A stretch of DNA of 64,000 bases from Desulfobacteraceae bacterium (GTDB lineage Bacteria; Desulfobacterota; Desulfobacteria; Desulfobacterales; ETH-SRB1): positions 8,548-72,547 of the forward strand of contig JAUVHU010000004.1 in the NCBI GenBank assembly GCA_030593145.1, given 5' to 3'. Numbering within the stretch: the first letter of the stretch is position 1; each line of letters begins with the position of its first letter. This document shows positions 1-64,000 of the stretch, piece after piece. The notes below the pieces were generated by a model, which was given only the letters and a program-made list of their open reading frames with translations, was not told where the DNA came from and ran no database searches. The translations under genes were made by a program, and so were the position numbers.

Positions 1-26
1 ACAGCCATGAGGCAGTTAAATGCTCT

Positions 27-64
27 CCCCTCTCTAAGTACTATGTCCGGTATTTAGAGAGGGG
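27..64 (-). terminator. Hairpin just downstream of the 83..1696 gene; possible terminator without a clear U-tract
   Basis: 11-bp inverted repeat CCCCTCTCTAA (27-37) / TTAGAGAGGGG (54-64). It lies 19 nt beyond the stop codon at 83-85. Confidence 0.35.
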
Positions 65-82
65 GACATTTCAGGAATTATA

Positions 83-1696
83 TCAAACCCCCTGATTAAC
101 AACCTTATTACAGGCATGGGCGAAGTCTTCGGGATAATGCCCGATAATCCAGCGAGATAGCCACTCACTGTAAGTTCCCGGCGATTTAGGATGACGGGGA
201 ATAAAAGTGTACATAAGCCGCTGGTCATTGTCCGGATTATCAAACCTCTTGGATGTTTCGTAACAAATCATCATTTCCACGCCTAATTTCTCCAGCACCC
301 TTACAGTTGTCAAAATAGCCGTGTCGAGAGATCTCCTTACTGTAGAATTTGCTTCAAGGATATTGCCGCACTTTGTTGTGGCCATAATCTGTACTTCTCC
401 TTGAGAGCGCTGGGCTTTAGGTACAAAAGCTATGATGTTTTCGTCCTGATAGAAAATAAGGCTTTTTGCCTTGTCTTCTCTGCCATCCATTCTCCTGTTA
501 TTTTTTATGGCATTAAGGTATGTTTCAAAGAAGTTTTTGCCGGTACTACTTCTGAATCGGCGGCTGAAGCGAGCCACTTCATCTCCTTGAGTATAGGTTG
601 GAAATAAAGTATGGCTTTCATCATTTTTCCCATTGATAAAACCCGGAGTATATTTGGGCACTATGGCAAATTGCTGGTGTATTTGCTGGTGAGAGGCATT
701 GAGACGATATCCTGAAGGAGATAGATCAAATCCGAAATTCCATCCCCACATTGACGCGTTAAAGGGCAAATTGTTTTTATCTTCTTCATGATGTTTTGTG
801 GTTTTAAGAAGATGTATCCGCAAAGACTCTAACTCTTCTTCGGTGAGAGTACGTTTTTTTGCGGGAATGGAAATGCCCAGACTCTGGGCGAGCTGTGTGT
901 AAATCCTCTGGTAGTATAAATGCCTGAGACCGATCAAATCTTCTTTCTTAAGCGCTTTTATTTTATACCTGATGGAATCATGCGCCATATTTGCCGCATA
1001 ATGTCCCCATGGAATATAGCTGTTTTCTCTCAGATATTCCCAGATATGAGTGCCGGCAGATTTTTTATACTCTCCCACAATTTTATTAGGGCCCTGGATG
1101 CCTGGGATAAGTACCATTGCCTGCTTATAAGTATCAGGTAAAAAAGGATTGTTGGATACGATTTCAAATAAATGGTGGTTTTTAATTGCCTGTCGAATTT
1201 TTCCATTTTTTGTTTTTTCATATTTAATTCCAACAGGCTCTCCTGTGTGTGGGTCAAACTCAAACAAGCACGACTTTTGGGCTAACTCGATAAGCAAATC
1301 CGCGTCCGTGGACATTCGACCTAATGATATAAAAAGCGCATCATTATTTTTGACTTCTTCTGTACCGGGTTTTAATTTCGAAGATTTGTGTTTGTTGATA
1401 GTTTCGAAAGGATTCGCATTTTCTGTTCTTTTGTCGGCGCTTGACTTTAATATAAAAGTTGCGCCCATAAAAGGAAACGGGTTGGAGATCTCGAATACCC
1501 AGTCCGCGTTATCAATTCTTACATCATTTGCGGGAAAGTTGATTTTGTTCTCAACAACGGTTTTGCCGTTAATATGTCCAAGCGTTGTTATGTGATCTTT
1601 TTCCCTGAGATTGATAACCGTGTAATCGGGCTTGTGAATGCCGTAAACAAATTCACCGGAAATTGATACGCAGGTTCTTACAGACAATTTATTCAT
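83..1696 (-). CDS. Conserved hypothetical protein (537 aa); function not recognised
   Basis: Longest uninterrupted ORF in this region. The opposite-strand ORFs are short shadow ORFs. It is divergent from birA. I cannot assign any catalytic motif with confidence. Confidence 0.6.
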   Translation of the reverse strand: MNKLSVRTCVSISGEFVYGIHKPDYTVINLREKDHITTLGHINGKTVVENKINFPANDVRIDNADWVFEISNPFPFMGATFILKSSADKRTENANPFETINKHKSSKLKPGTEEVKNNDALFISLGRMSTDADLLIELAQKSCLFEFDPHTGEPVGIKYEKTKNGKIRQAIKNHHLFEIVSNNPFLPDTYKQAMVLIPGIQGPNKIVGEYKKSAGTHIWEYLRENSYIPWGHYAANMAHDSIRYKIKALKKEDLIGLRHLYYQRIYTQLAQSLGISIPAKKRTLTEEELESLRIHLLKTTKHHEEDKNNLPFNASMWGWNFGFDLSPSGYRLNASHQQIHQQFAIVPKYTPGFINGKNDESHTLFPTYTQGDEVARFSRRFRSSTGKNFFETYLNAIKNNRRMDGREDKAKSLIFYQDENIIAFVPKAQRSQGEVQIMATTKCGNILEANSTVRRSLDTAILTTVRVLEKLGVEMMICYETSKRFDNPDNDQRLMYTFIPRHPKSPGTYSEWLSRWIIGHYPEDFAHACNKVVNQGV

Positions 1697-1954
1697 GTAT
1701 TTTCCTCTGGGGCGGTTTTTGCAAACCCTTATGCATCAAGATCTCAGCACATTTCCTCGCAAAAAATCGCTCAAATTAGGTTTAAATAATTTTTATAACA
1801 GGCAGAGATGTTCTGTGGTATTATACGCTATAATATCAGAACGTTAAGCCTTTTGCCTTTGTTCTTAAGATTTAATCATGCAAAGTGTTCTGTCAAGCAA
1901 ATTATTCAAATTCTCAAATAGCTATTATAAACAGGATTGACAAATAATATTCAG

Positions 1955-1988
1955 TTCGTTAACTTTAAATATATGTCAGGTTAACGAA
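1955..1988 (+). promoter_or_regulatory. Predicted BirA operator (bioO) overlapping the birA-bioY promoter
   Basis: Perfect inverted repeat TTCGTTAAC-N16-GTTAACGAA, 36 nt upstream of the birA ATG. TTGACA at 1937-1942 lies just upstream. It resembles the known TGTTAACC-N14-16-GGTTAACA class of BirA sites. Confidence 0.6.
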
Positions 1989-2023
1989 AACAATTTATTG
2001 ATCGAGTTTATGCTGTAAAATAA

Positions 2024-2944
2024 ATGAAAGGTAAAATACTTAAAATATTAAAAGCCGAGCAGGGGGTTGTTTCAGGTGAAGCGATTAGTTCTGAGCTGGG
2101 CATTTCAAGGGTTTCTGTCTGGAAGCACCTGCAGAAGCTCCAGGAGTTTGGTTATAATATTGATGCATCACCTATGGGGTATCGGCTTATAAGCTCTCCT
2201 GATGTTCTTTTTCCCTGGGAATTTCCGGACAGAGAGAGAAAAATTCATTTTTTTCCTGAAGTTACTTCAACAATGGATATTGCCAGAGATTTTGCAAGGA
2301 AGGGTTGTCCTCATTTTACTGTAGTGGTTGCAGGGTGCCAGAACAGGGGCAGGGGGCGTTTGAAAAGGACATGGCTTTCTTCACAAGGGGGGCTATACTT
2401 TACCACTATACTCAGGCCGCAAATATCTCCTGTTTTAAGTTTAAGGGTTAATTTCGCGGCTTCCCTTATTCTTGCCCAAACTCTGAATAATATGTTTGAT
2501 ATTAATGCCAGGGTCAAATGGCCAAACGATATTCTGGTTGATGGCAGGAAGATATCAGGAATACTTTCGGAAATAGAGGCAGAGGCGGATATTGTTTCCT
2601 TTATTAATGTGGGCATTGGGATAAATATCAATAATGATCCCACAGATAGCGAACCAAAGGCGGTTTCGTTAAAGCAGTTATCAGGCAGCGAAATATCAAG
2701 GAAAAGGCTGCTTTCGGATTTCCTGGATAATTTTGAAAAATGTATTAACAGCAAGGCGCTGGATAATATAATCCAGGAATGGAAAAAATATACTGTGACC
2801 CTTAACCGGTATGTTAAAATTGTAACCCACCATGAGGTATTAGAAGGTATTGCCGTTGATTTGGATGAAAACGGCGCCTTGATATTGGAACTCGCTGATG
2901 GATCAACGAAAAAGGTTCTGTATGGTGATTGTTTCCATAAGTAG
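2024..2944 (+). CDS. birA: Bifunctional biotin-[acetyl-CoA-carboxylase] ligase / biotin operon repressor
   Basis: N-terminal HTH (ISRVSVWKHLQKLQEFGY), biotin-ligase glycine-rich loop GRGRLKRTW and KWPNDI motif; 306 aa. Confidence 0.9.
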   Translation: MKGKILKILKAEQGVVSGEAISSELGISRVSVWKHLQKLQEFGYNIDASPMGYRLISSPDVLFPWEFPDRERKIHFFPEVTSTMDIARDFARKGCPHFTVVVAGCQNRGRGRLKRTWLSSQGGLYFTTILRPQISPVLSLRVNFAASLILAQTLNNMFDINARVKWPNDILVDGRKISGILSEIEAEADIVSFINVGIGININNDPTDSEPKAVSLKQLSGSEISRKRLLSDFLDNFEKCINSKALDNIIQEWKKYTVTLNRYVKIVTHHEVLEGIAVDLDENGALILELADGSTKKVLYGDCFHK

Positions 2945-3075
2945 TGTCCATCCACAAATGGCATCTTTCGGCCCCTGGCGGCGTTCTCGCTTTTTTGTAA
3001 TCCTCGGAATAGGCGCAGGTTGCAAAAACGCTTGAGCCTTGCCAGGAACCAAAATCTACCACTTGTGGATGGACA
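2944..3075. repeat. GTGTCCATCC-type long hairpin element, copy 1
   Basis: Ends GTGTCCATCCACAAATGG / CCACTTGTGGATGGACA are inverted repeats and the interior is also self-complementary. A second copy lies at 44199-44340. It starts on the G of the birA TAG stop. Confidence 0.75.
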
Positions 3076-3099
3076 ATAAGTAAATTTGTAAGGTAAAAA

Positions 3100-3633
3100 A
3101 TGAACTCATCAACACAAATCCGCATGACCGCGTATGCCTCGCTTCTTGCAGCTTTAACAGCAGCAGGCGCGTATTTATCAATACCCATAGGTCCGGTTCC
3201 CATTGTCCTGCAGAACTTTTTCATACTTCTGACAGGTCTTTTATTGGGGAGCAGATGGGGGTTTGCAAGTGTCGCGATATATCTTCTGGCCGGAGCTTGC
3301 GGCTTTCCTGTATTCTCCGGCGGCACAGGAGGTTTTGGTCGTATTATTGGGCCTACCGGAGGATATCTTGTAGGGTATTTGCCGGCTGTATATATTATCG
3401 GAGCTATATCGGAAAAAACCGGACAGAAAGCTGTTTTTGATGTCATTGCAATGTGTTGCGGTTCAATAATCGTATATGTATTTGGTGTTGCCTGGCTTAA
3501 GGTATTAACAGGTATGTCCTGGTCTAACACACTGGCCGTGGGTATGTTTCCTTTTATTCCAGGTGATGCGCTGAAGATTGCCGCGGCTGTTCCGATTGCA
3601 AAGACCCTGCGGCCAATAATGAGGAAGTGGTAA
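3100..3633 (+). CDS. bioY: Biotin transporter S component BioY
   Basis: 177-aa polytopic membrane protein with the BioY-like segment FSGGTGGFGRIIGPTGGYLVGYL. It sits next to birA and ECF A/T genes. Confidence 0.85.
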   Translation: MNSSTQIRMTAYASLLAALTAAGAYLSIPIGPVPIVLQNFFILLTGLLLGSRWGFASVAIYLLAGACGFPVFSGGTGGFGRIIGPTGGYLVGYLPAVYIIGAISEKTGQKAVFDVIAMCCGSIIVYVFGVAWLKVLTGMSWSNTLAVGMFPFIPGDALKIAAAVPIAKTLRPIMRKW

Positions 3634-3635
3634 AT

Positions 3636-3993
3636 TTGATGAACTCGTAAAAAGTCATTTTTTCACCACGAAGAGCACGAAGAACACAAAGAAATTATAA
3701 AACCCAAGATTAGCGATCAGCTCTTAGCAATTAGCGGTTAGCTCTCCCGCCGTGCTCGCGCCCGCCCGCCGTGCTCGCGCCCGCCCGCCGTGCTCGCGCA
3801 CTGTCGCGGCAGGTCGCGGCAGGTATTATTTCGGGTGGTTACCAGCGATTCGATTTTCACCCATTGGGTGAAATCTTGACTTTTAGCAATATATTAAAAT
3901 TATTGTGCTAACCGCTAAAAGCTAATGGCTAATTGCTCATTTTAGTTGAAAGCATTATTTCTAATCTTCGTGTTTCTTCGTGCTCTTCGTGGT
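3636..3993. repeat. Composite ~360-bp palindromic intergenic element between bioY and bioM
   Basis: Starts with the box TTGATGAACTCGTAAAAAGTC. Outer perfect 20-bp inverted repeat ACCACGAAGAGCACGAAGAA (3665-3684 / 3974-3993). Inner imperfect arms TTAGCAATTAGCGGTTAGC / GCTAACCGCTAAAAGCTAATGGCTAATTGC. The core is GC-rich. Confidence 0.8.
3746..3823. repeat. GC-rich short tandem repeats in the core of the bioY-bioM element
   Basis: CCCGCCGTGCTCGCGCCCG (19 nt) x about 2.8, followed by GTCGCGGCAG x2. Confidence 0.8.
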
Positions 3994-4014
3994 TTATTTT
4001 TTTTGTAAGGGGAA

Positions 4015-4764
4015 ATGAATATTCTTGAAATTGAAAATATCAGTCATCGCTTTTCAGACGGCACTCTTGGTATAGACCGTATCAACCTTACGATCAGGGA
4101 AGGTGAGTTTGTTGTAATCGCAGGCCGGAACGGTTCAGGCAAGACAACCTTTTTGCGGCATTTAAACGGGCTTCTTTTGCCTGATACAGGAATAGTCAGG
4201 ATTGCAGGGGTTCCGGTGTCAGAGGACATTGTAAGAGCAAGGCAGATTGTGGGTATGGTATTTCAGGATTCCGATAGCCAGATAGTTGGTGAAACAGTGT
4301 ATGATGATGTGGTGTTCGGTCCGGAAAACCTTTGCCTGGACAAATCCGAGGTAAAAAAACGTGCGTCTGAAGCATTAAAATCAGTGGGTTTGGAAGATTT
4401 TGCCGATCAAAGGCCTTATTTGCTTTCCGGCGGAGAGAAGAGAAGGCTTGCGGTGGCAGGTGTTCTTGCCATGAAGCCCAGGGTTGTGGTTTTTGACGAG
4501 CCCTTTTCAAACCTTGATTATTCCGGGACGAAACAGGTTTTAAATCAGATTGTCAGCCTGCATAATTCAGGGCATACAATACTTGTTGCGACACACGATC
4601 TGGAAAAGATTATAGCGCTTGCCGATCGTCTGATTATAATGGAGGACGGAAGAGTTGTGATGGACGGGTTGCCTGAAGATGTTATTATGAAAGTCGAAGC
4701 GTTTGGCGTAAGAGAGCCGTGCGCTTTACGTCTGGGTATGAAGATTGAATCATGGCTGAGCTGA
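4015..4764 (+). CDS. bioM: ECF transporter ATPase (BioM/EcfA/CbiO family)
   Basis: Walker A GRNGSGKTT, signature LSGGEKRR, Walker B VVVFDEP. It lies in the bioY context. Confidence 0.85.
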   Translation: MNILEIENISHRFSDGTLGIDRINLTIREGEFVVIAGRNGSGKTTFLRHLNGLLLPDTGIVRIAGVPVSEDIVRARQIVGMVFQDSDSQIVGETVYDDVVFGPENLCLDKSEVKKRASEALKSVGLEDFADQRPYLLSGGEKRRLAVAGVLAMKPRVVVFDEPFSNLDYSGTKQVLNQIVSLHNSGHTILVATHDLEKIIALADRLIIMEDGRVVMDGLPEDVIMKVEAFGVREPCALRLGMKIESWLS

Positions 4765-5528
4765 CCCCCTTTAGTTATCGTCCAGGGGTTTCTGTCCTCC
4801 ATCTGCAGGATGTTCGATTTAAGCTTGTATTTATTGTTTTTATCAGCATTGCAAGCATGAAAGCATGTTTTATGTCCCTTTCTGTGTTATCCTTCGCACT
4901 TTTTTCAGCTATATTAATTATTCATCTCCCTTTTAAATCAATTTTAAAAGAGCTTCGTTATTTTTTTGTTTTCCTTATCTTTGTATTTGCTGCCAGGGCA
5001 CTATGCACTTCTGGAACACCGTTAATTGAATTTATGGGGATAGATGTTACCCTGCAGGGCATGTATGATGGAACACTGGTTTGCTGGCGCATGCTGTTGG
5101 TTGTATTGGTTGGATTGTTATTTGTTTCAACTACAAGGTCATCAGAAACCAGAGCCGCAATTGAGTGGTTTTTAAACCCTTTTCCGTTTATTCCGGGAAA
5201 AAGGGTTGCAACTATGATGAGTTTGATTGTTCGATTTATTCCTGTTATTTTCAAGCAGGCAAAAGAAACTTCCGATGCGCAGCGGGCGCGTGGAGTAGAA
5301 AACAGGAAAAATCCGGTCTATCGATTAATGAAGCTGGCTGTTCCGCTTATCCGTCGAACCTTTGAAAGCGCTGACAAACTTGCTGTTGCCATGGAAGCAA
5401 GATGCTATTCAGAAAAACGTATAAATACAAAGCTTTATGCGAACAGATCCGACTGGATAGCTCTTTTTTTAGTTCTTTGCCTGTGTGTCTTGCTGTCAGT
5501 AATTGACATGTTTGAATGTCTGTACTAA
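4752..5528 (+). CDS. bioN: ECF transporter transmembrane T component (BioN/EcfT/CbiQ family)
   Basis: 258-aa membrane protein that overlaps bioM by 13 nt. It has the conserved cytoplasmic-loop style motif ETSDAQRARG. Confidence 0.8.
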   Translation: MAELTPFSYRPGVSVLHLQDVRFKLVFIVFISIASMKACFMSLSVLSFALFSAILIIHLPFKSILKELRYFFVFLIFVFAARALCTSGTPLIEFMGIDVTLQGMYDGTLVCWRMLLVVLVGLLFVSTTRSSETRAAIEWFLNPFPFIPGKRVATMMSLIVRFIPVIFKQAKETSDAQRARGVENRKNPVYRLMKLAVPLIRRTFESADKLAVAMEARCYSEKRINTKLYANRSDWIALFLVLCLCVLLSVIDMFECLY

Positions 5529-5614
5529 GGATTGTTGATTGTCGATTGTTGATTGAAAAGATAGAGCTAAGCGATTCCATCAATCATCAATCATCAATCA
5601 TAAATCATCAATCC
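5529..5614. repeat. Word-repeat hairpin (TTGATTG / CAATCAT arms)
   Basis: Left arm GGATTGTTGATTGTCGATTGTTGATTGA is complementary to right arm TCAATCATCAATCATCAATCATAAATCATCAATCC. It lies between the bioN stop and the trkA start. Confidence 0.75.
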
Positions 5615-5631
5615 AAACAGGAGCATACTAA

Positions 5632-6996
5632 TTGAGAGTCGTAATAGTTGGTTCAGGTGAAGTCGGTTTTCATATCGCGAGCCGTATGGTAGTTGAAAAT
5701 AAAGATGTGGTTATAATTGACAATAATCTTGAAGCCATCCGCCGCGTGTCTGAAAATCTTGACGTCCAGGTAGTATATGGGTCTGGAAGCAGTCCTGTAT
5801 CATTAGAGGAGGCCGGTATTAAAGAGGCCGAGATACTCATCGCAGTGACAAACAGCGATGAAGTAAACCTGGTTGCATGTCTTGTCGCAAACATTATCTC
5901 TCCATCAACAAAGAAGATTATACGACTACGTGATGCTGACTTTGATCAATATCATGATAATTTTCATAATCACGCGCCAAACATTGATACATTAATCAAT
6001 CCTGAAATCGAAGTTGTAAAAACAATTTACAGACTTATGATTACTCCTGGTGTGGTAGATATAGGAAAATTTACAGATGGCAACATCAAATTTGTAGGAG
6101 TGCGTTTAGACGAAAAAGCACGGCTTGTCGGCATCCGTCTTTCCGATCTTACCCGGATCTCAGAAACGGAAAGGCCGCTTATTGTTGCGATCATCCGTGA
6201 TGAAAAACTGATTATTCCAGGGGGAGCTGACAAGCTGAAGGCTGATGATCTCATATATTTTATCAGTGAAGAGGAAAAACTGATAGATACCCTCGCTGTT
6301 TTTGATAAACACTCAGAACCTGTACGCCGTACTCTTATTATTGGAGGAGGTCGTATCGGGTTAAGACTGGCAAAGCTGCTTGAGGATAAATCTATCCATA
6401 CAAAGATAATTGAAAAAAATCAGGATCGATGCGCCGAACTTGCAGGGTTGCTGGACAAGACTGTTGTTCTGCATGGCAATGGTTCTGACCAGAGCCTCCT
6501 TAATGAGGAAAATATTCAGGATGTTGATGTTGTTATTTCGCTTACGAATGATGAGGAGATAAACATTTTAGTTTCACTTCTCGCAAAACAGATGGGGGCA
6601 AAAAAAACAATAACAAAAATCAGTAAATTCAATTATTTTCCGTTGATGTCAACAATCGGTATTGAACAGGTTGTCAGCCCGAGGCTTTCGGCGATAAACA
6701 CGATTTTACAGCATATTCGCCGTGGCAAAGTACTTTCATCGATATCGATCAAAGGAGAACAGGCTGAATTTATGGAGGCGGAGGCTCTTGAAACTTCGGA
6801 CATCGTGGGCAGGCCATTAAAGGATGTATCATTTCCAAAAGGGGCACTTGTTAGTGGAATTATAAGAGGTGAGAATATGATTATTCCTTCCGGTGACAGC
6901 GTGATCTACCCGGGAGACAAAATCATAATATTTGCAAGAAGACAGGCCATTCCCAAGGTTGAAAAGATCCTTATGGTGAAACTGGAGTATTTTTAA
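5632..6996 (+). CDS. trkA: Trk potassium uptake system NAD-binding subunit TrkA (TTG start)
   Basis: Two Rossmann GxGxxG motifs (VIVGSGEVG, IIGGGRIG), each followed by an RCK_C-like region; 454 aa. Confidence 0.9.
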   Translation: MRVVIVGSGEVGFHIASRMVVENKDVVIIDNNLEAIRRVSENLDVQVVYGSGSSPVSLEEAGIKEAEILIAVTNSDEVNLVACLVANIISPSTKKIIRLRDADFDQYHDNFHNHAPNIDTLINPEIEVVKTIYRLMITPGVVDIGKFTDGNIKFVGVRLDEKARLVGIRLSDLTRISETERPLIVAIIRDEKLIIPGGADKLKADDLIYFISEEEKLIDTLAVFDKHSEPVRRTLIIGGGRIGLRLAKLLEDKSIHTKIIEKNQDRCAELAGLLDKTVVLHGNGSDQSLLNEENIQDVDVVISLTNDEEINILVSLLAKQMGAKKTITKISKFNYFPLMSTIGIEQVVSPRLSAINTILQHIRRGKVLSSISIKGEQAEFMEAEALETSDIVGRPLKDVSFPKGALVSGIIRGENMIIPSGDSVIYPGDKIIIFARRQAIPKVEKILMVKLEYF

Positions 6997-8444
6997 TGCG
7001 CTGGCGTTATATCCTGAATGTCGTTGGTATTTTAATCCTTTTTTTTGGATTAACCATGATATTTCCTCTATTAGTCGGCCTTTATTATAAGGATCAAAGC
7101 GTAATCCCTATCTTGAAGTCAATGGGGATTACAATAATTTCCGGGTTGTTGGTCCACCTGTATTTCAGGCGCGCGAAAGCGGAGTTCATCAGCCAGCGGG
7201 AAGGCATAGCAATTGTGGCTGTTAGCTGGACGGCTGTAGGACTGTTCGGCGCGTTGCCTTTTTATCTTGGTGGTGAATTCAGCGTTTTTGTGGATGCTTT
7301 TTTTGAGTCAGTTTCAGGGTTCACGACAACCGGGGCATCGGTTTTAACTAATGTGGAAGCGGTATCAAAAGGGCTTCTTTTCTGGCGAAGCTTTATCCAG
7401 TGGCTTGGCGGGATGGGTATCATAGTTCTATCGATTGCAATTCTGCCGTTTTTAGGTGTTGGAGGCATGCAGCTTTTTAAGGCAGAGGTGCCCAGCCCTG
7501 TTCCTGATAAACTCAAGCCGCGCATCAGAGATACCGCAATGATGTTATGGAAAGTATACGCGCTCTTTTCTGCGGTAGAGGTAATCCTTTTATTGATAGG
7601 AGGGATGGATTTTTATGAAGCCCTGTGTCACACTTTCACAACAATGCCCACAGGGGGATTTTCAACAAAAAATGCTTCAATCGCTCATTTCAACAGCGTA
7701 TATTTTGATGTTGTGATTATTGTTTTTATGCTGCTTGCGGGCATAAATTTTTCTCTCCATTACCAGATGCTCAGGGGAAAACCGCTTGCTTTCTGGCGTG
7801 ATACAGAGTGCCGCTTTTTTCTCGGTTTTGTTCTTCTGCTAATTATCATTGTTTCTTTTAATATTTATGGTCCCATATATGAAAAAATCGGCCAGGCGCT
7901 GAGATTTGGAACTTTTCAGGTAGTTTCAATTATAACAACAACAGGCTATGCCACTGCCGACTATGAAAAATGGCCCGCCATGTCCCAGCTTATCCTTTTG
8001 TTTTGTATGTTTATTGGGGCATCAGCAGGTTCCACAGGCGGCGGAATGAAGTGCGTCCGGGTCCTGCTTTGTTTTAAATTTTGCTACAAAGAGCTGTTTG
8101 CCCTTATTCATCCACGTGCAGTCAAACAAATAAAAATCGGGGGCAAATCCGTATCTGATGATATTATGAGAAGCATCCTGGGCTTTCTCGCGCTTTATAT
8201 GAGTATTTTTGCTTTTTGCGCTATTCTGCTCGCTGGAATGGGAGTAGATTTTGTAACATCCTTTGGAGCTGTTGCAGCCACAATCGGAAACATAGGGCCG
8301 GGTTTTGGACTTGTAGGGCCGGTTGAAAACTATGCACAGATACCTTACTTGGGCAAATGGCTTCTTATATGGTGCATGCTTTTGGGAAGGCTCGAAATTT
8401 ATACGGTAATAATTCTTCTTGTGCCTGAATTCTGGCGAAAATAA
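6996..8444 (+). CDS. trkH: Trk potassium uptake transmembrane subunit TrkH
   Basis: 482-aa polytopic protein with selectivity-filter-like GFTTTGAS / TTTGYAT motifs. Its start is coupled to the trkA stop (ATG at 6996). Confidence 0.9.
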   Translation: MRWRYILNVVGILILFFGLTMIFPLLVGLYYKDQSVIPILKSMGITIISGLLVHLYFRRAKAEFISQREGIAIVAVSWTAVGLFGALPFYLGGEFSVFVDAFFESVSGFTTTGASVLTNVEAVSKGLLFWRSFIQWLGGMGIIVLSIAILPFLGVGGMQLFKAEVPSPVPDKLKPRIRDTAMMLWKVYALFSAVEVILLLIGGMDFYEALCHTFTTMPTGGFSTKNASIAHFNSVYFDVVIIVFMLLAGINFSLHYQMLRGKPLAFWRDTECRFFLGFVLLLIIIVSFNIYGPIYEKIGQALRFGTFQVVSIITTTGYATADYEKWPAMSQLILLFCMFIGASAGSTGGGMKCVRVLLCFKFCYKELFALIHPRAVKQIKIGGKSVSDDIMRSILGFLALYMSIFAFCAILLAGMGVDFVTSFGAVAATIGNIGPGFGLVGPVENYAQIPYLGKWLLIWCMLLGRLEIYTVIILLVPEFWRK

Positions 8445-8548
8445 CAGAAGATTGTTAAGTTGTTTTTGAGTTTTCAAATTTCTGAAAATATAATAGAATA
8501 TTTTTGTTGACAGAAACAAAATATGTGTTCTAATAGTTTCTTTTTTAT

Positions 8549-8624
8549 GGGCCGTTAACTCAGTTGGTAGAGTATCTGCCTTTTAAGCAGAGAGTCGCGC
8601 GTTCGAGTCGCGCACGGCCCACCA
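8549..8624 (+). tRNA. tRNA-Lys (anticodon UUU), CCA encoded
   Basis: Cloverleaf read by eye: acceptor GGGCCGT/ACGGCCC, anticodon stem TCTGC/GCAGA with loop CTTTTAA, T-arm GCGCG-TTCGAGT-CGCGC. Confidence 0.9.
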
Positions 8625-8627
8625 TGC

Positions 8628-8705
8628 GTCCCCATCGTCTAGCCTGGTCCAGGACACCGGCTTTTCACGCCGGCAGCAGGGGTTCGAATCCCCTTGGGGA
8701 CGCCA
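8628..8705 (+). tRNA. tRNA-Glu (anticodon UUC), CCA encoded
   Basis: Acceptor GTCCCCA/TGGGGAC, anticodon stem CCGGC/GCCGG with loop TTTTCAC, T-arm AGGGG-TTCGAAT-CCCCT. It closely resembles canonical bacterial tRNA-Glu. Confidence 0.9.
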
Positions 8706-8715
8706 CAAATAAATC

Positions 8716-8752
8716 AAGCGGTTAATCAAAATACTGGTTAACCGCTTTTTTT
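8716..8752 (+). terminator. Rho-independent terminator after the tRNA pair
   Basis: AAGCGGTTAA ... TTAACCGCTT stem followed by a T7 run. Confidence 0.8.
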
Positions 8753-8898
8753 AATGCAAAAGGGTGCAGATTCAGGGAGTCCTTTGCAAAACGCCACTTT
8801 TTACGATGCCATCAAACTTACCTTGCTTTTAATTTTAGAATATAATAATTATTAAGCTTCGTCTTTATTGAGGGGCTGGTTTTACTTTGAGGTGAGGA

Positions 8899-8963
8899 CC
8901 CATTTGTCAAAAATGGCACTTGAAGTTTGGAACCACGAAAATTTTTAAAAGGAGGGTGTCATT
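8899..8963 (+). promoter_or_regulatory. Conserved csp 5' leader segment (copy 1)
   Basis: CCATTTGTCAAAAATGGCACTTGAAGTTTGGAACCA..AAAATTTTTAAAAGGAGG is nearly identical to 63575-63637, upstream of the second csp gene. Confidence 0.6.
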
Positions 8964-9164
8964 ATGGCTGAGGGAATCGTAAAATGGTTTAATGATCGCA
9001 AGGGCTTTGGCTTTATTCAGCAGGAAGATGAAACAGATGTATTTGTTCATCATTCAGGAATCAATGCAACCGGTTTTAAGACGCTGAACGAAGGCGACCG
9101 GGTTACTTTTGACGTAGAGCAAGGGGAAAAGGGTCCTTCTGCTGTAAATGTAACTGTCATTTAA
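8964..9164 (+). CDS. Cold-shock protein (CspA family)
   Basis: 66 aa; RNP1 KGFGFI and RNP2 VFVHHS motifs; strong RBS AAGGAGG. Confidence 0.95.
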
Positions 9165-9186
9165 CTCGTTGTTTTCAAAACAAAGC

Positions 9187-9220
9187 AGGGCATAGCTTAA
9201 GTGGTATGCCCTTTTTTGTT
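9187..9220 (+). terminator. Rho-independent terminator of csp copy 1
   Basis: AGGGCATA ... TATGCCCT stem followed by TTTTTTGTTT. Confidence 0.8.
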
Positions 9221-9252
9221 TCTGCCCATAGGAGCAAGGATGTGGGAAGCTG

Positions 9253-9489
9253 TTATTTGCTCTTGATCTCACCTTTCAGAAGTTTCTTTAAACCATCGAG
9301 AGTGCCCTTCCATACAGCATCTTCCCCTGCCATTATTGATACTATTATATTTTCTTCTACGCTAACCTCCAGGACAATCTCTTCGTCTCCAATCTTAAAT
9401 AAAGCTTCTCCCCATCGTTCTGCCGGAAGACCTGTAGCCTCACAATCATAATCTGTTCGGATTTCCCCAACCATTCTAATTTCACCCAT
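9253..9489 (-). CDS. Small hypothetical protein (78 aa)
   Basis: GGAGG RBS 5 nt before the ATG at 9489 (the track start at 9501 lies inside the RBS). It lies 20 nt downstream of the preceding gene, so it is probably co-transcribed. Confidence 0.55.
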   Translation of the reverse strand: MGEIRMVGEIRTDYDCEATGLPAERWGEALFKIGDEEIVLEVSVEENIIVSIMAGEDAVWKGTLDGLKKLLKGEIKSK

Positions 9490-9508
9490 GATTGCCTCCA
9501 ACTTTATG

Positions 9509-10579
9509 TTAAAAATTTATACTTCTCAAACGATCTGAAACTTCCCTCGTTAATCTGAGTACCTGTTTTGCATGATCAAAACTTAATGAGCCTGTGCCGC
9601 AACTCGGCGTTATCAGGGATTGTGTAAAAATTTTTGACTTATCTATGCCAAGCTTTTCGAGTTCACAGGCTTTGTCCTGCCATTTTGCTACCAGAGAATC
9701 TGTTGTTTCCTTTTCAATATCCAACGTACTTGAAGTCGGCACAATTCCCCAGGCAAGAATACGGCCGGAATTGATAAATTCCTTGATTTGATCAGGATAA
9801 AGAATAAATCTGTCAAAAAAAGAATATGCATCAAAGCTGACAATATCTACTGAAGATTGCAACACGAGAGACCAGTCGGCATTGGCGCATACATGTATTC
9901 CCGCAAGCCCGCCTTCGGAATGTACGGCTTTAATTACTTCTTCAAAACAGTTTGAAACTTCATTGTGTGATATGCTGATAAATGCAGATGAGCCAAAACC
10001 GGCAAGCGCCGGTTCATCAAAAAAAATTATGGCAGGTCGTCCGAATTTTGAAAGTTGTCTGACCTGCCATACGGCTTTTAGAGATAAAAGCTTTACTGCC
10101 GCATCCCTTAATTGCTCATTATAAAAAATTGCTTTTCCGTCCTGGTCGCAAACACCGGTTCCAAAGGTAATAGGACCGGTTATTTGTCCCTTGAGCGCAC
10201 AGGGAAGATCTGAGAGGCCGTCTAAGTGATTCATAAACTCAAAAAAACCCGTAGCCGTATCTTTTGTTATGGCAAATCTTGAAGATAAAAGATCTTTCTT
10301 TTGTTCGACTACCGAAAGGTAATCTTCATAAAACCTGAGAAGATCGTTATCAAAATTTTCACTTGAAGTGTTTATGAATGCCTTGTCTTTTTCGATTGTA
10401 AGACCGGGCATGCCTGGCAGAAATTGTGCGAGCATACCTTCTTCTTTATAAGCCGGCAACTGAACCCATAATGGGATTTCAGGAGTATATTTAAAAACAA
10501 GCTTTGTGGCTTCCGCATGGTTATCCATAGGAAGGCTTCCGATAAGAACAGGCAAGCAATCAGCTTGAAATTTATCCAT
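9509..10579 (-). CDS. Cobalamin-independent methionine synthase C-terminal-like / URO-D-like (TIM-barrel) family protein; specific function unknown
   Basis: 356-aa ORF whose overall look resembles MetE-C/uroporphyrinogen-decarboxylase-like proteins of anaerobes. This is recognition by eye only. Confidence 0.45.
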   Translation of the reverse strand: MDKFQADCLPVLIGSLPMDNHAEATKLVFKYTPEIPLWVQLPAYKEEGMLAQFLPGMPGLTIEKDKAFINTSSENFDNDLLRFYEDYLSVVEQKKDLLSSRFAITKDTATGFFEFMNHLDGLSDLPCALKGQITGPITFGTGVCDQDGKAIFYNEQLRDAAVKLLSLKAVWQVRQLSKFGRPAIIFFDEPALAGFGSSAFISISHNEVSNCFEEVIKAVHSEGGLAGIHVCANADWSLVLQSSVDIVSFDAYSFFDRFILYPDQIKEFINSGRILAWGIVPTSSTLDIEKETTDSLVAKWQDKACELEKLGIDKSKIFTQSLITPSCGTGSLSFDHAKQVLRLTREVSDRLRSINF

Positions 10580-10836
10580 AATAAAACAGATTCCTTTAAT
10601 GTTTTGAAACAGATTTTACTTAAATGACAGCTTCGTAAATTTCGTCACGAAACTGTGTTGCGTGCATCCCCAACTCCACTGACCTCCGACCACTGACCCC
10701 CGATTCACGATCTCTGATATCATGAGCAAGAGAATATTACAAGATATTGAACTGCAAAAGTAAGTGAATTCCCTGTTTTGCTTTTAATCGTAATAAAACA
10801 GTATTAACAATGAATTTGTCAGCAAGTTGTAAAATA

Positions 10837-10865
10837 TTGACACTTAATCAACCAGGTGTTATATT
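10837..10865 (+). promoter_or_regulatory. Sigma70-type promoter for tatA
   Basis: TTGACA (10837-10842), 17-nt spacer, TATATT (10860-10865); about 40 nt upstream of the tatA ATG. Confidence 0.6.
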
Positions 10866-10904
10866 TTATTAAAATTAACTATATATACGATATAGGAGGA
10901 TTAT

Positions 10905-11087
10905 ATGTTTGGAATTGGAATGCCTGAACTTATTATTATACTTGTTATTATTCTGATTATTTTTGGGGCTGGTAAACTTCCGGAAATAGGAGCAGGTATG
11001 GGTAAGGCAATAAGAAATTTCAAGGGCGTCACAGATGACAAAGAACCTAAAGAGACTGATAAGCTTGACCAGAATGATAAATCCTGA
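10905..11087 (+). CDS. tatA: Twin-arginine translocase subunit TatA/E
   Basis: 60 aa; N-terminal TM helix followed by [10 protein letters not shown] and an amphipathic helix; RBS AGGAGG. Confidence 0.9.
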
Positions 11088-11177
11088 CCTTCCCTTATAG
11101 AAAGTTTCTTTTCATGCCGTTGACTGCTTTTTCACCAGAAAATATTATTATTGCCTTAATATATAAGAATTACATAT

Positions 11178-12452
11178 ATGACTATTTGGGATCGTAAGAA
11201 ACCTTCCTTTGGTTTTATTTCTACAAGATTTGCCGGATTAGACGGGGTGTCCCTTGAAACGGCTAAATGGGCAGATATGCTTACATCCAAAGGCTGCTCT
11301 GTATGTTTTATGGCAGGAATGCTGGATACAGATCCTGCAATCTCTTATCTTGCGCCCAAGGCATTTTTTGGACACGAAGAAATTATTAAAGTTCAGAACG
11401 CTATTTTTGTTGAAAAAAAACGCACTTCCGAAGTCAGCAAGAGAATTCAGGAGCTTAAGGAAGAGCTAAAGGCTGAAATTCAAAAATTTCATGAAAAATT
11501 TGGATTTGAAATTCTTGTTGTCCAAAATGCCCTGGCAATTCCTGTAAATATTCCTCTTGGCCTTGCTATCACTGAATTTATAATTGAGACGGAAATACCT
11601 ACCATTGCCCATCACCATGATTTTTTCTGGGAACGGGAAAGATTTTACACCCCTCTTGCAATAGATTACTTAAGGGCCGCATTTCCTCCGGTTCATCCTA
11701 AAATCCAGCATGTAGTGATTAATTCCATAGCAGGGCAAAAGTTTGGAAGTTATACAGGATCACCCTGGACGTTAATACCGAATGTGGTTGATTTTAAAGT
11801 TCTTCCACCTGAAATAGATGATTATAATTGTGACTTTAGAAAAGAGATCGGCATTGATGAAGACTCGCTTTTAGTGCTTCAACCAACAAGGGTTATTTCA
11901 AGAAAGGGAATCGAAACTGCTGCCGAACTGGTAAAAAGACTTGATCATCCAAAGGCCTTACTTGTGATATCTCACAAAGCCGGAGATGAAGGTCAGGATT
12001 ATTTAATGCGCATCGAAGAGTTTGTAAAATTAATCGGCGTTGATCTAAAGATAATTGCGGATAGAATCGGTTTGGAAAGAGGCTTTGATGAAAACGGTAA
12101 AAAAATATATACGTTATGGGATGTTTATCAACATGCCGATCTTGTGACTTATCCCTCTGCATATGAAGGTTACGGCAACGCCTTTGTTGAAGCTATCTAT
12201 TTCAGGAAACCTATCGTTATGAACAGGTATTCCATATTTGTAGCCGACATTGAGCCCAAGGGTTTTGAAGTTATCTCTTTTGACAACTATATAACTCAAC
12301 AAACCATAAATAAAATAAACGATCTTTTAAAAAATCCTGAGCGTATAACTCAAATGGCGGAAAATAACTACATGTTGGGATGGCGTTATCTTTCATTTGA
12401 AATGCTCGAAGAAAAAATTGAGCAGCTTTTAATTAACTATTACGGATCATAG
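11178..12452 (+). CDS. Glycosyltransferase (GT-B fold, family 1/4-like)
   Basis: 424 aa. The C-terminal half has the typical GT4 pattern (TYPSAYEGYGNAFVEA, an E-x7-E-like region). Confidence 0.6.
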   Translation: MTIWDRKKPSFGFISTRFAGLDGVSLETAKWADMLTSKGCSVCFMAGMLDTDPAISYLAPKAFFGHEEIIKVQNAIFVEKKRTSEVSKRIQELKEELKAEIQKFHEKFGFEILVVQNALAIPVNIPLGLAITEFIIETEIPTIAHHHDFFWERERFYTPLAIDYLRAAFPPVHPKIQHVVINSIAGQKFGSYTGSPWTLIPNVVDFKVLPPEIDDYNCDFRKEIGIDEDSLLVLQPTRVISRKGIETAAELVKRLDHPKALLVISHKAGDEGQDYLMRIEEFVKLIGVDLKIIADRIGLERGFDENGKKIYTLWDVYQHADLVTYPSAYEGYGNAFVEAIYFRKPIVMNRYSIFVADIEPKGFEVISFDNYITQQTINKINDLLKNPERITQMAENNYMLGWRYLSFEMLEEKIEQLLINYYGS

Positions 12453-12517
12453 CAAAATCATATCCGCCACAAGCCTTCACTGAGTCCTTAGCGCGCGAAT
12501 TTCCCACCCCTCTAATT

Positions 12518-13432
12518 CTATTCCTTCTTGTGGCGATTTATGCTCACAACCGGGCAGCTTGAACGTATGACAACCTGTTCCAGCGTACTTCCCAGAAGCG
12601 CTTTTTCTTGATCCTGATCCGTTTCTTTCGAATGGTGCGCCATAATAATAAGATCAGCGTCTTTTCCACGGGCGAATTTTATAATCTCCATGTACGGAAT
12701 GCCTTCCAATGTCTCAATCTGGTAGTTGTCGAAGTCTTCCATTCTATTTACATAGACATCCTTTATTTTTTCTTTTACTTCTCCGAGATTTTTTTCTATT
12801 TCATTTTGACTGCGGATTGCACTACCTGCTCGGGGGCTTACATCAAGTGCGTGAAAAAGATAAAGATTGGATCCAGATGTTTTGGCTACATTGTATGCAA
12901 AGAGAAAAGCCGCGTCTGACGCTTTTGAAAAGTCGGTTCCAAAGACAATATTGCTAAATTCCAGTTTCTCTTTTGGCACAGGCCTGGTGACGATCATCAC
13001 CGGGCAGCGGGCTTTCTGAGCAACATCCTGCATAGTACTCCCAAGTGTGCTTTTGTATTTCAAACCTTCTTTTTCATCTCTTGTGTGTGGCCCCATAATG
13101 ATAAGATCTATATCCTTTTTTCTTGCAAATCTCAGAATTTCGGTATGAGGCACGCCTGCTCGGGTTTCAATTACATAATCACCAAGTTTCGTTAACTTGT
13201 CGGCATAAGTTTTTTTTATTTCTTCTTTGACCTTGTCAACATGCGCCTGGTCGCAATATTTGGCTTCTCCTGTCTTAAAGTCCGTCACAGGCCCAAAGCC
13301 TCGTGAGGGAAACCCAAAGACGTAAAATATATAGAGATTTGAATTGTGTTTTCTTGCAATCTCAAAAGCCACATCTGAGGCATCATTACATAGAGCCGAT
13401 GAAGTTGTCGCAAATAAGATATTTTTAAACAT
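12518..13432 (-). CDS. Tandem universal stress protein (two UspA domains)
   Basis: Two repeats of the Usp pattern (ILFATT.., DLIIMGPH.., GSTMQDVAQKARCPVMIV and GSTLEQVVIRSSCPVVSI). Confidence 0.85.
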   Translation of the reverse strand: MFKNILFATTSSALCNDASDVAFEIARKHNSNLYIFYVFGFPSRGFGPVTDFKTGEAKYCDQAHVDKVKEEIKKTYADKLTKLGDYVIETRAGVPHTEILRFARKKDIDLIIMGPHTRDEKEGLKYKSTLGSTMQDVAQKARCPVMIVTRPVPKEKLEFSNIVFGTDFSKASDAAFLFAYNVAKTSGSNLYLFHALDVSPRAGSAIRSQNEIEKNLGEVKEKIKDVYVNRMEDFDNYQIETLEGIPYMEIIKFARGKDADLIIMAHHSKETDQDQEKALLGSTLEQVVIRSSCPVVSINRHKKE

Positions 13433-13468
13433 AGTTATCTCCTTTCCAAGGGTAAGTGTAACCGGATA

Positions 13469-13888
13469 TTATTGATTAATTTTAATCTGACGTTCAACCA
13501 TATCGGCAAGTGTTAAGGCTTCCATCTTATTGTTTATTGAATCTTGTATTTCTTTCCATATCTCACAGGTAACACACTTCTTAGTTCGTTCACATGTCTC
13601 AGGATTATCAACACAATCTACCGGAAATATTGATCCTTCTAAAGCATCGATAATATCACGCAGGTTAATCAGGTGAGCATCTTTGCTTAGTGTATATCCT
13701 CCACCAGCTCCACGAATACTTCTGACGAGGCCCGCCAGTTTCAACAGCGGGATTAATTGCTCCATGTATTTAATAGAAATATGCTGTCTTTGAGCCAAAC
13801 TCTTCAATGAAACAGGCCCTTTTTCGTAATTTATAGCTATGTCCAGCATAGCCCTGGTGCCATAACGTGCTTTAGTTGATAACCTCAT
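13469..13888 (-). CDS. Rrf2-family transcriptional regulator
   Basis: N-terminal MRLSTKARYGTRAMLDIA winged-helix signature; C-terminal cysteines (CVDNPETC..C..C) are compatible with Fe-S binding. Confidence 0.85.
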   Translation of the reverse strand: MRLSTKARYGTRAMLDIAINYEKGPVSLKSLAQRQHISIKYMEQLIPLLKLAGLVRSIRGAGGGYTLSKDAHLINLRDIIDALEGSIFPVDCVDNPETCERTKKCVTCEIWKEIQDSINNKMEALTLADMVERQIKINQ

Positions 13889-13990
13889 TTAGATTTACTC
13901 CTTGTTGCTTTTTTTCTAAACGTAATACATTTAAAAATAGCAAGCTTCGCAGCTTCTCGTCAAGGTTAAATCTAAGGGGCAGGGGGCTTG

Positions 13991-14377
13991 TTATTTTTCC
14001 CTGGGATGACACTCACCGCATGTAAGCGGGCCTTTGCCTTCCTTTGTATGACATCCCTTGCAATTAGCGTGAAATGCTCTCATTGCGGGCAGTTTTTTGT
14101 CATGTGTTTCAAGGGTATGGCATGTGGTACAGACTGTTTCTTCAGAGTCATCCCAGACATTTTCGCCATCTTTGTATATATGATGACATTCCAGACAATC
14201 GATTTCTGCTTTATCAGTATGAAGTGCATGTGGGAAAAGAGCAGCAGGTCTCTCACGTTCTACAAAAATATCATGCTCCAGGCTTATGATGTCATCTTGA
14301 GCATATGCAACGCCAAGAATAAAAAGAGCTGCCAAACCCACTATTGCTATATATAATACTGTCTTATTTTTTTTCAT
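13991..14377 (-). CDS. Periplasmic tetraheme cytochrome c3-family protein (TmcA-like)
   Basis: Signal peptide MKKNKTVLYIAIVGLAALFILGVAYA. Four CxxCH motifs (CLECH, CTTCH, CKGCH, CGECH). A GAGG RBS precedes the ATG at 14377. Confidence 0.85.
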   Translation of the reverse strand: MKKNKTVLYIAIVGLAALFILGVAYAQDDIISLEHDIFVERERPAALFPHALHTDKAEIDCLECHHIYKDGENVWDDSEETVCTTCHTLETHDKKLPAMRAFHANCKGCHTKEGKGPLTCGECHPREK

Positions 14378-14416
14378 TCCAATTCGCCTCAATTTTTTTT
14401 ATTGCCAACACAATGG

Positions 14417-15823
14417 TTACTCTTCTTCTTTTGGTTTTATATGATCCGGTATAATCACCATATCGAGAAGAATGGGTTTCAGGAAACTCCACTTGATTCC
14501 GATCTCGTAAACTTCTTCCAGGTCTCTGATTGCATCCCAGCAATTATGGCATGCGGAAACCACAAATTTTGCTCCGGTGGCCAGAATTTGATCACGCTTG
14601 ACTTTCAGGCCTATATTTCTTTGTTCCCTATAACGTCCAATACCGTTAAGTCCGCCGCCGCCGCCGCAACAGAAATTGTGTTCACGGTTCGGGCTCATTT
14701 CACGGAAATCCTCTGCTATATATGACATGATTTTTCTTGTAACATCACACAAACCGCCATTTCTGATATAATTACACGGATCCTGAAGCGTTACAGGCTC
14801 CTTGATTTTTTTGGCTGGATCCAGCTTAAGCTTTCCTGTTTCCAGCGCTTCTAAGACCCATTCAACATAATGTATTGAAGGCGATGGTGTTTGACCGGTC
14901 TTGATCCCGGCCCAATAAGGCCCTTCTATAATTGTTGCCCGGTGTGCGTGGCCGCATTCAGTAACAACCATTCTGTTCGGTTTCAGCCTGTTCATTGCTT
15001 CATAGACCCATTCCACCTGATTCTTGCAGCCTGCCCAGTCACCGGCAAACATTGACAGACTGGTTTCTTCCCAACCCTTGCTGGGAACAGTCCAGTTTTC
15101 ACCGGCGATGTGAAACAAAATTGCTGCTTCCGCAATATCCTGTGGATAATGTTTTACTTCCCGCGCATTTATCGTATACATAATATCTGCATTAGGCTTA
15201 TCAACAGGAATGGTTAGTCCAAGATAATAGTCCTCATTTTCTTCTGCCATCCACTCACAGGTTTCAACAAAATCCGTCACAGTAACATCCATCTGAGCAT
15301 TATATATCCAGTGCATTCCTGATCCGATTTTCATTTCATGAGGCACAAAACCCTGAGAAAAACATACACCTCTCAGGTAGCCGAACATGACCCCCATATC
15401 AATGCCATGAGGGCAGTACATTCCGCAGCGATTGCAGCAGGTGCACTTTCCCCATGCCGTATCCATGCAATTTATCATGAAATCAGTATCTACATCCCCT
15501 TTTCTTTTTACCAATTCACCAAGTGTGGATTGTATTTTATAAGAGGGAATCTGCTTTGGATCATTATCATTTGCGAGATAAAAGAAACAGGTATCAGCGC
15601 ACAAACTGCAATGAGCGCAAATCTCAAGCCAAGTGCGAATACGGGATTTGCAGGTAGTAGCCAGATTTTTTTTCAAAGCTTCTTTATCAACAGGAAATGT
15701 TTTCATGTCCTCGTAATACCGAATTCCTTTGTCTGCCAATAAGAGATCGAGTTCCTCTTTGGTCTTTACAGGTTTTCTTGTAACAAGAGGTGGTAGATCC
15801 TGGTTTTTTGCTTCTTGTGCCAT
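14417..15823 (-). CDS. HdrD/DsrK/TmcB-like iron-sulfur oxidoreductase with CCG domains
   Basis: Two 4Fe-4S motifs ([23 protein letters not shown]) and the C-terminal CCG signature FCCGGGGG; 468 aa. Confidence 0.85.
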
Positions 15824-15875
15824 ATTTATCTCTCCAGTATGAAATTATTATTAATAATTCGTTATAAAACCACCA

Positions 15876-16559
15876 TTACCAAGCAATTCCCCTGCCTTTT
15901 GCGCCGCCTCTCTTTATCCCGTAATCCATTCCAATCTGAATTCTGGAACAAAAGGAAAGAACGAAATGCGAAAGTTTTGTAAAAGGAATGGCTATCAGCA
16001 TAATTTCGCCGCAGAGGATATGTATAATTAACCAGGTTTTGTATCCTGCCCCCAATTCTAATTGATGATAGGCAATATAGCCTGTGATAAAAGGCGCTAT
16101 TGCAATAGCCAGAACAATATAATCCGATGCAGTTGTTAAAATCCTGACATTGGGGTCAACCAGACGACGAATTAAAAAGAAGATTCCTGCGGCAATTACT
16201 ACTAAGGTCATATAGTCTGTTAGCTTATCAGGTATGGTAATCCAGCTTATGTTCCACGATTCTTCTATCAGCACGACATGAGCGAGTAGAAAAATCGGAG
16301 CCGCGACAAGGCATATATGGAAGAGATAAGTTACGGCCATAAATATCGGATGCTTTGCGGTTGTGCGATTGAGTGGTAACAGCCAATAAAAAAGAGATTT
16401 TACAGCTCCCTTAATCCCGTCGCCAAGCTTTTCGGTATAGGCCACTCTATCGAGCCGCCAGTCAAGACCTTTTACATACCAAACGATTCTGGCGATAATT
16501 CCGACAAAAAAGACAGCAAATGAAATTAAGGCCAATGGTCCACTTACAAATTCATACAT
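15876..16559 (-). CDS. NarI/DsrM/TmcC-like membrane cytochrome b subunit
   Basis: Multi-TM protein with conserved His residues. A GGAGG RBS 5 nt before the ATG at 16559 favours MYEFVSG as the start over the GTG at 16598. Confidence 0.75.
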   Translation of the reverse strand: MYEFVSGPLALISFAVFFVGIIARIVWYVKGLDWRLDRVAYTEKLGDGIKGAVKSLFYWLLPLNRTTAKHPIFMAVTYLFHICLVAAPIFLLAHVVLIEESWNISWITIPDKLTDYMTLVVIAAGIFFLIRRLVDPNVRILTTASDYIVLAIAIAPFITGYIAYHQLELGAGYKTWLIIHILCGEIMLIAIPFTKLSHFVLSFCSRIQIGMDYGIKRGGAKGRGIAW

Positions 16560-16590
16560 AGTTCCCTCCCCAATAAAAAAACGTAATAGC

Positions 16591-16632
16591 TCAGCCACAA
16601 AGCCACTAAGACACCAAGATTATAATATAATG
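16591..16632. repeat. CAGCCAC/ATTATAATCTTGGTG-family repeat (inverted copy)
   Basis: TCAGCCACAAAGCCACTAAGACACCAAGATTATAATATAATG is the reverse complement of the motif found at 51338-51373 and 54188-54232. Confidence 0.7.
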
Positions 16633-16842
16633 CTTAATGTACAGTATATGCCGTATCTGCAACTTTTTTCTCTTTTTGATAACGCTTTCATAAAAAACCT
16701 ACTTATTACATAGGAATACTTATTATTTGATAATAAAGGGCTTTGTCAAGCAAATTTTCATTTATTCATCATTCAGGAAAACCCTAATTTTGCACAAAGT
16801 TGCAAAGAAAATTTATGCGTTTTTGCGCGAACTTTTTTTTGA

Positions 16843-16871
16843 TTGACAAGTGAAGTTTGCTTGGTTATATT
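16843..16871 (+). promoter_or_regulatory. Sigma70-type promoter for the PxxKW gene
   Basis: TTGACA (16843-16848), 17-nt spacer, TATATT (16866-16871). Confidence 0.55.
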
Positions 16872-16976
16872 TCATAAGTTTTGGTCACTATTTTATGTTT
16901 TATAAAAGTTTGGCTTGGATTAAACCCAGGCCTTTTTTTTTGATTAAACCAATATTTTGGAAAGGAGGTGATTCCA

Positions 16977-17255
16977 ATGGTTTGTACAACGATAAAAAAA
17001 GATGTTGAGTGTCCTTTTATGTCAACTAAAGGATGTATATATAACGGCGGGATTTGCCATGAGATTGTTGAGCAGTGCAATGGCTGTAATCGCAGCGCCG
17101 AGTTTTCATCCAAATGGTACTGTACAGCATATCCTGCTCCTTTATTGAAGTGGAAAAACGGGAACTGCAACTTTGCGTCTCATGTAAAAAGCGCTTCTAC
17201 TGGGTCAAAAGTGAAAATCAATCCCCTTAAGGCATCTAAAAGAGGGAATAGGTAA
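16977..17255 (+). CDS. Small cysteine-rich protein with a PxxKW motif
   Basis: 92 aa, 9 Cys, motif PLLKWKNGNC. AAGGAGG RBS before the ATG at 16977. A strong terminator follows. Confidence 0.75.
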   Translation: MVCTTIKKDVECPFMSTKGCIYNGGICHEIVEQCNGCNRSAEFSSKWYCTAYPAPLLKWKNGNCNFASHVKSASTGSKVKINPLKASKRGNR

Positions 17256-17283
17256 TAATGATTTTTTAGACAAGCTCTTGGCG

Positions 17284-17318
17284 AATCCCGCTCAGATATA
17301 CTGAGCGGGATTTTTTTT
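17284..17318 (+). terminator. Rho-independent terminator
   Basis: AATCCCGCTCAG-ATATA-CTGAGCGGGATT followed by T8. Confidence 0.9.
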
Positions 17319-17348
17319 AGGTCATTCGCTAACCTGTAACAGACTCCC

Positions 17349-17492
17349 AGAGACCTTTGCAAAACGTCCTCTTTTGCCCAATCTCAGCGTCAGGCTCAAA
17401 TTTTAATCCTCGAAATATTCAATATATTACTCCGGTTAAAATTTTCGCCTTCCTTGAACTTGAGCAAAATTGAACATTTTTCAAAGGTCTCT
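17349..17492. repeat. Long imperfect palindrome (AGAGACCTTTGCAAAAC type)
   Basis: Left arm AGAGACCTTTGCAAAACG...GGCTCAAATTTTAATC against right arm GGTTAAAATTTTCGCC...TTTTTCAAAGGTCTCT. The CCTTTGCAAAAC word recurs at 8781 and, more loosely, at 43592. Confidence 0.7.
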
Positions 17493-17640
17493 TCCATCCC
17501 CTGTTTTTCAGCTTCTTTTCCCTTGACATTCTTCTCATCTAAACAGTAAAAAATAGTGTTTATATTCTTGTGAAAAGTCGGTTATATTTTTTACGAATTC
17601 ATCAATTATAGTTCTAATAAAAGTCATTTAGGAGATTAAT

Positions 17641-18954
17641 ATGAATCCTATTGCAAAGCAGCTCAACAACACAATTGAGACGGGCAATCCATTTCTCATG
17701 GAAATGTTGTCCGATATAGGGAAAAACCTCTTTTTTCCTAAGGGAATATTAAGCCAGAGCGCTGAAGCAAAAAAGAAGGCTCATAAATTAAACGCGACAA
17801 TAGGTATTGCTACCGAGCAGGGTAAGACCATGCGTCTTTCTTCGGTTATGGATGCGATAAACGACATCAGGGCAAAAGAGTCATTAACCTATGCGCCCTC
17901 TTATGGAATTCCTGTTTTAAGAAAGATCTGGCAGGATTCCATGTTTGAAAAAAACCCTTCTCTTACAGGTAAAAAGATAAGTCTTCCTGTTGTTGCATGC
18001 GGCATAACGCATGCGGTCAGCGTGTTCGCAGATATCTGGATAGATCCTGGTGATGTAATCATAATGCCGGATATGATGTGGGGGAATTATAATCTTATTT
18101 TGAATGTCAGAAAAGGTGGAATAATCAGCCAGTATACAATGTTTTCAGAAAAAGGAGGGTTTAATCTTCCTGCCTTTGAGGAAAAGGTTGTCAATGAGGC
18201 AAAAAATCGTGATAAAATTACAGTGCTGCTCAATTTTCCGCACAACCCCAGCGGCTATACTGTTACTGAAAAAGAAGGGTCAGCAATCGCAAAGATTTTA
18301 ACTGATGTGGCCGAAAAAGGTACAAACGTAATTGTTGTTGCCGATGATGCCTATTTTGGGCTTTTTTATGAAGATAATGCCATAAAAGAATCTCTTTTTA
18401 CGCGTTTTTGCTCCACGCACCCAAGGCTGCTTGCTGTTAAGCTGGATGGCGCCACAAAGGAAAATTATGTATGGGGTTTACGCGTCGGTTTTATTACATA
18501 CGGATGCAAGGTCGCGGGAGATTCGGAGCCTGTATATAACGCGCTTGAGAAGAAGACAGCAGGATGCGTTAGAGGTTCCATATCCAATGCTTCTCATCTT
18601 GGCCAGAGCATTATATTGAAGTCTATGCAGGACCAAAGATACCATGCAGAGAAAAAAGAAAAATATGAGATACTTAAAAGCAGGGCAAAGTGTGTAAAAG
18701 AAACCCTTTCAGATCCAAGATACAAAGATGCCTGGGATGTTTATCCGTTTAATTCAGGCTATTTTATGTGCATTAAGCTCAAAACCGTAGATGCTGAAAC
18801 ACTTCGTCTTCACCTGCTCGAAAAATACGGAGTCGGGCTTATTTCCATAGGAAAGGAAAATTTAAGAGTAGCCTTTTCCTGCTTGGAGGAAAGCGATATC
18901 AAGGAATTGTTTGATATTGTTTTGCAAGGGGTTGAAGATCTGATGGCGTCGTAA
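17641..18954 (+). CDS. PLP-dependent aminotransferase, class I/II
   Basis: 437 aa; NFPHNPSGY motif, and a candidate PLP-binding Lys in DGATKE. Confidence 0.8.
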   Translation: MNPIAKQLNNTIETGNPFLMEMLSDIGKNLFFPKGILSQSAEAKKKAHKLNATIGIATEQGKTMRLSSVMDAINDIRAKESLTYAPSYGIPVLRKIWQDSMFEKNPSLTGKKISLPVVACGITHAVSVFADIWIDPGDVIIMPDMMWGNYNLILNVRKGGIISQYTMFSEKGGFNLPAFEEKVVNEAKNRDKITVLLNFPHNPSGYTVTEKEGSAIAKILTDVAEKGTNVIVVADDAYFGLFYEDNAIKESLFTRFCSTHPRLLAVKLDGATKENYVWGLRVGFITYGCKVAGDSEPVYNALEKKTAGCVRGSISNASHLGQSIILKSMQDQRYHAEKKEKYEILKSRAKCVKETLSDPRYKDAWDVYPFNSGYFMCIKLKTVDAETLRLHLLEKYGVGLISIGKENLRVAFSCLEESDIKELFDIVLQGVEDLMAS

Positions 18955-19048
18955 AAAGCTATGTTATGCCGCTTCACGGCGCTGTAAGCGAAAACAACTT
19001 GTCAATCATAGCATGATGGTATGGTCGTAAGATCAAGGAACAAATTAA

Positions 19049-19183
19049 AAGATGAACGTCGAACATCGAACATTGAACGTTGAACATCGAATAATGAAAT
19101 CGCTCCGCTCCGTCAGTTTATAAATTGGTAGAATACCTTATTCAAAATTCGACGTTGGACGTTCGATGTTCGATGTTCATCTT
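19049..19183. repeat. GAACGTCGAACATCGAAC palindromic element, copy 1
   Basis: Arms AAGATGAACGTCGAACATCGAACATTGAACGTTGAACATCGAATAATG / ATTCGACGTTGGACGTTCGATGTTCGATGTTCATCTT. A near-identical copy lies at 57381-57552. Confidence 0.85.
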
Positions 19184-19434
19184 TTTAGTTATTTGAAAGT
19201 TCCATCTACTGCGTTGTAGTGTTTTTTCAGACACTCGGCATACTACACGTATGGCCTCGTTCCTGAAAAATTACTACGCCTTGTATATGAACCTTTTTAC
19301 TTAGCCATCAATTCAAAATTGTTCGGTTCACTTTAGTTTTGTTTTAACTTTTTTTATATTTCGTGCCTTCCTAATTTCGTGTTTTAGTGATTGTTTTTTT
19401 TGCTAAGAAACTTAAATGTTACAATTAATTTAAT

Positions 19435-21246
19435 ATGAGCTTAAAAAAATGGTTTAAAACCATTCCTGGTAAAGACAGGTCTGCAAATATCGCCCTTGCA
19501 GGCAAACAGGTATTTTATTTTGTAGCAATAGGGATAATAGCAGGATTAGGCTCAATAGTTTTCAATTATTTATGCCAGTTCGGAAGTCATTTTTTTATGG
19601 ATTTTATAGCTGGTTATCGACCACCTTCCCCAGTAGGTGAACAACACCTCCTCTTGCCATCAGGCACTTCCTTCAACCGATGGATTTTATTGTTTCTTCC
19701 TGCTTTTGGCGGTATATTAAGCGGATGGCTGGTATATACCTTTGCTCCTGAAGCTGAAGGCCACGGCACAGATGCCGCTATTGATGCATATCATAAAAAG
19801 GGGGGCTTTATACGGAGCAGGGTGCCTTTTATTAAAACCATAGCTTCAGCGTTAACCCTTACAACCGGCGGTTCCGGTGGAAGGGAAGGGCCTATAGCCC
19901 AGATAGGAGCCGGATTCGGTTCATTTCTGGCAACAAAGCTAAACCTCTCAGACCGACAGCGCAGAATAATGATGGCGGCAGGGATAGGCGCCGGTGTCGG
20001 CAGTATCTTCAGGGCTCCGCTGGCCGGAGCTCTTTTTGCCGCTGAAGTACTCTACAGAGACCCGGAGTTTGAATCCGATGTTATTATACCTGCCGGCATC
20101 TCCTCAGTTGTTGCCTACTGTCTGTTTTGCCTGGTGTTTGGGTGGGGCTCTCTTTTTGAATCCCCTGATTTTACATTCCGTAATCCATTAGAATTGGGAC
20201 CATATATTGTTCTTGCATTTGTTCTTGTGGGAACCGGTTTTTTATATGTTAAATCTTTTTATGGTGTAACCGCTCTTTTTAGGTCCTTAAAGGTTCCGAA
20301 TCATATAAAGCCCGCTATCGGAGGACTCTGTACGGGCATTGTTGGTTTCTTTTTGCCCCAGACTCTGGCCTTTGGTTACGGCTTTGCCCAAAAAGCGCTT
20401 GATAACGAACTGACGATTCCGTTTTTGTTTTTTCTTGCCGTTGGTAAAATAATTACAACCTCATTTTCCATAGGTTCCGGAGGAAGTGGCGGAGTGTTTG
20501 GTCCGTCAATTGTAATAGGGGGAGCAATAGGCGGAGTTGTGGGGAAACTGTTTCACATAATCATGCCTGGTATTGTAACAGCGCCCGGTGCATTTGTTGT
20601 TGTCGGGATGGCAGGTTTTTTTACCGCTGTATCAAACACGCCGATTTCAACAATTATTTTTGTCAGCGAAATGACCAATTCATATCATTTGCTTTTGCCA
20701 AGCCTGCTTGTATGCTCTTTATCCTATCTGGGGGCACAGAAATGGACTATTTTCCATAACCAGGTCAAAAGAAAAGTCGATTCTCCTGCCCATGCCGGTG
20801 AATTCTTTGTGGATATTTTGCAGACCATAAAGGTCGGGGATCTGATGCACCTTGTTAAAAAGGTAGAGCTTATTCCTCATGATATGATTTTTCTGGATTT
20901 CAAGAAGTACTTTTCCAAAACAAAGCAGCACTATTTTCCTGTTATGGATCACAATGAAAGACTGGTAAGCATTTTCTCCAGCACCGATGTCAGGGAAGTA
21001 CTCTTTTCAAAGGGAATAGAGCGCCTTGTTTTAGTGCAGGATATCGGCACTTCTGATATAATTGTAGTGACTAAATCAGACGACCTGAACACAGCCCTTC
21101 AAAAATTTACAACAAGAAATATCGATAGTCTTCCTGTTGTCAAAGAAGATGATCATGGTATCCTCCTCGGAATGCTGAACAGAAGAGAAGTGATTGCATT
21201 TTACAACGAGCAGGTACAAAAAATGAAAAACAAAGCTAAAGAATAG
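19435..21246 (+). CDS. ClC-family chloride channel / H+-Cl- antiporter with a C-terminal CBS pair
   Basis: GSGGREGP and GGVFGPS selectivity motifs; a soluble C-terminal region of about 150 aa with CBS-like repeats. Confidence 0.9.
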   Translation: MSLKKWFKTIPGKDRSANIALAGKQVFYFVAIGIIAGLGSIVFNYLCQFGSHFFMDFIAGYRPPSPVGEQHLLLPSGTSFNRWILLFLPAFGGILSGWLVYTFAPEAEGHGTDAAIDAYHKKGGFIRSRVPFIKTIASALTLTTGGSGGREGPIAQIGAGFGSFLATKLNLSDRQRRIMMAAGIGAGVGSIFRAPLAGALFAAEVLYRDPEFESDVIIPAGISSVVAYCLFCLVFGWGSLFESPDFTFRNPLELGPYIVLAFVLVGTGFLYVKSFYGVTALFRSLKVPNHIKPAIGGLCTGIVGFFLPQTLAFGYGFAQKALDNELTIPFLFFLAVGKIITTSFSIGSGGSGGVFGPSIVIGGAIGGVVGKLFHIIMPGIVTAPGAFVVVGMAGFFTAVSNTPISTIIFVSEMTNSYHLLLPSLLVCSLSYLGAQKWTIFHNQVKRKVDSPAHAGEFFVDILQTIKVGDLMHLVKKVELIPHDMIFLDFKKYFSKTKQHYFPVMDHNERLVSIFSSTDVREVLFSKGIERLVLVQDIGTSDIIVVTKSDDLNTALQKFTTRNIDSLPVVKEDDHGILLGMLNRREVIAFYNEQVQKMKNKAKE

Positions 21247-21296
21247 GTAACTATTCGGCCACAGATTCACACAGATGAACGCGGATAGGTTTAACT
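21247..21296. repeat. CAGCCAC-family repeat (GTAACTATTCGGCCACAGATTCACACAGATGAACGCGGATAGGTTTAA)
   Basis: Nearly identical to 51260-51308. It begins immediately after the ClC stop codon. Confidence 0.8.
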
Positions 21297-21332
21297 ATAA
21301 GTAATTGTTCACGGTTCAGAAGTTCAAGGTTA

Positions 21333-21390
21333 AACTATTTTCCAGATATATACTCCTATATCATGGGAAAAATTTACATTTATTAACACT
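21333..21390 (+). repeat. 58-nt direct repeat, left copy, flanking the R-M cassette
   Basis: AACTATTTTCCAGATATATACTCCTATATCATGGGAAAAATTTACATTTATTAACACT matches 23621-23679 with one indel and one mismatch. Confidence 0.9.
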
Positions 21391-21427
21391 GTTGGCTATA
21401 TAAAACATCATCACTGATAAGGACGCT

Positions 21428-22192
21428 ATGAACGAGGAAACAAAGAAAAAAATCGAATTAATTATCAAAAAAGTTCCATCACTTACAGATGGTCAATTAT
21501 TTTGGCTAAATAAAGTGTTGAAAGTCTTTGACTGTTATTACAAATTCGAAATACGCCAGTCTGACTTATTCGACAAACATGCTTTTGAGGACTTTGGAGA
21601 TGCGCTCCGCATACATCATAGTTTTTCAGTTGAGCCATTCTCAAAAGACAAATTTGAATATGTACTTGAACAAACATTAAACATTAAGAAAAAAATAGCA
21701 AAACTCGCCAACAAAGGGAACCGAGGCCATGATATATCAATAAATGGTATTCCTGTTTCCCTTAAAACTCAGGCAGACAAAAATATCAAAAAGGATAAAA
21801 TCTGGATAAGTAAGTTTATGGAATTGGGTAAAGGTGGTTGGGGCGATAATCCCAATGATTTATATGAGTTGAGAAATATGTTTTTAGATCATATGAAGAA
21901 CTATGAAAGAATTTTATCTTTAAGGGCGTTAACAAAAGCCCCGAAATGGAAATATGAATTGGTCGAGATCCCAAAGAAATTATTACAGTCTGCGGTTAAT
22001 GGTGAGCTAGAAATGAAATTGGGGAGCAAACAATTCCCTAAACCTGGATATTGTTATGTCAGAGACGAAAACGGTGAGCAGATGTATCAGCTTTATTTTG
22101 ATGGAGGAAGTGAGAGAAAACTGCAAATTAAAAATTTATTAAAAAAATATTGTGTGGTTCATGCTACTTGGGAGTTTGAGATACCGAACTGA
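21428..22192 (+). CDS. Candidate type II restriction endonuclease
   Basis: 254-aa ORF convergent with the adjacent MTase gene and overlapping it by 29 nt. Possible PD-(D/E)xK-like core (GHDISINGIPVSLKTQ). The assignment rests on context. Confidence 0.55.
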   Translation: MNEETKKKIELIIKKVPSLTDGQLFWLNKVLKVFDCYYKFEIRQSDLFDKHAFEDFGDALRIHHSFSVEPFSKDKFEYVLEQTLNIKKKIAKLANKGNRGHDISINGIPVSLKTQADKNIKKDKIWISKFMELGKGGWGDNPNDLYELRNMFLDHMKNYERILSLRALTKAPKWKYELVEIPKKLLQSAVNGELEMKLGSKQFPKPGYCYVRDENGEQMYQLYFDGGSERKLQIKNLLKKYCVVHATWEFEIPN

Positions 22193-23078
22193 AGATATTT
22201 CTTTGAACAGAAGCAGTTCTTTTTCTTGCTATATCAATATATTCATCTTTGATTTCTATGCCAACGCATCTTCTGCTGAACTCTTTAGCAACAATACCAA
22301 CTGTGCCTGCGCCGTAAAACGGATCAAAAACGAGGTTGTTTACTTTCGTTCCAGCAAGCATGCATGGTCTAACGAGTGCTCTAGGAAAAACAGCGAAATG
22401 TGCTTCTGGGCAGGGTTCAGTATTTATTGACCAGACTGTTCTTTTGTTTTTCTTGCCGTTGCCATTTTTCGTATGTTCTTTGATAGCCTTTTGATCAAAA
22501 TAATATCTTTCAGACTTTGTGAACAAAAACAAATACTCATGAGAGACAGTAAGCCTGTCTCTCACACTTTCAGGCTGGCAATTAGGTTTATACCAAATTA
22601 TATCATTTCTAAGGTACCACCCCTCTCGTTGGCATGCCATCGCAAGCATCCATGCAACTCCAATAAGGTCTTTCTTTTTTAAGCCTGGAGGAGTAGGTGG
22701 TCTATAAGACATGGCGCGCCCTTTATTTTTTGAATCTTCTTGTCGCCATTTTCTTCCGCCAGAAGTGTATGTGTTGCCAATATTCAACCAAAAGGTACCA
22801 TCTGGTTTAAGTGTTCTTCTAAGTTCTGAAAAAATTGAAACTAAGTCGGAAATATAGTCTTCTAAATTTGGCTCAGCCCCAATTTGATTTTTGACGCCAT
22901 AATCTCTAACACCCCAATATGGAGGCGATGTTATGGCGCACTGAAAAGTATTATCAGGGATTGTTTTAATCATTTCACGGACATCGCCAGCAATTACCAA
23001 AATTGGCTCGTCCGCAGGGGGCGCACGAAATGGTTCTTGAAGGGTGTCGTTATGTAATAAATTGCTTTCAAGATTCAT
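22164..23078 (-). CDS. Beta-class amino-DNA methyltransferase (N4-cytosine or N6-adenine)
   Basis: Motif IV SPPYWG lies upstream of motif I DPFYGAGTVG, which is the beta permutation. SPPY favours N4-cytosine enzymes. Confidence 0.85.
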   Translation of the reverse strand: MNLESNLLHNDTLQEPFRAPPADEPILVIAGDVREMIKTIPDNTFQCAITSPPYWGVRDYGVKNQIGAEPNLEDYISDLVSIFSELRRTLKPDGTFWLNIGNTYTSGGRKWRQEDSKNKGRAMSYRPPTPPGLKKKDLIGVAWMLAMACQREGWYLRNDIIWYKPNCQPESVRDRLTVSHEYLFLFTKSERYYFDQKAIKEHTKNGNGKKNKRTVWSINTEPCPEAHFAVFPRALVRPCMLAGTKVNNLVFDPFYGAGTVGIVAKEFSRRCVGIEIKDEYIDIARKRTASVQRNIFSSVSQTPK

Positions 23079-23098
23079 AAAAATATAATGCCATAATC

Positions 23099-23305
23099 CT
23101 AACGCAAGCGCAAGTTATTTTTTGGTGGTCTCCCGCGTTTTTTCTTTCCCTGTTTTAAGAATCTAGCTAATTCGGCATGGGAAATAAAGTGATCCCTGCC
23201 CATTTTTTGGGATTGAAGCCTTTTTCCAAGGATTAGCTGTCTGATTCTGGAGGCAGTAACCCCCATGAATTGCGCTGCTTCTTCTGTTGTGTAAAAGTTT
23301 TCCAT
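23099..23305 (-). CDS. Small helix-turn-helix DNA-binding protein (excisionase/MerR-like HTH_17 type); possible regulator of the MTase
   Basis: 68 aa; YTTEEAAQFMGVTASRIRQLI HTH and a basic tail KKKRGRPPK. Its stop lies 20 nt upstream of the MTase start. Confidence 0.7.
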   Translation of the reverse strand: MENFYTTEEAAQFMGVTASRIRQLILGKRLQSQKMGRDHFISHAELARFLKQGKKKRGRPPKNNLRLR

Positions 23306-23620
23306 GCATTAAAAATAAACGAAATCACACAAAATAACAACATAATTTAATGGGTGACACCTTATTTTGTTATAAAACTTTAGATACCGCAATATCCAGG
23401 AATAGTAAGACTGCTTGCTCTTGTAAGCATAATGATAATATCGTAAAACTTTGCGAACTTGATCCATTAAACGATATTCCTGATTCGGTTTAAGATTTTA
23501 TCTTGCTTTCCATATCTCTACTATATTATGTTGTTAAATCGAAAGGTTAACAACATATAAAAGAGTTGAAAATTCAAGAGAAATATTCATCATAATTTAA
23601 ATTAATATACGAATACGTGG

Positions 23621-23679
23621 AACTATTTTCCAGATATATACTCCTAATATCATGGGAAAAATTTTCATTTATTAACACT
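23621..23679 (+). repeat. 58/59-nt direct repeat, right copy, flanking the R-M cassette
   Basis: See 21333-21390. It lies just upstream of the T5orf172-like gene. Confidence 0.9.
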
Positions 23680-23703
23680 CTTAGGTACCAAAATCGGAGC
23701 GAT

Positions 23704-24420
23704 ATGAATACTCAAAACACCTTATACATTGCTGAGCCAATATTTTCTGAGAAATTGCAGAAGTTCGATTCGGATACTTCGTTCCCTCCGATAAAGAAGA
23801 TTGGAATTACGACAGGCCACCCGGAAAGAAGGGAGCGTGAACTCCTCGGTACTATAAGTCCTGTGAAGGTTTCAATCGTCAGAGCATGGACGGAAATTGA
23901 TGCAAGAAAAGTAGAGTCAATGTTGCATACAATTCTCGACAACATCAGATTGGATGGGGAATACTTCTGGGATGGCAATGAAACGCTTGTAGATGCAGTG
24001 ACTGATTTTATTCAGTCCTATCACCCAGAAGCAAAAGAAGTAGTAGTGACCGATGATTCTGATGTGGTTGCTGCTACCGAAGCTGTCCAGAAGAAGAACT
24101 CCCAAAGAATCTACACAGAAGTTGTGCCTAAGTTAGAATCATTGTCAATTCAGCATAACATTACAAAAAATGGTAAGGGCGTTCGATTCAGGCTTGGTGA
24201 TTATTCACTAGCTCTAAGCGGAAAAACAGGTGGTAGATACACTCTCACGATTTGGTCGAAAACAAAGACTACTGATCAAGCTCTAGCAGATTTCCCTAAT
24301 TCACAAGAACTCTCAGCCAATAGCACTGAAGATAGTAATCGTCGCGCCAGGATACCAATGAGTGAGCTTGAAACAATTATGCGGTCAATAACGCACTATG
24401 TAGAGAATCAGAGTGCCTAA
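23704..24420 (+). CDS. T5orf172 / MUG113 (GIY-YIG-like) domain protein with an unassigned C-terminal half
   Basis: KKIGITTGHPERRERELLGT ... VESMLHTILDNIRLDGEYFW matches the T5orf172 pattern. A GGAG RBS lies before the ATG at 23704, and the upstream extension to 23617 runs through the repeat. Confidence 0.65.
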   Translation: MNTQNTLYIAEPIFSEKLQKFDSDTSFPPIKKIGITTGHPERRERELLGTISPVKVSIVRAWTEIDARKVESMLHTILDNIRLDGEYFWDGNETLVDAVTDFIQSYHPEAKEVVVTDDSDVVAATEAVQKKNSQRIYTEVVPKLESLSIQHNITKNGKGVRFRLGDYSLALSGKTGGRYTLTIWSKTKTTDQALADFPNSQELSANSTEDSNRRARIPMSELETIMRSITHYVENQSA

Positions 24421-24473
24421 CAAGGCGCTACCTTAAGGCAGAAAGGGGCTTTCCTTACTTTAGCAACTTCGGT

Positions 24474-24635
24474 GTGCACTTCCGGGACGCCCTTGCAATT
24501 ATACGGGGAATAGAACGTAGAAAGATATTCAGAGACAACCAGGACCGGAGCAATTTTCTTGAACGGCTCAGTAAGCTGGTACCTGAAACAAACACGTTCT
24601 GCTGGGCACTCTATGAGGACAAAAAGAGCCTCTAG
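24474..24635 (+). pseudogene. Remnant of a Y1 (IS200/RAYT-like) transposase gene
   Basis: Translates to ..AIIRGIERRKIFRDNQDRSNFLERLSKLVPETNTFCWAL.. and then stops, which resembles the N-terminal third of REP-associated/IS200-like Y1 proteins. It has no start codon and no catalytic part. Confidence 0.5.
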
Positions 24636-24752
24636 AACTAAGACAGGAGGTGTCGGTCAATTTGAATAAGCGATTTTGTTTGGCTATTGGTAGTGCTTTT
24701 TGGGGGTTACGTAAACGTTGACTATGTAAAGAGCGAGACTAATAAGGAGGGA

Positions 24753-25232
24753 ATGATGACTATGATTCTTACTTCTACAGCATTTACGCATAATGGGGAA
24801 ATTCCGAGTTTATATACATGCGATGGGCGGGATATCTCACCACCGCTTGCTTGGAAAGATGTGCCCGACGGGGCGAAGAGCATAGTCTTGATTGTAGACG
24901 ATCCAGATGCACCAGACCCTAAAGCGCCGAAGATGACATGGGTGCACTGGGTGCTTTACAATATTCCTCCCAATATTAACAACCTTCAACAGGCCGTAAA
25001 GTCTAGCGACCTTCCTTCTGGTACTTTGGAGGGCCTGAATGACTGGAAACGTACCGGCTATGGTGGCTTTTGCCCCCCAATCGGTCGGCACCGATACTTC
25101 CACAAACTTTATGCGCTCGATGAAGTACTTCCTGACATGGGAACTCCGACGAAGGCAAAGATAGAGGCGGCGATAGCGGGACACATTATTGCCACAGCAG
25201 AGCTTGTTGGGACCTATGAGCGAACTAAATAG
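24753..25232 (+). CDS. PEBP family protein (YbhB/YbcL-like)
   Basis: CDGRDISPPLAW, DDPDAPDP, WVHWVLYNIP, GYGGFCPPIGRHRYFHKLYALD. AAGGAGG RBS upstream; the exact ATG (24753, 24756 or 24762) is uncertain. Confidence 0.85.
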   Translation: MMTMILTSTAFTHNGEIPSLYTCDGRDISPPLAWKDVPDGAKSIVLIVDDPDAPDPKAPKMTWVHWVLYNIPPNINNLQQAVKSSDLPSGTLEGLNDWKRTGYGGFCPPIGRHRYFHKLYALDEVLPDMGTPTKAKIEAAIAGHIIATAELVGTYERTK

Positions 25233-25443
25233 GCACGAGATTTACGAAAAAAGACCGGTGCTTAACAACTCAATTCAGGCGATGGGAAGGGGCTCGGGGT
25301 ATTGCAGGGGTACCTTCGGGACGTTCGTTAGGCTTGGGTCAAATCTTGAATTGTGAATTAATATTTGACAATTAAGCTACTGTCATTTGGACGGATAAGG
25401 CAATCGGATATGAAGTTAGAAGATAAGATATCGGGAGAAAAAC

Positions 25444-27810
25444 ATGACAAGAAAAGAAGCAAGTAAGCTTATTATCTTCATGACTATTGTTTTTCTAACA
25501 ATGGGTTGCTCCGTTAAGAATATAATCGTGGAAGACATAACGTTACGTGAAAATCAGCAATATGCTCCGATAATGGATCGTGACTCACAGGAAAGACTGT
25601 TGTCGAAAATCTTTGATTTGCTGAAAAGAAACGAAAATATGGAAATTGAATTATTCACGTCTGACCCAAAGAATAGAACTCCCAAAAGAAAGGGTATAAG
25701 ATATTATGTTCAAGGGGGTCCCATGCCTGCATGGGTGAAGCAGAAGTCTATTAAATTTACCGATGTATTATATATTGATCGCGAAAACCTGGAAATAAAA
25801 TTCAAACTATTAGACAAAGGGACCTATCTTGGGATTCCGCTCATTATGGCCAAAGCCAACGGTGTGTTATCCATAAAGGGTTCTAACAGGATTGAATTAA
25901 CTTACAAGACCTTTGGAACCTGGATGATTGTAGGCACATCTGTCTGGAAGACCGAATGGCTGATCGATTATATAGACCTGGATAATAATATCATAGGGGC
26001 CTATTATGCAATTTTCGGAGGTGGGCCATTGTGCGGGGGAGGCGGTAAAGGTTATCTTCTTGCAAAATTCACAGAAGAACCCCAGGTGGTCCATGAAAAG
26101 GAAAAGATCAAACCTTCACTTGTACTTGCGAAACCGCTACTGCCGCCGGTAACTTCAAAACCTCCTGAAAAAGTCGCTGTTGCGCAAACAAAAGAAAGGA
26201 TCGAACTAGCTCCAGTCATTGTTGAACCGGAAAAACCGCTGCTGCCAATCCTTTCAACCCATGTCCTTTTAAGGGATGCATCCGGCAACCAGGTACTTGA
26301 TGGCGGTGAGGAAGTCACCTTAAAAGTGGAAGTCGAAAACAGGGGTGAAGGTGCGGCAAGAGATGTTCAGGTTGTCCTGTCAGGCAATCAGAGCCTTATC
26401 AACTGCCTGGGTGAAGATAGATTCCTTGGGAACATCAAGGCGGGAGAAAAGAAGACAGCAGAATTTAAGGCCGTGCTCCCTTCAGTTATTGTCCGGGAAA
26501 CAGCGGAACTAAGAATAGAGATCAAAGAAATGACCGGCGCTACTCATGAAAGAAAAAAAATAAAGGTTGCCATGAGGCCGTCAGAGGTAAAAGAGACAGT
26601 TGAAATCATATCGGAGCTTCCATACCTTGTTTTTACCACGCAACTGAAAGAGCGAAACAACAACCGGGTTCTTGATGGTGGCGAGGAGGTCACCTTAAAG
26701 GTGAAAGTCGAAAACAGGGGTGAAGGTGCGGCAAGAGATGTTCAGGTTGCTCTGTCAGGTAATCAGAGCCTTATCAACTGCCTGGGTGAAGATAGATTTC
26801 TTGGGGACATCAAGGCAGGAGAAAAGAAAATAGCAACATTTAAGGCTGTTTTGCCGGCCAATATTCCATCAGTAACAGCAAGACTTAAAATAGAGATAAA
26901 AGAAAGCAAGGGGTTCTCGTCTCTTGAGATAAAGGTTTTGAGGATAGCCATGAGGCCGGTGGAGGTGAAAGAAGTAGTAGAGATCATCTCCGAAGTGAAT
27001 GTGGATGACATCCCCAAAAAGATAAAGGGTTTTGAGAACAAAGATAATGTGGCTCTTATAATCGGCATCAGTGATTACCGGGAAAAGCTCATTCCTACCG
27101 TTAAATACGCTGCAAGAGATGCCGAAATCGTGGCGAAGTACCTTGAGAAATTGGGTGGTATTCCCCGATCCAATATCAAATTATTGACGGATAACACAGC
27201 AACAAAGAGCGACATTGAGGCCTACGCAGAAGACTGGCTTCCGAGACGGGTAAATCAAAATTCAACCGTCTTTATTTATTATGCAGGTCATGGCACTCCG
27301 GATCCGCAAGGTAGAGAAGCCTACATTGTTCCTTATGAGGGTCATCCCGACTTTCCGTCTAAGCTCTATCCGCTAAAGAAGATGTATGAATCGCTTAATA
27401 AACTTCCCGCAAAAGACGTGATCGTCATGCTTGATAGTTGTTTTTCAGGTGCAAAAGGCAGAAGTATTACGCGTGAGGGAGCAAGACCGATTACTATATC
27501 CATCGAGAATCCAGTGCTGTCCGGTGGCAAGATCACGGTTATTGCGGGATCGACAGGGAATCAAATAAGTTCTGATTATGAGAAGGCTCAGCACGGACTA
27601 TTTACATACTACCTCTTAAGGGGAATAAGGGGAGAGGCGGATACAAACATGAACGATGTGGTAGAACTTGGGGAACTCTATCGCTATGTTAGGACAAATG
27701 TATCAGAGAAGGCCTCATTAGAGCTTAACAGGGACCAAACCCCTGTCTTACTTCCTTCCGAAGTCAGTGCAGGTAGCAGGCTAAACATACCGATGTCCAG
27801 GACCAGGTGA
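25444..27810 (+). CDS. Lipoprotein with two tandem Ig-like (CARDB-like) domains and a C-terminal caspase-like peptidase C14 domain
   Basis: Lipobox LTMGC. Duplicated 125-aa module. C-terminal domain with His in YYAGHG and Cys in DSCFSGA, the catalytic dyad pattern of the caspase/orthocaspase fold. Confidence 0.8.
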   Translation: MTRKEASKLIIFMTIVFLTMGCSVKNIIVEDITLRENQQYAPIMDRDSQERLLSKIFDLLKRNENMEIELFTSDPKNRTPKRKGIRYYVQGGPMPAWVKQKSIKFTDVLYIDRENLEIKFKLLDKGTYLGIPLIMAKANGVLSIKGSNRIELTYKTFGTWMIVGTSVWKTEWLIDYIDLDNNIIGAYYAIFGGGPLCGGGGKGYLLAKFTEEPQVVHEKEKIKPSLVLAKPLLPPVTSKPPEKVAVAQTKERIELAPVIVEPEKPLLPILSTHVLLRDASGNQVLDGGEEVTLKVEVENRGEGAARDVQVVLSGNQSLINCLGEDRFLGNIKAGEKKTAEFKAVLPSVIVRETAELRIEIKEMTGATHERKKIKVAMRPSEVKETVEIISELPYLVFTTQLKERNNNRVLDGGEEVTLKVKVENRGEGAARDVQVALSGNQSLINCLGEDRFLGDIKAGEKKIATFKAVLPANIPSVTARLKIEIKESKGFSSLEIKVLRIAMRPVEVKEVVEIISEVNVDDIPKKIKGFENKDNVALIIGISDYREKLIPTVKYAARDAEIVAKYLEKLGGIPRSNIKLLTDNTATKSDIEAYAEDWLPRRVNQNSTVFIYYAGHGTPDPQGREAYIVPYEGHPDFPSKLYPLKKMYESLNKLPAKDVIVMLDSCFSGAKGRSITREGARPITISIENPVLSGGKITVIAGSTGNQISSDYEKAQHGLFTYYLLRGIRGEADTNMNDVVELGELYRYVRTNVSEKASLELNRDQTPVLLPSEVSAGSRLNIPMSRTR
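26266..27015 (+). repeat. Intragenic tandem duplication (2 x 375 nt) within the caspase lipoprotein gene
   Basis: CTTGATGG at 26296 and again at 26671. About 160-nt cores are nearly identical (GGTGAAGGTGCGGCAAGAGATGTTCAGGTTG...). The distal parts are more diverged. Confidence 0.9.
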
Positions 27811-27878
27811 AATACTTTTATCTTTCAAATTCACGGGTCTAGCGGGACGCCCATGCAATGATACTTGTCGTCCGTCTT

Positions 27879-29036
27879 TTATTGCTTCCAATAGGGCGAC
27901 AGTTCCCTGAGTCGTTCAATAATGGGGGGGAGTTTTTCGATTATAAAATCGATCTCTTCTTCGGTGTTGTAAATACTCAGGCTGAACCGGATAGAACCGT
28001 GGGCTGCGGTAAAGGGCACACCCATAGCACGAAGCACATGTGATGGCTCTAAAGAACCTGATGTGCAGGCGGAACCCGAGGAAGCGCAGATGCCGAATTC
28101 ATTCATCATAAGGAGAATGGCTTCACCTTCCACATACTCAAAGCTTATGTTGGTCGTATTTGGGAGCCGATGCTCACGATCTCCATTGAGCATGGCATTG
28201 GGGATCTGTTTAAGAATCTCGTTTTCAAGCTTGTCTCTGAGATATTTGACCCGTTCATTTTCCTTTTTTATATGTTTTCCAGCCAATTCGCACGCCTTGC
28301 CGAGCCCGATAATGGAGGCAACGTTTTCAGTTCCGGCTCTTCTTCCTCTTTCCTGATGCCCCCCGATCAGAAAAGGCGAAAATTTTGTCCCCTTTCGGAC
28401 ATAAAGGGCTCCGACACCTTTGGACGCATGAAGCTTGTGACCTGAAAGAGAGAGCATATCTACGGGGACTTTCCGTACATCTATCGGGATTTTTCCCACA
28501 GCCTGCACAGCATCTGTGTGGAACACAATGCCCATTTCTTTTACCATCTGGACGATTTCCTCTATGGGAAAGATTACTCCGGTCTCGTTATTGGCCCACA
28601 TTATGCTCACAACGGCGGTGTCGTTGGAGAGGCTTTTGTACAAATGTTCCGGATCCAATCTTCCTTGCCGGTCCACGGGCAGGAAGGTCACGCTGTATCC
28701 GTTTTTGCTCAGATATTCACATAGATTTTTCACAGCAGGATGTTCGACGCGGGTAGTGATGATCTGTTTCTTGTCAGGATCGGATGCAAGGGCGGCCCGA
28801 ATGGCTGTATTGTCGCTTTCAGTACCGCAGCTCGTAAATAGAATCTCGTCCGGAGTTGCACCGATAAGACGGGCCACCTTTTCGCGCGCCTCTTTCAACT
28901 TACGCATCAGCTGACCGCCAAAACTATGCATACTCGAGGGATTTCCATAAAGATCGTGAAAGTAAGGGAGCATCTCTTCCACGACCTCAGGCGCAACTTG
29001 TGTGGTAGCGTTGTTGTCCGTATAGATCACTTTCAT
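27879..29036 (-). CDS. nifS: Cysteine desulfurase NifS
   Basis: SGHKLHASKGVGALYV (PLP Lys), active-site SSGSACTS; overlaps nifU by 4 nt. Confidence 0.9.
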   Translation of the reverse strand: MKVIYTDNNATTQVAPEVVEEMLPYFHDLYGNPSSMHSFGGQLMRKLKEAREKVARLIGATPDEILFTSCGTESDNTAIRAALASDPDKKQIITTRVEHPAVKNLCEYLSKNGYSVTFLPVDRQGRLDPEHLYKSLSNDTAVVSIMWANNETGVIFPIEEIVQMVKEMGIVFHTDAVQAVGKIPIDVRKVPVDMLSLSGHKLHASKGVGALYVRKGTKFSPFLIGGHQERGRRAGTENVASIIGLGKACELAGKHIKKENERVKYLRDKLENEILKQIPNAMLNGDREHRLPNTTNISFEYVEGEAILLMMNEFGICASSGSACTSGSLEPSHVLRAMGVPFTAAHGSIRFSLSIYNTEEEIDFIIEKLPPIIERLRELSPYWKQ

Positions 29037-29863
29037 TGTTGCACCTCCTCTACCGTCAGCTCTGGGGTAACGAGTTCACGAAGCTTCGATTCCACATAAT
29101 GTTTCAGCGTAACCTGTGAGGCGACACAGGTGGCACACGTTCCGCGCAGTTTCACAATAACTGTGTTTCCAACAACATCAATAAGTTCGATATCTCCTCC
29201 GTCCTTCTTTAAAGAGGGTTTGATCTCACGTTCCAATGTTTCCTCGATGAGTTTGATCTTTTGAATGTTGGTCAATCGAGCCGGCTTTCGATGTACAACA
29301 TGTGGCTTGCCAAAGACCTTGTCAATAATCTCTTCGATCTTCTCGTGACAGCTTTCACAGCCTCCGCCTGCCTTGGTATAGTCGGTCACTTCTTCCACTG
29401 TGGCCAAGTTGTTTTCACGAATTGCCCGCTCTATTTGCAAATCAGTAACACCAAAGCACTCGCAGACTATCTCTCCTTCGACCTTCTTTTCAGCTTCACC
29501 ACGATAGTAGGCAATCGCCTTTTCTAAGGCATTTCTCCCCATTACAGAACAGTGCATTTTTTCTTTTGGAAGCCCCCCAAGATAACGGGCAATATCGTCA
29601 TTGGTGACCTTGCCGGCTTCTTCCAGGGTCATCCCCTTGACAATCTCGGTTAGTGCTGATGAAGAAGCAATAGCGCTTGCACAACCAAACGTCTTAAACT
29701 TAGCGTCCTTAATCCGTTTCTCGTCATCCAGTTTAAAGGTGAGTGTCAAAGCGTCCCCACAGGCCAGCGATCCCTCTTCGCCTATGCCGTCAGGGTCTTC
29801 AACCTCTCCCGCATTTCGCGGATGCAAGAAGTGATCTATGACCTTATCTGTATATTCCCACAT
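29033..29863 (-). CDS. nifU: Fe-S cluster assembly scaffold NifU (three-domain type)
   Basis: N-terminal IscU-like Cys (LACGD, FGCASA), central Cys cluster (CECF..GGGCESC), C-terminal Nfu motif GTCATCVAS. Confidence 0.9.
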   Translation of the reverse strand: MWEYTDKVIDHFLHPRNAGEVEDPDGIGEEGSLACGDALTLTFKLDDEKRIKDAKFKTFGCASAIASSSALTEIVKGMTLEEAGKVTNDDIARYLGGLPKEKMHCSVMGRNALEKAIAYYRGEAEKKVEGEIVCECFGVTDLQIERAIRENNLATVEEVTDYTKAGGGCESCHEKIEEIIDKVFGKPHVVHRKPARLTNIQKIKLIEETLEREIKPSLKKDGGDIELIDVVGNTVIVKLRGTCATCVASQVTLKHYVESKLRELVTPELTVEEVQQ

Positions 29864-30015
29864 AGCCTATCCTTATTTAATTTAATCAAAGGTAAACCCC
29901 CGGCTATGTCGGTGGACTAGTAGTGTTTGACATTCCCGGAAGTATATGAAAGCCCCGCGTAATATGAACCGCTCAAAATTTACAGAAAGAGAGGCTTTCA
30001 ATGAACAATAATTAA

Positions 30016-30178
30016 AGTTTAGATCATACGAAGTGGGAATGCAAATACCATTTAACTTGGATTCCGAAATGTCGTAAAACAACAGCTTTTCGGGACACTT
30101 TCGGTACGTCCATTTGTAAATCAGTTGACATGTAATTATACGGGGAATAGAACGTAAAAAGATATTCAGAGACAGCCA
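30016..30178 (+). mobile_element. Degenerate IS200/IS605-type Y1 transposase remnant
   Basis: 30022-30078 translates to DHTKWECKYHLTWIPKCRK, the IS200 TnpA N-terminal signature. It is followed by stops and by a frame-shifted HVIIRGIERKKIFRD segment that duplicates 24498-24538. Confidence 0.6.
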
Positions 30179-30226
30179 ATCCGGCGTGGTTTATAATGTG
30201 AATAAAGGGAAAAGGATAGCCAAAGA

Positions 30227-30835
30227 ATGAAATTAAAATTTGAAAAATATCGAATATTTCTGTCTCGTATTGCCGCAGTCATAGGTTTGTTTTTTTTATG
30301 CAGTACACAGAGCTACTGGGAAACAAAAAACGAAACGCTCACATTTTCTTTGTTCTTTATAGGCATGATTCTTGTCGCTATTGCTTCATTAGGAAGGATG
30401 TGGTGTTCACTTTATATTGCTGGTTACAAAGATAACAAATTGATTACAGAAGGTCCTTACTCCATTTGCCGAAATCCTTTGTATTTTTTTAGCATGATAG
30501 GAGTGGTTGGAATTGGTTGTTCCACCGAAACTTTTACTTTTCCGATAGTCTTCATTATTCTCTTTGCGCTCTATTATCCATTTATTATCAAAAGTGAAGA
30601 GAAGCGCCTCAAACAACTTTTTGGAGTTGAGTTTGAAGAATACACAAAAAGAGTGCCTGCATTTTTTCCAAGGCTTTCGATTTTTGCTGAACCTGAAAAT
30701 TACAGTGTGAAGCCCGCTGTTTATAGGAAGCATATTTTTAGTGCATTATGGTTTATCTGGATAGTTGGAATACTTGAGGTAATTGAGGGAATGAGAGAAA
30801 TTGGATTGTTTAAGTCTTTGTGGTCACTTTATTAA
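30227..30835 (+). CDS. Membrane methyltransferase of the isoprenylcysteine carboxyl methyltransferase / PEMT-like family
   Basis: Multi-TM 202-aa protein with ITEGPYSICRNPLYFF and EEKRL..FG.EF.EY motifs. Confidence 0.75.
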   Translation: MKLKFEKYRIFLSRIAAVIGLFFLCSTQSYWETKNETLTFSLFFIGMILVAIASLGRMWCSLYIAGYKDNKLITEGPYSICRNPLYFFSMIGVVGIGCSTETFTFPIVFIILFALYYPFIIKSEEKRLKQLFGVEFEEYTKRVPAFFPRLSIFAEPENYSVKPAVYRKHIFSALWFIWIVGILEVIEGMREIGLFKSLWSLY

Positions 30836-30884
30836 TATGGTGCACTTTGAAGTTGAATTCACCATATAGGCATAAAAGGAACAA

Positions 30885-31679
30885 TTACTTGAGATGTATA
30901 AGAGTTCCTGACTCATTTTGAGTTGCAACGCTAATCCTGCTGTTGCGATTTGTCAGCGCCTGTCCAATAACATTTAAGGCTTTTTCAGGTGTATTGTTTG
31001 TTTCGCTCATGTGCGCCAGAATTATGTGTTTAAGCCCGTCATGCTGTACTTCATGTAAAAGATTTTTTGCTTCTTCGTTGGAAAGATGACCTGTTCTGTC
31101 TTTGACGCGTTGTTTTAAAGGCCATGGATAAGGACCGTTTTGAAGCATATCAGGATCGTGATTAGCTTCAAGAATTAATAACGCACAGTCTTTAAGATGT
31201 TCTTTAACCATAGCTGTTGCTATTCCAAGATCTGTTGCTATCCCTATCTTTGTATTGTTCAGGCATATCGTAAAGCCTGACGGGTCTTCTGCATCATGGG
31301 ATATGGAGAAGGGGTGTATTTTTAAATTGTTAATAGAAAAGGATGAACCTGTTTCGAAGTTCACAATATTTTGAATGTTTCCGATATATGATGAGGCGGC
31401 TTTGGTAGTTTTGGGGTTGATATAAACGGGCAGATTAAAACGTCGGGAAAGGATTCCAACGCCCTGGATATGGTCGTTATGTTCATGTGATACAAGGATG
31501 GCATCCAGATCTTCAGGGCAAAGTCCCTTTGATTCCATCCTGCGTTCAATTTCTATTCCTGAAAGGCCGGCGTCAACAAGTATAGATGTTAAGCCGTCCG
31601 AAATATATATAGCGTTGCCCTTGCTGCCGCTTGCCAGCATACATATTGAAAGGTTATGGTTTTTGTCCGGCATAGACAC
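30885..31679 (-). CDS. MBL-fold metallo-hydrolase (YycJ-like)
   Basis: SHEHNDH metal-binding motif; SGSKGNA N-terminus. Confidence 0.8.
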   Translation of the reverse strand: MSMPDKNHNLSICMLASGSKGNAIYISDGLTSILVDAGLSGIEIERRMESKGLCPEDLDAILVSHEHNDHIQGVGILSRRFNLPVYINPKTTKAASSYIGNIQNIVNFETGSSFSINNLKIHPFSISHDAEDPSGFTICLNNTKIGIATDLGIATAMVKEHLKDCALLILEANHDPDMLQNGPYPWPLKQRVKDRTGHLSNEEAKNLLHEVQHDGLKHIILAHMSETNNTPEKALNVIGQALTNRNSRISVATQNESGTLIHLK

Positions 31680-31713
31680 TTTAGCTCACTTTAGGCACTT
31701 GTAACTATTCCTT

Positions 31714-32175
31714 TTATAATCCTGTATGCCCGAAACCGCCTGTATTGCGGTCGGTTTCGTCTAACTGCTTAACAATCTTTAACCTGGCCTGATAAACCCT
31801 TTTAATGACCATCTGCGCGATCCTGTCGCCCCTGCGAAAAGTATAGGCGTTTTTCCCCAGATTGATAATCGGTACCATTACTTCGCCACGATAGTCTGAG
31901 TCTATTGTGCCGGGAGAATTAATTAACCCTATGCCATACTTTACGGCTAATCCGCTCCTTGGACGGATCTGGGCTTCAAACCCTTCCGGAATGGCCATTG
32001 CAAAACCGGTTGGTATCAAGGCAATTGCTCCTGCTTCAATGACAACATCATTTTCAATGGCAGCGCATATATCCATGCCGGCGGATTGTGGAGTCATGTA
32101 ACATGGCAAAGGTATATCGCTATGTAACTCCGGCTTTAAACGAAGAAATTCAATAGTGGGAGTGAAATTGCCCAT
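31714..32175 (-). CDS. dut: dUTP diphosphatase
   Basis: [29 protein letters not shown] motifs. Confidence 0.95.
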
Positions 32176-33440
32176 TAAAGGGTTAAACCATTTTTAAATA
32201 ATTTATTGTCTTTAACCGGTCCAAGTGATGTCAAGGAAAGATGTTTTGACTGAAAAAGGTTTCCAGCAAGATTCAGAATATCATCTTTTGAAACCGCATC
32301 AATTTTATCTACAATCTTCTGCAGGGGAATATAACGCCCAAAATGGATTTCATTCTGAGCGACCTGAACCATCTGGTTGTCGCTGCTTTCCGATGCCATC
32401 AGAAGATTTCCCTTTGTATATTCTTTTGCATTGTGCAGTTCTGTTGAGCTTACCCGTTTTTCTTTCAGTTTGCGCATTTCCTTCAGGATAAGCTCTATTG
32501 AAATCTGTGTATTTTTAGGGTCAACGCCTGCATAGACGCCGAACATGCCCGCATTAACGTTAGAAGATACAAAGGAGTAAACAGAATATGCAAGCCCCCT
32601 TTTTTCACGTATTTCCTGAAAAAGTCTTGAACTCATGTTGCCGCCGAGTATGGTGTTCATGAGTGAAAAAGCATAACGTTGCTCATCGGTTGCCGGTAAT
32701 CCTTTTGTTCCTATACAGATATGAACCTGTTCCAGATCCCTGTAATGCATGTCAATACGGGAAGTGCTTTCCTGAGTTGTCCGCTCAGGCAATCCTTTAC
32801 CGGATGCGACAGATTCAAAGGCATGACCGATTATATCAACTATATGATTATGCTCGACATTGCCTGCAACAGAAATGACAATATGTTCAGGCTGATAAAA
32901 GCGGTAAAAAAAATCTTTTATTGCTTCCGCATCAAATGCCGTGATGTTTTCACGGCTTCCCAGAATTGACCGGCCGAGAGAGCCGTCGCCCCAGAAGTTA
33001 TTGTTTGTCAGGATATGTATATATTCCTCGGGGCTGTCTTCGACCATCCCGATTTCCTGTAATATAACCTGTCGTTCATTCTCAACTTCTTTTGGATTAA
33101 ACACCGAGTTTAAAAAAATATCGGAGAGAATATCGACCAGGATCTCTATATGGGTATCCATTACCTTTCCGTGGAAGCAGGTCTTTTCCATGCCTGTAAA
33201 GGCATTTGAATGACCGCCTATTGCATCGAATTCCTTTGCAATCTGAAAGGCTGACCGTTTTTTTGTGCCTTTAAAAACCATGTGCTCAATAAAATGAGAA
33301 AGCCCGTTTTCAGTCAACCCCTCATCACGAGCGCCGACATTTACCCATATACCCATTGATACTGAACGGACATAAGGCATCTTTTTTGTAAGAATCCTTA
33401 TGCCGTTTTGAAGAACGGTTTTATTTACTGCCTGAATCAT
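32175..33440 (-). CDS. M16-family zinc peptidase (pitrilysin-like)
   Basis: Inverted zinc motif HFIEH; 421 aa; coupled to pnp upstream and dut downstream. Confidence 0.85.
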
Positions 33441-35520
33441 CTTTATCTTCCATGGCTTCCTTGCGACTCAGGCGGATTTTTCCGTCCCTTGTAATTTCAA
33501 GAACCTTTACTTTAATGATTTCGCCTTCTTTTACAACATCTGTAACCTTTGCCACGCGTTGTGACGCAAGCTGTGAGATGTGGACAAGACCGTCTGTGCC
33601 GGGCATTATCTGCACAAATGCCCCAAAATCCATTATTTTTACAACCTTTCCTTCGTAAATGGTTCCAACTTCAGGTTCTAAAACAAGTTCTTTTACCCTG
33701 TTTAAAGCCGCATCTCCGTCTGTTTTCGAGAAAGCGGCGATTTTTACCATGCCTGTATCATCTATTTCCAGCTGTGTGTTTGTTTCACTTTGAATGGCTC
33801 TGATTACTTTTCCGCCAGGCCCGATAATATCACGGATCTTGTCAGGATTAATCTTTAAAGTAATTATTGTCGGAGCATAAGAAGAGATTTCATCCCGAGG
33901 TTTTTCAAGTGATTGCAGCATTTTTTCAAGGATAAACTGCCTGCCGGAACGGGCCTGTTCAAGAGCTTTTCCCATGATATCCCTGGTTAGTTCATGAATT
34001 TTAATATCCATCTGAAGAGCGGTAATACCCTCGCTTGTGCCGGTTACCTTAAAATCCATATCGCCTGCCTGGTCTTCTTCTCCGAGAATATCCGACAGGA
34101 TAACTACATTATCCCCTTCTTTAACCAGTCCCATTGCAATGCCGGAAACAGGTGCTGATATGGGAACTCCTCCGTCCATTAAAGCCAGAATGCCGGAACA
34201 TACAGTTCCCATGGATGAGGAACCGTTTGATTCTAAAACCTCAGAGACAATTCGGATAGTATAATCAAAATCTTCCTTGGCCGGCAGGACATTTTCTATA
34301 GCTCTTGTTGACAATCCACCGTGTCCAATATCCCTGCGGCTTGGTCCGCCTGCCCGTTTTACTTCTCCAACAGAATATGGAGGGAAGTTGTAATGCAGCA
34401 TAAACGGTCTGAATTCTTCTCCGAGTAATGTTTCCACCCTCTGTTCATCCCTGCCCGAACCAAGAGTCAAAACTCCTAATACCTGAGTTTCTCCGCGCGT
34501 AAAGAGGGCGCTGCCGTGAGGCCTGGGTAAAATGCCCACCTCGCATGTGATCGGTCTTACTTCGTCAAACTTCCTGTTGTCAATTCTACGTCCATTTTTC
34601 AGGATAAGTTCTCGAATTGTTTTTTTTCTAATATCCTTTATAATATCACTTACTTCCCTTTTTCGTTCAGAATATTCCTCTCCAAGTTTTTCAAATATAT
34701 CGGATTTAGCTGCTCTAAGCGCTTTATTCCGTTCTATTTTTCCTGTTGCCTGGAGGGCGTCCTGTATGGGAGATGTTGCTTCAGAAGTAACCTTGCTGAC
34801 CAGATCTTCATCCTTTTCAGGTAGCGCAAATGGACGCTTTGGCACTCCATTAGTTTCTCTTAATTTGGATTGCATATCTATTATCGGCTGCATTGCTTCG
34901 TGACCGAAGAAGATGGCTTCTAACATATCCGCTTCACTGACGATCTTGCTTCCTCCTTCAACCATAACAACACCGGATTTTGAACCGGCTACAACAATAT
35001 TGATATCGCAATTCTCATATTCACTTATTGCGGGATTGATTATAAATTGTCCGTCTATACGGCCAACGCGAACAGAGGCAATCGGCCCGGCAAACGGGAT
35101 GTCTGATATTTCGAGGGCAGCCGAAGCTCCTATCATTGCCAAAACATCAGGGTCGTTTTCCTTGTCCATGGACAGCACCACAGCAATAATCTGGGTTTCG
35201 CTGCAATAACCTTTTGGGAACAGAGGACGAATAGGGCGGTCAATCTGTCTCGCGGTTAATATTTCTTTTTCGCTGGGTCTTCCGATTTCGCGTCTGAAAT
35301 AATTGCCGGGTATTCGACCCGCCGCGTAAATCTTTTCCTGATATTCAACCGAAAGAGGTAAAAAATCTACCTGTCGTTCTTCTTTGGCAGATACAACGGA
35401 AACCAGAACAATGGTTTCTCCGTATTGAACGACCACTGAACCGGAAGCCTGTTTTGCAATTTTACCTGATCGGATACTCAGAGTTTTACCACTGATTTCC
35501 GTATTAAATACATTTTCCAT
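33421..35520 (-). CDS. pnp: Polyribonucleotide nucleotidyltransferase (PNPase)
   Basis: Two RNase PH domains, a KH domain and a C-terminal S1 domain ([13 protein letters not shown]). A GGAGG RBS favours the ATG at 35520 (MENVF). Confidence 0.95.
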
Positions 35521-35585
35521 ATATTCCTCCACCTACAAAAAAAAGCGACTTCAAGCCAATCATTACGCAAAAAGTCGCATATGCT

Positions 35586-35693
35586 GAAACATTGAAATTA
35601 GAAATTAGAAATTTGGTCTTTATGCTTTTGTACTGTCAACTCGTACACTTGTTTCATCTCTCTCAAATTTCTACTTTCCAATTTCAACGTTTC
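35586..35693 (-). promoter_or_regulatory. Long hairpin in the rpsO-pnp intergenic leader
   Basis: Arms GAAACATTGAAATTAGAAATTAGAAATTTGG / CTCAAATTTCTACTTTCCAATTTCAACGTTTC flank a loop of about 45 nt. It lies between the rpsO stop (35719) and the pnp start (35520). Confidence 0.5.
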
Positions 35694-35718
35694 AAGTTTC
35701 AAGCCGTAAACGGCTACC

Positions 35719-35988
35719 TTATCTTCGAAGCCCCATGTCTTTGATTATGGTGCGGTATCGTTTTATATCATTGTTTTTTACGTAATTTAAGAGTCTGCGT
35801 CGTCTGCCGACCAGTATCAACAAACCTCTTCTGGAATGATGATCCTTTTTGTGAATTTTCAGATGTTCTGTAAGATATAAAATGCGATGGGTCAGAAGTC
35901 CGATTTGCACTTCGGGTGAACCTGTATCTGCTTCATGAAGTTTAAATCGATCAATCAGCTCCTTTTTGTTTTCTGCAGTTTGAACCAC
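35719..35988 (-). CDS. rpsO: 30S ribosomal protein S15
   Basis: 89 aa; [11 protein letters not shown] and [15 protein letters not shown] motifs. Confidence 0.95.
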
Positions 35989-36149
35989 TTCTATTGCCTC
36001 CTTATTTTTTTATGTAATTTTTTTATAAATCTGTTTATTTAAATGATGGTTTCGTAAAAAGTCAAAAAATTGCTATTTGCAATATATATCTTTCAGATCG
36101 CATTAACAATAAAAACATTATTGCGGGTAGAGACCTGAACAATTACATA

Positions 36150-37061
36150 TTATTTATTAAAAACACAGCAATAATTATATTTGTCACTATCTTTTTTAAA
36201 GTTTAATACAGCTATAAGGTTCTTATTAGTATCAAGGATTTTGATAAAACAATCCTTGTTTTTTGCATGCTTGTTGATGCCGTCAAGCATGGTTATTGTA
36301 TTGCCATGAATTATTTTCTCTGTCAAAGCCTTATCAGCAATATGTTCAGGCATATTCTGCAGGACATCTGTCATACTTATAATATAATCTGACAATTTGT
36401 TTGATAAAGCAAGTCTTTCCAGCTCCGGCAAGGTTAAAGACTTCTTAATTGTAAACCCGCTGCTCTCAATCCTTCTGAGTTCTTTCAGGCATCCACCGCA
36501 TCCAAGAACTTTGCCTATATCTGAACAAAGTGTTCTTATGTAAGTTCCCGCAGAGCAGGATACATCAAAACGTATTGCCGGCAGATCTGTTTCCAGTATG
36601 TTAATACTTGAGATAAAAATCTGTCTCGCCGGTTTTTGAACAGGCTTGCCTTTTCTGGCAAGCTTGTAAAGTGGGACTCCTTTATGTTTTAATGCCGAAT
36701 AAACCGGCGGCAGCTGTTTAAGATGCCCTTCAAATTCTTTAAATGCCATATTGAGTTGTTTGTCGGAAAACTCAATCTTATCACATGTGGAAATGATATT
36801 TCCTGTAAAATCCTGTGTATCTGTTTCAACTCCAAGCTGAAGAATCGCTTCGTATTTTTTATTTCCGTGCAATAAAAACCTGGCCAGTTTTGTTGCATCA
36901 TTGATGCAGCATACAATAACGCCTGTTGCAAACGGATCAAGTGTGCCGGTGTGTCCGACCTTTCTGACATTCAGCAGAGCCTTTACACGTGCTACAACTC
37001 GAGCTGAAGTTATATCTGTCGGTTTGTCAACAACTATGACACCGTTTAACTTACGCTGCAT
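36150..37061 (-). CDS. truB: tRNA pseudouridine(55) synthase
   Basis: GHTGTLDPFATG catalytic Asp motif. Confidence 0.95.
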   Translation of the reverse strand: MQRKLNGVIVVDKPTDITSARVVARVKALLNVRKVGHTGTLDPFATGVIVCCINDATKLARFLLHGNKKYEAILQLGVETDTQDFTGNIISTCDKIEFSDKQLNMAFKEFEGHLKQLPPVYSALKHKGVPLYKLARKGKPVQKPARQIFISSINILETDLPAIRFDVSCSAGTYIRTLCSDIGKVLGCGGCLKELRRIESSGFTIKKSLTLPELERLALSNKLSDYIISMTDVLQNMPEHIADKALTEKIIHGNTITMLDGINKHAKNKDCFIKILDTNKNLIAVLNFKKDSDKYNYCCVFNK

Positions 37062-37064
37062 ATA

Positions 37065-38045
37065 TCAAAGTGTTTCAGCAAAGCTGAAAATACGTTTTTT
37101 TAAATCAATCACGTTTGACTCAATACTAAATCCTGCTGCTCTGGGATGTCCGCCGCCGCCAAAAGAGGCGGCGATTGTGGCTACATCAACCGTTTTGTCG
37201 GAACGGAGGCTTACATGGAAACGTTGACCCTGCTGGGGCGGGGTTGTTTTTTGTTTGCCATTCATCTGTTCCTGTATCAAAACCGCAATCTTGATATTCT
37301 CTATGTTTTTAATATAGTTTATAAGGCCGTTAATATCTTCGGGCTGGGTGCCTGTTTCATGAAGCATGCCCTGAGTTAGAGTCATCAATGAAAGTTTTCC
37401 GTTCTGTGAGATTTCAACAGATTCAATGGCCAGCTTGATAAGCTTTAATTGGCCGAACGAATATGTTCCGTATACATGTTTCGCGACATCATAGGGATCA
37501 ACACCCAATGCTACCATTTCCGCGCAAATTTCAAAAGCGGATCTATTTGCATTGGAAAAACGGAATGAACCTGTATCAGCTAAAATTCCTGTGTATATTG
37601 ATGTGGCATTATTCAGGTTAATCGGTATGGCCATCTCCTTAAACAGGCGGTAAAGGATTTCAGTGGTTGCGCATGCAGAGTCATCTATCAACTGAAAATC
37701 ACCAAAGCGTGTATTGGTGACATGGTGGTCAATGTTAATTACAACCGGTATGCGGTTTACTTCCACAGCAGCCTTGCCGATACGCTGCAGGTCGCCGCAA
37801 TCAAGGATAATGGCCGTGTCATAGTAGTTTCCGCTGTTAATGTTTCGAACTATACGCTGTGCTGAAGGCAAAAAGCGATACATGGACGGAATAGGACTCT
37901 GATTATAAATAGTAGTTTGTTTATTCAAAGTGTCTAACAAAAATCCCATAGATAAAAGGGAAGCTATTGCGTCGCCGTCCGGATTGATGTGGCTTGCAAG
38001 TAAAACATTATTACTATTTTTCAAATGATGTATTATTTGATCCAT
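37065..38045 (-). CDS. nrnA: DHH/DHHA1 phosphoesterase (NrnA-like oligoribonuclease / pAp phosphatase)
   Basis: HINPDGDAIAS, NIDHH and GGGGHPRAAG motifs. Confidence 0.85.
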   Translation of the reverse strand: MDQIIHHLKNSNNVLLASHINPDGDAIASLLSMGFLLDTLNKQTTIYNQSPIPSMYRFLPSAQRIVRNINSGNYYDTAIILDCGDLQRIGKAAVEVNRIPVVINIDHHVTNTRFGDFQLIDDSACATTEILYRLFKEMAIPINLNNATSIYTGILADTGSFRFSNANRSAFEICAEMVALGVDPYDVAKHVYGTYSFGQLKLIKLAIESVEISQNGKLSLMTLTQGMLHETGTQPEDINGLINYIKNIENIKIAVLIQEQMNGKQKTTPPQQGQRFHVSLRSDKTVDVATIAASFGGGGHPRAAGFSIESNVIDLKKRIFSFAETL

Positions 38046-38391
38046 TATCTGTCTTTATATCTTTGAGTACCTTATCTATGTGTGATCCGTAGTCAAAAGA
38101 TTCATCGTAGCTGAATCTCAGATCGGGCGTATAGCGCAAACCCAGCTCGCGGGCAAGTGAACGTTTTGCATACCCAATGGCGCTTTTAAAACCTTCTTTT
38201 GCTTTGTCCTTATTTTTTGGGCCGCCGGATGTTGTGAAGTAGACCCGAGCGATTCTTAAATCCCGCGACATTTTCACGCCTGTAACCGTAACCATTTTAA
38301 GTCGAGGGTCCTGGATTTTCTTTTGCAGCAGGTCTGATAGAACCTTTTGTATCTGGCCGCCGACCCTTTCACTTCTTTCAAAGGGTTTCAT
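38014..38391 (-). CDS. rbfA: Ribosome-binding factor A
   Basis: RVGGQIQKVLSDLL..DPRL..VTVTGVKMSRDLRIARVY pattern; canonical position after infB. Confidence 0.9.
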   Translation of the reverse strand: MKPFERSERVGGQIQKVLSDLLQKKIQDPRLKMVTVTGVKMSRDLRIARVYFTTSGGPKNKDKAKEGFKSAIGYAKRSLARELGLRYTPDLRFSYDESFDYGSHIDKVLKDIKTDNGSNNTSFEK

Positions 38392-38675
38392 AAATTTATT
38401 ATCTCCATATTGGTATCTATGATTTCGGCTATTCCCAGGCTGTCTACCTTATTGAATATTTTGTCTAATCTTGAATTTATAACCATTCTGTCGTTGCCTG
38501 CCAGGGCAAGGCCTATCATTGCCCTTTGATGAACATCATTTAAGTCAACCTCAGCGACCGAGGCATTATAATTATTACGCAAGAAGCTGATAATCGATTT
38601 TACGATTTTTCTTTTTTCTTTTAAAGAACGGCAACCATGCAGCCTGAATGTGATAACACCTAAACCGATAACCAT
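38388..38675 (-). CDS. DUF503 (YlxP-like) protein
   Basis: 95 aa; LHGCRSLKEKR pattern; located between infB and rbfA, as in many genomes. Confidence 0.8.
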   Translation of the reverse strand: MVIGLGVITFRLHGCRSLKEKRKIVKSIISFLRNNYNASVAEVDLNDVHQRAMIGLALAGNDRMVINSRLDKIFNKVDSLGIAEIIDTNMEIINL

Positions 38676-41365
38676 TACTCTTCCAGTTTTGGTTTAATCT
38701 CTTCGAGATAATAACATTCTATCGTATCGCCGACTTTGATGTCATTATAATTTTCAATGCCGATTCCGCACTCATACCCGCTTTGAACTTCTTTAACGTC
38801 GTCTTTAAAACGATGAAGAGAGGAAAGGTTTCCTTCATAACAGGTAATGCCATCTCTAAGAAGCCGGACAGATTGACCGCGTTCAATTTTTCCATCGGTG
38901 ACATAAGCGCCGGCAATAACGCCGATTTTTGGGATATGAAAAACCTCGCGGATATCAGCTCTACCAAGTATCCGTTCTTCATAGGTAGATGACATCATGC
39001 CGACAATGGCATCTTTTATCTCTTTAATAACGTTATAAATAATGTTATAATAACGTATATCAACATTTTCTTCAGCGGCAAAAGCCAGCGTTTTAGCGTT
39101 GGGACGTACGTTGAAGCCAATAATAATCGCACTTGACACAGCAGCGAGAGATACATCCGTTTCAGTTATAGCGCCGGTACTTGCGTGAACCACATTTATT
39201 TTTACTTCATCATTAGAAAGTTTTGTCAGAGAATCTGCAATTGCCTCAATAGAACCATGAACATCTGTTTTTATTATAATATTTAGATTGTTAACTTCGC
39301 CTTCCTTAATGGTCTCGTAAAGATTTTCAAGACTTAGTGTGCTGGTTTTAGCGAGATCTTTAGAACGCTGTTTCTGAACACGATGTATGCTTACCTGTTT
39401 TGCAAGTTTGTCATCAGAAAGAGCTGTCAAATCATCCCCGGCAGAAGGAACACCGGAAAGGCCGAGTACCTCCACAGGCATTGACGGACCGGCCGATTTT
39501 ATCATAACCCCTCTGTCGTTTATCATGGCACGAATTTTTCCGTGATGAATTCCACAAACTACAGAATTTCCGACATGGAGCGATCCATTCCGTATAAGAA
39601 TTGTGGCAACAGCGCCCCTGCCAGGATCAATTTTTGCTTCAACTACATGACCTATTGCCAGCTTATCCGGATTGGCTTTCAGCTCTAATATCTCTGCTTG
39701 AAGCAAAATCATTTCAAGGAGATCGTCTATCCCGAGGTTTTTCTTTGCCGATACCTTAATAAAGCTTGTATCACCGCCCCAATCTTCGGGAACAAGTCCT
39801 ATATCGGCAAGTTCACGTTGAACACGTTCAGGGTCTGCATTATCCTTGTCGATTTTGTTGATTGCGACAATAATAGGAACGCCTGCTGCCTTGGAATGAT
39901 CGACAGCCTCTATAGTTTGTGGCATTACGCCATCGTCGGCCGCGACAACCAGCACCACGAGATCTGTAACTTTGGCTCCGCGAGAGCGCATTGCGGTAAA
40001 AGCCTCATGTCCGGGAGTATCTAAAAAAACAACAGAGCCTTTATCAGTGAGAACATGATAGGCGCCGATATGTTGTGTGATTCCTCCGGCTTCGCCCTCT
40101 GTTACTTTGGTGTTGCGGATCAGGTCGAGTAGAGATGTTTTTCCGTGATCAACATGCCCCATGATAGTGACAACCGGTGGTCTTGGAACCAGTTTGCCGG
40201 GTTCGTCCTTTTCTACTTTTAAAAGAGGTTCTTCTTCAAAAGAGGCTTTTTCGATTTCGTAATTAAATTCAGCGGCAAGAAGAACAGCAGTATCAAAATC
40301 TATTGTCTGGTTAACCGTTGCCATAACACCTATAGACATAAGTGTTTTAATCATTTCATTTGCTTTTATTCCTATACGCTTTGCCAGCTCTGATAAAACA
40401 ATAGCATCATCAATTTTTATGCGGCGTTTAATAGCTTTAGGGATAGTTATCTGTGGTTTTTCTCCATGAACCGCTGGCTTGCCCTTGCCGAATTTACGGC
40501 CTTTTCGAGCTGAACGACCTTTAGCATACAGGTCTTTACCTTCGACAACCTCCTTTCTTCTAAAGGAGATTTTCTTTTTGGTCCATTTAATATCAGTTGA
40601 CTTTTTATCTAAATCTAATTCTTTATGTTTTTTATACTCTTTTTTGCTCTTTTTTCCCTTTGCGGTTACATCTTCTGCCGGAATTACTTTTTCAGGGACA
40701 GCTTTCTTTCGCGAAACCGCTTTTTTAACTTTGATCGGTGCCTTTTTTACCTCAGGAACCTGTCCTTTTTTCACTGACGGCATTTTTATAATTTTTGCCG
40801 GAGTATCTTTTTTCAACTGTTTTTTTGGCTTAGAGACCTTTAAAACCACCGGCTTTTTAGGTTTGAGCTTGTCCGGCTGTTCTTTTTCAGGCTCAATTGT
40901 TTCAGGAACAGCTTTTTCTATAGCACCCGGTTTTGCAACATCTTTGGCGTCTGGAACCTGATCTGCAATGATTTTTTCTTTGGCCTTTTTAATGGGCTTT
41001 TTTGTTTCTTTTTTTGCAGGAGTTTTTTTCTTTTTAACAGCCTTTTCAGAGGGCTCTTCAGAGGGCTCTTTAGTTTCTCCAATTTTTGCAGGAGGAGCTG
41101 TTTTGCTAATACGGGCTGTCTCGGAATCTGCTTCTGTCTTTACAGTTTTTTTGCGTCTCCGGATAACCGTCGGTTTTACGCGTATTACCTCGACAACTTC
41201 AGTTTTCGCGTTAAAAAGCTTTTCCTTGATCTTTGCAACTGTCTCATCATCAAGAGAACTCATATGGCTTTTTACATCAACACCCATTTCTCTTAACTCG
41301 TTGAGAAGCGCTTTGTTTTGCATGTTAAGAGTTCTGGCAAACTCATATACTCTGATTTTTGCCAT
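38675..41365 (-). CDS. infB: Translation initiation factor IF-2
   Basis: G domain [24 protein letters not shown]; Lys-rich N-terminal region. Confidence 0.95.
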
Positions 41366-41420
41366 CCATACCCCCTGTATTATTATAATTATTATACTAT
41401 TTTAGTTGTAAATCCTGAGC

Positions 41421-42878
41421 TTAAGTCTTCCCACTGTTATCTGCATCTTCTCCGGAAGTCTCCTGAGTACCTCCAGCTGCTGGTTCAGCATGTTCCTTCT
41501 CGTCGGTCTGATCAGGCGCGTCATTCTGCTCAGCCTCTTCGGTTGCTTCATCGATACTCCCGGCATCGGCCTGATCAGGCGCGTCATCCTGCGCGGCTTC
41601 TTTGGTTGTTTTATCAACACTCTCGGCAGTTGGCGTATAATTTTTTGCTGTTTCAATAAGCTGTACGGCTTTTTCTTCACCAATGCCCCTGATCTGAATC
41701 AAATCCTCTATAGTTGCGCTGCCGAGTTCTTCAGCGGAGAAGTATCCCTTTTCATACAATGTATCTGCCATGCTTACCCCAATTCCCGGCAGCGACATTA
41801 AAGAGTTGTAACCGTTTTGCATTGTTTCATTATAACGTGATTCGCTTATAACATCGAGACGCCACTTTGTCAGTTTTGAGGCAAGCCGGATGTTTTGGCC
41901 ATGTTTTCCGATAGCTATTGAAAGAAATTCGTCAGGAACAATGACTTCCATCGAGCGGTTTTCTTCATCAATAATAACCCTTGATATTTCGGCAGGTGAT
42001 AAAGCGTTACATACATATTTTGCCTGATCGATATGCCAGGATATAATGTCTATCTTTTCACCTCTTAGCTCCTGAACAACATTTTGCACACGGCTTCCTT
42101 TCATTCCCACACAGGCTCCAACCGGATCAATATCAGAATCATTTGATGACACAGCAATCTTTGCCCTGATTCCAGGTTCCCGGGCTGTACCCATGATTGA
42201 AATAATACCTTCGCTGATTTCAGGAACTTCCGTTTTGAAAAGATTTGCCAGAAAGTTTGGGTGTGTTCTTGAAAGAACAATCTGAGGACCCCGTGTGTCA
42301 AGAAGCACATCTACGATATATGCCCTTAGCCTGTCACCGCGTCGACAGGTTTCTTTAGGAATTTGCTCCCGAGCCGGAAGTATGCCTTCTGTTGTGCCGA
42401 GATTCACAATAATGTCGCCTCGGTCGCTGCGCTGAACGATTCCATTTATTATTTCACCCTTTCGGTCAATGAAATTGGCATAAACCGCTCCTTTTTCAGC
42501 ATCCTTCATTTTTTGAATGATGACCTGTTTGGCTGACTGAGCAGCTATCCTGCCAAAATCGGAAACATCCATTTTTGTGCCAAGGCTGTCTCCTGTTGCG
42601 CATTCAGGATCGAGCTTCAAGCCTTCTTCAAGGCTGATCTGAAGTTCAGGCTCTGTAATTTCTTCCACCACATCTCTAAACTGAAAGACTTCAATTTCAC
42701 CTGTTTCTTCATTATATTTAGTTTCAATATCAACTTTGTTCCCAAACTTTTTTTTAGCAGCAGATTTTAATGCTTCTTCAAGAGCTACAATAAGAACTTT
42801 ACGATCTATTCCCTTGTCCCGACTAACTTGTTCTATGACACGCTTTATGTCTGTTATTAACATCTGTTTTCTCCGCAA
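41421..42878 (-). CDS. nusA: Transcription termination/antitermination factor NusA with an acidic repetitive C-terminal tail
   Basis: S1 and two KH domains plus HhH repeats. The tail contains a 63-nt tandem duplication. Confidence 0.95.
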   Translation of the reverse strand: MRRKQMLITDIKRVIEQVSRDKGIDRKVLIVALEEALKSAAKKKFGNKVDIETKYNEETGEIEVFQFRDVVEEITEPELQISLEEGLKLDPECATGDSLGTKMDVSDFGRIAAQSAKQVIIQKMKDAEKGAVYANFIDRKGEIINGIVQRSDRGDIIVNLGTTEGILPAREQIPKETCRRGDRLRAYIVDVLLDTRGPQIVLSRTHPNFLANLFKTEVPEISEGIISIMGTAREPGIRAKIAVSSNDSDIDPVGACVGMKGSRVQNVVQELRGEKIDIISWHIDQAKYVCNALSPAEISRVIIDEENRSMEVIVPDEFLSIAIGKHGQNIRLASKLTKWRLDVISESRYNETMQNGYNSLMSLPGIGVSMADTLYEKGYFSAEELGSATIEDLIQIRGIGEEKAVQLIETAKNYTPTAESVDKTTKEAAQDDAPDQADAGSIDEATEEAEQNDAPDQTDEKEHAEPAAGGTQETSGEDADNSGKT

Positions 42879-43426
42879 TAATTAATAAGTCGCGCCCTGA
42901 TGATTATCTCAAAAGGGATGGCAACCGTCTCGTCATTAACCTGCAATTTTACCATATCTTCTGATATCCCAAGCAAGACACCCTTAAAACTTTTTCGTTC
43001 GTCAACAGGTTGAGAGGTCTTAATCTTGGCGATGTGTCCTTTGAATCTTTCAAAATCAATCTTTTTGCCCAGAGGACGATCAGGACCGGGCGATGAAACT
43101 TCAAGATTAAACGGCCCGATATTATCAAAATCCTGCCCAATTAGATCGGTCTCAATAAAATTGCCAAGCTGGCGGCTGATAAATGCGCAATCGTCCAGCT
43201 TAACTCCTCCTTTCTTGTCAATATAAAGGCGGATTATCGTTCCACTTGCTTCATGCTGGTATTCAATATGTACCAGTTCCATGTCTTGAGCTTCACACAT
43301 CGATTCAGCCAGTTCTTTGAGCTGCGCAACAAACCGCTTTCTAATTTCAGGAGACAACTTTTTTTTCTCCTGACCATTATGTGTTGATTTCTGTCTTTTT
43401 TTTCTTTGAACTTTCATTAACAACAA
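42857..43426 (-). CDS. rimP: Ribosome maturation factor RimP (start uncertain; Lys-rich N-terminal extension)
   Basis: LEVSSPGPDRPL motif; overlaps the nusA start by 22 nt. Confidence 0.85.
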   Translation of the reverse strand: MLLMKVQRKKRQKSTHNGQEKKKLSPEIRKRFVAQLKELAESMCEAQDMELVHIEYQHEASGTIIRLYIDKKGGVKLDDCAFISRQLGNFIETDLIGQDFDNIGPFNLEVSSPGPDRPLGKKIDFERFKGHIAKIKTSQPVDERKSFKGVLLGISEDMVKLQVNDETVAIPFEIIIRARLINYCGENRC

Positions 43427-43444
43427 CAGCTCTTCTAAAAAATA

Positions 43445-43468
43445 AAAAACGGGCTAAAGCCCGTTTTT
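43445..43468 (-). terminator. Bidirectional-looking rho-independent terminator downstream of tRNA-Gly
   Basis: AAAAACGGGC-TAAA-GCCCGTTTTT with A/T runs on both sides. Confidence 0.75.
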
Positions 43469-43671
43469 TCCATTTAATAAGTAGATCATTACTATGCAGC
43501 GAGAAACTTTATCTGTTCAAGTAATTAACCATAAGAAAAAATAACTCCAAACCTTAACATAGATAGATAAAAGTTTCAACCTTAACAAGAGACTTTTGCA
43601 AAACCACCTGTTTTTAAAACAGCTGCAAAGACCCATTAAAAACCTTTTTAAACGAAAAAGGCGGACACCAG

Positions 43672-43747
43672 TGGAGCGGGCAACGAGATTCGAACTCGCG
43701 ACACCAAGCTTGGGAAGCTTGTACTCTACCAGCTGAGCTATGCCCGC
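43672..43747 (-). tRNA. tRNA-Gly (anticodon CCC), CCA encoded
   Basis: The reverse complement reads GCGGGCA..CAAGC-TTCCCAA-GCTTG..GCGAG-TTCGAAT-CTCGT-TGCCCGC-TCCA. Confidence 0.9.
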
Positions 43748-43953
43748 ACTAAAAACGTTAGACTATTACAATGAATGATATATGTCAATATTTTTTCAAC
43801 AATTAATCCTGCAAAGGCATTTATCGCTATCCATAATACGTTTTTTTGGTAAAATATTTATTGTAACAAATAATTAAATATTTTATCTTAATGCCTAACG
43901 CTTGATGAATTCGAATTTTTACGAATTTATTACTTATTAAGGAGGGTTAAAAA

Positions 43954-44199
43954 ATGGAGCCAATAAAAGAGATTTATCGTCCAGAACCGGAATACAGGAC
44001 AATTACGATAAAAACCTCTGATGGATTAACAATACAGGGGAAGGTGAATCTAGCTACAAAACAGAGATTGTCTGATCTTTTTATAAAAAACGCTACGTCG
44101 TTTATTGTTATGATCGATGTGTTTTTTAAGGGTTTGCAAGGTAAAACACTTTTTATCAATAAAGATCATATTGTGTGGGTGGAGCCTGAGGACAAATAG
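43954..44199 (+). CDS. Small hypothetical protein (81 aa)
   Basis: AAGGAGGG RBS. The sequence looks beta-rich (ITIKTSDGLTIQGKVNL ... LFINKDHIVWVEP). No function assigned. Confidence 0.6.
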   Translation: MEPIKEIYRPEPEYRTITIKTSDGLTIQGKVNLATKQRLSDLFIKNATSFIVMIDVFFKGLQGKTLFINKDHIVWVEPEDK

Positions 44200-44340
44200 T
44201 GTCCATCCGGAAATGGCATCTATTGGCTCAATACCGCGTTTTCAAAACTTTTCGATCCTCGACGTAGCGCACTACGCCTCCGATCGAAAAATTCCTGCGG
44301 CCTTGTCTTGAACCAAAATCTACCATTTCCGGCCGGACAC
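44199..44340. repeat. GTGTCCATCC-type long hairpin element, copy 2
   Basis: Ends GTGTCCATCCGGAAATGG / CCATTTCCGGCCGGACAC. It shares GCATCT..GGC and GAACCAAAATCTACCA blocks with copy 1 and again starts on the G of a TAG stop. Confidence 0.75.
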
Positions 44341-44353
44341 TTAACAAGAAGAA

Positions 44354-45292
44354 TTATGCAACATCATTAAGAAACATTTCAAGACTCTTCATATTGTTCA
44401 CATTATAAATTTTACAGGGTGATTCCTTTGGCAATATTTTTTTTAATAAACCTGTGAGAACCCTTCCTGGACCAATTTCGGCAAAAATTTCAACTTCTTC
44501 CGCTAAAAGCATCTGCATGGAATCATACCATTTTACAGGGTTGCATAACTGCTTTGCCATAATCGATTTGACTTCATCAGGATTCATTTCAAAACCGGCA
44601 GTAACATTATGCACTAAAGGTCTTTTCGGCGCACTAAAATTAAATGTATCTAAAAAAACTTTAAATTCATCTTCGGCGTCTTTTATCAATTCACTATGCC
44701 ACGCTCCACTTACCTTTAACGGTATGGCTCTTGCTCCCTGGGAAGTGGCAAGTAAAGAAACCTTTTCAACCTGATCAGGAGCGCCTGTTATGACAATTTG
44801 ATGTTCGGTGTTGTGGTTAGCTACAGACACAACGCCTTCCTTTTGAACCTCGGAAACAAGTTTGAAAACAGTATCAATAGGAAGCCCGATAATGGCATGC
44901 ATCGCCCCTTTATGCTTTGTGGACTCTCTGTGCATAAGCTTTCCTCTTTTAAAAACAAGGCTTAACGCGTCCTTTTTTGAAACAATTCCAGATGCACAGA
45001 GTGCGCTGTATTCTCCAAGACTATGCCCTGCCGAAACATCCGGCATGATACCTTCTTTTTCTATCGCGGATAAAAAGGCAAGATTCACCGCTGTTACAGC
45101 AGGCTGCAAATTAACTGTCGTTGTAAGTTCTTCCATTGGGCCTTTAAAGCAGAGCCCTGATAAATTTATTTTGCAAATTTCCTCTGCCATGTCAAAAAGC
45201 TCACGAACAAAATCATATTCCTGATAAAGATCAAGACCCATGCCAACTGCCTGTGAGCCCTGACCCGGAAAAAGAAATGCTGTTTTTTTCAA
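44354..45292 (-). CDS. fabD: Malonyl-CoA:ACP transacylase
   Basis: FPGQGSQ and GHSLGEY motifs. Confidence 0.95.
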   Translation of the reverse strand: MKKTAFLFPGQGSQAVGMGLDLYQEYDFVRELFDMAEEICKINLSGLCFKGPMEELTTTVNLQPAVTAVNLAFLSAIEKEGIMPDVSAGHSLGEYSALCASGIVSKKDALSLVFKRGKLMHRESTKHKGAMHAIIGLPIDTVFKLVSEVQKEGVVSVANHNTEHQIVITGAPDQVEKVSLLATSQGARAIPLKVSGAWHSELIKDAEDEFKVFLDTFNFSAPKRPLVHNVTAGFEMNPDEVKSIMAKQLCNPVKWYDSMQMLLAEEVEIFAEIGPGRVLTGLLKKILPKESPCKIYNVNNMKSLEMFLNDVA

Positions 45293-45309
45293 ATTAAATT
45301 CTCCTGTTT

Positions 45310-46578
45310 TTATTCATCGATTTTAAAAAGTTTACGGGTAATATCAAGGTAAGCCGACCTGTCTCCCTGACAGCCATTGCTTTTTAAAAAAAGGGTCGGA
45401 TCATGCAGTATTTTGTTTATAAGCCCATTTGTCATTTTGTAAATGGCTTGACAATCATTGTCTGACAGGTGTTTTAAAGATTGCATGGTTTTTGTGATTT
45501 CATTTTCAGCAATGGCATCGAATTTGTTTCTTAAGGCAACTATTGTGGGTATCACATCTAAGCTTTCATACCACTGCCAGAAAGTGATTACAGCCTCTTC
45601 AATGATCCTTTCTCCCTTTAAAGATTCCTGGTTGCGTTCTTCAATGTTTTCATCGATAATTCCTTTTAAGTCATCAATATCATAAACATATGAATTGGTT
45701 ACCGTGTTTATTCTAGGGTCAATATCACGTGGAACAGCTATATCAATAAAGAAGATCGGACGGTTACGTCTTTTTGGCATAACCCCTTTAATTTGATCAC
45801 GTTTAATAATAAAGCCAGGTGAACCTGTTGAACTTATAATAATATCAACGACTTTTAAGCAGTCAGGGATTTCTTCAAGCCGTATGGCTTTGCCGTTGAA
45901 ATGTTTGGCAAGCTCAACACCTCGCTTGAAAGTTCTGTTTGCAACATATATACTTCCTATTCTGTTTCTTATCAGATGTTCAACTGCAAGCTCAGCCATT
46001 TCGCCTGCACCGATAAGAAGCACCTTTTTTCCTTCAAGGCTGCCGAATATTTTTCGCCCAAGTTCAATTGCCGCATAACTGATTGATACTGCATGGTCTC
46101 CAATTCCTGTTTCAGTTCGAACACGTTTTGCCACAAAAAAGGTTTTATGCATCAGCCTGTTAAGAATAACACCTGATGTTTTTTTGTTGGTGGCTGCAGC
46201 ATAAGCTTCTTTTATCTGGCCGAGTATCTGCGGTTCTCCCACAATCATCGAATCAAGGCTGGACGCAACCCTGAAAATGTGTTGAACAGCCATGTCGCCT
46301 TCATGGATATAAAAAGACTCTTCAAATTGACTGATCGGCAGATTTTTTACTTCGGAAATATAGGTTTTGACAGCATCAACAGCTTTTGGCGTGTTCGCGG
46401 TTGTCATAAGCACCTCTACACGGTTGCATGTAGAAATAACCACGATTTCGCCAATAGCCGGATACTTTTTCAGTGTTTCCATGGCAGCGGCGCTTTCATT
46501 CTTTGAGAAAGCAAGACACTCCCTTAATTCTACCGGCGCTGTTTTATGATTTAACCCTAATACAACTATATCAAGCAT
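45310..46578 (-). CDS. hemA: Glutamyl-tRNA reductase
   Basis: STCNRVE active-site Cys motif; GAGEMA NADPH site. Confidence 0.95.
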   Translation of the reverse strand: MLDIVVLGLNHKTAPVELRECLAFSKNESAAAMETLKKYPAIGEIVVISTCNRVEVLMTTANTPKAVDAVKTYISEVKNLPISQFEESFYIHEGDMAVQHIFRVASSLDSMIVGEPQILGQIKEAYAAATNKKTSGVILNRLMHKTFFVAKRVRTETGIGDHAVSISYAAIELGRKIFGSLEGKKVLLIGAGEMAELAVEHLIRNRIGSIYVANRTFKRGVELAKHFNGKAIRLEEIPDCLKVVDIIISSTGSPGFIIKRDQIKGVMPKRRNRPIFFIDIAVPRDIDPRINTVTNSYVYDIDDLKGIIDENIEERNQESLKGERIIEEAVITFWQWYESLDVIPTIVALRNKFDAIAENEITKTMQSLKHLSDNDCQAIYKMTNGLINKILHDPTLFLKSNGCQGDRSAYLDITRKLFKIDE

Positions 46579-46617
46579 AACTTATCTTTAGGTTAACGTA
46601 TTACGTATTACAATAGT

Positions 46618-47448
46618 TCAAAATTTAATTAATTCTGTATGATGCCCCTGCAACAGAATGTTGACACCAAAAAAAGTGAATAAAAGCACTACAAAACCAA
46701 CAATAGCCATTATAGCTGTGCGTCTTCCCCGCCATCCAACAGCGAGACGCTCATGCAGCAAAGCGGCATACAATAGCCATGTTATGACGGACCAGACCTC
46801 TTTCGGATCCCATCCCCAGAATCTCCCCCATACTGTCTTTGCATATACAAGACCGGTAATAAGGCCTATTGTAAGCATTGTAAATCCTGCTACTATGCTT
46901 GCATACCCCACGGTATCAAGCAGCTCCAGTGAAGGCAGACGCTTGAAAAAAAAGCCGTGATTTTTAGTTTTGATTGCATGCTCCTGAACCAGGTACATGA
47001 TACCTACACCGCAGGCTATGGCAAACGACGCTTCTCCGATCAGCAGCATTATCGCGTGAAAAACAAGCCAGATATTATTAAAGACACTTTTGACATGTTC
47101 CGGCTCTACGGGCAGGCGTGATGCAATCAGCATAACAACTGCGGCAAGAGGAGCGGCATAAACGCCGAGAATCTTCAGGTTATATTTATACTTGAATATA
47201 ATAAATACACCGGCAATTGCCCACCCTGCTGTTGCGAAGGTTTCGTGAAGATTATTAACAGGAACGATACCTGATTTAAAAAACACGTAACCGATTGCCG
47301 CTGAATGACATAAAAAACCGGCGGCCAGCAAATAAAAACCTGTTTGATGGAGATAATTTTTCTGGAACAAAAGATATGCGAAATATACTGCTGTGCTTAG
47401 CACATACAGCAGTATTGTAATGATGATTACAATTTCCATTGATAACAC
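46618..47448 (-). CDS. Cytochrome c assembly protein (CcsA/HemX-like) with a WWD motif
   Basis: WGRFWGWDPKEVWS tryptophan-rich motif; 8-TM appearance; adjacent to hemA. Confidence 0.8.
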   Translation of the reverse strand: MLSMEIVIIITILLYVLSTAVYFAYLLFQKNYLHQTGFYLLAAGFLCHSAAIGYVFFKSGIVPVNNLHETFATAGWAIAGVFIIFKYKYNLKILGVYAAPLAAVVMLIASRLPVEPEHVKSVFNNIWLVFHAIMLLIGEASFAIACGVGIMYLVQEHAIKTKNHGFFFKRLPSLELLDTVGYASIVAGFTMLTIGLITGLVYAKTVWGRFWGWDPKEVWSVITWLLYAALLHERLAVGWRGRRTAIMAIVGFVVLLFTFFGVNILLQGHHTELIKF

Positions 47449-47555
47449 CCTGAAGTTAACTCCGCTTTGTTTTGTAATTGGTCGGTTGGTTGAATAGATT
47501 AGTTGTTAAGTGGTCAGGTCGTCAACCACTTTGACCATTTTCCTGCGCGACTAAA

Positions 47556-48230
47556 TTATCCATCTGTATTCATCAACGACTCGAACTCATACCCTTTGCC
47601 AAGAATCTCAAAAAGAAGGGAATTTATCTCTTCTTTTTTGTTGTTTTTTATCATTCCAACGAGGTTGCTTTTTATAAATCGTTCAAAAAGATGTTTATGA
47701 GCCTCCGGCTCGTGTTTTTCGCTTAAAAGTTTTTTCCTTATAGCTCCCATTAGCCGGAGGAATTCTGCATACTCAACGCCAAACTGTTTTTCAAGCTCTT
47801 TCCGAAGTGTTTTTGCAAAAGCAGGACTTTTTCCTGAAGTGGAGATAGCAATCACAAGATCCCCTCTATTTACTATAGACGGGAGTATAAAATTGCATAC
47901 ATCAGGTCGATCCGCAATATTGCAGAGCAAGTTAATTTTTTCCGCATCAGCGCTGATTTGACGGTTTAATTCCTCGTTATTGGTTGCGCCAATGACAAGA
48001 AATATTCCATCAAGATCAGAGGTTAGATAAGACCGCTTTTCCCATGCAATCGAACCATTACCTGCAAGCTTCAGCAGTTTTTCGCTAACATCAGGGCTGA
48101 CAACCGTCACAATTGCGCCGCAGTCGAGCAACGTAATAACTTTACGCGTGCCTACGCCGCCACCGCCAACCACTAAGCATTTTCGATTCAAAATATCAAG
48201 ATTTACCGGATAATATCTCATAAGAAGCAA
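47556..48230 (-). CDS. Precorrin-2 dehydrogenase / sirohydrochlorin ferrochelatase (SirC / CysG N-terminal type)
   Basis: CLVVGGGGVGTRK Rossmann motif; AISTSGKSPA motif. Confidence 0.85.
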   Translation of the reverse strand: MLLMRYYPVNLDILNRKCLVVGGGGVGTRKVITLLDCGAIVTVVSPDVSEKLLKLAGNGSIAWEKRSYLTSDLDGIFLVIGATNNEELNRQISADAEKINLLCNIADRPDVCNFILPSIVNRGDLVIAISTSGKSPAFAKTLRKELEKQFGVEYAEFLRLMGAIRKKLLSEKHEPEAHKHLFERFIKSNLVGMIKNNKKEEINSLLFEILGKGYEFESLMNTDG

Positions 48231-48293
48231 CCTGTTATGTAAAAAATTAACTTATCAATTTTTCTTGTCATATATCAACCCTTTTCAAAGGTC

Positions 48294-49130
48294 TCATTGC
48301 GAAACATTACGACGTATCGAAATGATCTTTACATCTTCAACCGGCTTTTTCCCGTCGTCAACATTAACAGCTCCTATTTTATCGACCACATCCATACCCT
48401 TTATAACCTTGCCGAATACGGTATGTTTGCCGGCAAGCCAGTCAGTATCTGTCAGGTTAATAAAAAACTGAGAGCCATTGGTGTTGGGCCCTGAATTGGC
48501 CATTGCCAGCGAACCTCGGACCGGAGAATGAGGCGATCCCTTGTCGGAATATGAATAACCCATGTTTTCATAAGCTTCTTTGAGTGTAAGGGACTTAAGT
48601 CCGGCTTCAAGTTCATCACGTTTTTTATCAAGTTCTTTTTGGGAAGTAATGCTCATTTTTTGAAACAGGGGTGCAAGAATGATATTCTGGTAATCTTCCT
48701 GGCTGCGAATCATCAGAAAAGGATGTGGGCCTTCCTTAGGATCCATTGCCTTTAACTTGTCAAGACCTAAAGCTGTGGCATTGATTTCATCAGCAAAAGA
48801 GTATCCCGGCCCGCCTCTGCCATCTCCAAGTGGACAACCTCCCTGAATCATGAACTCCTTGATTGTCCGGTGAAAAATCAAATTGTCATAAAAAGGCTTT
48901 TTGACTTTTTTGCCGGTCTTTATATCTGCAAATTCCTTTGTGCCTTCTGCCAGTCCAATAAAATTAGCGACAGTATTTGGGGCATCGTTTTGAAACAGTT
49001 CAACTTCAATGTTGCCTAAATTTGTTTGAATGCTATACACAGGATTCTCCTTTTTTTTTGGTTCACCACTCCATGCGGTTGCCACTAAAACTATTAAAAT
49101 TAATCCTACTGTGATTACGATTTTTTTCAT
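48294..49130 (-). CDS. Exported cyclophilin-type peptidyl-prolyl isomerase with an internal insertion
   Basis: [13 protein letters not shown] and [12 protein letters not shown] motifs; signal peptide [30 protein letters not shown] favours the ATG at 49130. Confidence 0.9.
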
Positions 49131-49159
49131 TATATTCTCCAACCTTTCTAATTCTAATA

Positions 49160-49191
49160 TTGATGAATTCGTAAAAAGTCGAATTCATCAA
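49160..49191. repeat. Perfect hairpin built from the GATGAATTCGTAAAAAGTC box
   Basis: TTGATGAATTCG-TAAAAAGT-CGAATTCATCAA. Confidence 0.8.
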
Positions 49192-49208
49192 GTGTCAGGT
49201 GTTAAGTG

Positions 49209-50015
49209 TTAAGACAAAACATTTAACTGTCCTATTTCTATTTTCATCAGATCCTCAGTTACAATCAATGGGCCGGACCAGGTTTTGCGGCATTGCTTTT
49301 CAATATTCACCTGATCGCATTCAGGATAAAAGTGGATTAGAGCCAGTTTGTCAACATTTGCCTGTGTGGCGATTTCGCCGGACAGGGAAGGGGTCAGATG
49401 TCCTGAAACCTTTAATTCATCAGGAAGAGCGGATTCACAAATAAAGAGATCTGCATTTTTTGCCAGGCTAACAAGGTTATCGGAAAAATCCGTATCACCT
49501 GAATAGACAACCGATTTACCACCAGAACTGTTTATCCGGTAAGCCAGACTTTCATCAGTGTGCTCAACTGGAATCGATTCAACAGTAAAATCACCGAAAT
49601 CGATAAAATCCTTTTTTTTATTATCCATCTCAATAATATTAAACAGCTCCGGCTTAAGTTCTATCCATTCTCCGTACACATTCTTAAGCTTGTTGTAAAA
49701 TTCTGCAAATCCTTTTCCCGCGACGATTGTGAGAGGTTTTTGCCGCCAGTCAATATCAGGATACTTGGTTGCGAACAAAAAGGGAACCAGCTCTCCTGTA
49801 TGATCAGGATGTAAGTGGCTGAAAAAAATAAAGGAAATATCAAAAATTTTTGTACCTGTCTCAAGAAGCCTTTTCATTGTGCCGACCCCGGAATCAAACA
49901 GCAATTTTCTGTTGCCTGTTTCCATTAACACAGAACAGGAACTTCGCTTGAGAGAAGGCACACACGTTCCTGATCCTAATATAGTCACAGTTATTTCAAT
50001 ATGTTTTGAATGCAT
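49209..50015 (-). CDS. MBL-fold metallo-hydrolase (RNase Z/ElaC-like)
   Basis: FFSHLHPDHTGEL motif. Confidence 0.8.
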   Translation of the reverse strand: MHSKHIEITVTILGSGTCVPSLKRSSCSVLMETGNRKLLFDSGVGTMKRLLETGTKIFDISFIFFSHLHPDHTGELVPFLFATKYPDIDWRQKPLTIVAGKGFAEFYNKLKNVYGEWIELKPELFNIIEMDNKKKDFIDFGDFTVESIPVEHTDESLAYRINSSGGKSVVYSGDTDFSDNLVSLAKNADLFICESALPDELKVSGHLTPSLSGEIATQANVDKLALIHFYPECDQVNIEKQCRKTWSGPLIVTEDLMKIEIGQLNVLS

Positions 50016-50043
50016 TTAACTGTTTTTGCTATTATTGATGAAC

Positions 50044-50226
50044 TCGTAAAATGTCCATTTTGTTCACTTCATGACCATTTTGGGCGCAATTGAGACATTC
50101 ATCTAAAATGCAAGAACTCGGCCTAACGGCCTCAAACAGCTTGCATTTTTTGACGATGAACATCTCAATTGCTTTTTTCCCAAAATGCTCAAAGCCGTTC
50201 ACAAAAGACTTTTTACGAAAGCATCA
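50044..50226. repeat. About 180-bp palindromic element bounded by the GATGAACTCGTAAAA box and its inverse
   Basis: 5' TTGATGAACTCGTAAAATGTCCATTTTGTTCAC ... GTTCACAAAAGACTTTTTACGAAAGCATCA 3'. The interior arms (AAAATGCAAGAACTCGGCC / GGCCTCAAACAGCTTGCATTTT) also pair. It abuts the stop of the 50227 gene. Confidence 0.8.
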
Positions 50227-51216
50227 TTATTTCTTTCCGGCCCTTTTTTCAATCTGATTTATGATCCACCTAAGCAATATTTTATCATCCTTATATGTTA
50301 CATGCTCTTCTAAGTCCCCAATTGGAATCTCGGCACGCGCCATGTTTTTATGACCGCCCGCAGAACCGATATCTCCAAAGCTCTGTTTGGCGATTTCGCC
50401 CGCATTCTTGCGGAGACCGTCATTCCTGAAAACAACAATCAGTTTTTTATTGCATATTCCGGAAATAATGCTCCACCTGATAGAGTTTACCTTCATGAAA
50501 AAATCGGCAATAATCACGCATATATCCGGATTTACTACCAGGCCAAGATGCACATATACCTTGTTTCTACGCTTGCGCATGTTCTCAAGAGCGCTTTTGA
50601 AATATTTAAGAAAATCAAAACGCATTTCTGTCTGCTCGATCTTTCGCGCAAGGTGAACATTGGCGTGCTGAAAAAGGAATTGAAATGCCCTGACATCTTC
50701 AAATGAAGTTTGCCTGACAAAGTTGTCTGTATCTGTCTTTATGGCAAGAAACAAGCCGGTAGCAAGCTTGGAAGAGGGTTTGATTTTAGCTGCTCTCAAA
50801 TATTCGGTCAAAATACTGGCAGCAGCGCCGTATTGCGGGCGAATGTCTGTAAAAGAAGCCTGTACTTCTGTTTCTGGATGATGGTCAATTATAACATCAG
50901 GATTAATTTCTGAAAAAGACTCATTATGTTCGGGCTGAGAATCGACCATGACAAAACGGTTGAAACCGGCCTTATCGATTTTTGATATATGTGTTAGTTT
51001 GATTCCCAAAAGCCGGATCATAGCCAGGTTGTCAGGACGTTTGATTATATTAATATTTGAAATGTCTATGCACGCTACTTTGCGCCACAGCAGTCTTTTA
51101 ACCGCCATTGCACAAGCAATTGAATCCGGATCAGCGTCAATTACAATTAGAACATGATCGTTACTTGAAAATTGATCATAGAAACGGCGCAATTTTTCAG
51201 AAGCAGAAAGGCTCAT
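50227..51216 (-). CDS. DHH/DHHA1-family phosphoesterase (second NrnA-like paralog)
   Basis: DADPDSIAC, IIDHHPE and GSAGGHKNMARA motifs. Confidence 0.8.
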   Translation of the reverse strand: MSLSASEKLRRFYDQFSSNDHVLIVIDADPDSIACAMAVKRLLWRKVACIDISNINIIKRPDNLAMIRLLGIKLTHISKIDKAGFNRFVMVDSQPEHNESFSEINPDVIIDHHPETEVQASFTDIRPQYGAAASILTEYLRAAKIKPSSKLATGLFLAIKTDTDNFVRQTSFEDVRAFQFLFQHANVHLARKIEQTEMRFDFLKYFKSALENMRKRRNKVYVHLGLVVNPDICVIIADFFMKVNSIRWSIISGICNKKLIVVFRNDGLRKNAGEIAKQSFGDIGSAGGHKNMARAEIPIGDLEEHVTYKDDKILLRWIINQIEKRAGKK

Positions 51217-51259
51217 ATAAAAATGTTATAATGAATTACGGTAGATTTCAATAATTTTT

Positions 51260-51427
51260 GTAACTATTCAGCCACAGATTCACACAGATGAACGCAGATA
51301 GGTTTAAATACAAAGAAATCACATAACATTAAGAATTATTATAATCTTGGTGACTTAGTGGCTGAATTATTACAATAAAAGAAAAATATCAGTGATGATC
51401 AGCGTAGATCTGCGGCTGAATAATTAC
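51260..51427. repeat. CAGCCAC-family composite palindrome downstream of clpB
   Basis: GTAACTATTCAGCCACAGATTCACACAGATGAACGCAGAT pairs imperfectly with ATCAGTGATGATCAGCGTAGATCTGCGGCTGAATAATTAC. The internal ATTATAATCTTGGTGACTTAGTGGCTGAA is shared with 54188 and 16591 (reverse complement). Confidence 0.8.
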
Positions 51428-51438
51428 TAGTTTTTTGA

Positions 51439-54045
51439 TTATAGATTTCCGACAGATGACAAATTGCGAAAAACAATTTGATTGTTTTCTACATCAGCTT
51501 TTAGACTTGTTCCTTCAGAAATTTGTCCCTTAAGTATTTCCATGGCCAATGGATTCTCAATATATTTTTGAATTGCGCGCTTTAAAGGCCGTGCTCCGAA
51601 TATCTGATCATATCCATTTTCAGCAAGAAACGACATAGCTTCATCTGAAATGACGAGATTAATCTTTTTTTCAGAAAGTTTTGAGCTGAGTCTTTTTATC
51701 TGAATCCTCACTATGTTACGAATTTGTTCCGGCGTAAGGTTATGGAAAATTATTATATCATCTATTCTGTTTAAGAATTCAGGCTTGAAAGTTGCGTGAA
51801 GGGCCTCTGTCATTTTAGCTTCCACCTCTTCCCGTTTTGAGATGCCAAGCTCCTGAATCCACTGGCTGCCAACGTTTGAAGTCATGACAATTATACTGTT
51901 TTTAAAATTGACTGTTCTTCCATGGCCGTCCGTCATTCGTCCGTCATCCAAGATCTGAAGTAGTATATTAAAAACTTCGGGATGAGCTTTTTCAATTTCA
52001 TCAAACAGCACAACGGAATAAGGTCTTCTTCGCACAGCCTCGGTTAAATAGCCGCCTTCCTCGTATCCTACGTAACCGGGAGGAGCTCCGATAAGTCTTG
52101 ATACAGAATGCTTTTCCATGTATTCCGACATGTCGATTCTTACCATTGCCTGTTCATTGTCGAAAATAAATTCCGCAAGAGCCTTGGCAAGTTCTGTTTT
52201 GCCTACACCTGTGGGGCCCATAAATATAAACGATCCAATGGGACGGTTTTGATCCTGCAAGCCGGAACGCGCTCTGCGGACAGCATTTGAAACAGCTTCA
52301 ACAGCCTCTTCCTGTCCGATGACCCTTTTTCCGATACGATCCTCCATGTGTACGAGTCTTTCTCTTTCACCCTCAAGCATCTTGCTGACAGGGATACCTG
52401 TCCACTTGAATATTACCTTGGCAATATCTTCAGCATCAACCTCTTCTTTCAGCATTTTTTTGTCTTTCTGAAGCTCTGAAAGCTTTGTTTTAGCTTCATC
52501 AAAACGCTTTTTAAGTTCAGATGCATTTCCGTATCTGATTTCCGCAACCCTTGCCAGGTTGCCCTCCCTTTCAGCCTGTTGTTCTTCAATGCCAAGTTTC
52601 TCAATTTTTTCCTTTATTTCTCTTATATTTTTAATCACATCCTTTTCGTTTTGCCAGTGGGCCTTCATTTCCTGAATTTCATCTTTCAAAACCGCAAGAT
52701 CTTCTTTAATCTTTACCAGACGATCCTTGGATGCCTGATCAGATTCCTTTTTTAAAGCTTCCCGTTCGATTTCAAACTGTGTAATTTTGCGCTGAATTTC
52801 ATCTATCTCCACAGGCATACTGTCTATCTCGATCCTGAGCTTTGAAGCGCATTCATCAATTAGATCAATGGCCTTGTCAGGAAGAAAGCGGTCTGAAATA
52901 TAACGGTTTGAAAGCGTTGCGGCGGCAATAATAGCAGAATCCTTTATTCTTACGCCATGATGCACCTCATATTTTTCCTTAAGGCCACGGAGGATAGAAA
53001 TGGTGTCTTCAACAGTGGGTTCCTGTACCATAACAGGCTGAAAACGTCTTTCAAGAGCGGCATCCTTTTCAATATACTTCCTGTATTCATTCAAGGTGGT
53101 TGCCCCCACGCACCGGAGGGTTCCTCTGGCAAGGGCCGGTTTTAACATGTTTGAAGCATCCATCGATCCTTCGCTTGCGCCTGCTCCGACCAGGGTATGA
53201 AGTTCGTCAATAAAAAGTATAACCTCTCCTTCCGCCTGTTCTACTTCCTTTAATACAGCTTTCAGGCGGTCTTCAAATTCTCCCCTGTACTTTGCGCCGG
53301 CAATAAGAGCGCCCATATCCAGAGCAGCTACCCGCCTGTTCTTTAAGGTTTCGGCAATATCGCCCTCGATAATTCGCTGCGCGAGACCTTCGACAATAGC
53401 TGTTTTACCAACTCCGGGTTCTCCTATGAGAACAGGATTATTCTTGGTCCGTCTTGAAAGAACCTGTACAATCCGTCTTATTTCATCATCCCGCCCGATA
53501 ACAGGATCAAGTTTGCCCAAACGCGCAAGATCTGTCAGATCACGGCTGAATTTGTCAAGAGCCTGATATTTTTCTTCAGGATTCGGGTCTGTAATCCGTT
53601 GAGAGCCCCGGATATCCAGTAAAACTTTCAGAATCGATTCCCTCTTTATCCCATAACGGTCAAGAATCTTTGATGCCTCACAATCCTTTTTGTCGGAAAT
53701 TGCCAGGACGATATGTTCTATGCTCACATATTCATCTTTCATATTAGCTGCTTCCACAAAGGAGGCATCCAGGACATCTTTTGTCATTTGTGATATATGA
53801 GCATCCCCCATTCCGCTTCCGCTTACCTTTGGCAATTTATCAATGGCAAGCGCCAGGTCCCGGGCAACATCCTTTGGAGAAACGCCAAGCTTCAGCAGCA
53901 TTGAAGCGGCTATACCGGTTTCTTTATCCAGCATGGATTTAAGCAAATGTTCAGGCTCAATCTGCTGGTTATTATGCTGCGATGCCATGGCCTGGGCATT
54001 TTCAATGAGTTCCTGTGATTTTATTGTTAATTTATCAAAACGCAT
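51439..54045 (-). CDS. clpB: ATP-dependent chaperone/disaggregase ClpB
   Basis: Two AAA+ modules ([16 protein letters not shown]), a long coiled-coil middle domain and a Clp N-domain. Confidence 0.95.
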
Positions 54046-54082
54046 AATGCCTCCTGATTGAATATTGCTTGATTTGTAACAG

Positions 54083-54232
54083 TTTCAGCCACTAAGGCAC
54101 AAAGACACAAAGTAGGGATATGATTGATAAATTGAGGAATTGCGAAAAATTCCCGAATTTCCCAATTATGAATTTTTAAAGAATTATATTATAATCTTGG
54201 TGCCTTAGTGTCTTTGTGGCTGAACTATTGCC
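54083..54232. repeat. CAGCCAC-family composite palindrome upstream of clpB
   Basis: TTTCAGCCACTAAGGCACAAAGACACAAAG ... ATTATAATCTTGGTGCCTTAGTGTCTTTGTGGCTGAACTATTGCC. The arms carry the same words in permuted order. Confidence 0.8.
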
Positions 54233-54313
54233 TTAATTTTTATAAAATTGCCTGTTTATATAAAAATAAACACTGGGTATTTGATGTCAAATTACGATCA
54301 GGTGGGTCGGGGA

Positions 54314-54649
54314 TCAGGGAACGGTGGATGGAGGGCAGGGCGCCTGTTTGCCGCAAAAGGGGCAGAATTTGAAATTCTCATGCAGGGGTCTGCCGCAATT
54401 TGTGCATTTTAAATCTTTTTTGCCCCGCCATAGATTATCTCCCATGCCAAAATCATGTATATTTTTTTCGCAATTATCACACATGATAAAAGGCTGGCCT
54501 TTTTTTACCCTTAAAATCGGAATAAAAAATAGGTTAAAGTAATGATCAACCCTTTTAAAATAGGCACGCGCCAGCCCACATACAGGACATAACCTGGGGT
54601 TATTATCAAGTATTTTTGTTTTTGGGGAAACCCCTGCAATCAGAAACAT
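54314..54649 (-). CDS. Zinc-ribbon domain protein (111 aa)
   Basis: Three CxxC pairs (CPVC, CDNC, CTNC) plus CPFC; directly downstream of znuB. Confidence 0.65.
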   Translation of the reverse strand: MFLIAGVSPKTKILDNNPRLCPVCGLARAYFKRVDHYFNLFFIPILRVKKGQPFIMCDNCEKNIHDFGMGDNLWRGKKDLKCTNCGRPLHENFKFCPFCGKQAPCPPSTVP

Positions 54650-54661
54650 TTGTTACAACCG

Positions 54662-55501
54662 TTATTTTTTATCATAACTGCGAAATCTTGAAACAAGCCC
54701 TTTTAGAACAGTCGCGACAATATAGGCCGTTCCGGCAATAACTATTATAGTGGCTCCTGATGGAAGATTTTGTTCATAAGAAACAATAAGGCCTGAAGTG
54801 GTAAATACCGCTCCGAAAATTGATGCAAGAATCATCATACTGCCAAGGCTTGGAGCAAAATAACGCGCGGTTGCGGCAGGAAGAGTAAGCAGCGCTATCA
54901 CCAGTACAATTCCCACTACCTGTATCAGCATAACAACAGTAATTGCAATAAGGCAGAGTAAGAGCAAATAAGTGCTCATGACACCGATGCCCTGAAGCCG
55001 AGTATATTCTTCATCAAAGCATACGGCGAGAAAACGCTTATAAAAGAGCAGCACAATCGAAATGATAAGCAGATCAAGGCAGGCAACAAGCTTTACGCTT
55101 TCTCTTCCCACCATAAGTATATTGCCGAACAGATAACTCATAAGATCTACATTATAGCCCGGTGTTTTATAGATAAACAATATTCCGACAGCCATTCCCA
55201 CAGCCCACAAAGCCCCTATCAGTGTGTCTTCATGTTGATGATAACGAAGGCTTACAAACCCGATCAAAAGCGCAGCCATAATTGCTACTACAAAGGCTCC
55301 ATGTATGGGATTAAAACCATAGTAATAGGCTGCTCCCATCCCGCCAAGAACTGTATGAGATATTCCACCGCTGATAAAAACAACCCGTCTGACCACAACA
55401 TATGTACCCATAATTCCGCACGCCACACTGGCCAGCAGGCCGACAATGACGGCGTTTTGCATAAAAGTCTGATTTTGAAGCACATGGATAAATTCAAACA
55501 T
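54662..55501 (-). CDS. znuB: Zinc/manganese ABC transporter permease (ZnuB-like)
   Basis: Polytopic ABC-3 family look. The ATG at 55501 forms an ATGA overlap with the znuC stop, so I prefer it to the track start at 55549. Confidence 0.85.
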   Translation of the reverse strand: MFEFIHVLQNQTFMQNAVIVGLLASVACGIMGTYVVVRRVVFISGGISHTVLGGMGAAYYYGFNPIHGAFVVAIMAALLIGFVSLRYHQHEDTLIGALWAVGMAVGILFIYKTPGYNVDLMSYLFGNILMVGRESVKLVACLDLLIISIVLLFYKRFLAVCFDEEYTRLQGIGVMSTYLLLLCLIAITVVMLIQVVGIVLVIALLTLPAATARYFAPSLGSMMILASIFGAVFTTSGLIVSYEQNLPSGATIIVIAGTAYIVATVLKGLVSRFRSYDKK

Positions 55502-56235
55502 CACAACTCGCATTTGTGCTTTATCATATGAACCGGCCCGCTGTAGCATGCTTCAATTACATCTGCCGTAACATGCTCCGTTGGATTGCAGACAAGGCTC
55601 CGGTTAACACATGCAACACGATTCACATATGTGGAAATAAAACCCAGATCGTGAGAAACAAGAACAATTGTCACTTTTTCATTAAGTCTTTTTAAGAGTT
55701 CATAAATATCCTGTTCCACCCTTCCGTCTATGCTTGCTGTCGGTTCATCAAGAAGAAGCATTTCCGGTTTTCCCACCAATGCTCTTGCCATGAGTACCCG
55801 CTGTTTCTGGCCGCCGGACAGGGTTCCAAAATGTTGGCTGCGAAATTCATAAATCTCTACTTCTTTCAAAGCTTCTTCGGCCATCTCTCGATCAATTTTT
55901 CGGTACCCTCCAAACAACGGAGCTTTTCCCAGCCGGCCTATCAAAACCACATCCATTACACTGATGGGAAAGCCGGGGTCAATCTCAGCATGCTGCGGCA
56001 CATAGCCGATGGAATGTCTTGCCAGTTCAGGCGCCTGGCCAAATACACGAACACTGCCCCTTAAAGGATGAATCAGTCCGAGAATTAATTTCAAAAGCGT
56101 GGTCTTGCCGCTCCCGTTAGGGCCTACTATCCCTAAAAAATTACCCTCTTCAATTGTCAGTGTAATATCCTTTAGAACAAGAATATCATCATAGGCAAAA
56201 TCCACATTTCTGATTTCTACAACCGCTTTATTCAT
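55501..56235 (-). CDS. znuC: Zinc/manganese ABC transporter ATPase (ZnuC-like)
   Basis: GPNGSGKTT, LSGGQKQR, LLLDEP motifs. Confidence 0.9.
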   Translation of the reverse strand: MNKAVVEIRNVDFAYDDILVLKDITLTIEEGNFLGIVGPNGSGKTTLLKLILGLIHPLRGSVRVFGQAPELARHSIGYVPQHAEIDPGFPISVMDVVLIGRLGKAPLFGGYRKIDREMAEEALKEVEIYEFRSQHFGTLSGGQKQRVLMARALVGKPEMLLLDEPTASIDGRVEQDIYELLKRLNEKVTIVLVSHDLGFISTYVNRVACVNRSLVCNPTEHVTADVIEACYSGPVHMIKHKCEL

Positions 56236-56427
56236 TGTTCAGACCTTGTAAATCTTTGTTAATTAAGAAGTGCTTTATTGGACAACAAACTCTGATTCCA
56301 TTTTAGTAGTTACGGTTCAAAGGTTCAAGGTTCAGAGGTTCAAAGGTTGACAGATTCATGATGCTTACCCAGTTATGAATAAAGGGCTTGAAGACCCATT
56401 AAAAATCATTTTTAACGAGGTATGTAG

Positions 56428-57345
56428 TCATTGTATTACCTCGCTAAACGTTTCGGCAATTATCTTCATATTATTAAGATAATTTCTCGCTAATGGATCA
56501 ATCTGAACTATTCTTCCCCCAATAGCGGCAGCTATGGCTTCAGCGCTTTTTTTACTGAACTGTTTTTGTACAAAGATTATTTTTATTCCATCATTTTTTG
56601 CTTCTTCAATGAGATTGGCAAGCTTTCTTGCTCCTGGCTCTTTTCCTCCGATTTCAATTGGTATTTGTTCCAGGCCGTAATCATGGGCGAAGTATCCCCA
56701 TGCAGGGTGAAAGACCATGAATTTTCGCGTCCTGATATCTTTCAGGCTTTCGACAATTTCTATATCGAGATTATTGAGATCATCTATAAATGCTCTTAAA
56801 TTGTTTTGATAATACACTTTGTTGGCCGGATCAATGTTAATCAAAGCATCACAGATATTTTTAGCCTGGATCTTAACCAGTCTGATGCTTGTCCAGATAT
56901 GAGGATTTTTTAAACCGCCTTGCTGATGACCGGCATGTTGTTTTGGCACTTTGAGATGATGGGTTTTCATGGGAAGAAGTTTGATGCCGTGCCGCGTATC
57001 TATTACCTTCATTTTTGGATTTGTTTTGCTTATCCGATCCATCCATACATTTTCAAACGGTACGCCAATGCGAAAAAAAAGTTGTGCCTTGCCTATCTCT
57101 ACCATCTGTTTGGGCACAGGTTCATATGTGGCAGGACTACTGCCGGGCCCAACCATCACAGATATATCGACACGGTCACTTCCGACACGCTCTACAAAAT
57201 ATGCCTGGGGCAAAATGCTGACAAAAACCTTAATTTTTTCCACATTGCTTTTTGTCGATTTTGCATAAACATTGCCATTGCTCAAGAAAAAAATCAAAAA
57301 CACAGCACAAAATGTACGGGTAGATATATATTTTAAATTTCTCAT
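56428..57345 (-). CDS. znuA: Periplasmic metal-binding protein (ZnuA-like) with a His-rich loop
   Basis: Signal peptide; cluster-9 SBP pattern; His-rich insert HHLKVPKQHAGHQQGG, typical of zinc-specific members. Confidence 0.85.
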   Translation of the reverse strand: MRNLKYISTRTFCAVFLIFFLSNGNVYAKSTKSNVEKIKVFVSILPQAYFVERVGSDRVDISVMVGPGSSPATYEPVPKQMVEIGKAQLFFRIGVPFENVWMDRISKTNPKMKVIDTRHGIKLLPMKTHHLKVPKQHAGHQQGGLKNPHIWTSIRLVKIQAKNICDALINIDPANKVYYQNNLRAFIDDLNNLDIEIVESLKDIRTRKFMVFHPAWGYFAHDYGLEQIPIEIGGKEPGARKLANLIEEAKNDGIKIIFVQKQFSKKSAEAIAAAIGGRIVQIDPLARNYLNNMKIIAETFSEVIQ

Positions 57346-57380
57346 AATCTATAATTCCCGATTCTTGATCCCTATGTTGA

Positions 57381-57552
57381 AAGATGAACGTCCAACATCG
57401 AACATTGAACATCGAACGTCGAATAATGATGTCGCTCCGCTCCTCAAATTATTCCAATATCTTTTCCCATTCAACCACGCCAAGGCGTGGTTCGATATTC
57501 ATCTTTTCCCATTCAATATTCGATGTTGGACGTTCGATGTTCGATGTTCATT
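57381..57552. repeat. GAACGTCGAACATCGAAC palindromic element, copy 2, with an internal insertion
   Basis: Its arms are nearly identical to 19049-19183. The extra internal segment contains the direct repeat ATCTTTTCCCATTCAA x2 and the hairpin CCACGCCAAGGCGTGG. Confidence 0.85.
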
Positions 57553-57556
57553 TTGT

Positions 57557-58690
57557 TCAGTCCCTCAATCCCTCTTCTTTCACTGCTTTTACTATCCACT
57601 CTGCTGCTTGATCAACTTCATCTTCAGTTGTAGGCCTGCCAAGTGTGAGGCGTACCGCTCCCATTCCTATCTCACGGGAAACTTCCATTGCGGCAAGAAC
57701 ATGGGATATTTTTACTGAACGATCTTCGCAAGCTGCGCCTGTGGATGCGCACAGCTCCGGGATTTTCTCCAGGATTTTTTCTCCGATCATTCCCGGAAAT
57801 GAAAGATAGAGCGTATTTGGAAGACGCTTTTCAGGATGCCCGTTAAGTACCGCCTTTGGAACGTCCGCAATTATTTTATTATGAAGCCTGTCACGCAGAG
57901 TAATAATACGGGCTGTGTAATCTTCCAGATGCTTTCCCGCAAGTTCACAGGCCGTGCCCAGTCCTACGTTCATAATTACATTTTCAGTGCCTGCCCTGCG
58001 GCCTTTCTCCTGGCCCCCGCCATGAATCAGTGGAACGATCTCAATTCCATTGCGAATATAAAGAGCGCCTACACCTTTGGGGGCGTATAATTTATGGCCG
58101 GTTACTGATAAAAAATCGACACACAGATCATTCACATCGGTTTTAATCTTACCGATAGATTGAGCCGCATCTGTATGGAACAAAATTCCATGTTCCCTGG
58201 AAATGCGGCCAATTTCCTGAATCGGCTGTATGGTGCCTGTTTCATTGTTTGCATGCATAACAGATATTAATACAGTATCTTTTTTTATAGCATTTTTAAC
58301 TTCATCCGGGTCTGTTAAGCCGTATTTATCTACAGGAAGAAAGGTTACATCCCAGCCGTTTTCCATGAGAAAAATGGCAGGATTTATTATGGCCGGGTGC
58401 TCGATCTTTGTTGTAATGATATGACGGCCTTTATCACGCAAGTTTAAAGCCACACCCTTTAGCACCATATTGTTTGATTCGCTTCCCCCGCTGGTAAAAA
58501 CAATTTCTCCGGCCTCGCACCCCAGGAGTTTCGCTATCTGACCGTGTGCTTTTTCAAGCGCCTTCTTTGCTCTTATCCCCAGAGAATATGAGTTGCTGGG
58601 ATTTCCAAATTCTTCCCTGATAAACGGCATCATAGCTGCAGTAACATCCAAATCTATCGGGGTTGTAGCATTATAATCAAGATAAATCAT
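57557..58690 (-). CDS. NifS-family cysteine desulfurase (possibly a selenocysteine lyase, given its context)
   Basis: TGHKLYAPKGVGALYI PLP-Lys motif and active-site Cys in STGAAC. It lies about 210 bp downstream of selD on the same strand, separated from it by a repeat-filled gap. Confidence 0.85.
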   Translation of the reverse strand: MIYLDYNATTPIDLDVTAAMMPFIREEFGNPSNSYSLGIRAKKALEKAHGQIAKLLGCEAGEIVFTSGGSESNNMVLKGVALNLRDKGRHIITTKIEHPAIINPAIFLMENGWDVTFLPVDKYGLTDPDEVKNAIKKDTVLISVMHANNETGTIQPIQEIGRISREHGILFHTDAAQSIGKIKTDVNDLCVDFLSVTGHKLYAPKGVGALYIRNGIEIVPLIHGGGQEKGRRAGTENVIMNVGLGTACELAGKHLEDYTARIITLRDRLHNKIIADVPKAVLNGHPEKRLPNTLYLSFPGMIGEKILEKIPELCASTGAACEDRSVKISHVLAAMEVSREIGMGAVRLTLGRPTTEDEVDQAAEWIVKAVKEEGLRD

Positions 58691-58904
58691 TTATTCACCA
58701 AACCATTTTTACCACCGAGTACACAGAGATCACAGAGAAAACGGTATCCTTTTTTTCTCGTTCCAACGCTCCTGAGCGGGAATGCATAACTTCTAAATTT
58801 TCAAAAGAGGACTCCATAATTCTCTTCTACCTTCTGTTTTTTTCAACCGTGAACCGATAACTGTGAACCGTGAACGGCTACAAAAATACAATACTACGAA
58901 TCGT

Positions 58905-59960
58905 TTAACTTACAACTATTTTTCCTTTTGGTTCAGATAACACCTCTCCGATAACTGCGGCATCATCTATCCCTTTTCCCTTTAATTTATTTACCAAATC
59001 GTCGGCGCTTTCTTTTTTCACACAGATAAGCAGCCCTCCTGATGTCTGGGGATCATACATAATATCCAGAACAGCCCGTTTTACAGAAGGATAAATATCG
59101 ACCATAGCTTCACGGAACTTCCTGTTATTATAAGCTCCGGCAGGTACAAGCCCCATTGCCGCATAATCAAAGGCTTCGGGAATTATCGGTATCTTTTCAG
59201 ACCAGAGGCTGATTCCGAATCCGGAATCTACAACCATTTCAGCGACATGACCTATCAAACCAAAACCGGTAATATCGGTGCAGGCGTGAACAGGGAACCC
59301 TTTCATTACTTGAGCAGCATCCCTGTTAAGCGTAGCCATAAGATGTGTAACAAATTCTATGGCTTTACTTGAAGCAAGTCCGCCTTTAATGGCTGTATTA
59401 ATAACACCTGTGCCAAGCGACTTTGTCAGCACCAGACGATCTCCGGCTTTAAAACCCTTCTTTGTAAGGATATGATCAGGATGGATAAAACCGGTGACAG
59501 ACAAACCGTATTTCAGTTCGCTGTCCTCCACGCTGTGGCCCCCCACCAGAACAACACCAGCTTCTTTCATCTTGTCCAGTCCTCCCTGGATGATTTTTCG
59601 GAGAACGGAAATATCCATATCTTTAACCGGAAATGCTACAATATTCATGGCCGTCTTGGGAATACCGCCCATGGCATAAACATCGCTTAATGCATTGGCA
59701 GCGGCTATCTGTCCAAACCAGTATGGATCATCTACGATCGGTGTGAAAAAATCCACTGTCTGGATAATTGCGATCTCATCCGTGATTTTATAAACTCCGG
59801 CGTCATCCGCACTGTCCAAACCAACAATAAGATTTGGATCTGTCGGAAATTTCAGACCGCATAATACTCTCTCCAGGTCCCCTGGAGGCAATTTCGAGGC
59901 TCAGCCTGAACCGGCAACTGTCTCAGTAAGACGAAGCTTCTTTGCTTTCTGTTCTACCAT
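58905..59960 (-). CDS. selD: Selenide, water dikinase SelD with an in-frame UGA (Sec) codon at 59901-59903
   Basis: The ORF track starts at 59891, but reading upstream through the TGA gives MVEQKAKKLRLTETVAGSG-U-ASKLPPGDLERVL. This reproduces the SelD N-terminal glycine-rich loop with Sec at the Cys/Sec position. The rest is a canonical SelD (DDAGVY, VGGHSVED). Confidence 0.85.
59871..59903 (-). promoter_or_regulatory. UGA codon plus candidate bacterial SECIS hairpin
   Basis: The mRNA reads UGA-GCCUCGAAAUUGC-CUCCAGG-GGA-CCUGGAG. This is a 7-bp stem starting 14 nt after the UGA, with a G-rich apical loop. Confidence 0.5.
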
Positions 59961-59972
59961 TTTTCTATTTCC

Positions 59973-60578
59973 TTATATATTAATCACCTTATCAGCCAAC
60001 TGCATGGCTGTTACAATATCAAGCATATTAGTTGTTTCTCCTACCTGCTTTTTATCAAGTAGATTAAAATGCGTAAGGCATGTCCCGCAGACCAGAATCT
60101 GAAGCCCGTCTTTTTCATATTCTTTCAGGACAGGCAATACTTCAGAACCCTCAATTGTCAGCTTAACGCCATTATTCACAAAAACCAGCCGCCATAGTTC
60201 ATGCCCCATTTCCTTCAGAGTTTTGATATAGCTGATCATGAGTTTTAAACCAAGCTCATCATCGCCAAAGCCCATGCGGTCAGTAGCCAGCATGACCATG
60301 ATTTTCTTTGTATCGGTTGTTTTTTTATCAATTAAAATTTCAGATGAAACTTCAGGAGAAACACCCTCTTTACGTTTCCCAACAATAAGAAAATCGTTCC
60401 CATCTTCTTTGATAGAGGTTTCATAGTTCCGGGATTCTAAAAACCTGCAAACATTTTGCTTTGAAGCCTCATTATCAACGATGATCTTGATAAGGCTCGG
60501 GTTTACTTCTTCAATGGCTGATTTTGTTTGTAATACCGGAGCCGGACAGGCGAGTCCCCTGGCATCGATCTCTTTCAT
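59973..60578 (-). CDS. yedF: YedF-type selenium metabolism protein (TusA-like domain fused to a DsrE-like domain)
   Basis: N-terminal DARGLACPAPVL (CPxP) motif. The C-terminal DsrE-like half ends in VCGTCL. Confidence 0.8.
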   Translation of the reverse strand: MKEIDARGLACPAPVLQTKSAIEEVNPSLIKIIVDNEASKQNVCRFLESRNYETSIKEDGNDFLIVGKRKEGVSPEVSSEILIDKKTTDTKKIMVMLATDRMGFGDDELGLKLMISYIKTLKEMGHELWRLVFVNNGVKLTIEGSEVLPVLKEYEKDGLQILVCGTCLTHFNLLDKKQVGETTNMLDIVTAMQLADKVINI

Positions 60579-61438
60579 TTTTTCTCCTGTAAAATTTCCT
60601 CCAGCGCTCCGGGTATCTGGCGTATAATTTCTATCACCTGAGTAGCCGGAGTTGGCCGGGCATAATACCCTGCTAATCGATTCGCTTTTGCAGCAACAAT
60701 CGCGGCGTTGCTGATTTCCATACCCGATTCAATCAAGGCTGCTGCAATGCCGGTAAGGGTGTCTCCTGTGCCGCCTATAGCCTCCATGGCTCTTTCCATA
60801 TAACCGTTGACAGTCGCCTGAATTCCTTGCCGGTTGGCTAGGTAATCTTTTTCTCCCTTGATCAGAAGTGATTGCGAGGCATTATTGTGCTCATACGCGC
60901 GCGCAACTAGATCCGGCACCCGGTTTTCCTCATGCAGTATAAAACCTCTGGTGTAGAACGGATGGGGCGCTGTTTCATCTGCCAGAAAGGCCAGCTCTCC
61001 TATATCAGGAGTAAAAAGATCATATTCCTGAGACTGCCCGCTCATTTTGGCTGCATACATAAACCCGGCATCCGCGATCAAGGCAGGACGCTTTGCCATT
61101 TTTTTTAGAGCGAACAACACCCTGTTATGCCAGTCCACGTCAGGTTGGAGGTAGTGAAATGTAATGACTGAGAAACTCAGATGCTCCAAATTTTCGGTTA
61201 AATATTCATAAAGCCGCTTGCTGCCGTCTCCAAGGCCGATATCACCGACAAGGTGTCCGAAAAGTTCCATCCGGCCCAGCACTTCTCCTGCTTTATATGC
61301 TGCGGCGAGAAGCGCAGGTGTCCCACGGTTTACATCAACCTTTTTCCCTTCGATACATATCCTGTTCCCATCCAGAGTTACTTTTCCTGCTATAAGAGGA
61401 AAATTTTGATCGGGAATGGTTCCGACTACTGCAAGCAT
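60575..61438 (-). CDS. Ribokinase-superfamily / YjeF C-terminal-like protein of unknown role
   Basis: C-terminal GGTGDTLTGIAAAL anion-hole motif; 287 aa. It shares an ATGA overlap with yedF and a 13-nt overlap with the upstream gene. Confidence 0.6.
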   Translation of the reverse strand: MLAVVGTIPDQNFPLIAGKVTLDGNRICIEGKKVDVNRGTPALLAAAYKAGEVLGRMELFGHLVGDIGLGDGSKRLYEYLTENLEHLSFSVITFHYLQPDVDWHNRVLFALKKMAKRPALIADAGFMYAAKMSGQSQEYDLFTPDIGELAFLADETAPHPFYTRGFILHEENRVPDLVARAYEHNNASQSLLIKGEKDYLANRQGIQATVNGYMERAMEAIGGTGDTLTGIAAALIESGMEISNAAIVAAKANRLAGYYARPTPATQVIEIIRQIPGALEEILQEKK

Positions 61439-61977
61439 TGACGATTTATCTCCTCAAAGGCAAGCTCAAGAGCATAACCGCAGAGTGTGTGGCCGATTTC
61501 CCCTGGCCTGGGGGCGTCTTTTAGTGACTTGCCGACGATCTCCTGAGCCAGATAAGGAACATCAGGACACCCTCCGCCCGATATATTCACGATGATTTTT
61601 GTATTCTTGTCAATGGTTAACTTCATGTTAGCCGCCCGAACCATAAGGTGCCGGCCAAAGTCCTTGATATGAAAAAGATTTACAGGTTTCAGCAAGGGGC
61701 TGCTGACAGGAACTATTTCCCTCGGAACAACTCCTGCTTTCTTAAGGGTTCTTATAATGTTTAGTTCTTCAATAAGAGGAAATTCGATTACCAGGTCGCA
61801 TCCGCTCTGAATCTCCGGCGGCGGCCCCATAACCCGGATTTTCCACCCTGATGCCTTAAGAACGCTCTCAGCACGAATCACCTCGCTGGTATGTTCAAAT
61901 ACTAATATACCTTTGTCCTGATCAGATTCCGGTGATTTTTTATCTTTTTTCGGTTTTAAAAATTTAAAAAATGACAA
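61426..61977 (-). CDS. DUF3343-like (putative Se/S carrier) domain fused to an unassigned Cys-containing domain
   Basis: ILVFEHTSEVIRAESVLKASGWKIRVMGPPPEIQSGCDLVIEF resembles DUF3343. The C-terminal half has GGGCPD and HTLCGY. Confidence 0.6.
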   Translation of the reverse strand: MSFFKFLKPKKDKKSPESDQDKGILVFEHTSEVIRAESVLKASGWKIRVMGPPPEIQSGCDLVIEFPLIEELNIIRTLKKAGVVPREIVPVSSPLLKPVNLFHIKDFGRHLMVRAANMKLTIDKNTKIIVNISGGGCPDVPYLAQEIVGKSLKDAPRPGEIGHTLCGYALELAFEEINRQCLQ

Positions 61978-62003
61978 TTTTTACTCCTTTTGATTTTAAT
62001 CCC

Positions 62004-62222
62004 TCAATCCTTCTTAATCGTAAGCCGATATCCTTCTTCATTTTCCTGAACATCAGCAATTTCCCATCCCTGGCTTTGTGCGGCCCGGCTCACATTTTCT
62101 TTTGATGTATTTGAATCAACAAGAACGACAATTTCCTTATCACTCCCTTTTTTAATTTTATCAAGAGTCATTAAAACCGGTTGCGGACACGAAAGCCCTT
62201 GTGCATCAACTGTTGCGCTCAT
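62004..62222 (-). CDS. tusA: TusA/SirA-family sulfur (selenium) carrier protein
   Basis: 72 aa; DAQGLSCPQPVL CPxP motif. Confidence 0.85.
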   Translation of the reverse strand: MSATVDAQGLSCPQPVLMTLDKIKKGSDKEIVVLVDSNTSKENVSRAAQSQGWEIADVQENEEGYRLTIKKD

Positions 62223-62234
62223 TTCTATTCCTCC

Positions 62235-63326
62235 TTAGGCTATCTTTTTTCTCATCGTAAATCCGATAAACAAACAGACAAGTATCCCGATAATCACAGC
62301 GGCAATGCCGTGAGGCCCAACTCCTTTCGGTGAACTGGCCAGACCGAAATTGTGAGAAAAGGCCGCGCCGGCAATCATCCCAATAACAAAAACCGCTGCA
62401 TCGCCATCACCTTCTCCCGCAAGGAATAGCTGACGTCCGGGGCATCCCCCGGCCAGTGCAAATGCAAGACCGGCAAGGACCATTCCTCCAAAGTTCCAGA
62501 CTTGCATGGTATGGGCTACTGCCTGTTTGGCAAATCCCGGATGGAATTGGTCTAATATTATATTTACGATAAAGGCGGCAACTACAAGGGCAATAAGCCC
62601 TGAAAGAAGATGGGTCTGCTTAAAGAGAATCAGATCGCGCAAAGCTCCCATGGTGCAAAAACGGCTTCTCTGCGCTATAAATCCTATTGCGAGTCCTGCC
62701 GATAGAGAGATAATCAGGGAAGCGTGCATAGCGCCAGGGCCTTTGAGACTGTAAAACAGGATTCCGCTCTTAGCTTCCCCCTTGATTTGCGGAAAAATGA
62801 GCATTAGCGCTAAAAAACCGAGCATGATCAGTGGTAATAGCCATCCCACCGAGGTGTGTGTTTTTTCAGTACGCCCCAGGTTATATCCGCCTTTGAGAAA
62901 GAGGGTGCCTATCCAGACACCGCCGGTCAGACCAAGCAGGCCGAAAATGGCATTTCCATCACCAGCGGCTAATCGCAGCAGGGCTCTCCATGGACATCCT
63001 AAAAAAACCAGTGCTCCAATCATGGCAAAGACCCCTAACACGAAGCGGACAATAGGAGCAGAGCCGGTACGGGACCGAAACTCCTTGAAAATATATGCAG
63101 CGATCAAAGAGCCCAGGACAAACCCGATAATTTCGGGCCGCATGTACTGGACCACGGCCGCCCGATGAATCCCGATTGCTCCTGCGATGTCTCTTTCAAA
63201 GCAGGCCACGCAAATACCCATGTTGCCTGGGTTGCCCAGCTTTTGTAAAAGAGCGGCAAGTACACCGATAAGCCCTCCTACTCCAATAATTCCCCAACGA
63301 GTTGCAAAAATATTTTTTAACATCAT
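62235..63326 (-). CDS. yedE: YedE/FdhT(YeeE)-family membrane transporter
   Basis: 363-aa polytopic protein with paired conserved Cys loops (MGICVACF, RSRFCTMG, GGCPGRQL). Confidence 0.8.
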   Translation of the reverse strand: MMLKNIFATRWGIIGVGGLIGVLAALLQKLGNPGNMGICVACFERDIAGAIGIHRAAVVQYMRPEIIGFVLGSLIAAYIFKEFRSRTGSAPIVRFVLGVFAMIGALVFLGCPWRALLRLAAGDGNAIFGLLGLTGGVWIGTLFLKGGYNLGRTEKTHTSVGWLLPLIMLGFLALMLIFPQIKGEAKSGILFYSLKGPGAMHASLIISLSAGLAIGFIAQRSRFCTMGALRDLILFKQTHLLSGLIALVVAAFIVNIILDQFHPGFAKQAVAHTMQVWNFGGMVLAGLAFALAGGCPGRQLFLAGEGDGDAAVFVIGMIAGAAFSHNFGLASSPKGVGPHGIAAVIIGILVCLFIGFTMRKKIA

Positions 63327-63574
63327 TGCTCAAAAACTCCTCTTTAAAAGATAAATAATAAATATGACGATATAGAGGATGTGCCGATTTGTCAAACTGG
63401 ATATTCCGATAATAGGATGGATTTTTTATAGAAACAACCGATTAGTTTCATTCAACACCCTGTTTTTTTATAAATAACTTGACTTTGCTAAAAAACAGTT
63501 TATATATTGAGCAAAATAAACAGGTGCCTGTATTTGTTGACGGGCGCGGGCAGGTTTCGTTCCAAAGGAAAAAT

Positions 63575-63637
63575 CCATTTGTTAAAAGTGGCACCCTGAA
63601 GTTTGGAACCAAAAATTTTTAAAAGGAGGATGTCACT
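63575..63637 (+). promoter_or_regulatory. Conserved csp 5' leader segment (copy 2)
   Basis: CCATTTGTTAAAAGTGGCACCCTGAAGTTTGGAACCAAAAATTTTTAAAAGGAGG matches 8899-8963. A possible promoter, TTGACT-N17-ATATAT, lies near 63478. Confidence 0.6.
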
Positions 63638-63838
63638 ATGACTAATGGAATTGTAAAATGGTTTAACGAAAAAAAAGGATACGGTTTTATTGAACAAGAA
63701 GAAGGACCAGATGTATTTGTTCATCATTCAGGAATCGAAGGAAGTGGTTTCAAGACTCTTAATGATGGGGATCGGGTTACTTTTGACATAGAGCAGGGAC
63801 AAAAAGGTCCTGCTGCAGTAAATGTTACAGTAGTTTAG
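63638..63838 (+). CDS. Cold-shock protein (CspA family), second copy
   Basis: 66 aa; KGYGFI and VFVHHS motifs. From the visible alignment it is about 75-80 percent identical to the copy at 8964. Confidence 0.95.
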
Positions 63839-63857
63839 ACCATTATTTTAAACAGAA

Positions 63858-63896
63858 AAAGGGCGCCCATTATATAATGGAGCGCCCTTTCTTATT
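63858..63896 (+). terminator. Rho-independent terminator of csp copy 2
   Basis: AAAGGGCGCCCATTA..TAATGGAGCGCCCTTT hairpin followed by a T-rich tract. Confidence 0.8.
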
Positions 63897-64000
63897 AGGT
63901 TTTTCTGCAAAACAGGGTACTTCAAGTTGAGGCACCCTGTTTTTTTACATAACAAACGGGTTATTCAATTGGATAGCCCGCTTTTTCCCATGCCTTCCAA

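Follow-up and report, generated by a model that had tools for sequence, protein, structure and literature searches.

A widespread, hairpin-forming and probably MITE-like element of Desulfobacterales found at gene stop codons

In the window, i.e., the whole stretch of 64,000 nucleotides analyzed here, two long hairpins directly adjoin the stop codons of birA and of a small open reading frame. We consider it likely that they represent a MITE-like, non-autonomous transposable element that is at home in Desulfobacterales, as they are short (under about 500 bp) and non-coding, carry terminal inverted repeats, are associated with target-site duplications and belong to a family of dispersed copies that are present at a site in some genomes and absent from it in others. 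The element is a previously undescribed, very widespread mobile DNA of these sulfate-reducing bacteria. An earlier note, made from the letters of the window, had offered a structured RNA, a terminator or insulator, and a REP/MITE-type element as possible identities; the MITE-type proposal gained support from the duplications, the dispersed copies and the empty sites, whereas the terminator failed for want of a U-tract and of a signal above chance. The hairpins were described correctly, but the target-site duplications flanking them were overlooked.

Copy 1 (2944–3076, 133 nt) and copy 2 (44199–44340, 142 nt) both belong to a clade with the ends GTG..CAC and both fold best on the minus strand, with minus- and plus-strand cmsearch scores of 125.5 and 57 bits, respectively, for copy 1 and of 127.4 and 43.2 bits for copy 2. 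Their positions had been given accurately as 2944–3075 (3076 if the last base is counted, an A where the family has C) and 44199–44340. Relative to the family length of 142–143 nt, copy 1 misses 10 nt at the hairpin apex, while a full-length orthologue is present at locus L136. The two copies agree fully in the blocks GTGTCCATCC..AAATGGCATCT and GAACCAAAATCTACCA and differ in their central parts, both as first read; the 25-nt left block and the 16-nt right block occurred twice in the window against 0.00 expected (2 exact copies against 0.87 expected at up to 3 mismatches). Both copies are long imperfect palindromes, in which GTGTCCATCC.. pairs with ..GGATGGACAC and complementarity runs over the whole length, in agreement with the earlier claim of self-complementarity. 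The compensated change in the terminal stem, CCACAAATGG/CCACTTGTGG in one copy and CCGGAAATGG/CCATTTCCGG in the other, was also borne out. Judging from its partly decayed terminal stem (GGCCGG in place of GGATGG), copy 2 is an older copy. No open reading frame is confined to the element in the window copies.

The count of two copies was right as far as it went, but a third, divergent relative at 17350–17491 on the minus strand (142 nt, termini GAGACC..GGTCTC) had been missed and was recovered by a covariance-model search (cmsearch, 78.5 bits, E = 1.7e-17, whole model covered). It shares its architecture and loop motifs with copies 1 and 2, belongs to a GAG..CTC clade and is flanked by TCCCA (17345–17349) and TTCCA (17492–17496), a 5-bp duplication matching at four of five positions. 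Copies 1 and 2 each form a single long hairpin far more stable than dinucleotide shuffles (z = –6.7 to –9.6, none of 200 shuffles equal). The predicted folding energy of the minus strand was –73.2 kcal/mol in both copies 1 and 2, compared to –62.6 and –49.9 kcal/mol for the plus strand.

Beyond the window, the search for further copies suggested in the earlier note revealed a large family with covarying stems: an exact 20-base pattern had matches at no fewer than 119 loci, spread over about 51 species-level genomes of which almost all are Desulfobacterales, and a further listing of family loci reached at least 120. The consensus is 142 bp long (GTGTCC...GGACAC), with a sharp length of 140–141 from TGTCC to GGACA and an overall mode of 140–142. 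Covariance modeling resolved a superfamily of two clades, one with GTG..CAC ends and a 6-bp duplication and one with GAG..CTC ends and a 5-bp duplication, which have their length and loop motifs in common but differ in their stems, which covary. Plasmid and phage collections contained no match in a blastn search in distant mode, and the 13 viral-contig matches to an exact 16-mer were all chance hits within unrelated sequence. A full-text literature search for conserved 15-mers and for MITEs of Desulfobacter* found no description of the element.

Among 100 copies, 24 showed a perfect 6-bp flanking duplication, whereas shuffled pairings averaged 1.9 and never exceeded 7, and 49 of the 100 had at most one mismatch between the flanking hexamers. 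The consensus of the duplication is TARYTA within a target logo Y-T-A-R-Y-T-A-R (YTARYTAR), and the variable central dinucleotide of the hexamer recurred in direct orientation in 58 copies and inverted in only 7. In the GAG..CTC sister clade, 17 of 30 copies had a perfect 5-bp duplication; a tally by clade gave perfect duplications for 13 of 39 copies at 6 bp and for 11 of 27 at 5 bp. A duplication of 8 bp was rejected for the main clade as the outer positions of that register fail, and one of 4 or 5 bp was rejected and the length of 6 bp retained because in young copies a departure from the consensus at position 1 or 6 of one hexamer is mirrored in the other. Half of the copies, including copy 2, differ at two or more positions between the flanking hexamers, a share too large for decay alone. 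The excess may stem from tandem insertions, from copies recombining with one another or from coding constraint acting on the left flank.

Copy 1 lies between two identical hexamers TAAGTA (2938–2943 and 3077–3082), while the hexamers of copy 2, CAAATA (44193–44198) and TTAACA (44341–44346), agree at three of six bases only, consistent with a decayed duplication. Insertion is further documented by empty sites, since birA and bioY adjoin without the element at three loci of close relatives (L137, L134 and L135, with BirA proteins 96, 94 and 91% identical) and with it at L136. Conversely, Eth-SRB1 carries a copy at a site where the syntenic window sequence has none. A further candidate for an empty birA site, L072, was set aside as too divergent to inform (68% identity).

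Ordinary gene-end hairpins, i.e., intrinsic terminators, or a chance pair of palindromes belonging to no family would be another reading of two hairpins at two gene ends, and copy 1 does contain a weak terminator-like match. The number of such matches, however, did not exceed that in shuffles, and a scan of the element for terminators and promoters found nothing above shuffle expectation. There is no U-tract after the hairpin and no T-run beyond either end, homologous copies number in the hundreds across many genomes, and fold z-scores of –7 to –10 are at odds with chance. Family copies, target duplications and empty sites refute this reading, to which we assign practically no probability.

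On the likely MITE-like reading, an enzyme supplied in trans would insert the element via a staggered cut, whereby the GTG..CAC clade would duplicate 6 bp at palindromic sites rich in TA (TARYTA, embedded in YTARYTAR) and the sister clade, represented in the window at 17350–17491, 5 bp of arbitrary sequence. This also offers an account of the association with stop codons. As had been noted, a TAG stands at the start of both copies, ending birA (gene 2024–2944, stop at 2942–2944 on the plus strand) and the 81-aa DUF6812 ORF (43954–44199, stop at 44197–44199). The impression that the element supplies or abuts the stop is accurate in a precise sense, because the TA of the duplicated target and the first G of the element together make TAG. 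The element could thus land on a gene stop and leave the protein unchanged, since the target holds TAA or TAG and TA|G is the invariable reading of the left junction. Removing copy 1 and one duplicate in silico would leave ..CAT AAG TAA, i.e., a TAA stop for birA that would have become TAG upon insertion, and would reduce the spacer to bioY (3100–3633, plus strand; Pfam BioY recorded on orthologues) to 16 nt. On the other side of copy 2, a putative fabD-like gene on the minus strand (44354–45292, named from its translation) converges on the element and stops 13 nt away from its right end.

Across the family, ORFs of at least 80 codons had the junction TAG as their stop in 15 of 100 copies and duplication positions 1–3 in 17 of 100. 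Such contacts are strongly oriented: in 35 copies, the end of an ORF of at least 100 codons lay no more than 8 nt from the left end, whereas only 3 copies had one this close to the right end, and other families leaned in the same direction (17 vs. 6). Consequently, the mRNA of stop-touching copies nearly always carries the weaker-folding strand (35 vs. 3). A protein-level cause of this bias was discarded, since both ends read TA|G inward and the stop is, by sequence logic, preserved in either orientation; we attribute the bias either to strand-specific insertion or to counterselection of a nearly perfect RNA duplex of 65 bp right behind the stop. Overall orientation was mixed, with 22 vs. 16 in tandem contexts and 65 vs. 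59 for genes within 400 nt.

The position right after an ORF also calls to mind recombination sites of the integron attC or Xer/dif kind, in which a tyrosine recombinase would act on the folded bottom strand and use the flanking repeats as crossover cores. An attC site follows directly on an ORF, measures 57–141 nt, has conserved boxes around a variable, covarying center and is active only as the folded bottom strand. The elements resemble this in their place, their folding bottom strand, their conserved boxes with variable center and their length of 130–142 nt, and where copies stand in tandem, the sequence between them (GGACAC-6 bp-GTGTCC) resembles a core of inverted arms with a 6-bp spacer. 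However, their ends read GTGTCC and GGACAC followed by TARYTA instead of the RYYYAAC and GTTRRRY boxes, and beyond Y and R the target flanks show no arm-like conservation. Tandem copies have the 6-bp spacer in common, with no cassettes between them, and copies in the window stand singly beside housekeeping genes (birA/bioY, DUF6812/fabD) instead of in cassette arrays next to an integrase. Moreover, the hexamers vary from copy to copy within a subfamily yet match within a copy, which argues for a duplicated target and not for a fixed core. With dispersed copies, a duplicated target and neither R/L box consensus, integrase nor array, a recombination site appears extremely improbable.

That the structure is selected, as the earlier note had surmised, is now strongly supported. 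In an alignment of 80 distinct copies, 97.2% of cells were paired, and double changes occurred at 25 of 52 pairs, against 13.4 ± 1.7 in shuffles and 9–14 in slid controls; between divergent families, double changes were found at 27 of 38 pairs. The conserved loops comprise RAUUUU/AAAAGA with tandem G.A, CAAGG, CGAGGA and AACGC. The remark that C-A mismatches on the plus strand would be G-U pairs on the minus strand was correct for both copies and applies family-wide: the 80 copies contain 547 G-U but only 41 A-C cells, and 16 pair positions had G-U in at least five copies while none had A-C in as many. Wobble pairs and the tandem G.A loop are thereby confined to the strand that is the minus strand of the window. 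Private singletons, in contrast, numbered 7 G-U vs. 12 A-C, which points to symmetric decay after insertion. Mean predicted RNA folding energies were –75.8 kcal/mol for the minus and –55.5 kcal/mol for the plus strand, a gain of about 20 kcal/mol for the minus strand, which was the more stable in all 80 copies and, among other families, in 77 of 78 copies from metagenomes.

Under the MITE-like reading, the lineages that are still proliferating would be those in which one strand can still fold, which suggests that a single-stranded hairpin takes part in mobilization or retention; this hairpin could consist of DNA, formed while the element transposes or is replicated, or of RNA. The latter leads to a possible but less likely alternative drawn from the sequence comparisons, in which the element would be a structured RNA, cis-acting or small, that was spread by transposition and whose conserved minus-strand hairpin would bind a protein or RNase via its loops, thereby controlling stability, processing or translation of neighboring messages, a kind of control demonstrated for ERIC in Yersinia and for Correia elements in Neisseria. 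Covarying stems with conserved unpaired motifs over divergent families, wobble pairs restricted to one strand and the non-random orientation beside stop codons would suit such an RNA, for which the effects of RNase III and RNase E on MITE hairpins provide a precedent (PMC10969869). In addition, orthologous copies were 99.3, 92.9, 99.3 and 95.4% identical, where flanking coding DNA reached 94.8, 92, 88.3 and 89.8%; conservation at or above the level of coding flanks favors an RNA and hints at a host-level function or gene conversion instead of a purely selfish passenger. On the other hand, in Rfam 15 only tRNAs of the window reached the gathering score, and the best hits of copy 1 and of a consensus-like copy (E 0.4–10) were all to unrelated eukaryotic families, i.e., the element had no relevant Rfam match up to E 10. 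Promoter and terminator signals at the level of chance and the occurrence of both orientations relative to neighboring genes also speak against an RNA, as does the finding that the mRNA beside stops bears the weaker strand and not the conserved, strong one. Finally, G.T wobble and tandem G.A pairs are stable in DNA hairpins as well.

If the folded strand is DNA, a REPIN- or REP-like element comes into consideration, whose single-stranded DNA would be moved by a RAYT or IS200-IS605-type transposase, i.e., a domesticated HUH (Y1) enzyme that recognizes the hairpin. REPINs are likewise hairpin-forming, non-autonomous elements whose single-strand fold is preserved and which occur in clusters, tandems and mutual insertions, and the whole-length hairpin, compensatory evolution, strand specificity and clustered or tandem copies described here resemble them (PMC3116915). 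It also fits that between families structure is conserved rather than terminal sequence. REPINs, however, consist of two short REP palindromes and are linked to a RAYT gene that flanks them and occurs in single copy, whereas the arms of the present element are not themselves such palindromes, and no RAYT- or Y1-like gene was found among recurrent ORF clusters in the 8–15-kb loci around copies. HUH single-strand transposition (IS200/IS605) makes no target-site duplications; REPINs are thought to move in this manner, while the duplications here are clear and of fixed length (6 or 5 bp). The definition of REPs includes a GTAG or CGTC tag (PMC3733652), but the element has no conserved end tag of that kind, its junctions being YTA|GTG or YTA|GTGYCY. 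Overall, we regard this origin as very unlikely.

A partner enzyme of the MITE-like element was sought in about 1.6 Mb of loci around copies, in which no gene lay between matching element ends and no transposase-like ORF recurred; the ORF clusters that did recur near copies were dismissed as candidates, as they encode proteins such as histidine kinases and ABC ATPases. As negative evidence this is weak, because metagenome-assembled genomes (MAGs) rarely assemble insertion sequences. ISDol1 is an insertion sequence with a 6–7-bp duplication. Covariation of the central stem and strand asymmetry count against a classical DDE transposase acting on double-stranded DNA, which predicts neither, and common internal motifs combined with different termini and duplication lengths between the clades are unusual for one transposase family. 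A rather unlikely option could be that the superfamily represents a new mobile kind, in which a folded minus strand would be the substrate of an enzyme that reads its shape and conserved internal loops instead of the terminal sequence and cuts the target with a constant stagger of 5 or 6 bp. Such a system may be a hybrid of hairpin-recognizing (attC/IntI, IS200-IS605, REPIN/RAYT) and duplication-making systems, and strand-specific insertion relative to transcription might then explain the ratio of 35 to 3 at stops.

Several known elements invite comparison with the MITE-like family. Like it, ERIC/IRU sequences are imperfect palindromes over their whole length (ERIC 127 bp, the present element ~130–140 bp), have no ORF and no known mobilizing enzyme, are scattered over intergenic DNA that is transcribed, frequently at the 3′ ends of genes, and include longer variants with internal insertions; in Yersinia, they are reported to exert orientation-dependent effects on mRNA (PMC10969869). 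In contrast, the present element has no sequence similarity to ERIC/IRU, occurs in another phylum, makes a clear 6-bp (or 5-bp) duplication at a TARYTA target and combines quantified strand asymmetry and between-family covariation with a position directly on stop codons. The Correia/NEMIS elements of Neisseria are also short MITEs with inverted ends and a TA-containing target and lack a known transposase. Correia elements duplicate only TA and have 26-bp terminal repeats around a non-palindromic core with promoter and IHF sites, whereas here the whole element is a hairpin, the duplication is 6 bp long and the scan found no promoter signal. Correia/NEMIS transcripts form hairpins that are cut by RNase III (PMC10969869). 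QMITE2 of Coxiella burnetii, a MITE with 7–9-bp direct repeats, is located mainly in 3′ untranslated regions and forms a very stable transcript hairpin (PMC10969869). It is larger, with a 113–145-bp core plus terminal repeats of 23–29 bp, and unrelated in sequence and host. To our knowledge, neither a stop-codon junction nor strand asymmetry has been described for QMITE2.

The element unites features that usually belong to separate classes of elements, namely target duplications, RNA-like covariation, loop motifs conserved across clades with different ends and a strict strand asymmetry. It provides a concrete system for asking why many bacterial MITEs, e.g., ERIC, Correia and similar ones, are whole-length hairpins, and whether the hairpin plays its role in transposition or in host RNA metabolism. 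The family is abundant in Desulfobacterales, including Eth-SRB1 and Eth-SRB2, the syntrophic partners of alkane-oxidizing archaea. As it breaks short-read assemblies, with contigs ending within the element, sits in operons such as birA-bioY and alters both the stop and the final codon of genes, masking or annotating it is advisable for these genomes and MAGs.

Other leads to an autonomous partner were set aside. Locus L060 is an inversion between two copies that flank two ordinary genes, and at L209 a copy is swollen by nested insertions. A regular expression built on the loop motifs to trace orphan arms matched too loosely to help, and the orphan element ends that came to light proved to be truncated copies.

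The two hairpins of the window, copy 1 at 2944-3075 (3076 including the last base) and copy 2 at 44199-44340, have the left blocks GTGTCCATCC..AAATGGCATCT and the right blocks GAACCAAAATCTACCA..GGACA in common around unlike centres; these blocks occur at no other place in the window, and their coincidence is far beyond chance expectation. Each copy forms a single long hairpin (z = -6.7 to -9.6 against dinucleotide-preserving shuffles, none of which equalled it), and the two self-complementary copies described in an earlier note were thus confirmed. Further copies, whose existence the note had left to be checked, were found by scanning genomes, one for each species, for an exact pattern, which gave at least 119 stretches in about 51 assemblies. 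Among the matches listed, nearly all carriers are labelled Desulfobacterales, Desulfobacteraceae or delta-proteobacteria, including Eth-SRB1, Eth-SRB2 and a Candidatus Desulfatibia MAG. By far the most copies span 140-141 bp from TGTCC to GGACA; shorter copies are internal deletions, and copy 1 is such a derivative, with 10 nt fewer at the apex than the copy that a relative (locus L136) has at this site, while longer copies (163-245 bp) contain additional sequence close to the apex. As G precedes TGTCC in 95 and C follows GGACA in 96 of 100 flanked copies, the bounds of the element are GTGTCC...GGACAC.

The secondary insertions near the apex (in loci of other genomes: L039 7067-7295, L050 380-588, L106 4576-4804, L046 1547-1793, and further L022 7304-7538, L109 6815-7010 and L019 about 4900-5060) are of at least two recurring kinds, i.e., units like GGGAAGTCCCGTCTAGCGGGATAATATCCCGC and a block TTGTTGAACAC...GTGAAATCCCGC..GCGGG, and the element itself is a target of other small repeats. 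Typical copies were also seen in L025 (JAIVWA01, labelled Gammaproteobacteria) and in L021, L093 and L130 (JBDRRP01, labelled Pseudomonadota); copies in MAGs titled with other phyla or classes need not mean transfer, as wrong labels or contaminated bins could account for them.

The flanking hexamers are perfect direct repeats in 24 of 100 copies and differ by at most one mismatch in 49, compared with a mean of 1.9 and a maximum of 7 perfect matches when left and right flanks are paired at random. Copy 1 lies between perfect TAAGTA repeats (2938-2943 and 3077-3082), and the flanks of copy 2 are decayed (CAATA-type; left CAAATA versus right TTAACA). The central dinucleotide, which varies, recurs in direct form in 58 copies and as its complement in 7; the hexamers therefore represent a duplicated target and do not prolong the inverted repeat, and the mirrored non-consensus bases at the outer positions of well-preserved copies support a duplication length of 6 bp. 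The target logo, Y-TARYTA-R, has a palindromic consensus. An Eth-SRB1 locus, about 90% identical to and syntenic with window 8.8-20.7 kb, holds a copy between TAGGGA and CAGGGA; at this place the window has no copy and CAGAGA only once. Duplicated target, dispersed copies and empty and filled sites bear out the MITE type, one of the options raised earlier. Tandem copies with one common 6-bp spacer and nested insertions also occur; in about 8% of copies another one, sometimes of a different family, lies exactly 6 bp beyond the right end (L024, L025, L059, L062, L093, L097, L120, L114, L094), which suggests that the target duplicated by a resident copy has been hit repeatedly by further insertions. 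In L060 (JAUVVS010000019.1, about 2420-4095), two right halves in inverted orientation surround 1.6 kb with a putative ketopantoate-reductase-like and a putative ACT-domain gene (named from translations); this looks as if two copies had recombined and inverted the stretch between them, and not like a composite transposon.

With TA as the last bases of the duplicated target and G as the first base of the element, every left junction reads TAG, and in the window this TAG ends birA (2024-2944) at copy 1 and an 81-aa DUF6812-matching ORF at copy 2. The element therefore does supply the stop codon, as had been proposed, with TA taken from the duplicated target. ORFs of 80 codons or more stop at the junction TAG in 15 of 100 copies and at duplication positions 1-3 in 17, the element being located at stops because its preferred target motif is composed of stop codons. 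Removal of copy 1 together with one duplicate yields ..TTC CAT AAG TAA ATT... (a reconstruction from sequence); the insertion put TAG in place of the TAA stop and kept BirA at 306 residues, the length of nearly all homologues. All compared relatives (window, L134, L135, L136, L137) likewise have 306 residues.

Relatives with 96, 94 and 91% identical BirA have birA-bioY without the element, and one with 90% identical BirA carries a full-length copy at exactly the site of the window. The genes are 3-8 nt apart in the empty alleles versus 16 nt in the window minus the element, and the last residue of BirA is K with the element and I, L or R without it (window 2939-2944; L134 2413-2421, L135, L136, L137). 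The empty alleles are consequently not the exact pre-insertion sequence, which may be due to deletion footprints or another ancestral spacer. Short-read contigs with near-identical BirA end inside the element, i.e., the repeat fragments short-read assemblies of carrier organisms; contigs with BirA 95-100% identical to that of the window (L001 and those of the proteins P0002-P0009 and P0012) measure only 1.1-1.6 kb, and L001 (1218-1243) stops 25 nt into the element.

The consensus hairpin comprises 52 pairs, with 97.2% of cells paired in 80 distinct copies. Both sides are changed in 25 pairs, versus 13.4 +/- 1.7 after column shuffles and 9-14 with slid partners, in agreement with the selected, covarying structure postulated in the earlier note. 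Its remark that several C-A mismatches of the plus strand would be G-U pairs in a minus-strand transcript also held: predicted folding gave -73.2 kcal/mol for the minus strand in both window copies versus -62.6 and -49.9 kcal/mol for the plus strand, and in all 80 copies the minus-strand RNA was the more stable one, by a mean of 20 kcal/mol. In the same 80 copies, 547 G-U cells stand against 41 A-C cells (about 183 versus 33 in a hand count outside the columns fixed by the search pattern), and G-U is present in at least five copies at 16 pair positions, A-C at none. Changes seen in one copy only show no such asymmetry (7 G-U, 12 A-C), which is what decay would produce once a copy has inserted. 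A conserved 2x2 internal loop is a tandem G.A/A.G when the minus strand folds; in the plus strand it is U.C/C.U. We infer that the lineages giving new copies were those whose minus strand could still fold.

Orthologous copies are 99.3% identical in L029/L073 (flank 94.8%), 92.9% in L053/L098 (flank about 92%), 99.3% in L099/L123 (flank 88.3%) and 95.4% in window/L136 (birA 89.8%, 79% at third codon positions). This conservation could stem from purifying selection, gene conversion between copies or re-insertion at a hot spot; repeated insertion is possible at birA, given that closer relatives have no element there.

Orientation relative to neighbouring genes is mixed overall (22 versus 16 in tandem gene contexts). 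At stops, it is nearly always the left end that the gene runs into: ORFs of 100 codons or more stop within 8 nt of the left end in 35 copies and of the right end in 3. Copies whose duplications are intact already show this bias (11 versus 2), and in other families it points the same way, more weakly (17 versus 6). Since both ends read TA-G inward and the target is palindromic, neither protein truncation nor target sequence accounts for it; possibilities are selection against a near-perfect RNA duplex just past the stop, or strand-specific insertion.

Trained on the 80 copies, a covariance model detected more divergent full-length copies at other genome loci and a third window copy (17350-17491, 142 nt; 78.5 bits over the full model) with GAGACC..GGTCTC ends and the 5-bp flanks TCCCA/TTCCA. 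A hairpin resembling an intrinsic terminator (about 17280-17320) lies on one side of this copy and a 437-aa ORF, starting at 17641, on the other; near-identical copies are in L079 (3101-3242) and L133 (184-326). With a pattern of the conserved loop motifs only, metagenomes gave at least 120 loci with about 90 full-length matches of 140-142 nt. The copies form two clades: GTG..CAC ends with a 6-bp, TARYTA-like duplication (perfect in 13 of 39, none perfect at 5 bp), and GAG..CTC ends with a 5-bp duplication of arbitrary sequence (perfect in 17 of 30 in the GAGACC family). Stems differ between families yet pair, with double changes in 27 of 38 pairs among 19 representatives; the motifs RATTTT, CAAGG, ACCNNAGNNATA, CGAGGA, A/GACGC and AAAAG are fixed, and the same strand is predicted to be more stable in 77 of 78 metagenome copies.

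The element has the defining features of a MITE except a partner transposase; a search for one over about 1.6 Mb of loci found none. It does not qualify as a strict REPIN, because its insertion duplicates the target and both REP units and the tag are missing, although it resembles REPINs in its structure-preserving evolution (PMC3116915); an attC site was rejected as well, as boxes and arrays are lacking, and the terminator reading of the earlier note falls among the classes that do not match. In its action it would come closest to ERIC and Correia elements, which act on neighbouring messages through their RNA hairpins (PMC10969869). No corresponding family or description was found in Rfam, in plasmid and phage records or in the literature searched, and as far as this search reaches, we are rather confident of a real, widespread and apparently undescribed MITE-like family. 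The strand-specific conserved fold, the loops conserved across clades with different ends and the stop-codon orientation rule are unusual, and leave some room for a mobilisation mechanism beyond the known ones, which we regard as improbable.

Other repeats of the window include long inverted repeats of GAACATCGAAC/GAACGTTGAAC-type short units at 19039-19193 and 57381-57554 (arms of 63 and 44 nt, 78-80% complementary), which look like a separate family of other composition. An inverted repeat with 46-nt arms at 51253-51427 is probably another dispersed repeat; 51253-51315 is 97% identical to an Eth-SRB1 stretch (L064 6834-6896) in a non-syntenic place. A further one with 37-nt arms (3706-3943), rich in TTAGC/GCTAA units, lies in the 380-nt gap between bioY and an ABC-transporter ATPase gene (4015-4764).

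Follow-up and report, generated by a model that had tools for sequence, protein, structure and literature searches.

[quoted passage not shown] 2009, as cited in Gonzales Machuca et al. 2026 (PMC12901181). In the known cases, the attI-derived sequence extends up to 238 nt to the left of the crossover, as a 244-nt attI2 segment, and in one case the cassette has a complete attI1 on both sides (PMC12901181). For attI1-aadB-attI1, approximately 100% excision by IntI1 was reported (PMC12901181). Integron cassettes frequently carry type II restriction-modification (R-M) systems (Darracq et al., bioRxiv 10.1101/2024.07.02.601686).

The stretch of DNA analysed here, called the window throughout, comprises 64 kb of a Desulfobacteraceae genome. 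A preliminary description had noted in it a type II R-M unit bracketed by 58-nt direct repeats. Genome comparisons in Helicobacter and Neisseria (Kobayashi group) have revealed R-M units flanked by long direct target duplications. The SmaI system of Serratia marcescens, which is specific for CCCGGG, consists of R.SmaI, the N4-cytosine methyltransferase M.SmaI and C.SmaI. In the C5-methyltransferases M.SsoII, M.EcoRII and M.MspI, an N-terminal helix-turn-helix (HTH) domain represses the enzyme's own promoter.

The direct repeats are two copies of an integron attI site

The repeats lie on the plus strand at 21333-21390 (DR1, 58 nt) and 23621-23679 (DR2). Their alignment consisted of a 26-nt exact block (21333-21358 and 23621-23646), a 1-nt indel and a 32-nt block with one mismatch, which reproduced the one indel and one mismatch described previously. 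With up to 3 mismatches allowed, each half of the repeat had exactly two copies in the 64-kb window, compared with 0 expected from shuffled sequences.

Metagenomes were scanned for the exact 26-mer of the repeat, and four contigs (L083-L086) were found. In L083 and L085, the 26-mer is located approximately 108 nt upstream of an intact, divergent gene encoding 330 aa. In L086, the copy of this integrase gene is interrupted by an insertion sequence, and L084 starts within the intI-attI spacer. The 330-aa protein of L083 passes the NCBIfam model TIGR02249, "integron integrase", with 415 bits at a cutoff of 265. Overall, the 58-mer and the spacer are kept beside intI in five metagenomic contigs (L083-L086 and L094).

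DR1 and the attI block beside intI in L083-L086 shared 91.5% identity, with homology stopping at ACTG|TT. In the alignment of DR1, DR2, L083, L085 and L094, the sequences were conserved as far as ACTG|TT and then continued into five unrelated sequences. Conservation thus stops where the differing first cassettes start, which identifies the repeat as attI as far as the crossover. The position of the crossover could be fixed since the first cassette of L085 begins with TTCTGCC, which matches the inverse of R'' of its own attC; this attC, at the end of the cassette, begins with GCAGAAC and folds with z = -4.0. Thus, an attI beside the 5' end of intI was found, with cassettes joined to it at a G|TT crossover. 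The 58-nt repeat in the window is an integron attI that starts within the integrase-binding region and extends to the G|TT crossover; both copies have the same orientation. No match at the locus was obtained in Rfam and tRNA scans, and therefore the repeats are not tRNA-derived att sites.

The two copies differ in their surroundings. DR1 reaches the crossover with G at 21391 and TT at 21392-21393; no intI adjoins it, and the DNA to its left consists of ordinary host intergenic repeats. DR2 is in the native position, adjoining a remnant of intI. Three changes are private to DR2, namely an extra A, TTTACA changed to TTTTCA, and the crossover G changed to C at 23680, and none of the three is found in DR1. 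DR1 and DR2 agree at all five positions at which they differ from L083-L086, which points to a duplication of attI within the genome.

A candidate attC to the left of DR1 (GTTTAAC...GTTAAAC, 21288-21335) was judged to be due to chance: it is only 48 nt long, pairs weakly, is AT-rich and near-palindromic, and lies partly within a dispersed 48-nt host repeat.

The R-M module is an integron cassette found in other contexts

The 1,957-bp R-M-HTH module occupies positions 21391-23347 on the plus strand and begins with the cassette core G|TTGGCT. Contigs L087, L088 and L090 showed approximately 98% nucleotide identity to the window across exactly 21391-23347. Identity was 78% in L091 and L092, and 82% in L096 (match to 21418-23347). 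In L087, L088 and L090, the module is located directly 3' of the canonical attC hairpin of another cassette, which in L087 folds with z = -3.4, and these approximately 98% identical copies are without the long direct repeats. In L090 and L091, the sequence after the module is GGCCAAC..., which inverts GTTGGCC at the cassette start and thus represents an attC-like site of the module's own; this putative attC does not fold as a simple hairpin. Homology between the window and other cassette copies ends at 23347, where this site begins in L090 and L091. The end of the module, ...AACA(T/A)AATT, is at one identical nucleotide in the window, L088, L090, L091 and L096, and the DNA beyond it differs, with four continuations. 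A single loss of attC in a common ancestor of the window and L088 was considered and rejected, since the SNP patterns gave no special relationship between them.

Cassettes delimited by attC sites (R'' RYYYAAC ... R' GTTRRRY, forming an imperfect hairpin) were thus found, and the R-M module is a three-gene integron cassette that joined attI at the canonical crossover. Its near-identical copies in at least three other genomic contexts indicate that it is horizontally mobile, as had been proposed. Defence-like cassettes are among its neighbours: a TIR protein in L087, and GIY-YIG/PDC-S57 and caspase in the window.

The mode of mobility suggested earlier, insertion of the R-M unit into a 58-bp target with duplication of that target as in Helicobacter, had been based on the long direct repeats that bracket the unit and the absence of an intact recombinase inside. 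The higher AT content of the unit also suits this explanation, and the impression of AT richness was correct to a modest degree: the GC content of the cassette is 37.2%, compared with 41.4% for the window (3rd percentile among sliding windows of the same size). However, the repeat is an integron attI, the left junction is a canonical integron G|TT crossover, and the same module occurs elsewhere without repeats, after the attC of another cassette. Moreover, part of an integrase gene is present, and DR2 does not abut the module. The 273 nt that separate them (the intI 5' end and the spacer) are colinear with the sequence accompanying this repeat in other integrons and so belong with the repeat rather than with the module. 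No anonymous duplicated target abutting the R-M DNA on both sides was found, and target duplication is extremely improbable.

Genes of the R-M module

The restriction endonuclease gene R (21428-22192, plus strand) encodes 254 aa. The product, previously described as a candidate endonuclease, belongs to the SmaI family (PF17411, E 2.9e-81, 273 bits) and matches PADLOC REase_II (E 5e-109), with 2,368 homologues; a PDB search with R found no solved relative. R comes first after attI and lacks an obvious promoter. The DNA methyltransferase gene M (22164-23078, minus strand) encodes 304 aa. Its product belongs to the beta-class N4/N6 enzymes and carries the SPPY motif (N6_N4_Mtase, PF01555, E 5.8e-52; PADLOC MTase_II PDLC03252, E 3.6e-159); its relatives in PDB include CcrM and N4-cytosine methyltransferases. 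A pair of a SmaI-family endonuclease and a DNA methyltransferase is therefore present, in agreement with the initial assignment as a type II R-M unit. The genes are convergent, and the 29-nt overlap of their 3' ends (22164-22192), also reported before, is real; it is kept in every homologous copy with gene calls spanning both genes and was seen in L087, L088, L090, L091 and L096. It might permit the antisense control suggested earlier.

The third gene (23099-23305, minus strand) is on the same strand as M, 20 nt upstream of it. It encodes a 68-aa protein of the HTH_17 type (excisionase/MerR-like) with an AT-hook-like tail (PF12728, E 4.4e-8; TIGR01764), and the HTH_3 score of this protein was only E 0.054. 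The gene is kept beside M in L088, L090, L095 and L096. In one PADLOC methyltransferase profile, positions 1-63 match the HTH protein and positions 91-359 match M. The 68-aa protein is probably the controller of the M operon. A classical C protein of the Xre type, upstream of R and co-transcribed with it, was not found; control of that kind does not apply here because the protein is of the HTH_17/excisionase type, is encoded in front of M, and resembles the N-terminal part of fused methyltransferases. The window contains 3 CCCGGG sites, compared with 4-8 expected, which is not informative as to the recognition sequence.

The attC of the cassette is replaced by an integron platform block

In place of its attC, the R-M cassette has a 332-bp block (23348-23679) that runs from the 5' part of intI through the intI-attI spacer to attI copy 2. 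The intI remnant (23351-23513, minus strand, codons 1-53) matches Pfam Phage_int_SAM_4 (E 1.7e-6) and aligns at the nucleotide level with intI of L083, L085 and L086. It contains a 1-nt insertion that causes a frameshift and a stop at codon 8. In a tblastn search of the 64-kb window with intI, 72% was obtained over residues 8-53, and the rest of intI was absent. The IntI-specific additional domain belongs to the missing part, only the frameshifted codons 1-53 being left, and intI in the window is a pseudogene. No IntI near-identical to the remnant was found in the protein database, and the presumed specificity of the integrase for this attI is based on relatives with 72-85% identity to the remnant. 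The statement that the repeats enclose three genes holds for R, M and HTH, and the statement that no integrase lies inside holds for intact genes; both overlooked the 53-codon frameshifted integron-integrase remnant at 23513-23351 on the minus strand.

The spacer (23514-23620) is colinear with the spacer of L083-L086. A palindrome at 23528-23554 overlies a Pint-like promoter match, and promoter-like sites were found on the minus strand at 23553-23525 and 23632-23604. In the window, the HTH and M genes would also be downstream of the putative old intI promoter.

The right junction of the module reads ...ACATAATT|TAATGGGTG. Because this is not a G|TT site, at least one step in the formation of the structure was not catalysed by the integrase. 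At the other end of the block, the attI-derived sequence ends at the crossover, and the next cassette follows. The R-M unit is therefore an "attI-cassette-attI" cassette, of the attI-type unusual kind. Excision and insertion of such cassettes through the attI-derived site are published only for IntI1 constructs (PMC12901181), and DR2 has C in place of the crossover G.

The repeats could also be regarded as attL and attR of a small decayed integrative island with a phage-type tyrosine integrase, an excisionase-like HTH protein and a 58-bp att site. Att sites typically have direct repeats of 40-60 nt, and those in the window do enclose an integrase fragment and an HTH protein of the excisionase family (TIGR01764). 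However, the fragment is of the integron type, being orthologous to integron integrases and not to island integrases, and the HTH gene accompanies the R-M module in contexts without an integrase, its product matching the N-terminus of a methyltransferase profile. Other contigs carry the repeat once, beside intI and followed by unrelated cassettes, and the junctions observed are cassette-type at G|TT. No element with an island-type integrase and att core repeats at its two ends was found, and next to no credence can be given to this explanation.

Downstream cassettes and relatives of the locus

The gene following DR2 is also an integron cassette, of the canonical type (23681-24421, plus strand; ORF 23704-24420; GIY-YIG/T5orf172, Pfam MUG113/T5orf172). 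It starts with TTAGGT and has the inverse core GCCTAAC at 24415-24421, the remainder of its attC being disrupted. In L093, the same cassette starts with G|TTAGGC after another attC and ends with GCCTAAC. Homologues of the gene with 70-92% identity are found in many phyla. Further downstream, an attC-like site of 74 nt (GCTTAAC...GTTAGGC, 25260-25333, plus strand) is located just 3' of a PEBP-family gene (24687-25232). It was the sole variable-region match in a strict scan of the whole window (RYYYAAC/GTTRRRY with pairing), and its bottom-strand fold was not significant; possibly, it marks a further cassette of the same degenerate array, an assignment that is tentative. A relaxed attC scan of the window was discarded, as it was swamped by noise and by unrelated palindromic repeats.

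An empty site was sought with the ClC protein in 185,579 species-representative genomes, which gave 80 loci. The aminotransferase-ClC synteny is kept in most of them, and in none of the 80 was R, M, HTH or T5orf172 found downstream of ClC. In the best relative, Eth-SRB1 (90% aa identity), the entire 9.6-kb region corresponding to 21247-30873 is missing. Neither an empty site nor an excised-circle sequence was recovered by the ClC scan and the sequence searches. Exact-protein look-ups with ClC, R, M and T5orf172 retrieved a single Logan contig of 3.2 kb, from SRR18936876, whose sequence is identical to that of the window.

Formation and persistence of the structure

Taken together, the locus very probably forms the head of a sedentary chromosomal integron that has decayed and in which the R-M unit is a cassette between duplicated attI sites with its attC replaced. 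Against this, there is no intact intI in the window and none of the exact lineage was found, and the array is short and degenerate, with only one further attC-like site. The exact junctions of the repeat, the module and the platform block are established by the alignments. The architecture would have arisen when the platform was duplicated in the present lineage, and two routes of formation may be proposed. In one, a circle containing R-M and intI'-attI would have integrated through attI x attI recombination. In the other, a tandem duplication with its junction at the base of the attC hairpin would have been followed by excision of the second R-M copy by IntI. In both routes, the left-hand intI would have been lost afterwards; every route requires such an extra deletion because the DNA to the left of DR1 is host repeat and not intI.

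The same parts might also make up a dead fossil of a replication accident, produced when a template switch at the attC hairpin gave a tandem duplication of "intI 5' end-attI-R-M" that was later reduced by deletions. According to this explanation, the two attI sites have at no time served, and are unable to serve, as partners in cassette recombination. The right junction, which is no integrase site, is in keeping with it, as are the G-to-C change at the DR2 crossover and the dead intI; the common module end in the window, L088, L090, L091 and L096 suggests that the boundary at the attC foot is fragile or modular. However, at least three events are needed, the canonical cassette junctions at both attI copies imply that the integrase once acted at both, and published attI-ORF-attI constructs are recombination-proficient (PMC12901181). 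This explanation deserves some weight but is rather doubtful.

It is unlikely, at a probability lower still, that the R-M unit is a live attI-type cassette moved by an IntI acting in trans and that a specific reaction detaches or exchanges attC at the module end. Such an IntI would move the cassette by attI x attI recombination, double-stranded attI replacing single-stranded attC, and R-M addiction would hold the cassette in an otherwise self-excising architecture. Separately, the shared module end, seen in five lineages with four continuations, could mark detachment or exchange of attC mediated by the integrase or by a hairpin nuclease; if true, this bears on how cassettes gain recombination sites. 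If the attI pair is active, the single-attI deletion would read ...CAAGGTTA-AACTATTTTCC...ACT[G/C]TTAGGTACC, and the circle junction would join DR2-left to TTGGCTATATAAAAC.

In the decayed integron proposed here, the structure may have been kept since no active integrase is present, the DR2 crossover carries the G-to-C change, and loss of R-M would kill the cell (post-segregational killing). A dead integrase, a mutated crossover base and an addictive cargo together thus suggest why such a structure survived. Transcription of R would depend on a promoter in attI or reading through it, and HTH-M would be transcribed from its own promoter at the right end of the cassette. A promoter-less R beside attI and a self-promoted HTH-M at the far end hint at the timing of R and M: this layout would allow expression of M before that of R following capture by an integron.

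Comparison with known systems

[quoted passage not shown] As in these, attC is replaced by attI sequence ending at G|TT, with attI (or attC) on the left and a piece of attI on the right. The present case differs in that the host integron is environmental, sedentary, decayed and chromosomal (Desulfobacteraceae), the attI-derived block is longer (332 bp, reaching 53 codons into intI), the cargo is a three-gene R-M system and not a resistance gene, and the left attI has no adjoining intI. The cassette-side junction is located just before R'', and none of R'' is kept. For this reason, the L-box x R'' crossover proposed for delta-attI1-11 cannot explain the junction described here. [quoted passage not shown]

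The module resembles the defence cassettes of sedentary chromosomal integrons described by Darracq et al. (bioRxiv 10.1101/2024.07.02.601686) in being a compact type II R-M system with defence-like neighbours. However, those cassettes are canonical, ended by attC and located in large Vibrio-type arrays with active IntI, whereas the window has a short, degenerate array in which the cassette is terminated by attI.

With the SmaI system, the module shares an R of the Pfam SmaI family, a beta-class N4/N6 M with SPPY and a small HTH protein, as far as the sequence indicates. Unlike that system, it has an HTH_17/excisionase-type protein before M in place of an Xre-type C protein before R, and its R and M genes are convergent and overlap by 29 nt. 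The 68-aa HTH protein would correspond to a detached regulatory domain of the kind found in M.SsoII, M.EcoRII and M.MspI (profile positions 1-63), but here it is encoded by an ORF of its own, in another frame and 20 nt upstream of the M gene, and the known enzymes are C5-methyltransferases.

When long direct repeats enclose an R-M unit but no recombinase, autonomous mobility is suggested; in the window, this is a misreading, and ordinary integron biology is at work. The architecture is unusual yet already described, and it represents no new mode of mobility for R-M systems. Like the R-M units of the Kobayashi group, the present one is enclosed by direct repeats tens of bases in length and lacks its own recombinase. 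In contrast to those units, the repeat is a pre-existing attI with an attached part of intI and not an anonymous duplicated target.

Direct repeats and enclosed genes

The preliminary description of this locus reported three genes enclosed by two direct repeats, and both repeats were found at the reported places. They are identical over their first 26 nt (21333-21358 and 23621-23646); after a 1-nt indel, a 32-nt block with one mismatch extends to 21389 and 23678, respectively. With three mismatches allowed, each repeat half occurred exactly twice in the 64-kb window and was absent from shuffled sequences. ORF, Pfam and PADLOC analyses gave the same three genes as described: an endonuclease (R, 21428-22192, plus strand; Pfam SmaI, E = 2.9e-81; PADLOC REase_II), an N6_N4_Mtase methyltransferase with the SPPY motif (M, 22164-23078, minus strand) and a 68-aa HTH_17 protein (HTH, 23099-23305, minus strand). 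The ORF coordinates of R and M overlap by 29 nt, as had been stated. The GC content of the cassette, previously judged to be low by eye, was 37.2%, compared with 41.4% for the window, which corresponds to the 3rd percentile of same-size windows. The claim that no integrase gene lies inside the repeats had to be amended: what lies there is a remnant, and a 52-aa ORF belonging to this recombinase gene remnant (23309-23467, minus strand), which matches Phage_int_SAM_4, had been overlooked.

The repeat is an integron attI site

JGI metagenomes were scanned for exact matches to the 26-mer, and four contigs (L083-L086) were retrieved. In L083 and L085, the 26-mer was located approximately 108 nt upstream of a divergent intact gene encoding a 330-aa protein, which matched NCBIfam TIGR02249 'integron integrase' with 415 bits (cutoff 265). 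The window remnant aligned to the first 53 residues of this integrase. At the nucleotide level, the window was colinear with intI of L083, L085 and L086 from the start codon (23513) to codon 53 (23351), and the spacer between intI and the repeat was likewise colinear with the metagenomic contigs. The window intI was shown to be a pseudogene; a 1-nt insertion creates a stop at codon 8, and the remainder of the gene was not found in the window.

The two repeats (DR1 on the left and DR2 on the right) were aligned with L083 (identical here to L084 and L086), L085 and L094, the IntI of which is 87% identical to that of L083. The sequences were conserved through ...AYACTG and unrelated beyond this limit. 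In L085, the sequence past the limit starts with TTCTGCC and contains a RelE/HTH toxin-antitoxin pair and then a 62-nt hairpin site (z = -4.0 for the bottom-strand fold), whose start, GCAGAAC, is the inverse of the cassette start. This layout is characteristic of a cassette that has been joined to an integron at the G|TT crossover. Because the repeat is colinear with the intI-adjacent block, conservation ends at the crossover and the L085 cassette junction lies there, it was demonstrated that the repeat is an attI, extending from within the conserved integrase-binding region up to the crossover. DR2, which adjoins the intI remnant, is the copy in its native place, and DR1 is the extra copy. 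Since DR1 and DR2 agree at all five positions that differ from L083-L086, the comparison points to duplication of the attI within this lineage; three changes private to DR2 account for every difference between the two copies.

Insertion sequences and group II introns are common in integron arrays. In L086, an IS1-like element (1023-1755) truncates the integrase at codon 72, and L084, which starts within the spacer, has a group II intron reverse transcriptase after the first cassette (1160-3156). These two contigs show that this integron family has decayed and been invaded repeatedly.

The R-M-HTH module is a travelling gene cassette

Homologues of R numbered 2,368 at E <= 1e-10, and contigs encoding the closest ones were retrieved for comparison. 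The matches of L087, L088 and L090 to the window, at about 98% nucleotide identity, began at 21391 (21389 for L088) and ran to 23347, except that of L087, which ran to the end of the contig. The matches of L091/L092 (78%) and L096 (82%) also stopped at 23347. The module is bounded on the left by the G|TT after DR1 and on the right by its junction with the intI remnant. In L087, L088 and L090, the attC of another cassette lies immediately before the module; this attC has an R'' of the RYYYAAC type, forms a strong hairpin (z = -3.4 in L087) and ends with ...G|TTCGCC or G|TTCGTC. In L090 and L091, an 83-86-nt element with a divergent centre comes after the module; its first bases, GGCCAAC, are the inverse of GTTGGCC at the cassette start, and its last are GGTTGCAC. 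This element fits an attC, yet it has no simple-hairpin fold. Because near-identical bounded copies follow the attC of other cassettes, with an attC-like element after the module in L090 and L091, it was concluded that R-M-HTH is a three-gene integron cassette that has moved recently between arrays. The neighbouring cassettes in L087 include a TIR-domain defence-like pair.

The type II R-M identity and the mobility of the unit were borne out. The mode of mobility first suggested, self-insertion with target duplication, failed the Helicobacter-type target-duplication test. A reading as an attL/attR island failed its test as well.

Replacement of the attC

The cassette meets DR1 on its left, at the canonical crossover position. 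An attC is absent on its right: ...ACATAATT (23347) is followed by TAA and then by intI codon 53 read backwards, and the order is intI remnant, spacer and second attI copy. Thus, the cassette attC was shown to be replaced by a 332-bp block of these three parts. After DR2, crossover position 23680 is mutated from G to C and is followed by TTAGGTACC... and a GIY-YIG/T5orf172 gene. The protein encoded by this gene (23704-24420) has 70-92% amino acid identity to homologues from Gammaproteobacteria (Microbulbifer, Reinekea and Ketobacter), Marinimicrobia and Desulfobacteraceae. In contig L093, the T5orf172 cassette lies behind another attC, with G|TTAGGC at its start and GCCTAAC at its end, and the window copy has the same end (24415-24421). 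The T5orf172 gene was thereby shown to be a widespread cassette. Because both it and R-M-HTH are cassettes, the ends of both attI copies are genuine cassette junctions. The T5orf172 protein weakly matches the PADLOC candidate PDC-S57.

The R-M-HTH module ends at the identical nucleotide (...AACA[T/A]AATT|) in five lineages: the window (23347/23348), L088 (3295), L090 (2980), L091 (9920) and L096 (3672). Four different continuations follow: L090 and L091 continue with an attC-like GGCCAAC... site, L088 and L096 with unrelated DNA, and the window with the intI remnant and attI; the window copy is not sister to that of L088. This shared end with four continuations hints that the attC may have been repeatedly lost or exchanged at its foot.

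A 15-nt inverted repeat, TAACAACATAATTTA / TATATTATGTTGTTA (23335-23349 / 23522-23536), brackets the intI remnant. In the spacer, a palindrome with 9-nt arms, TGTTGTTAA-N9-TTAACAACA (23528-23554), covers a Pint-like promoter and has no counterpart in the L083-type spacer. This palindrome could be an operator, perhaps for HTH, or could have arisen by chance.

The HTH protein and expression of the cassette

HTH and M match different parts of one PADLOC MTase_II profile, PDLC03252: positions 1-63 correspond to HTH and positions 91-359 to M. Since both share this profile, a fused HTH-methyltransferase exists in relatives, and since HTH covers the N-terminal part and M the rest, HTH is the detached counterpart of the N-terminal regulatory domain of fused methyltransferases. 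HTH is not of the Xre C-protein type. In the window, HTH and M are encoded by two ORFs that use different frames and are separated by 20 nt. The split is kept in L088 and L090 (~98% identical) and in the 82% copy L096, and HTH travels with the R-M module.

The start of R is 37 nt past the crossover. Because promoter matches spanning the attI and the cassette start were weak and R directly follows an attC in other arrays, transcription of R probably relies on read-through from the platform or array. Upstream of HTH-M, the cassette contributes 43 nt; in the window, the former intI promoter region (23553-23525 and 23632-23604, minus strand) also lies upstream of HTH-M. The conserved R/M overlap could provide putative control by convergent transcription.

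Genomic surroundings

The window is part of a Desulfobacteraceae chromosome, and the closest species-representative genome was Eth-SRB1, with 90% protein identity for the ClC protein and 92% for the upstream aminotransferase. In Eth-SRB1, a homologue of window 30885-31679 is located about 17-50 nt after the ClC gene; therefore, window 21247-30873 is a variable region. It contains the integron remnant together with the T5orf172 cassette, a fragment of an IS200-like transposase, a PEBP gene with a weak attC-like site behind it (25260-25333), a gene for a caspase/CARDB protein, a methyltransferase gene and nifS/nifU-like genes. Only its first part looks integron-derived.

Host intergenic DNA adjoins DR1 on the left. 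A 48-nt dispersed repeat, GTAACTATTCGGCCACAGATTCACACAGATGAACGCGGATAGGTTTAA (21247-21294), directly follows the ClC stop codon and has copies at 51260-51307 and in Eth-SRB1 contig L054 (4427-4474). It is followed by a GGTTCA-type motif (21311-21331), which also occurs at 56312-56332 (about 56312-56350 as a tandem motif).

N-terminal fragments of an IS200-like (Y1) transposase with upstream sequence (…AATTATACGGGGAATAGAACGTARAAAGATATTCAGAGACA) are present in three copies in the variable region (24474-24635, 27845-27866 and 30135-30180), the first of which interrupts the attC of the T5orf172 cassette. Just past the attC-like site, a 788-aa protein (25444-27810), larger than is usual for a cassette, combines two CARDB-like repeats with a caspase domain (Peptidase_C14) at its C-terminus; given its PADLOC 'caspase' match, it may be a defence gene. 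Two near-perfect palindromic elements of about 130-150 nt (19039-19193, between the aminotransferase and ClC genes, and 57390-57552) contain GAACATC/GAACGTC heptamer-like units and fold very stably; they resemble members of a repeat family dispersed through the intergenic DNA of this genome. A second segment without an Eth-SRB1 counterpart, of about 4.4 kb (12455-16834), interrupts otherwise syntenic sequence, the match resuming from L054 7741 at 16834.

The sole public contig identical to the locus, L001 (Logan SRR18936876), covers 21337-24526, starting 4 nt inside DR1 and ending in the transposase fragment. Since DR1 and DR2 have no 31-mer in common, its break at DR1 may reflect a variant in the population or a further locus with an attI in that sample.

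Formation and persistence of the structure

Two routes of formation fit the structure, neither being preferred. In the first, a circle composed of R-M-HTH, intI remnant, spacer and attI, that is, an attI-type cassette, would form, for example, by joining of the attC foot to a site in intI, and would integrate before the T5orf172 cassette via attI x attI recombination. In the second, the segment from intI codon 53 to the end of R-M-HTH would be duplicated in tandem, with the junction at the base of the attC hairpin, and attI x attC recombination would then excise the second R-M copy. Both would require later deletion of the left-hand intI and spacer, and under either route, the right junction is not an integrase-type site.

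In published assays, attI1-aadB-attI1 was excised by IntI1 at about 100%, and this near-complete excision was given by the authors as the reason for the rarity of such structures (PMC12901181). In the window, the dead local integrase, loss of the crossover G at DR2 and counter-selection of R-M loss via post-segregational killing plausibly froze the structure together. Post-segregational killing counter-selects loss of type II R-M systems.

Comparison with known systems

The defence systems found in integron cassettes include type II R-M systems (bioRxiv 10.1101/2024.07.02.601686). 'Unusual delta-attI-type' cassettes, in which the attC is replaced by attI sequence, were catalogued for class 1 and 2 mobile integrons, including one attI1-ORF-attI1 case and one cassette that keeps 238 nt on the left side of the crossover (PMC12901181). 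The window R-M case belongs to this type. However, its junction retains none of R'' and is therefore not accounted for by the proposed L-box x R'' crossover. It also differs from the catalogued cassettes in its longer platform piece (332 bp, reaching into intI), in its solitary left attI without an adjoining intI, in its host and integron type, and in its cargo, which is a three-gene R-M system.
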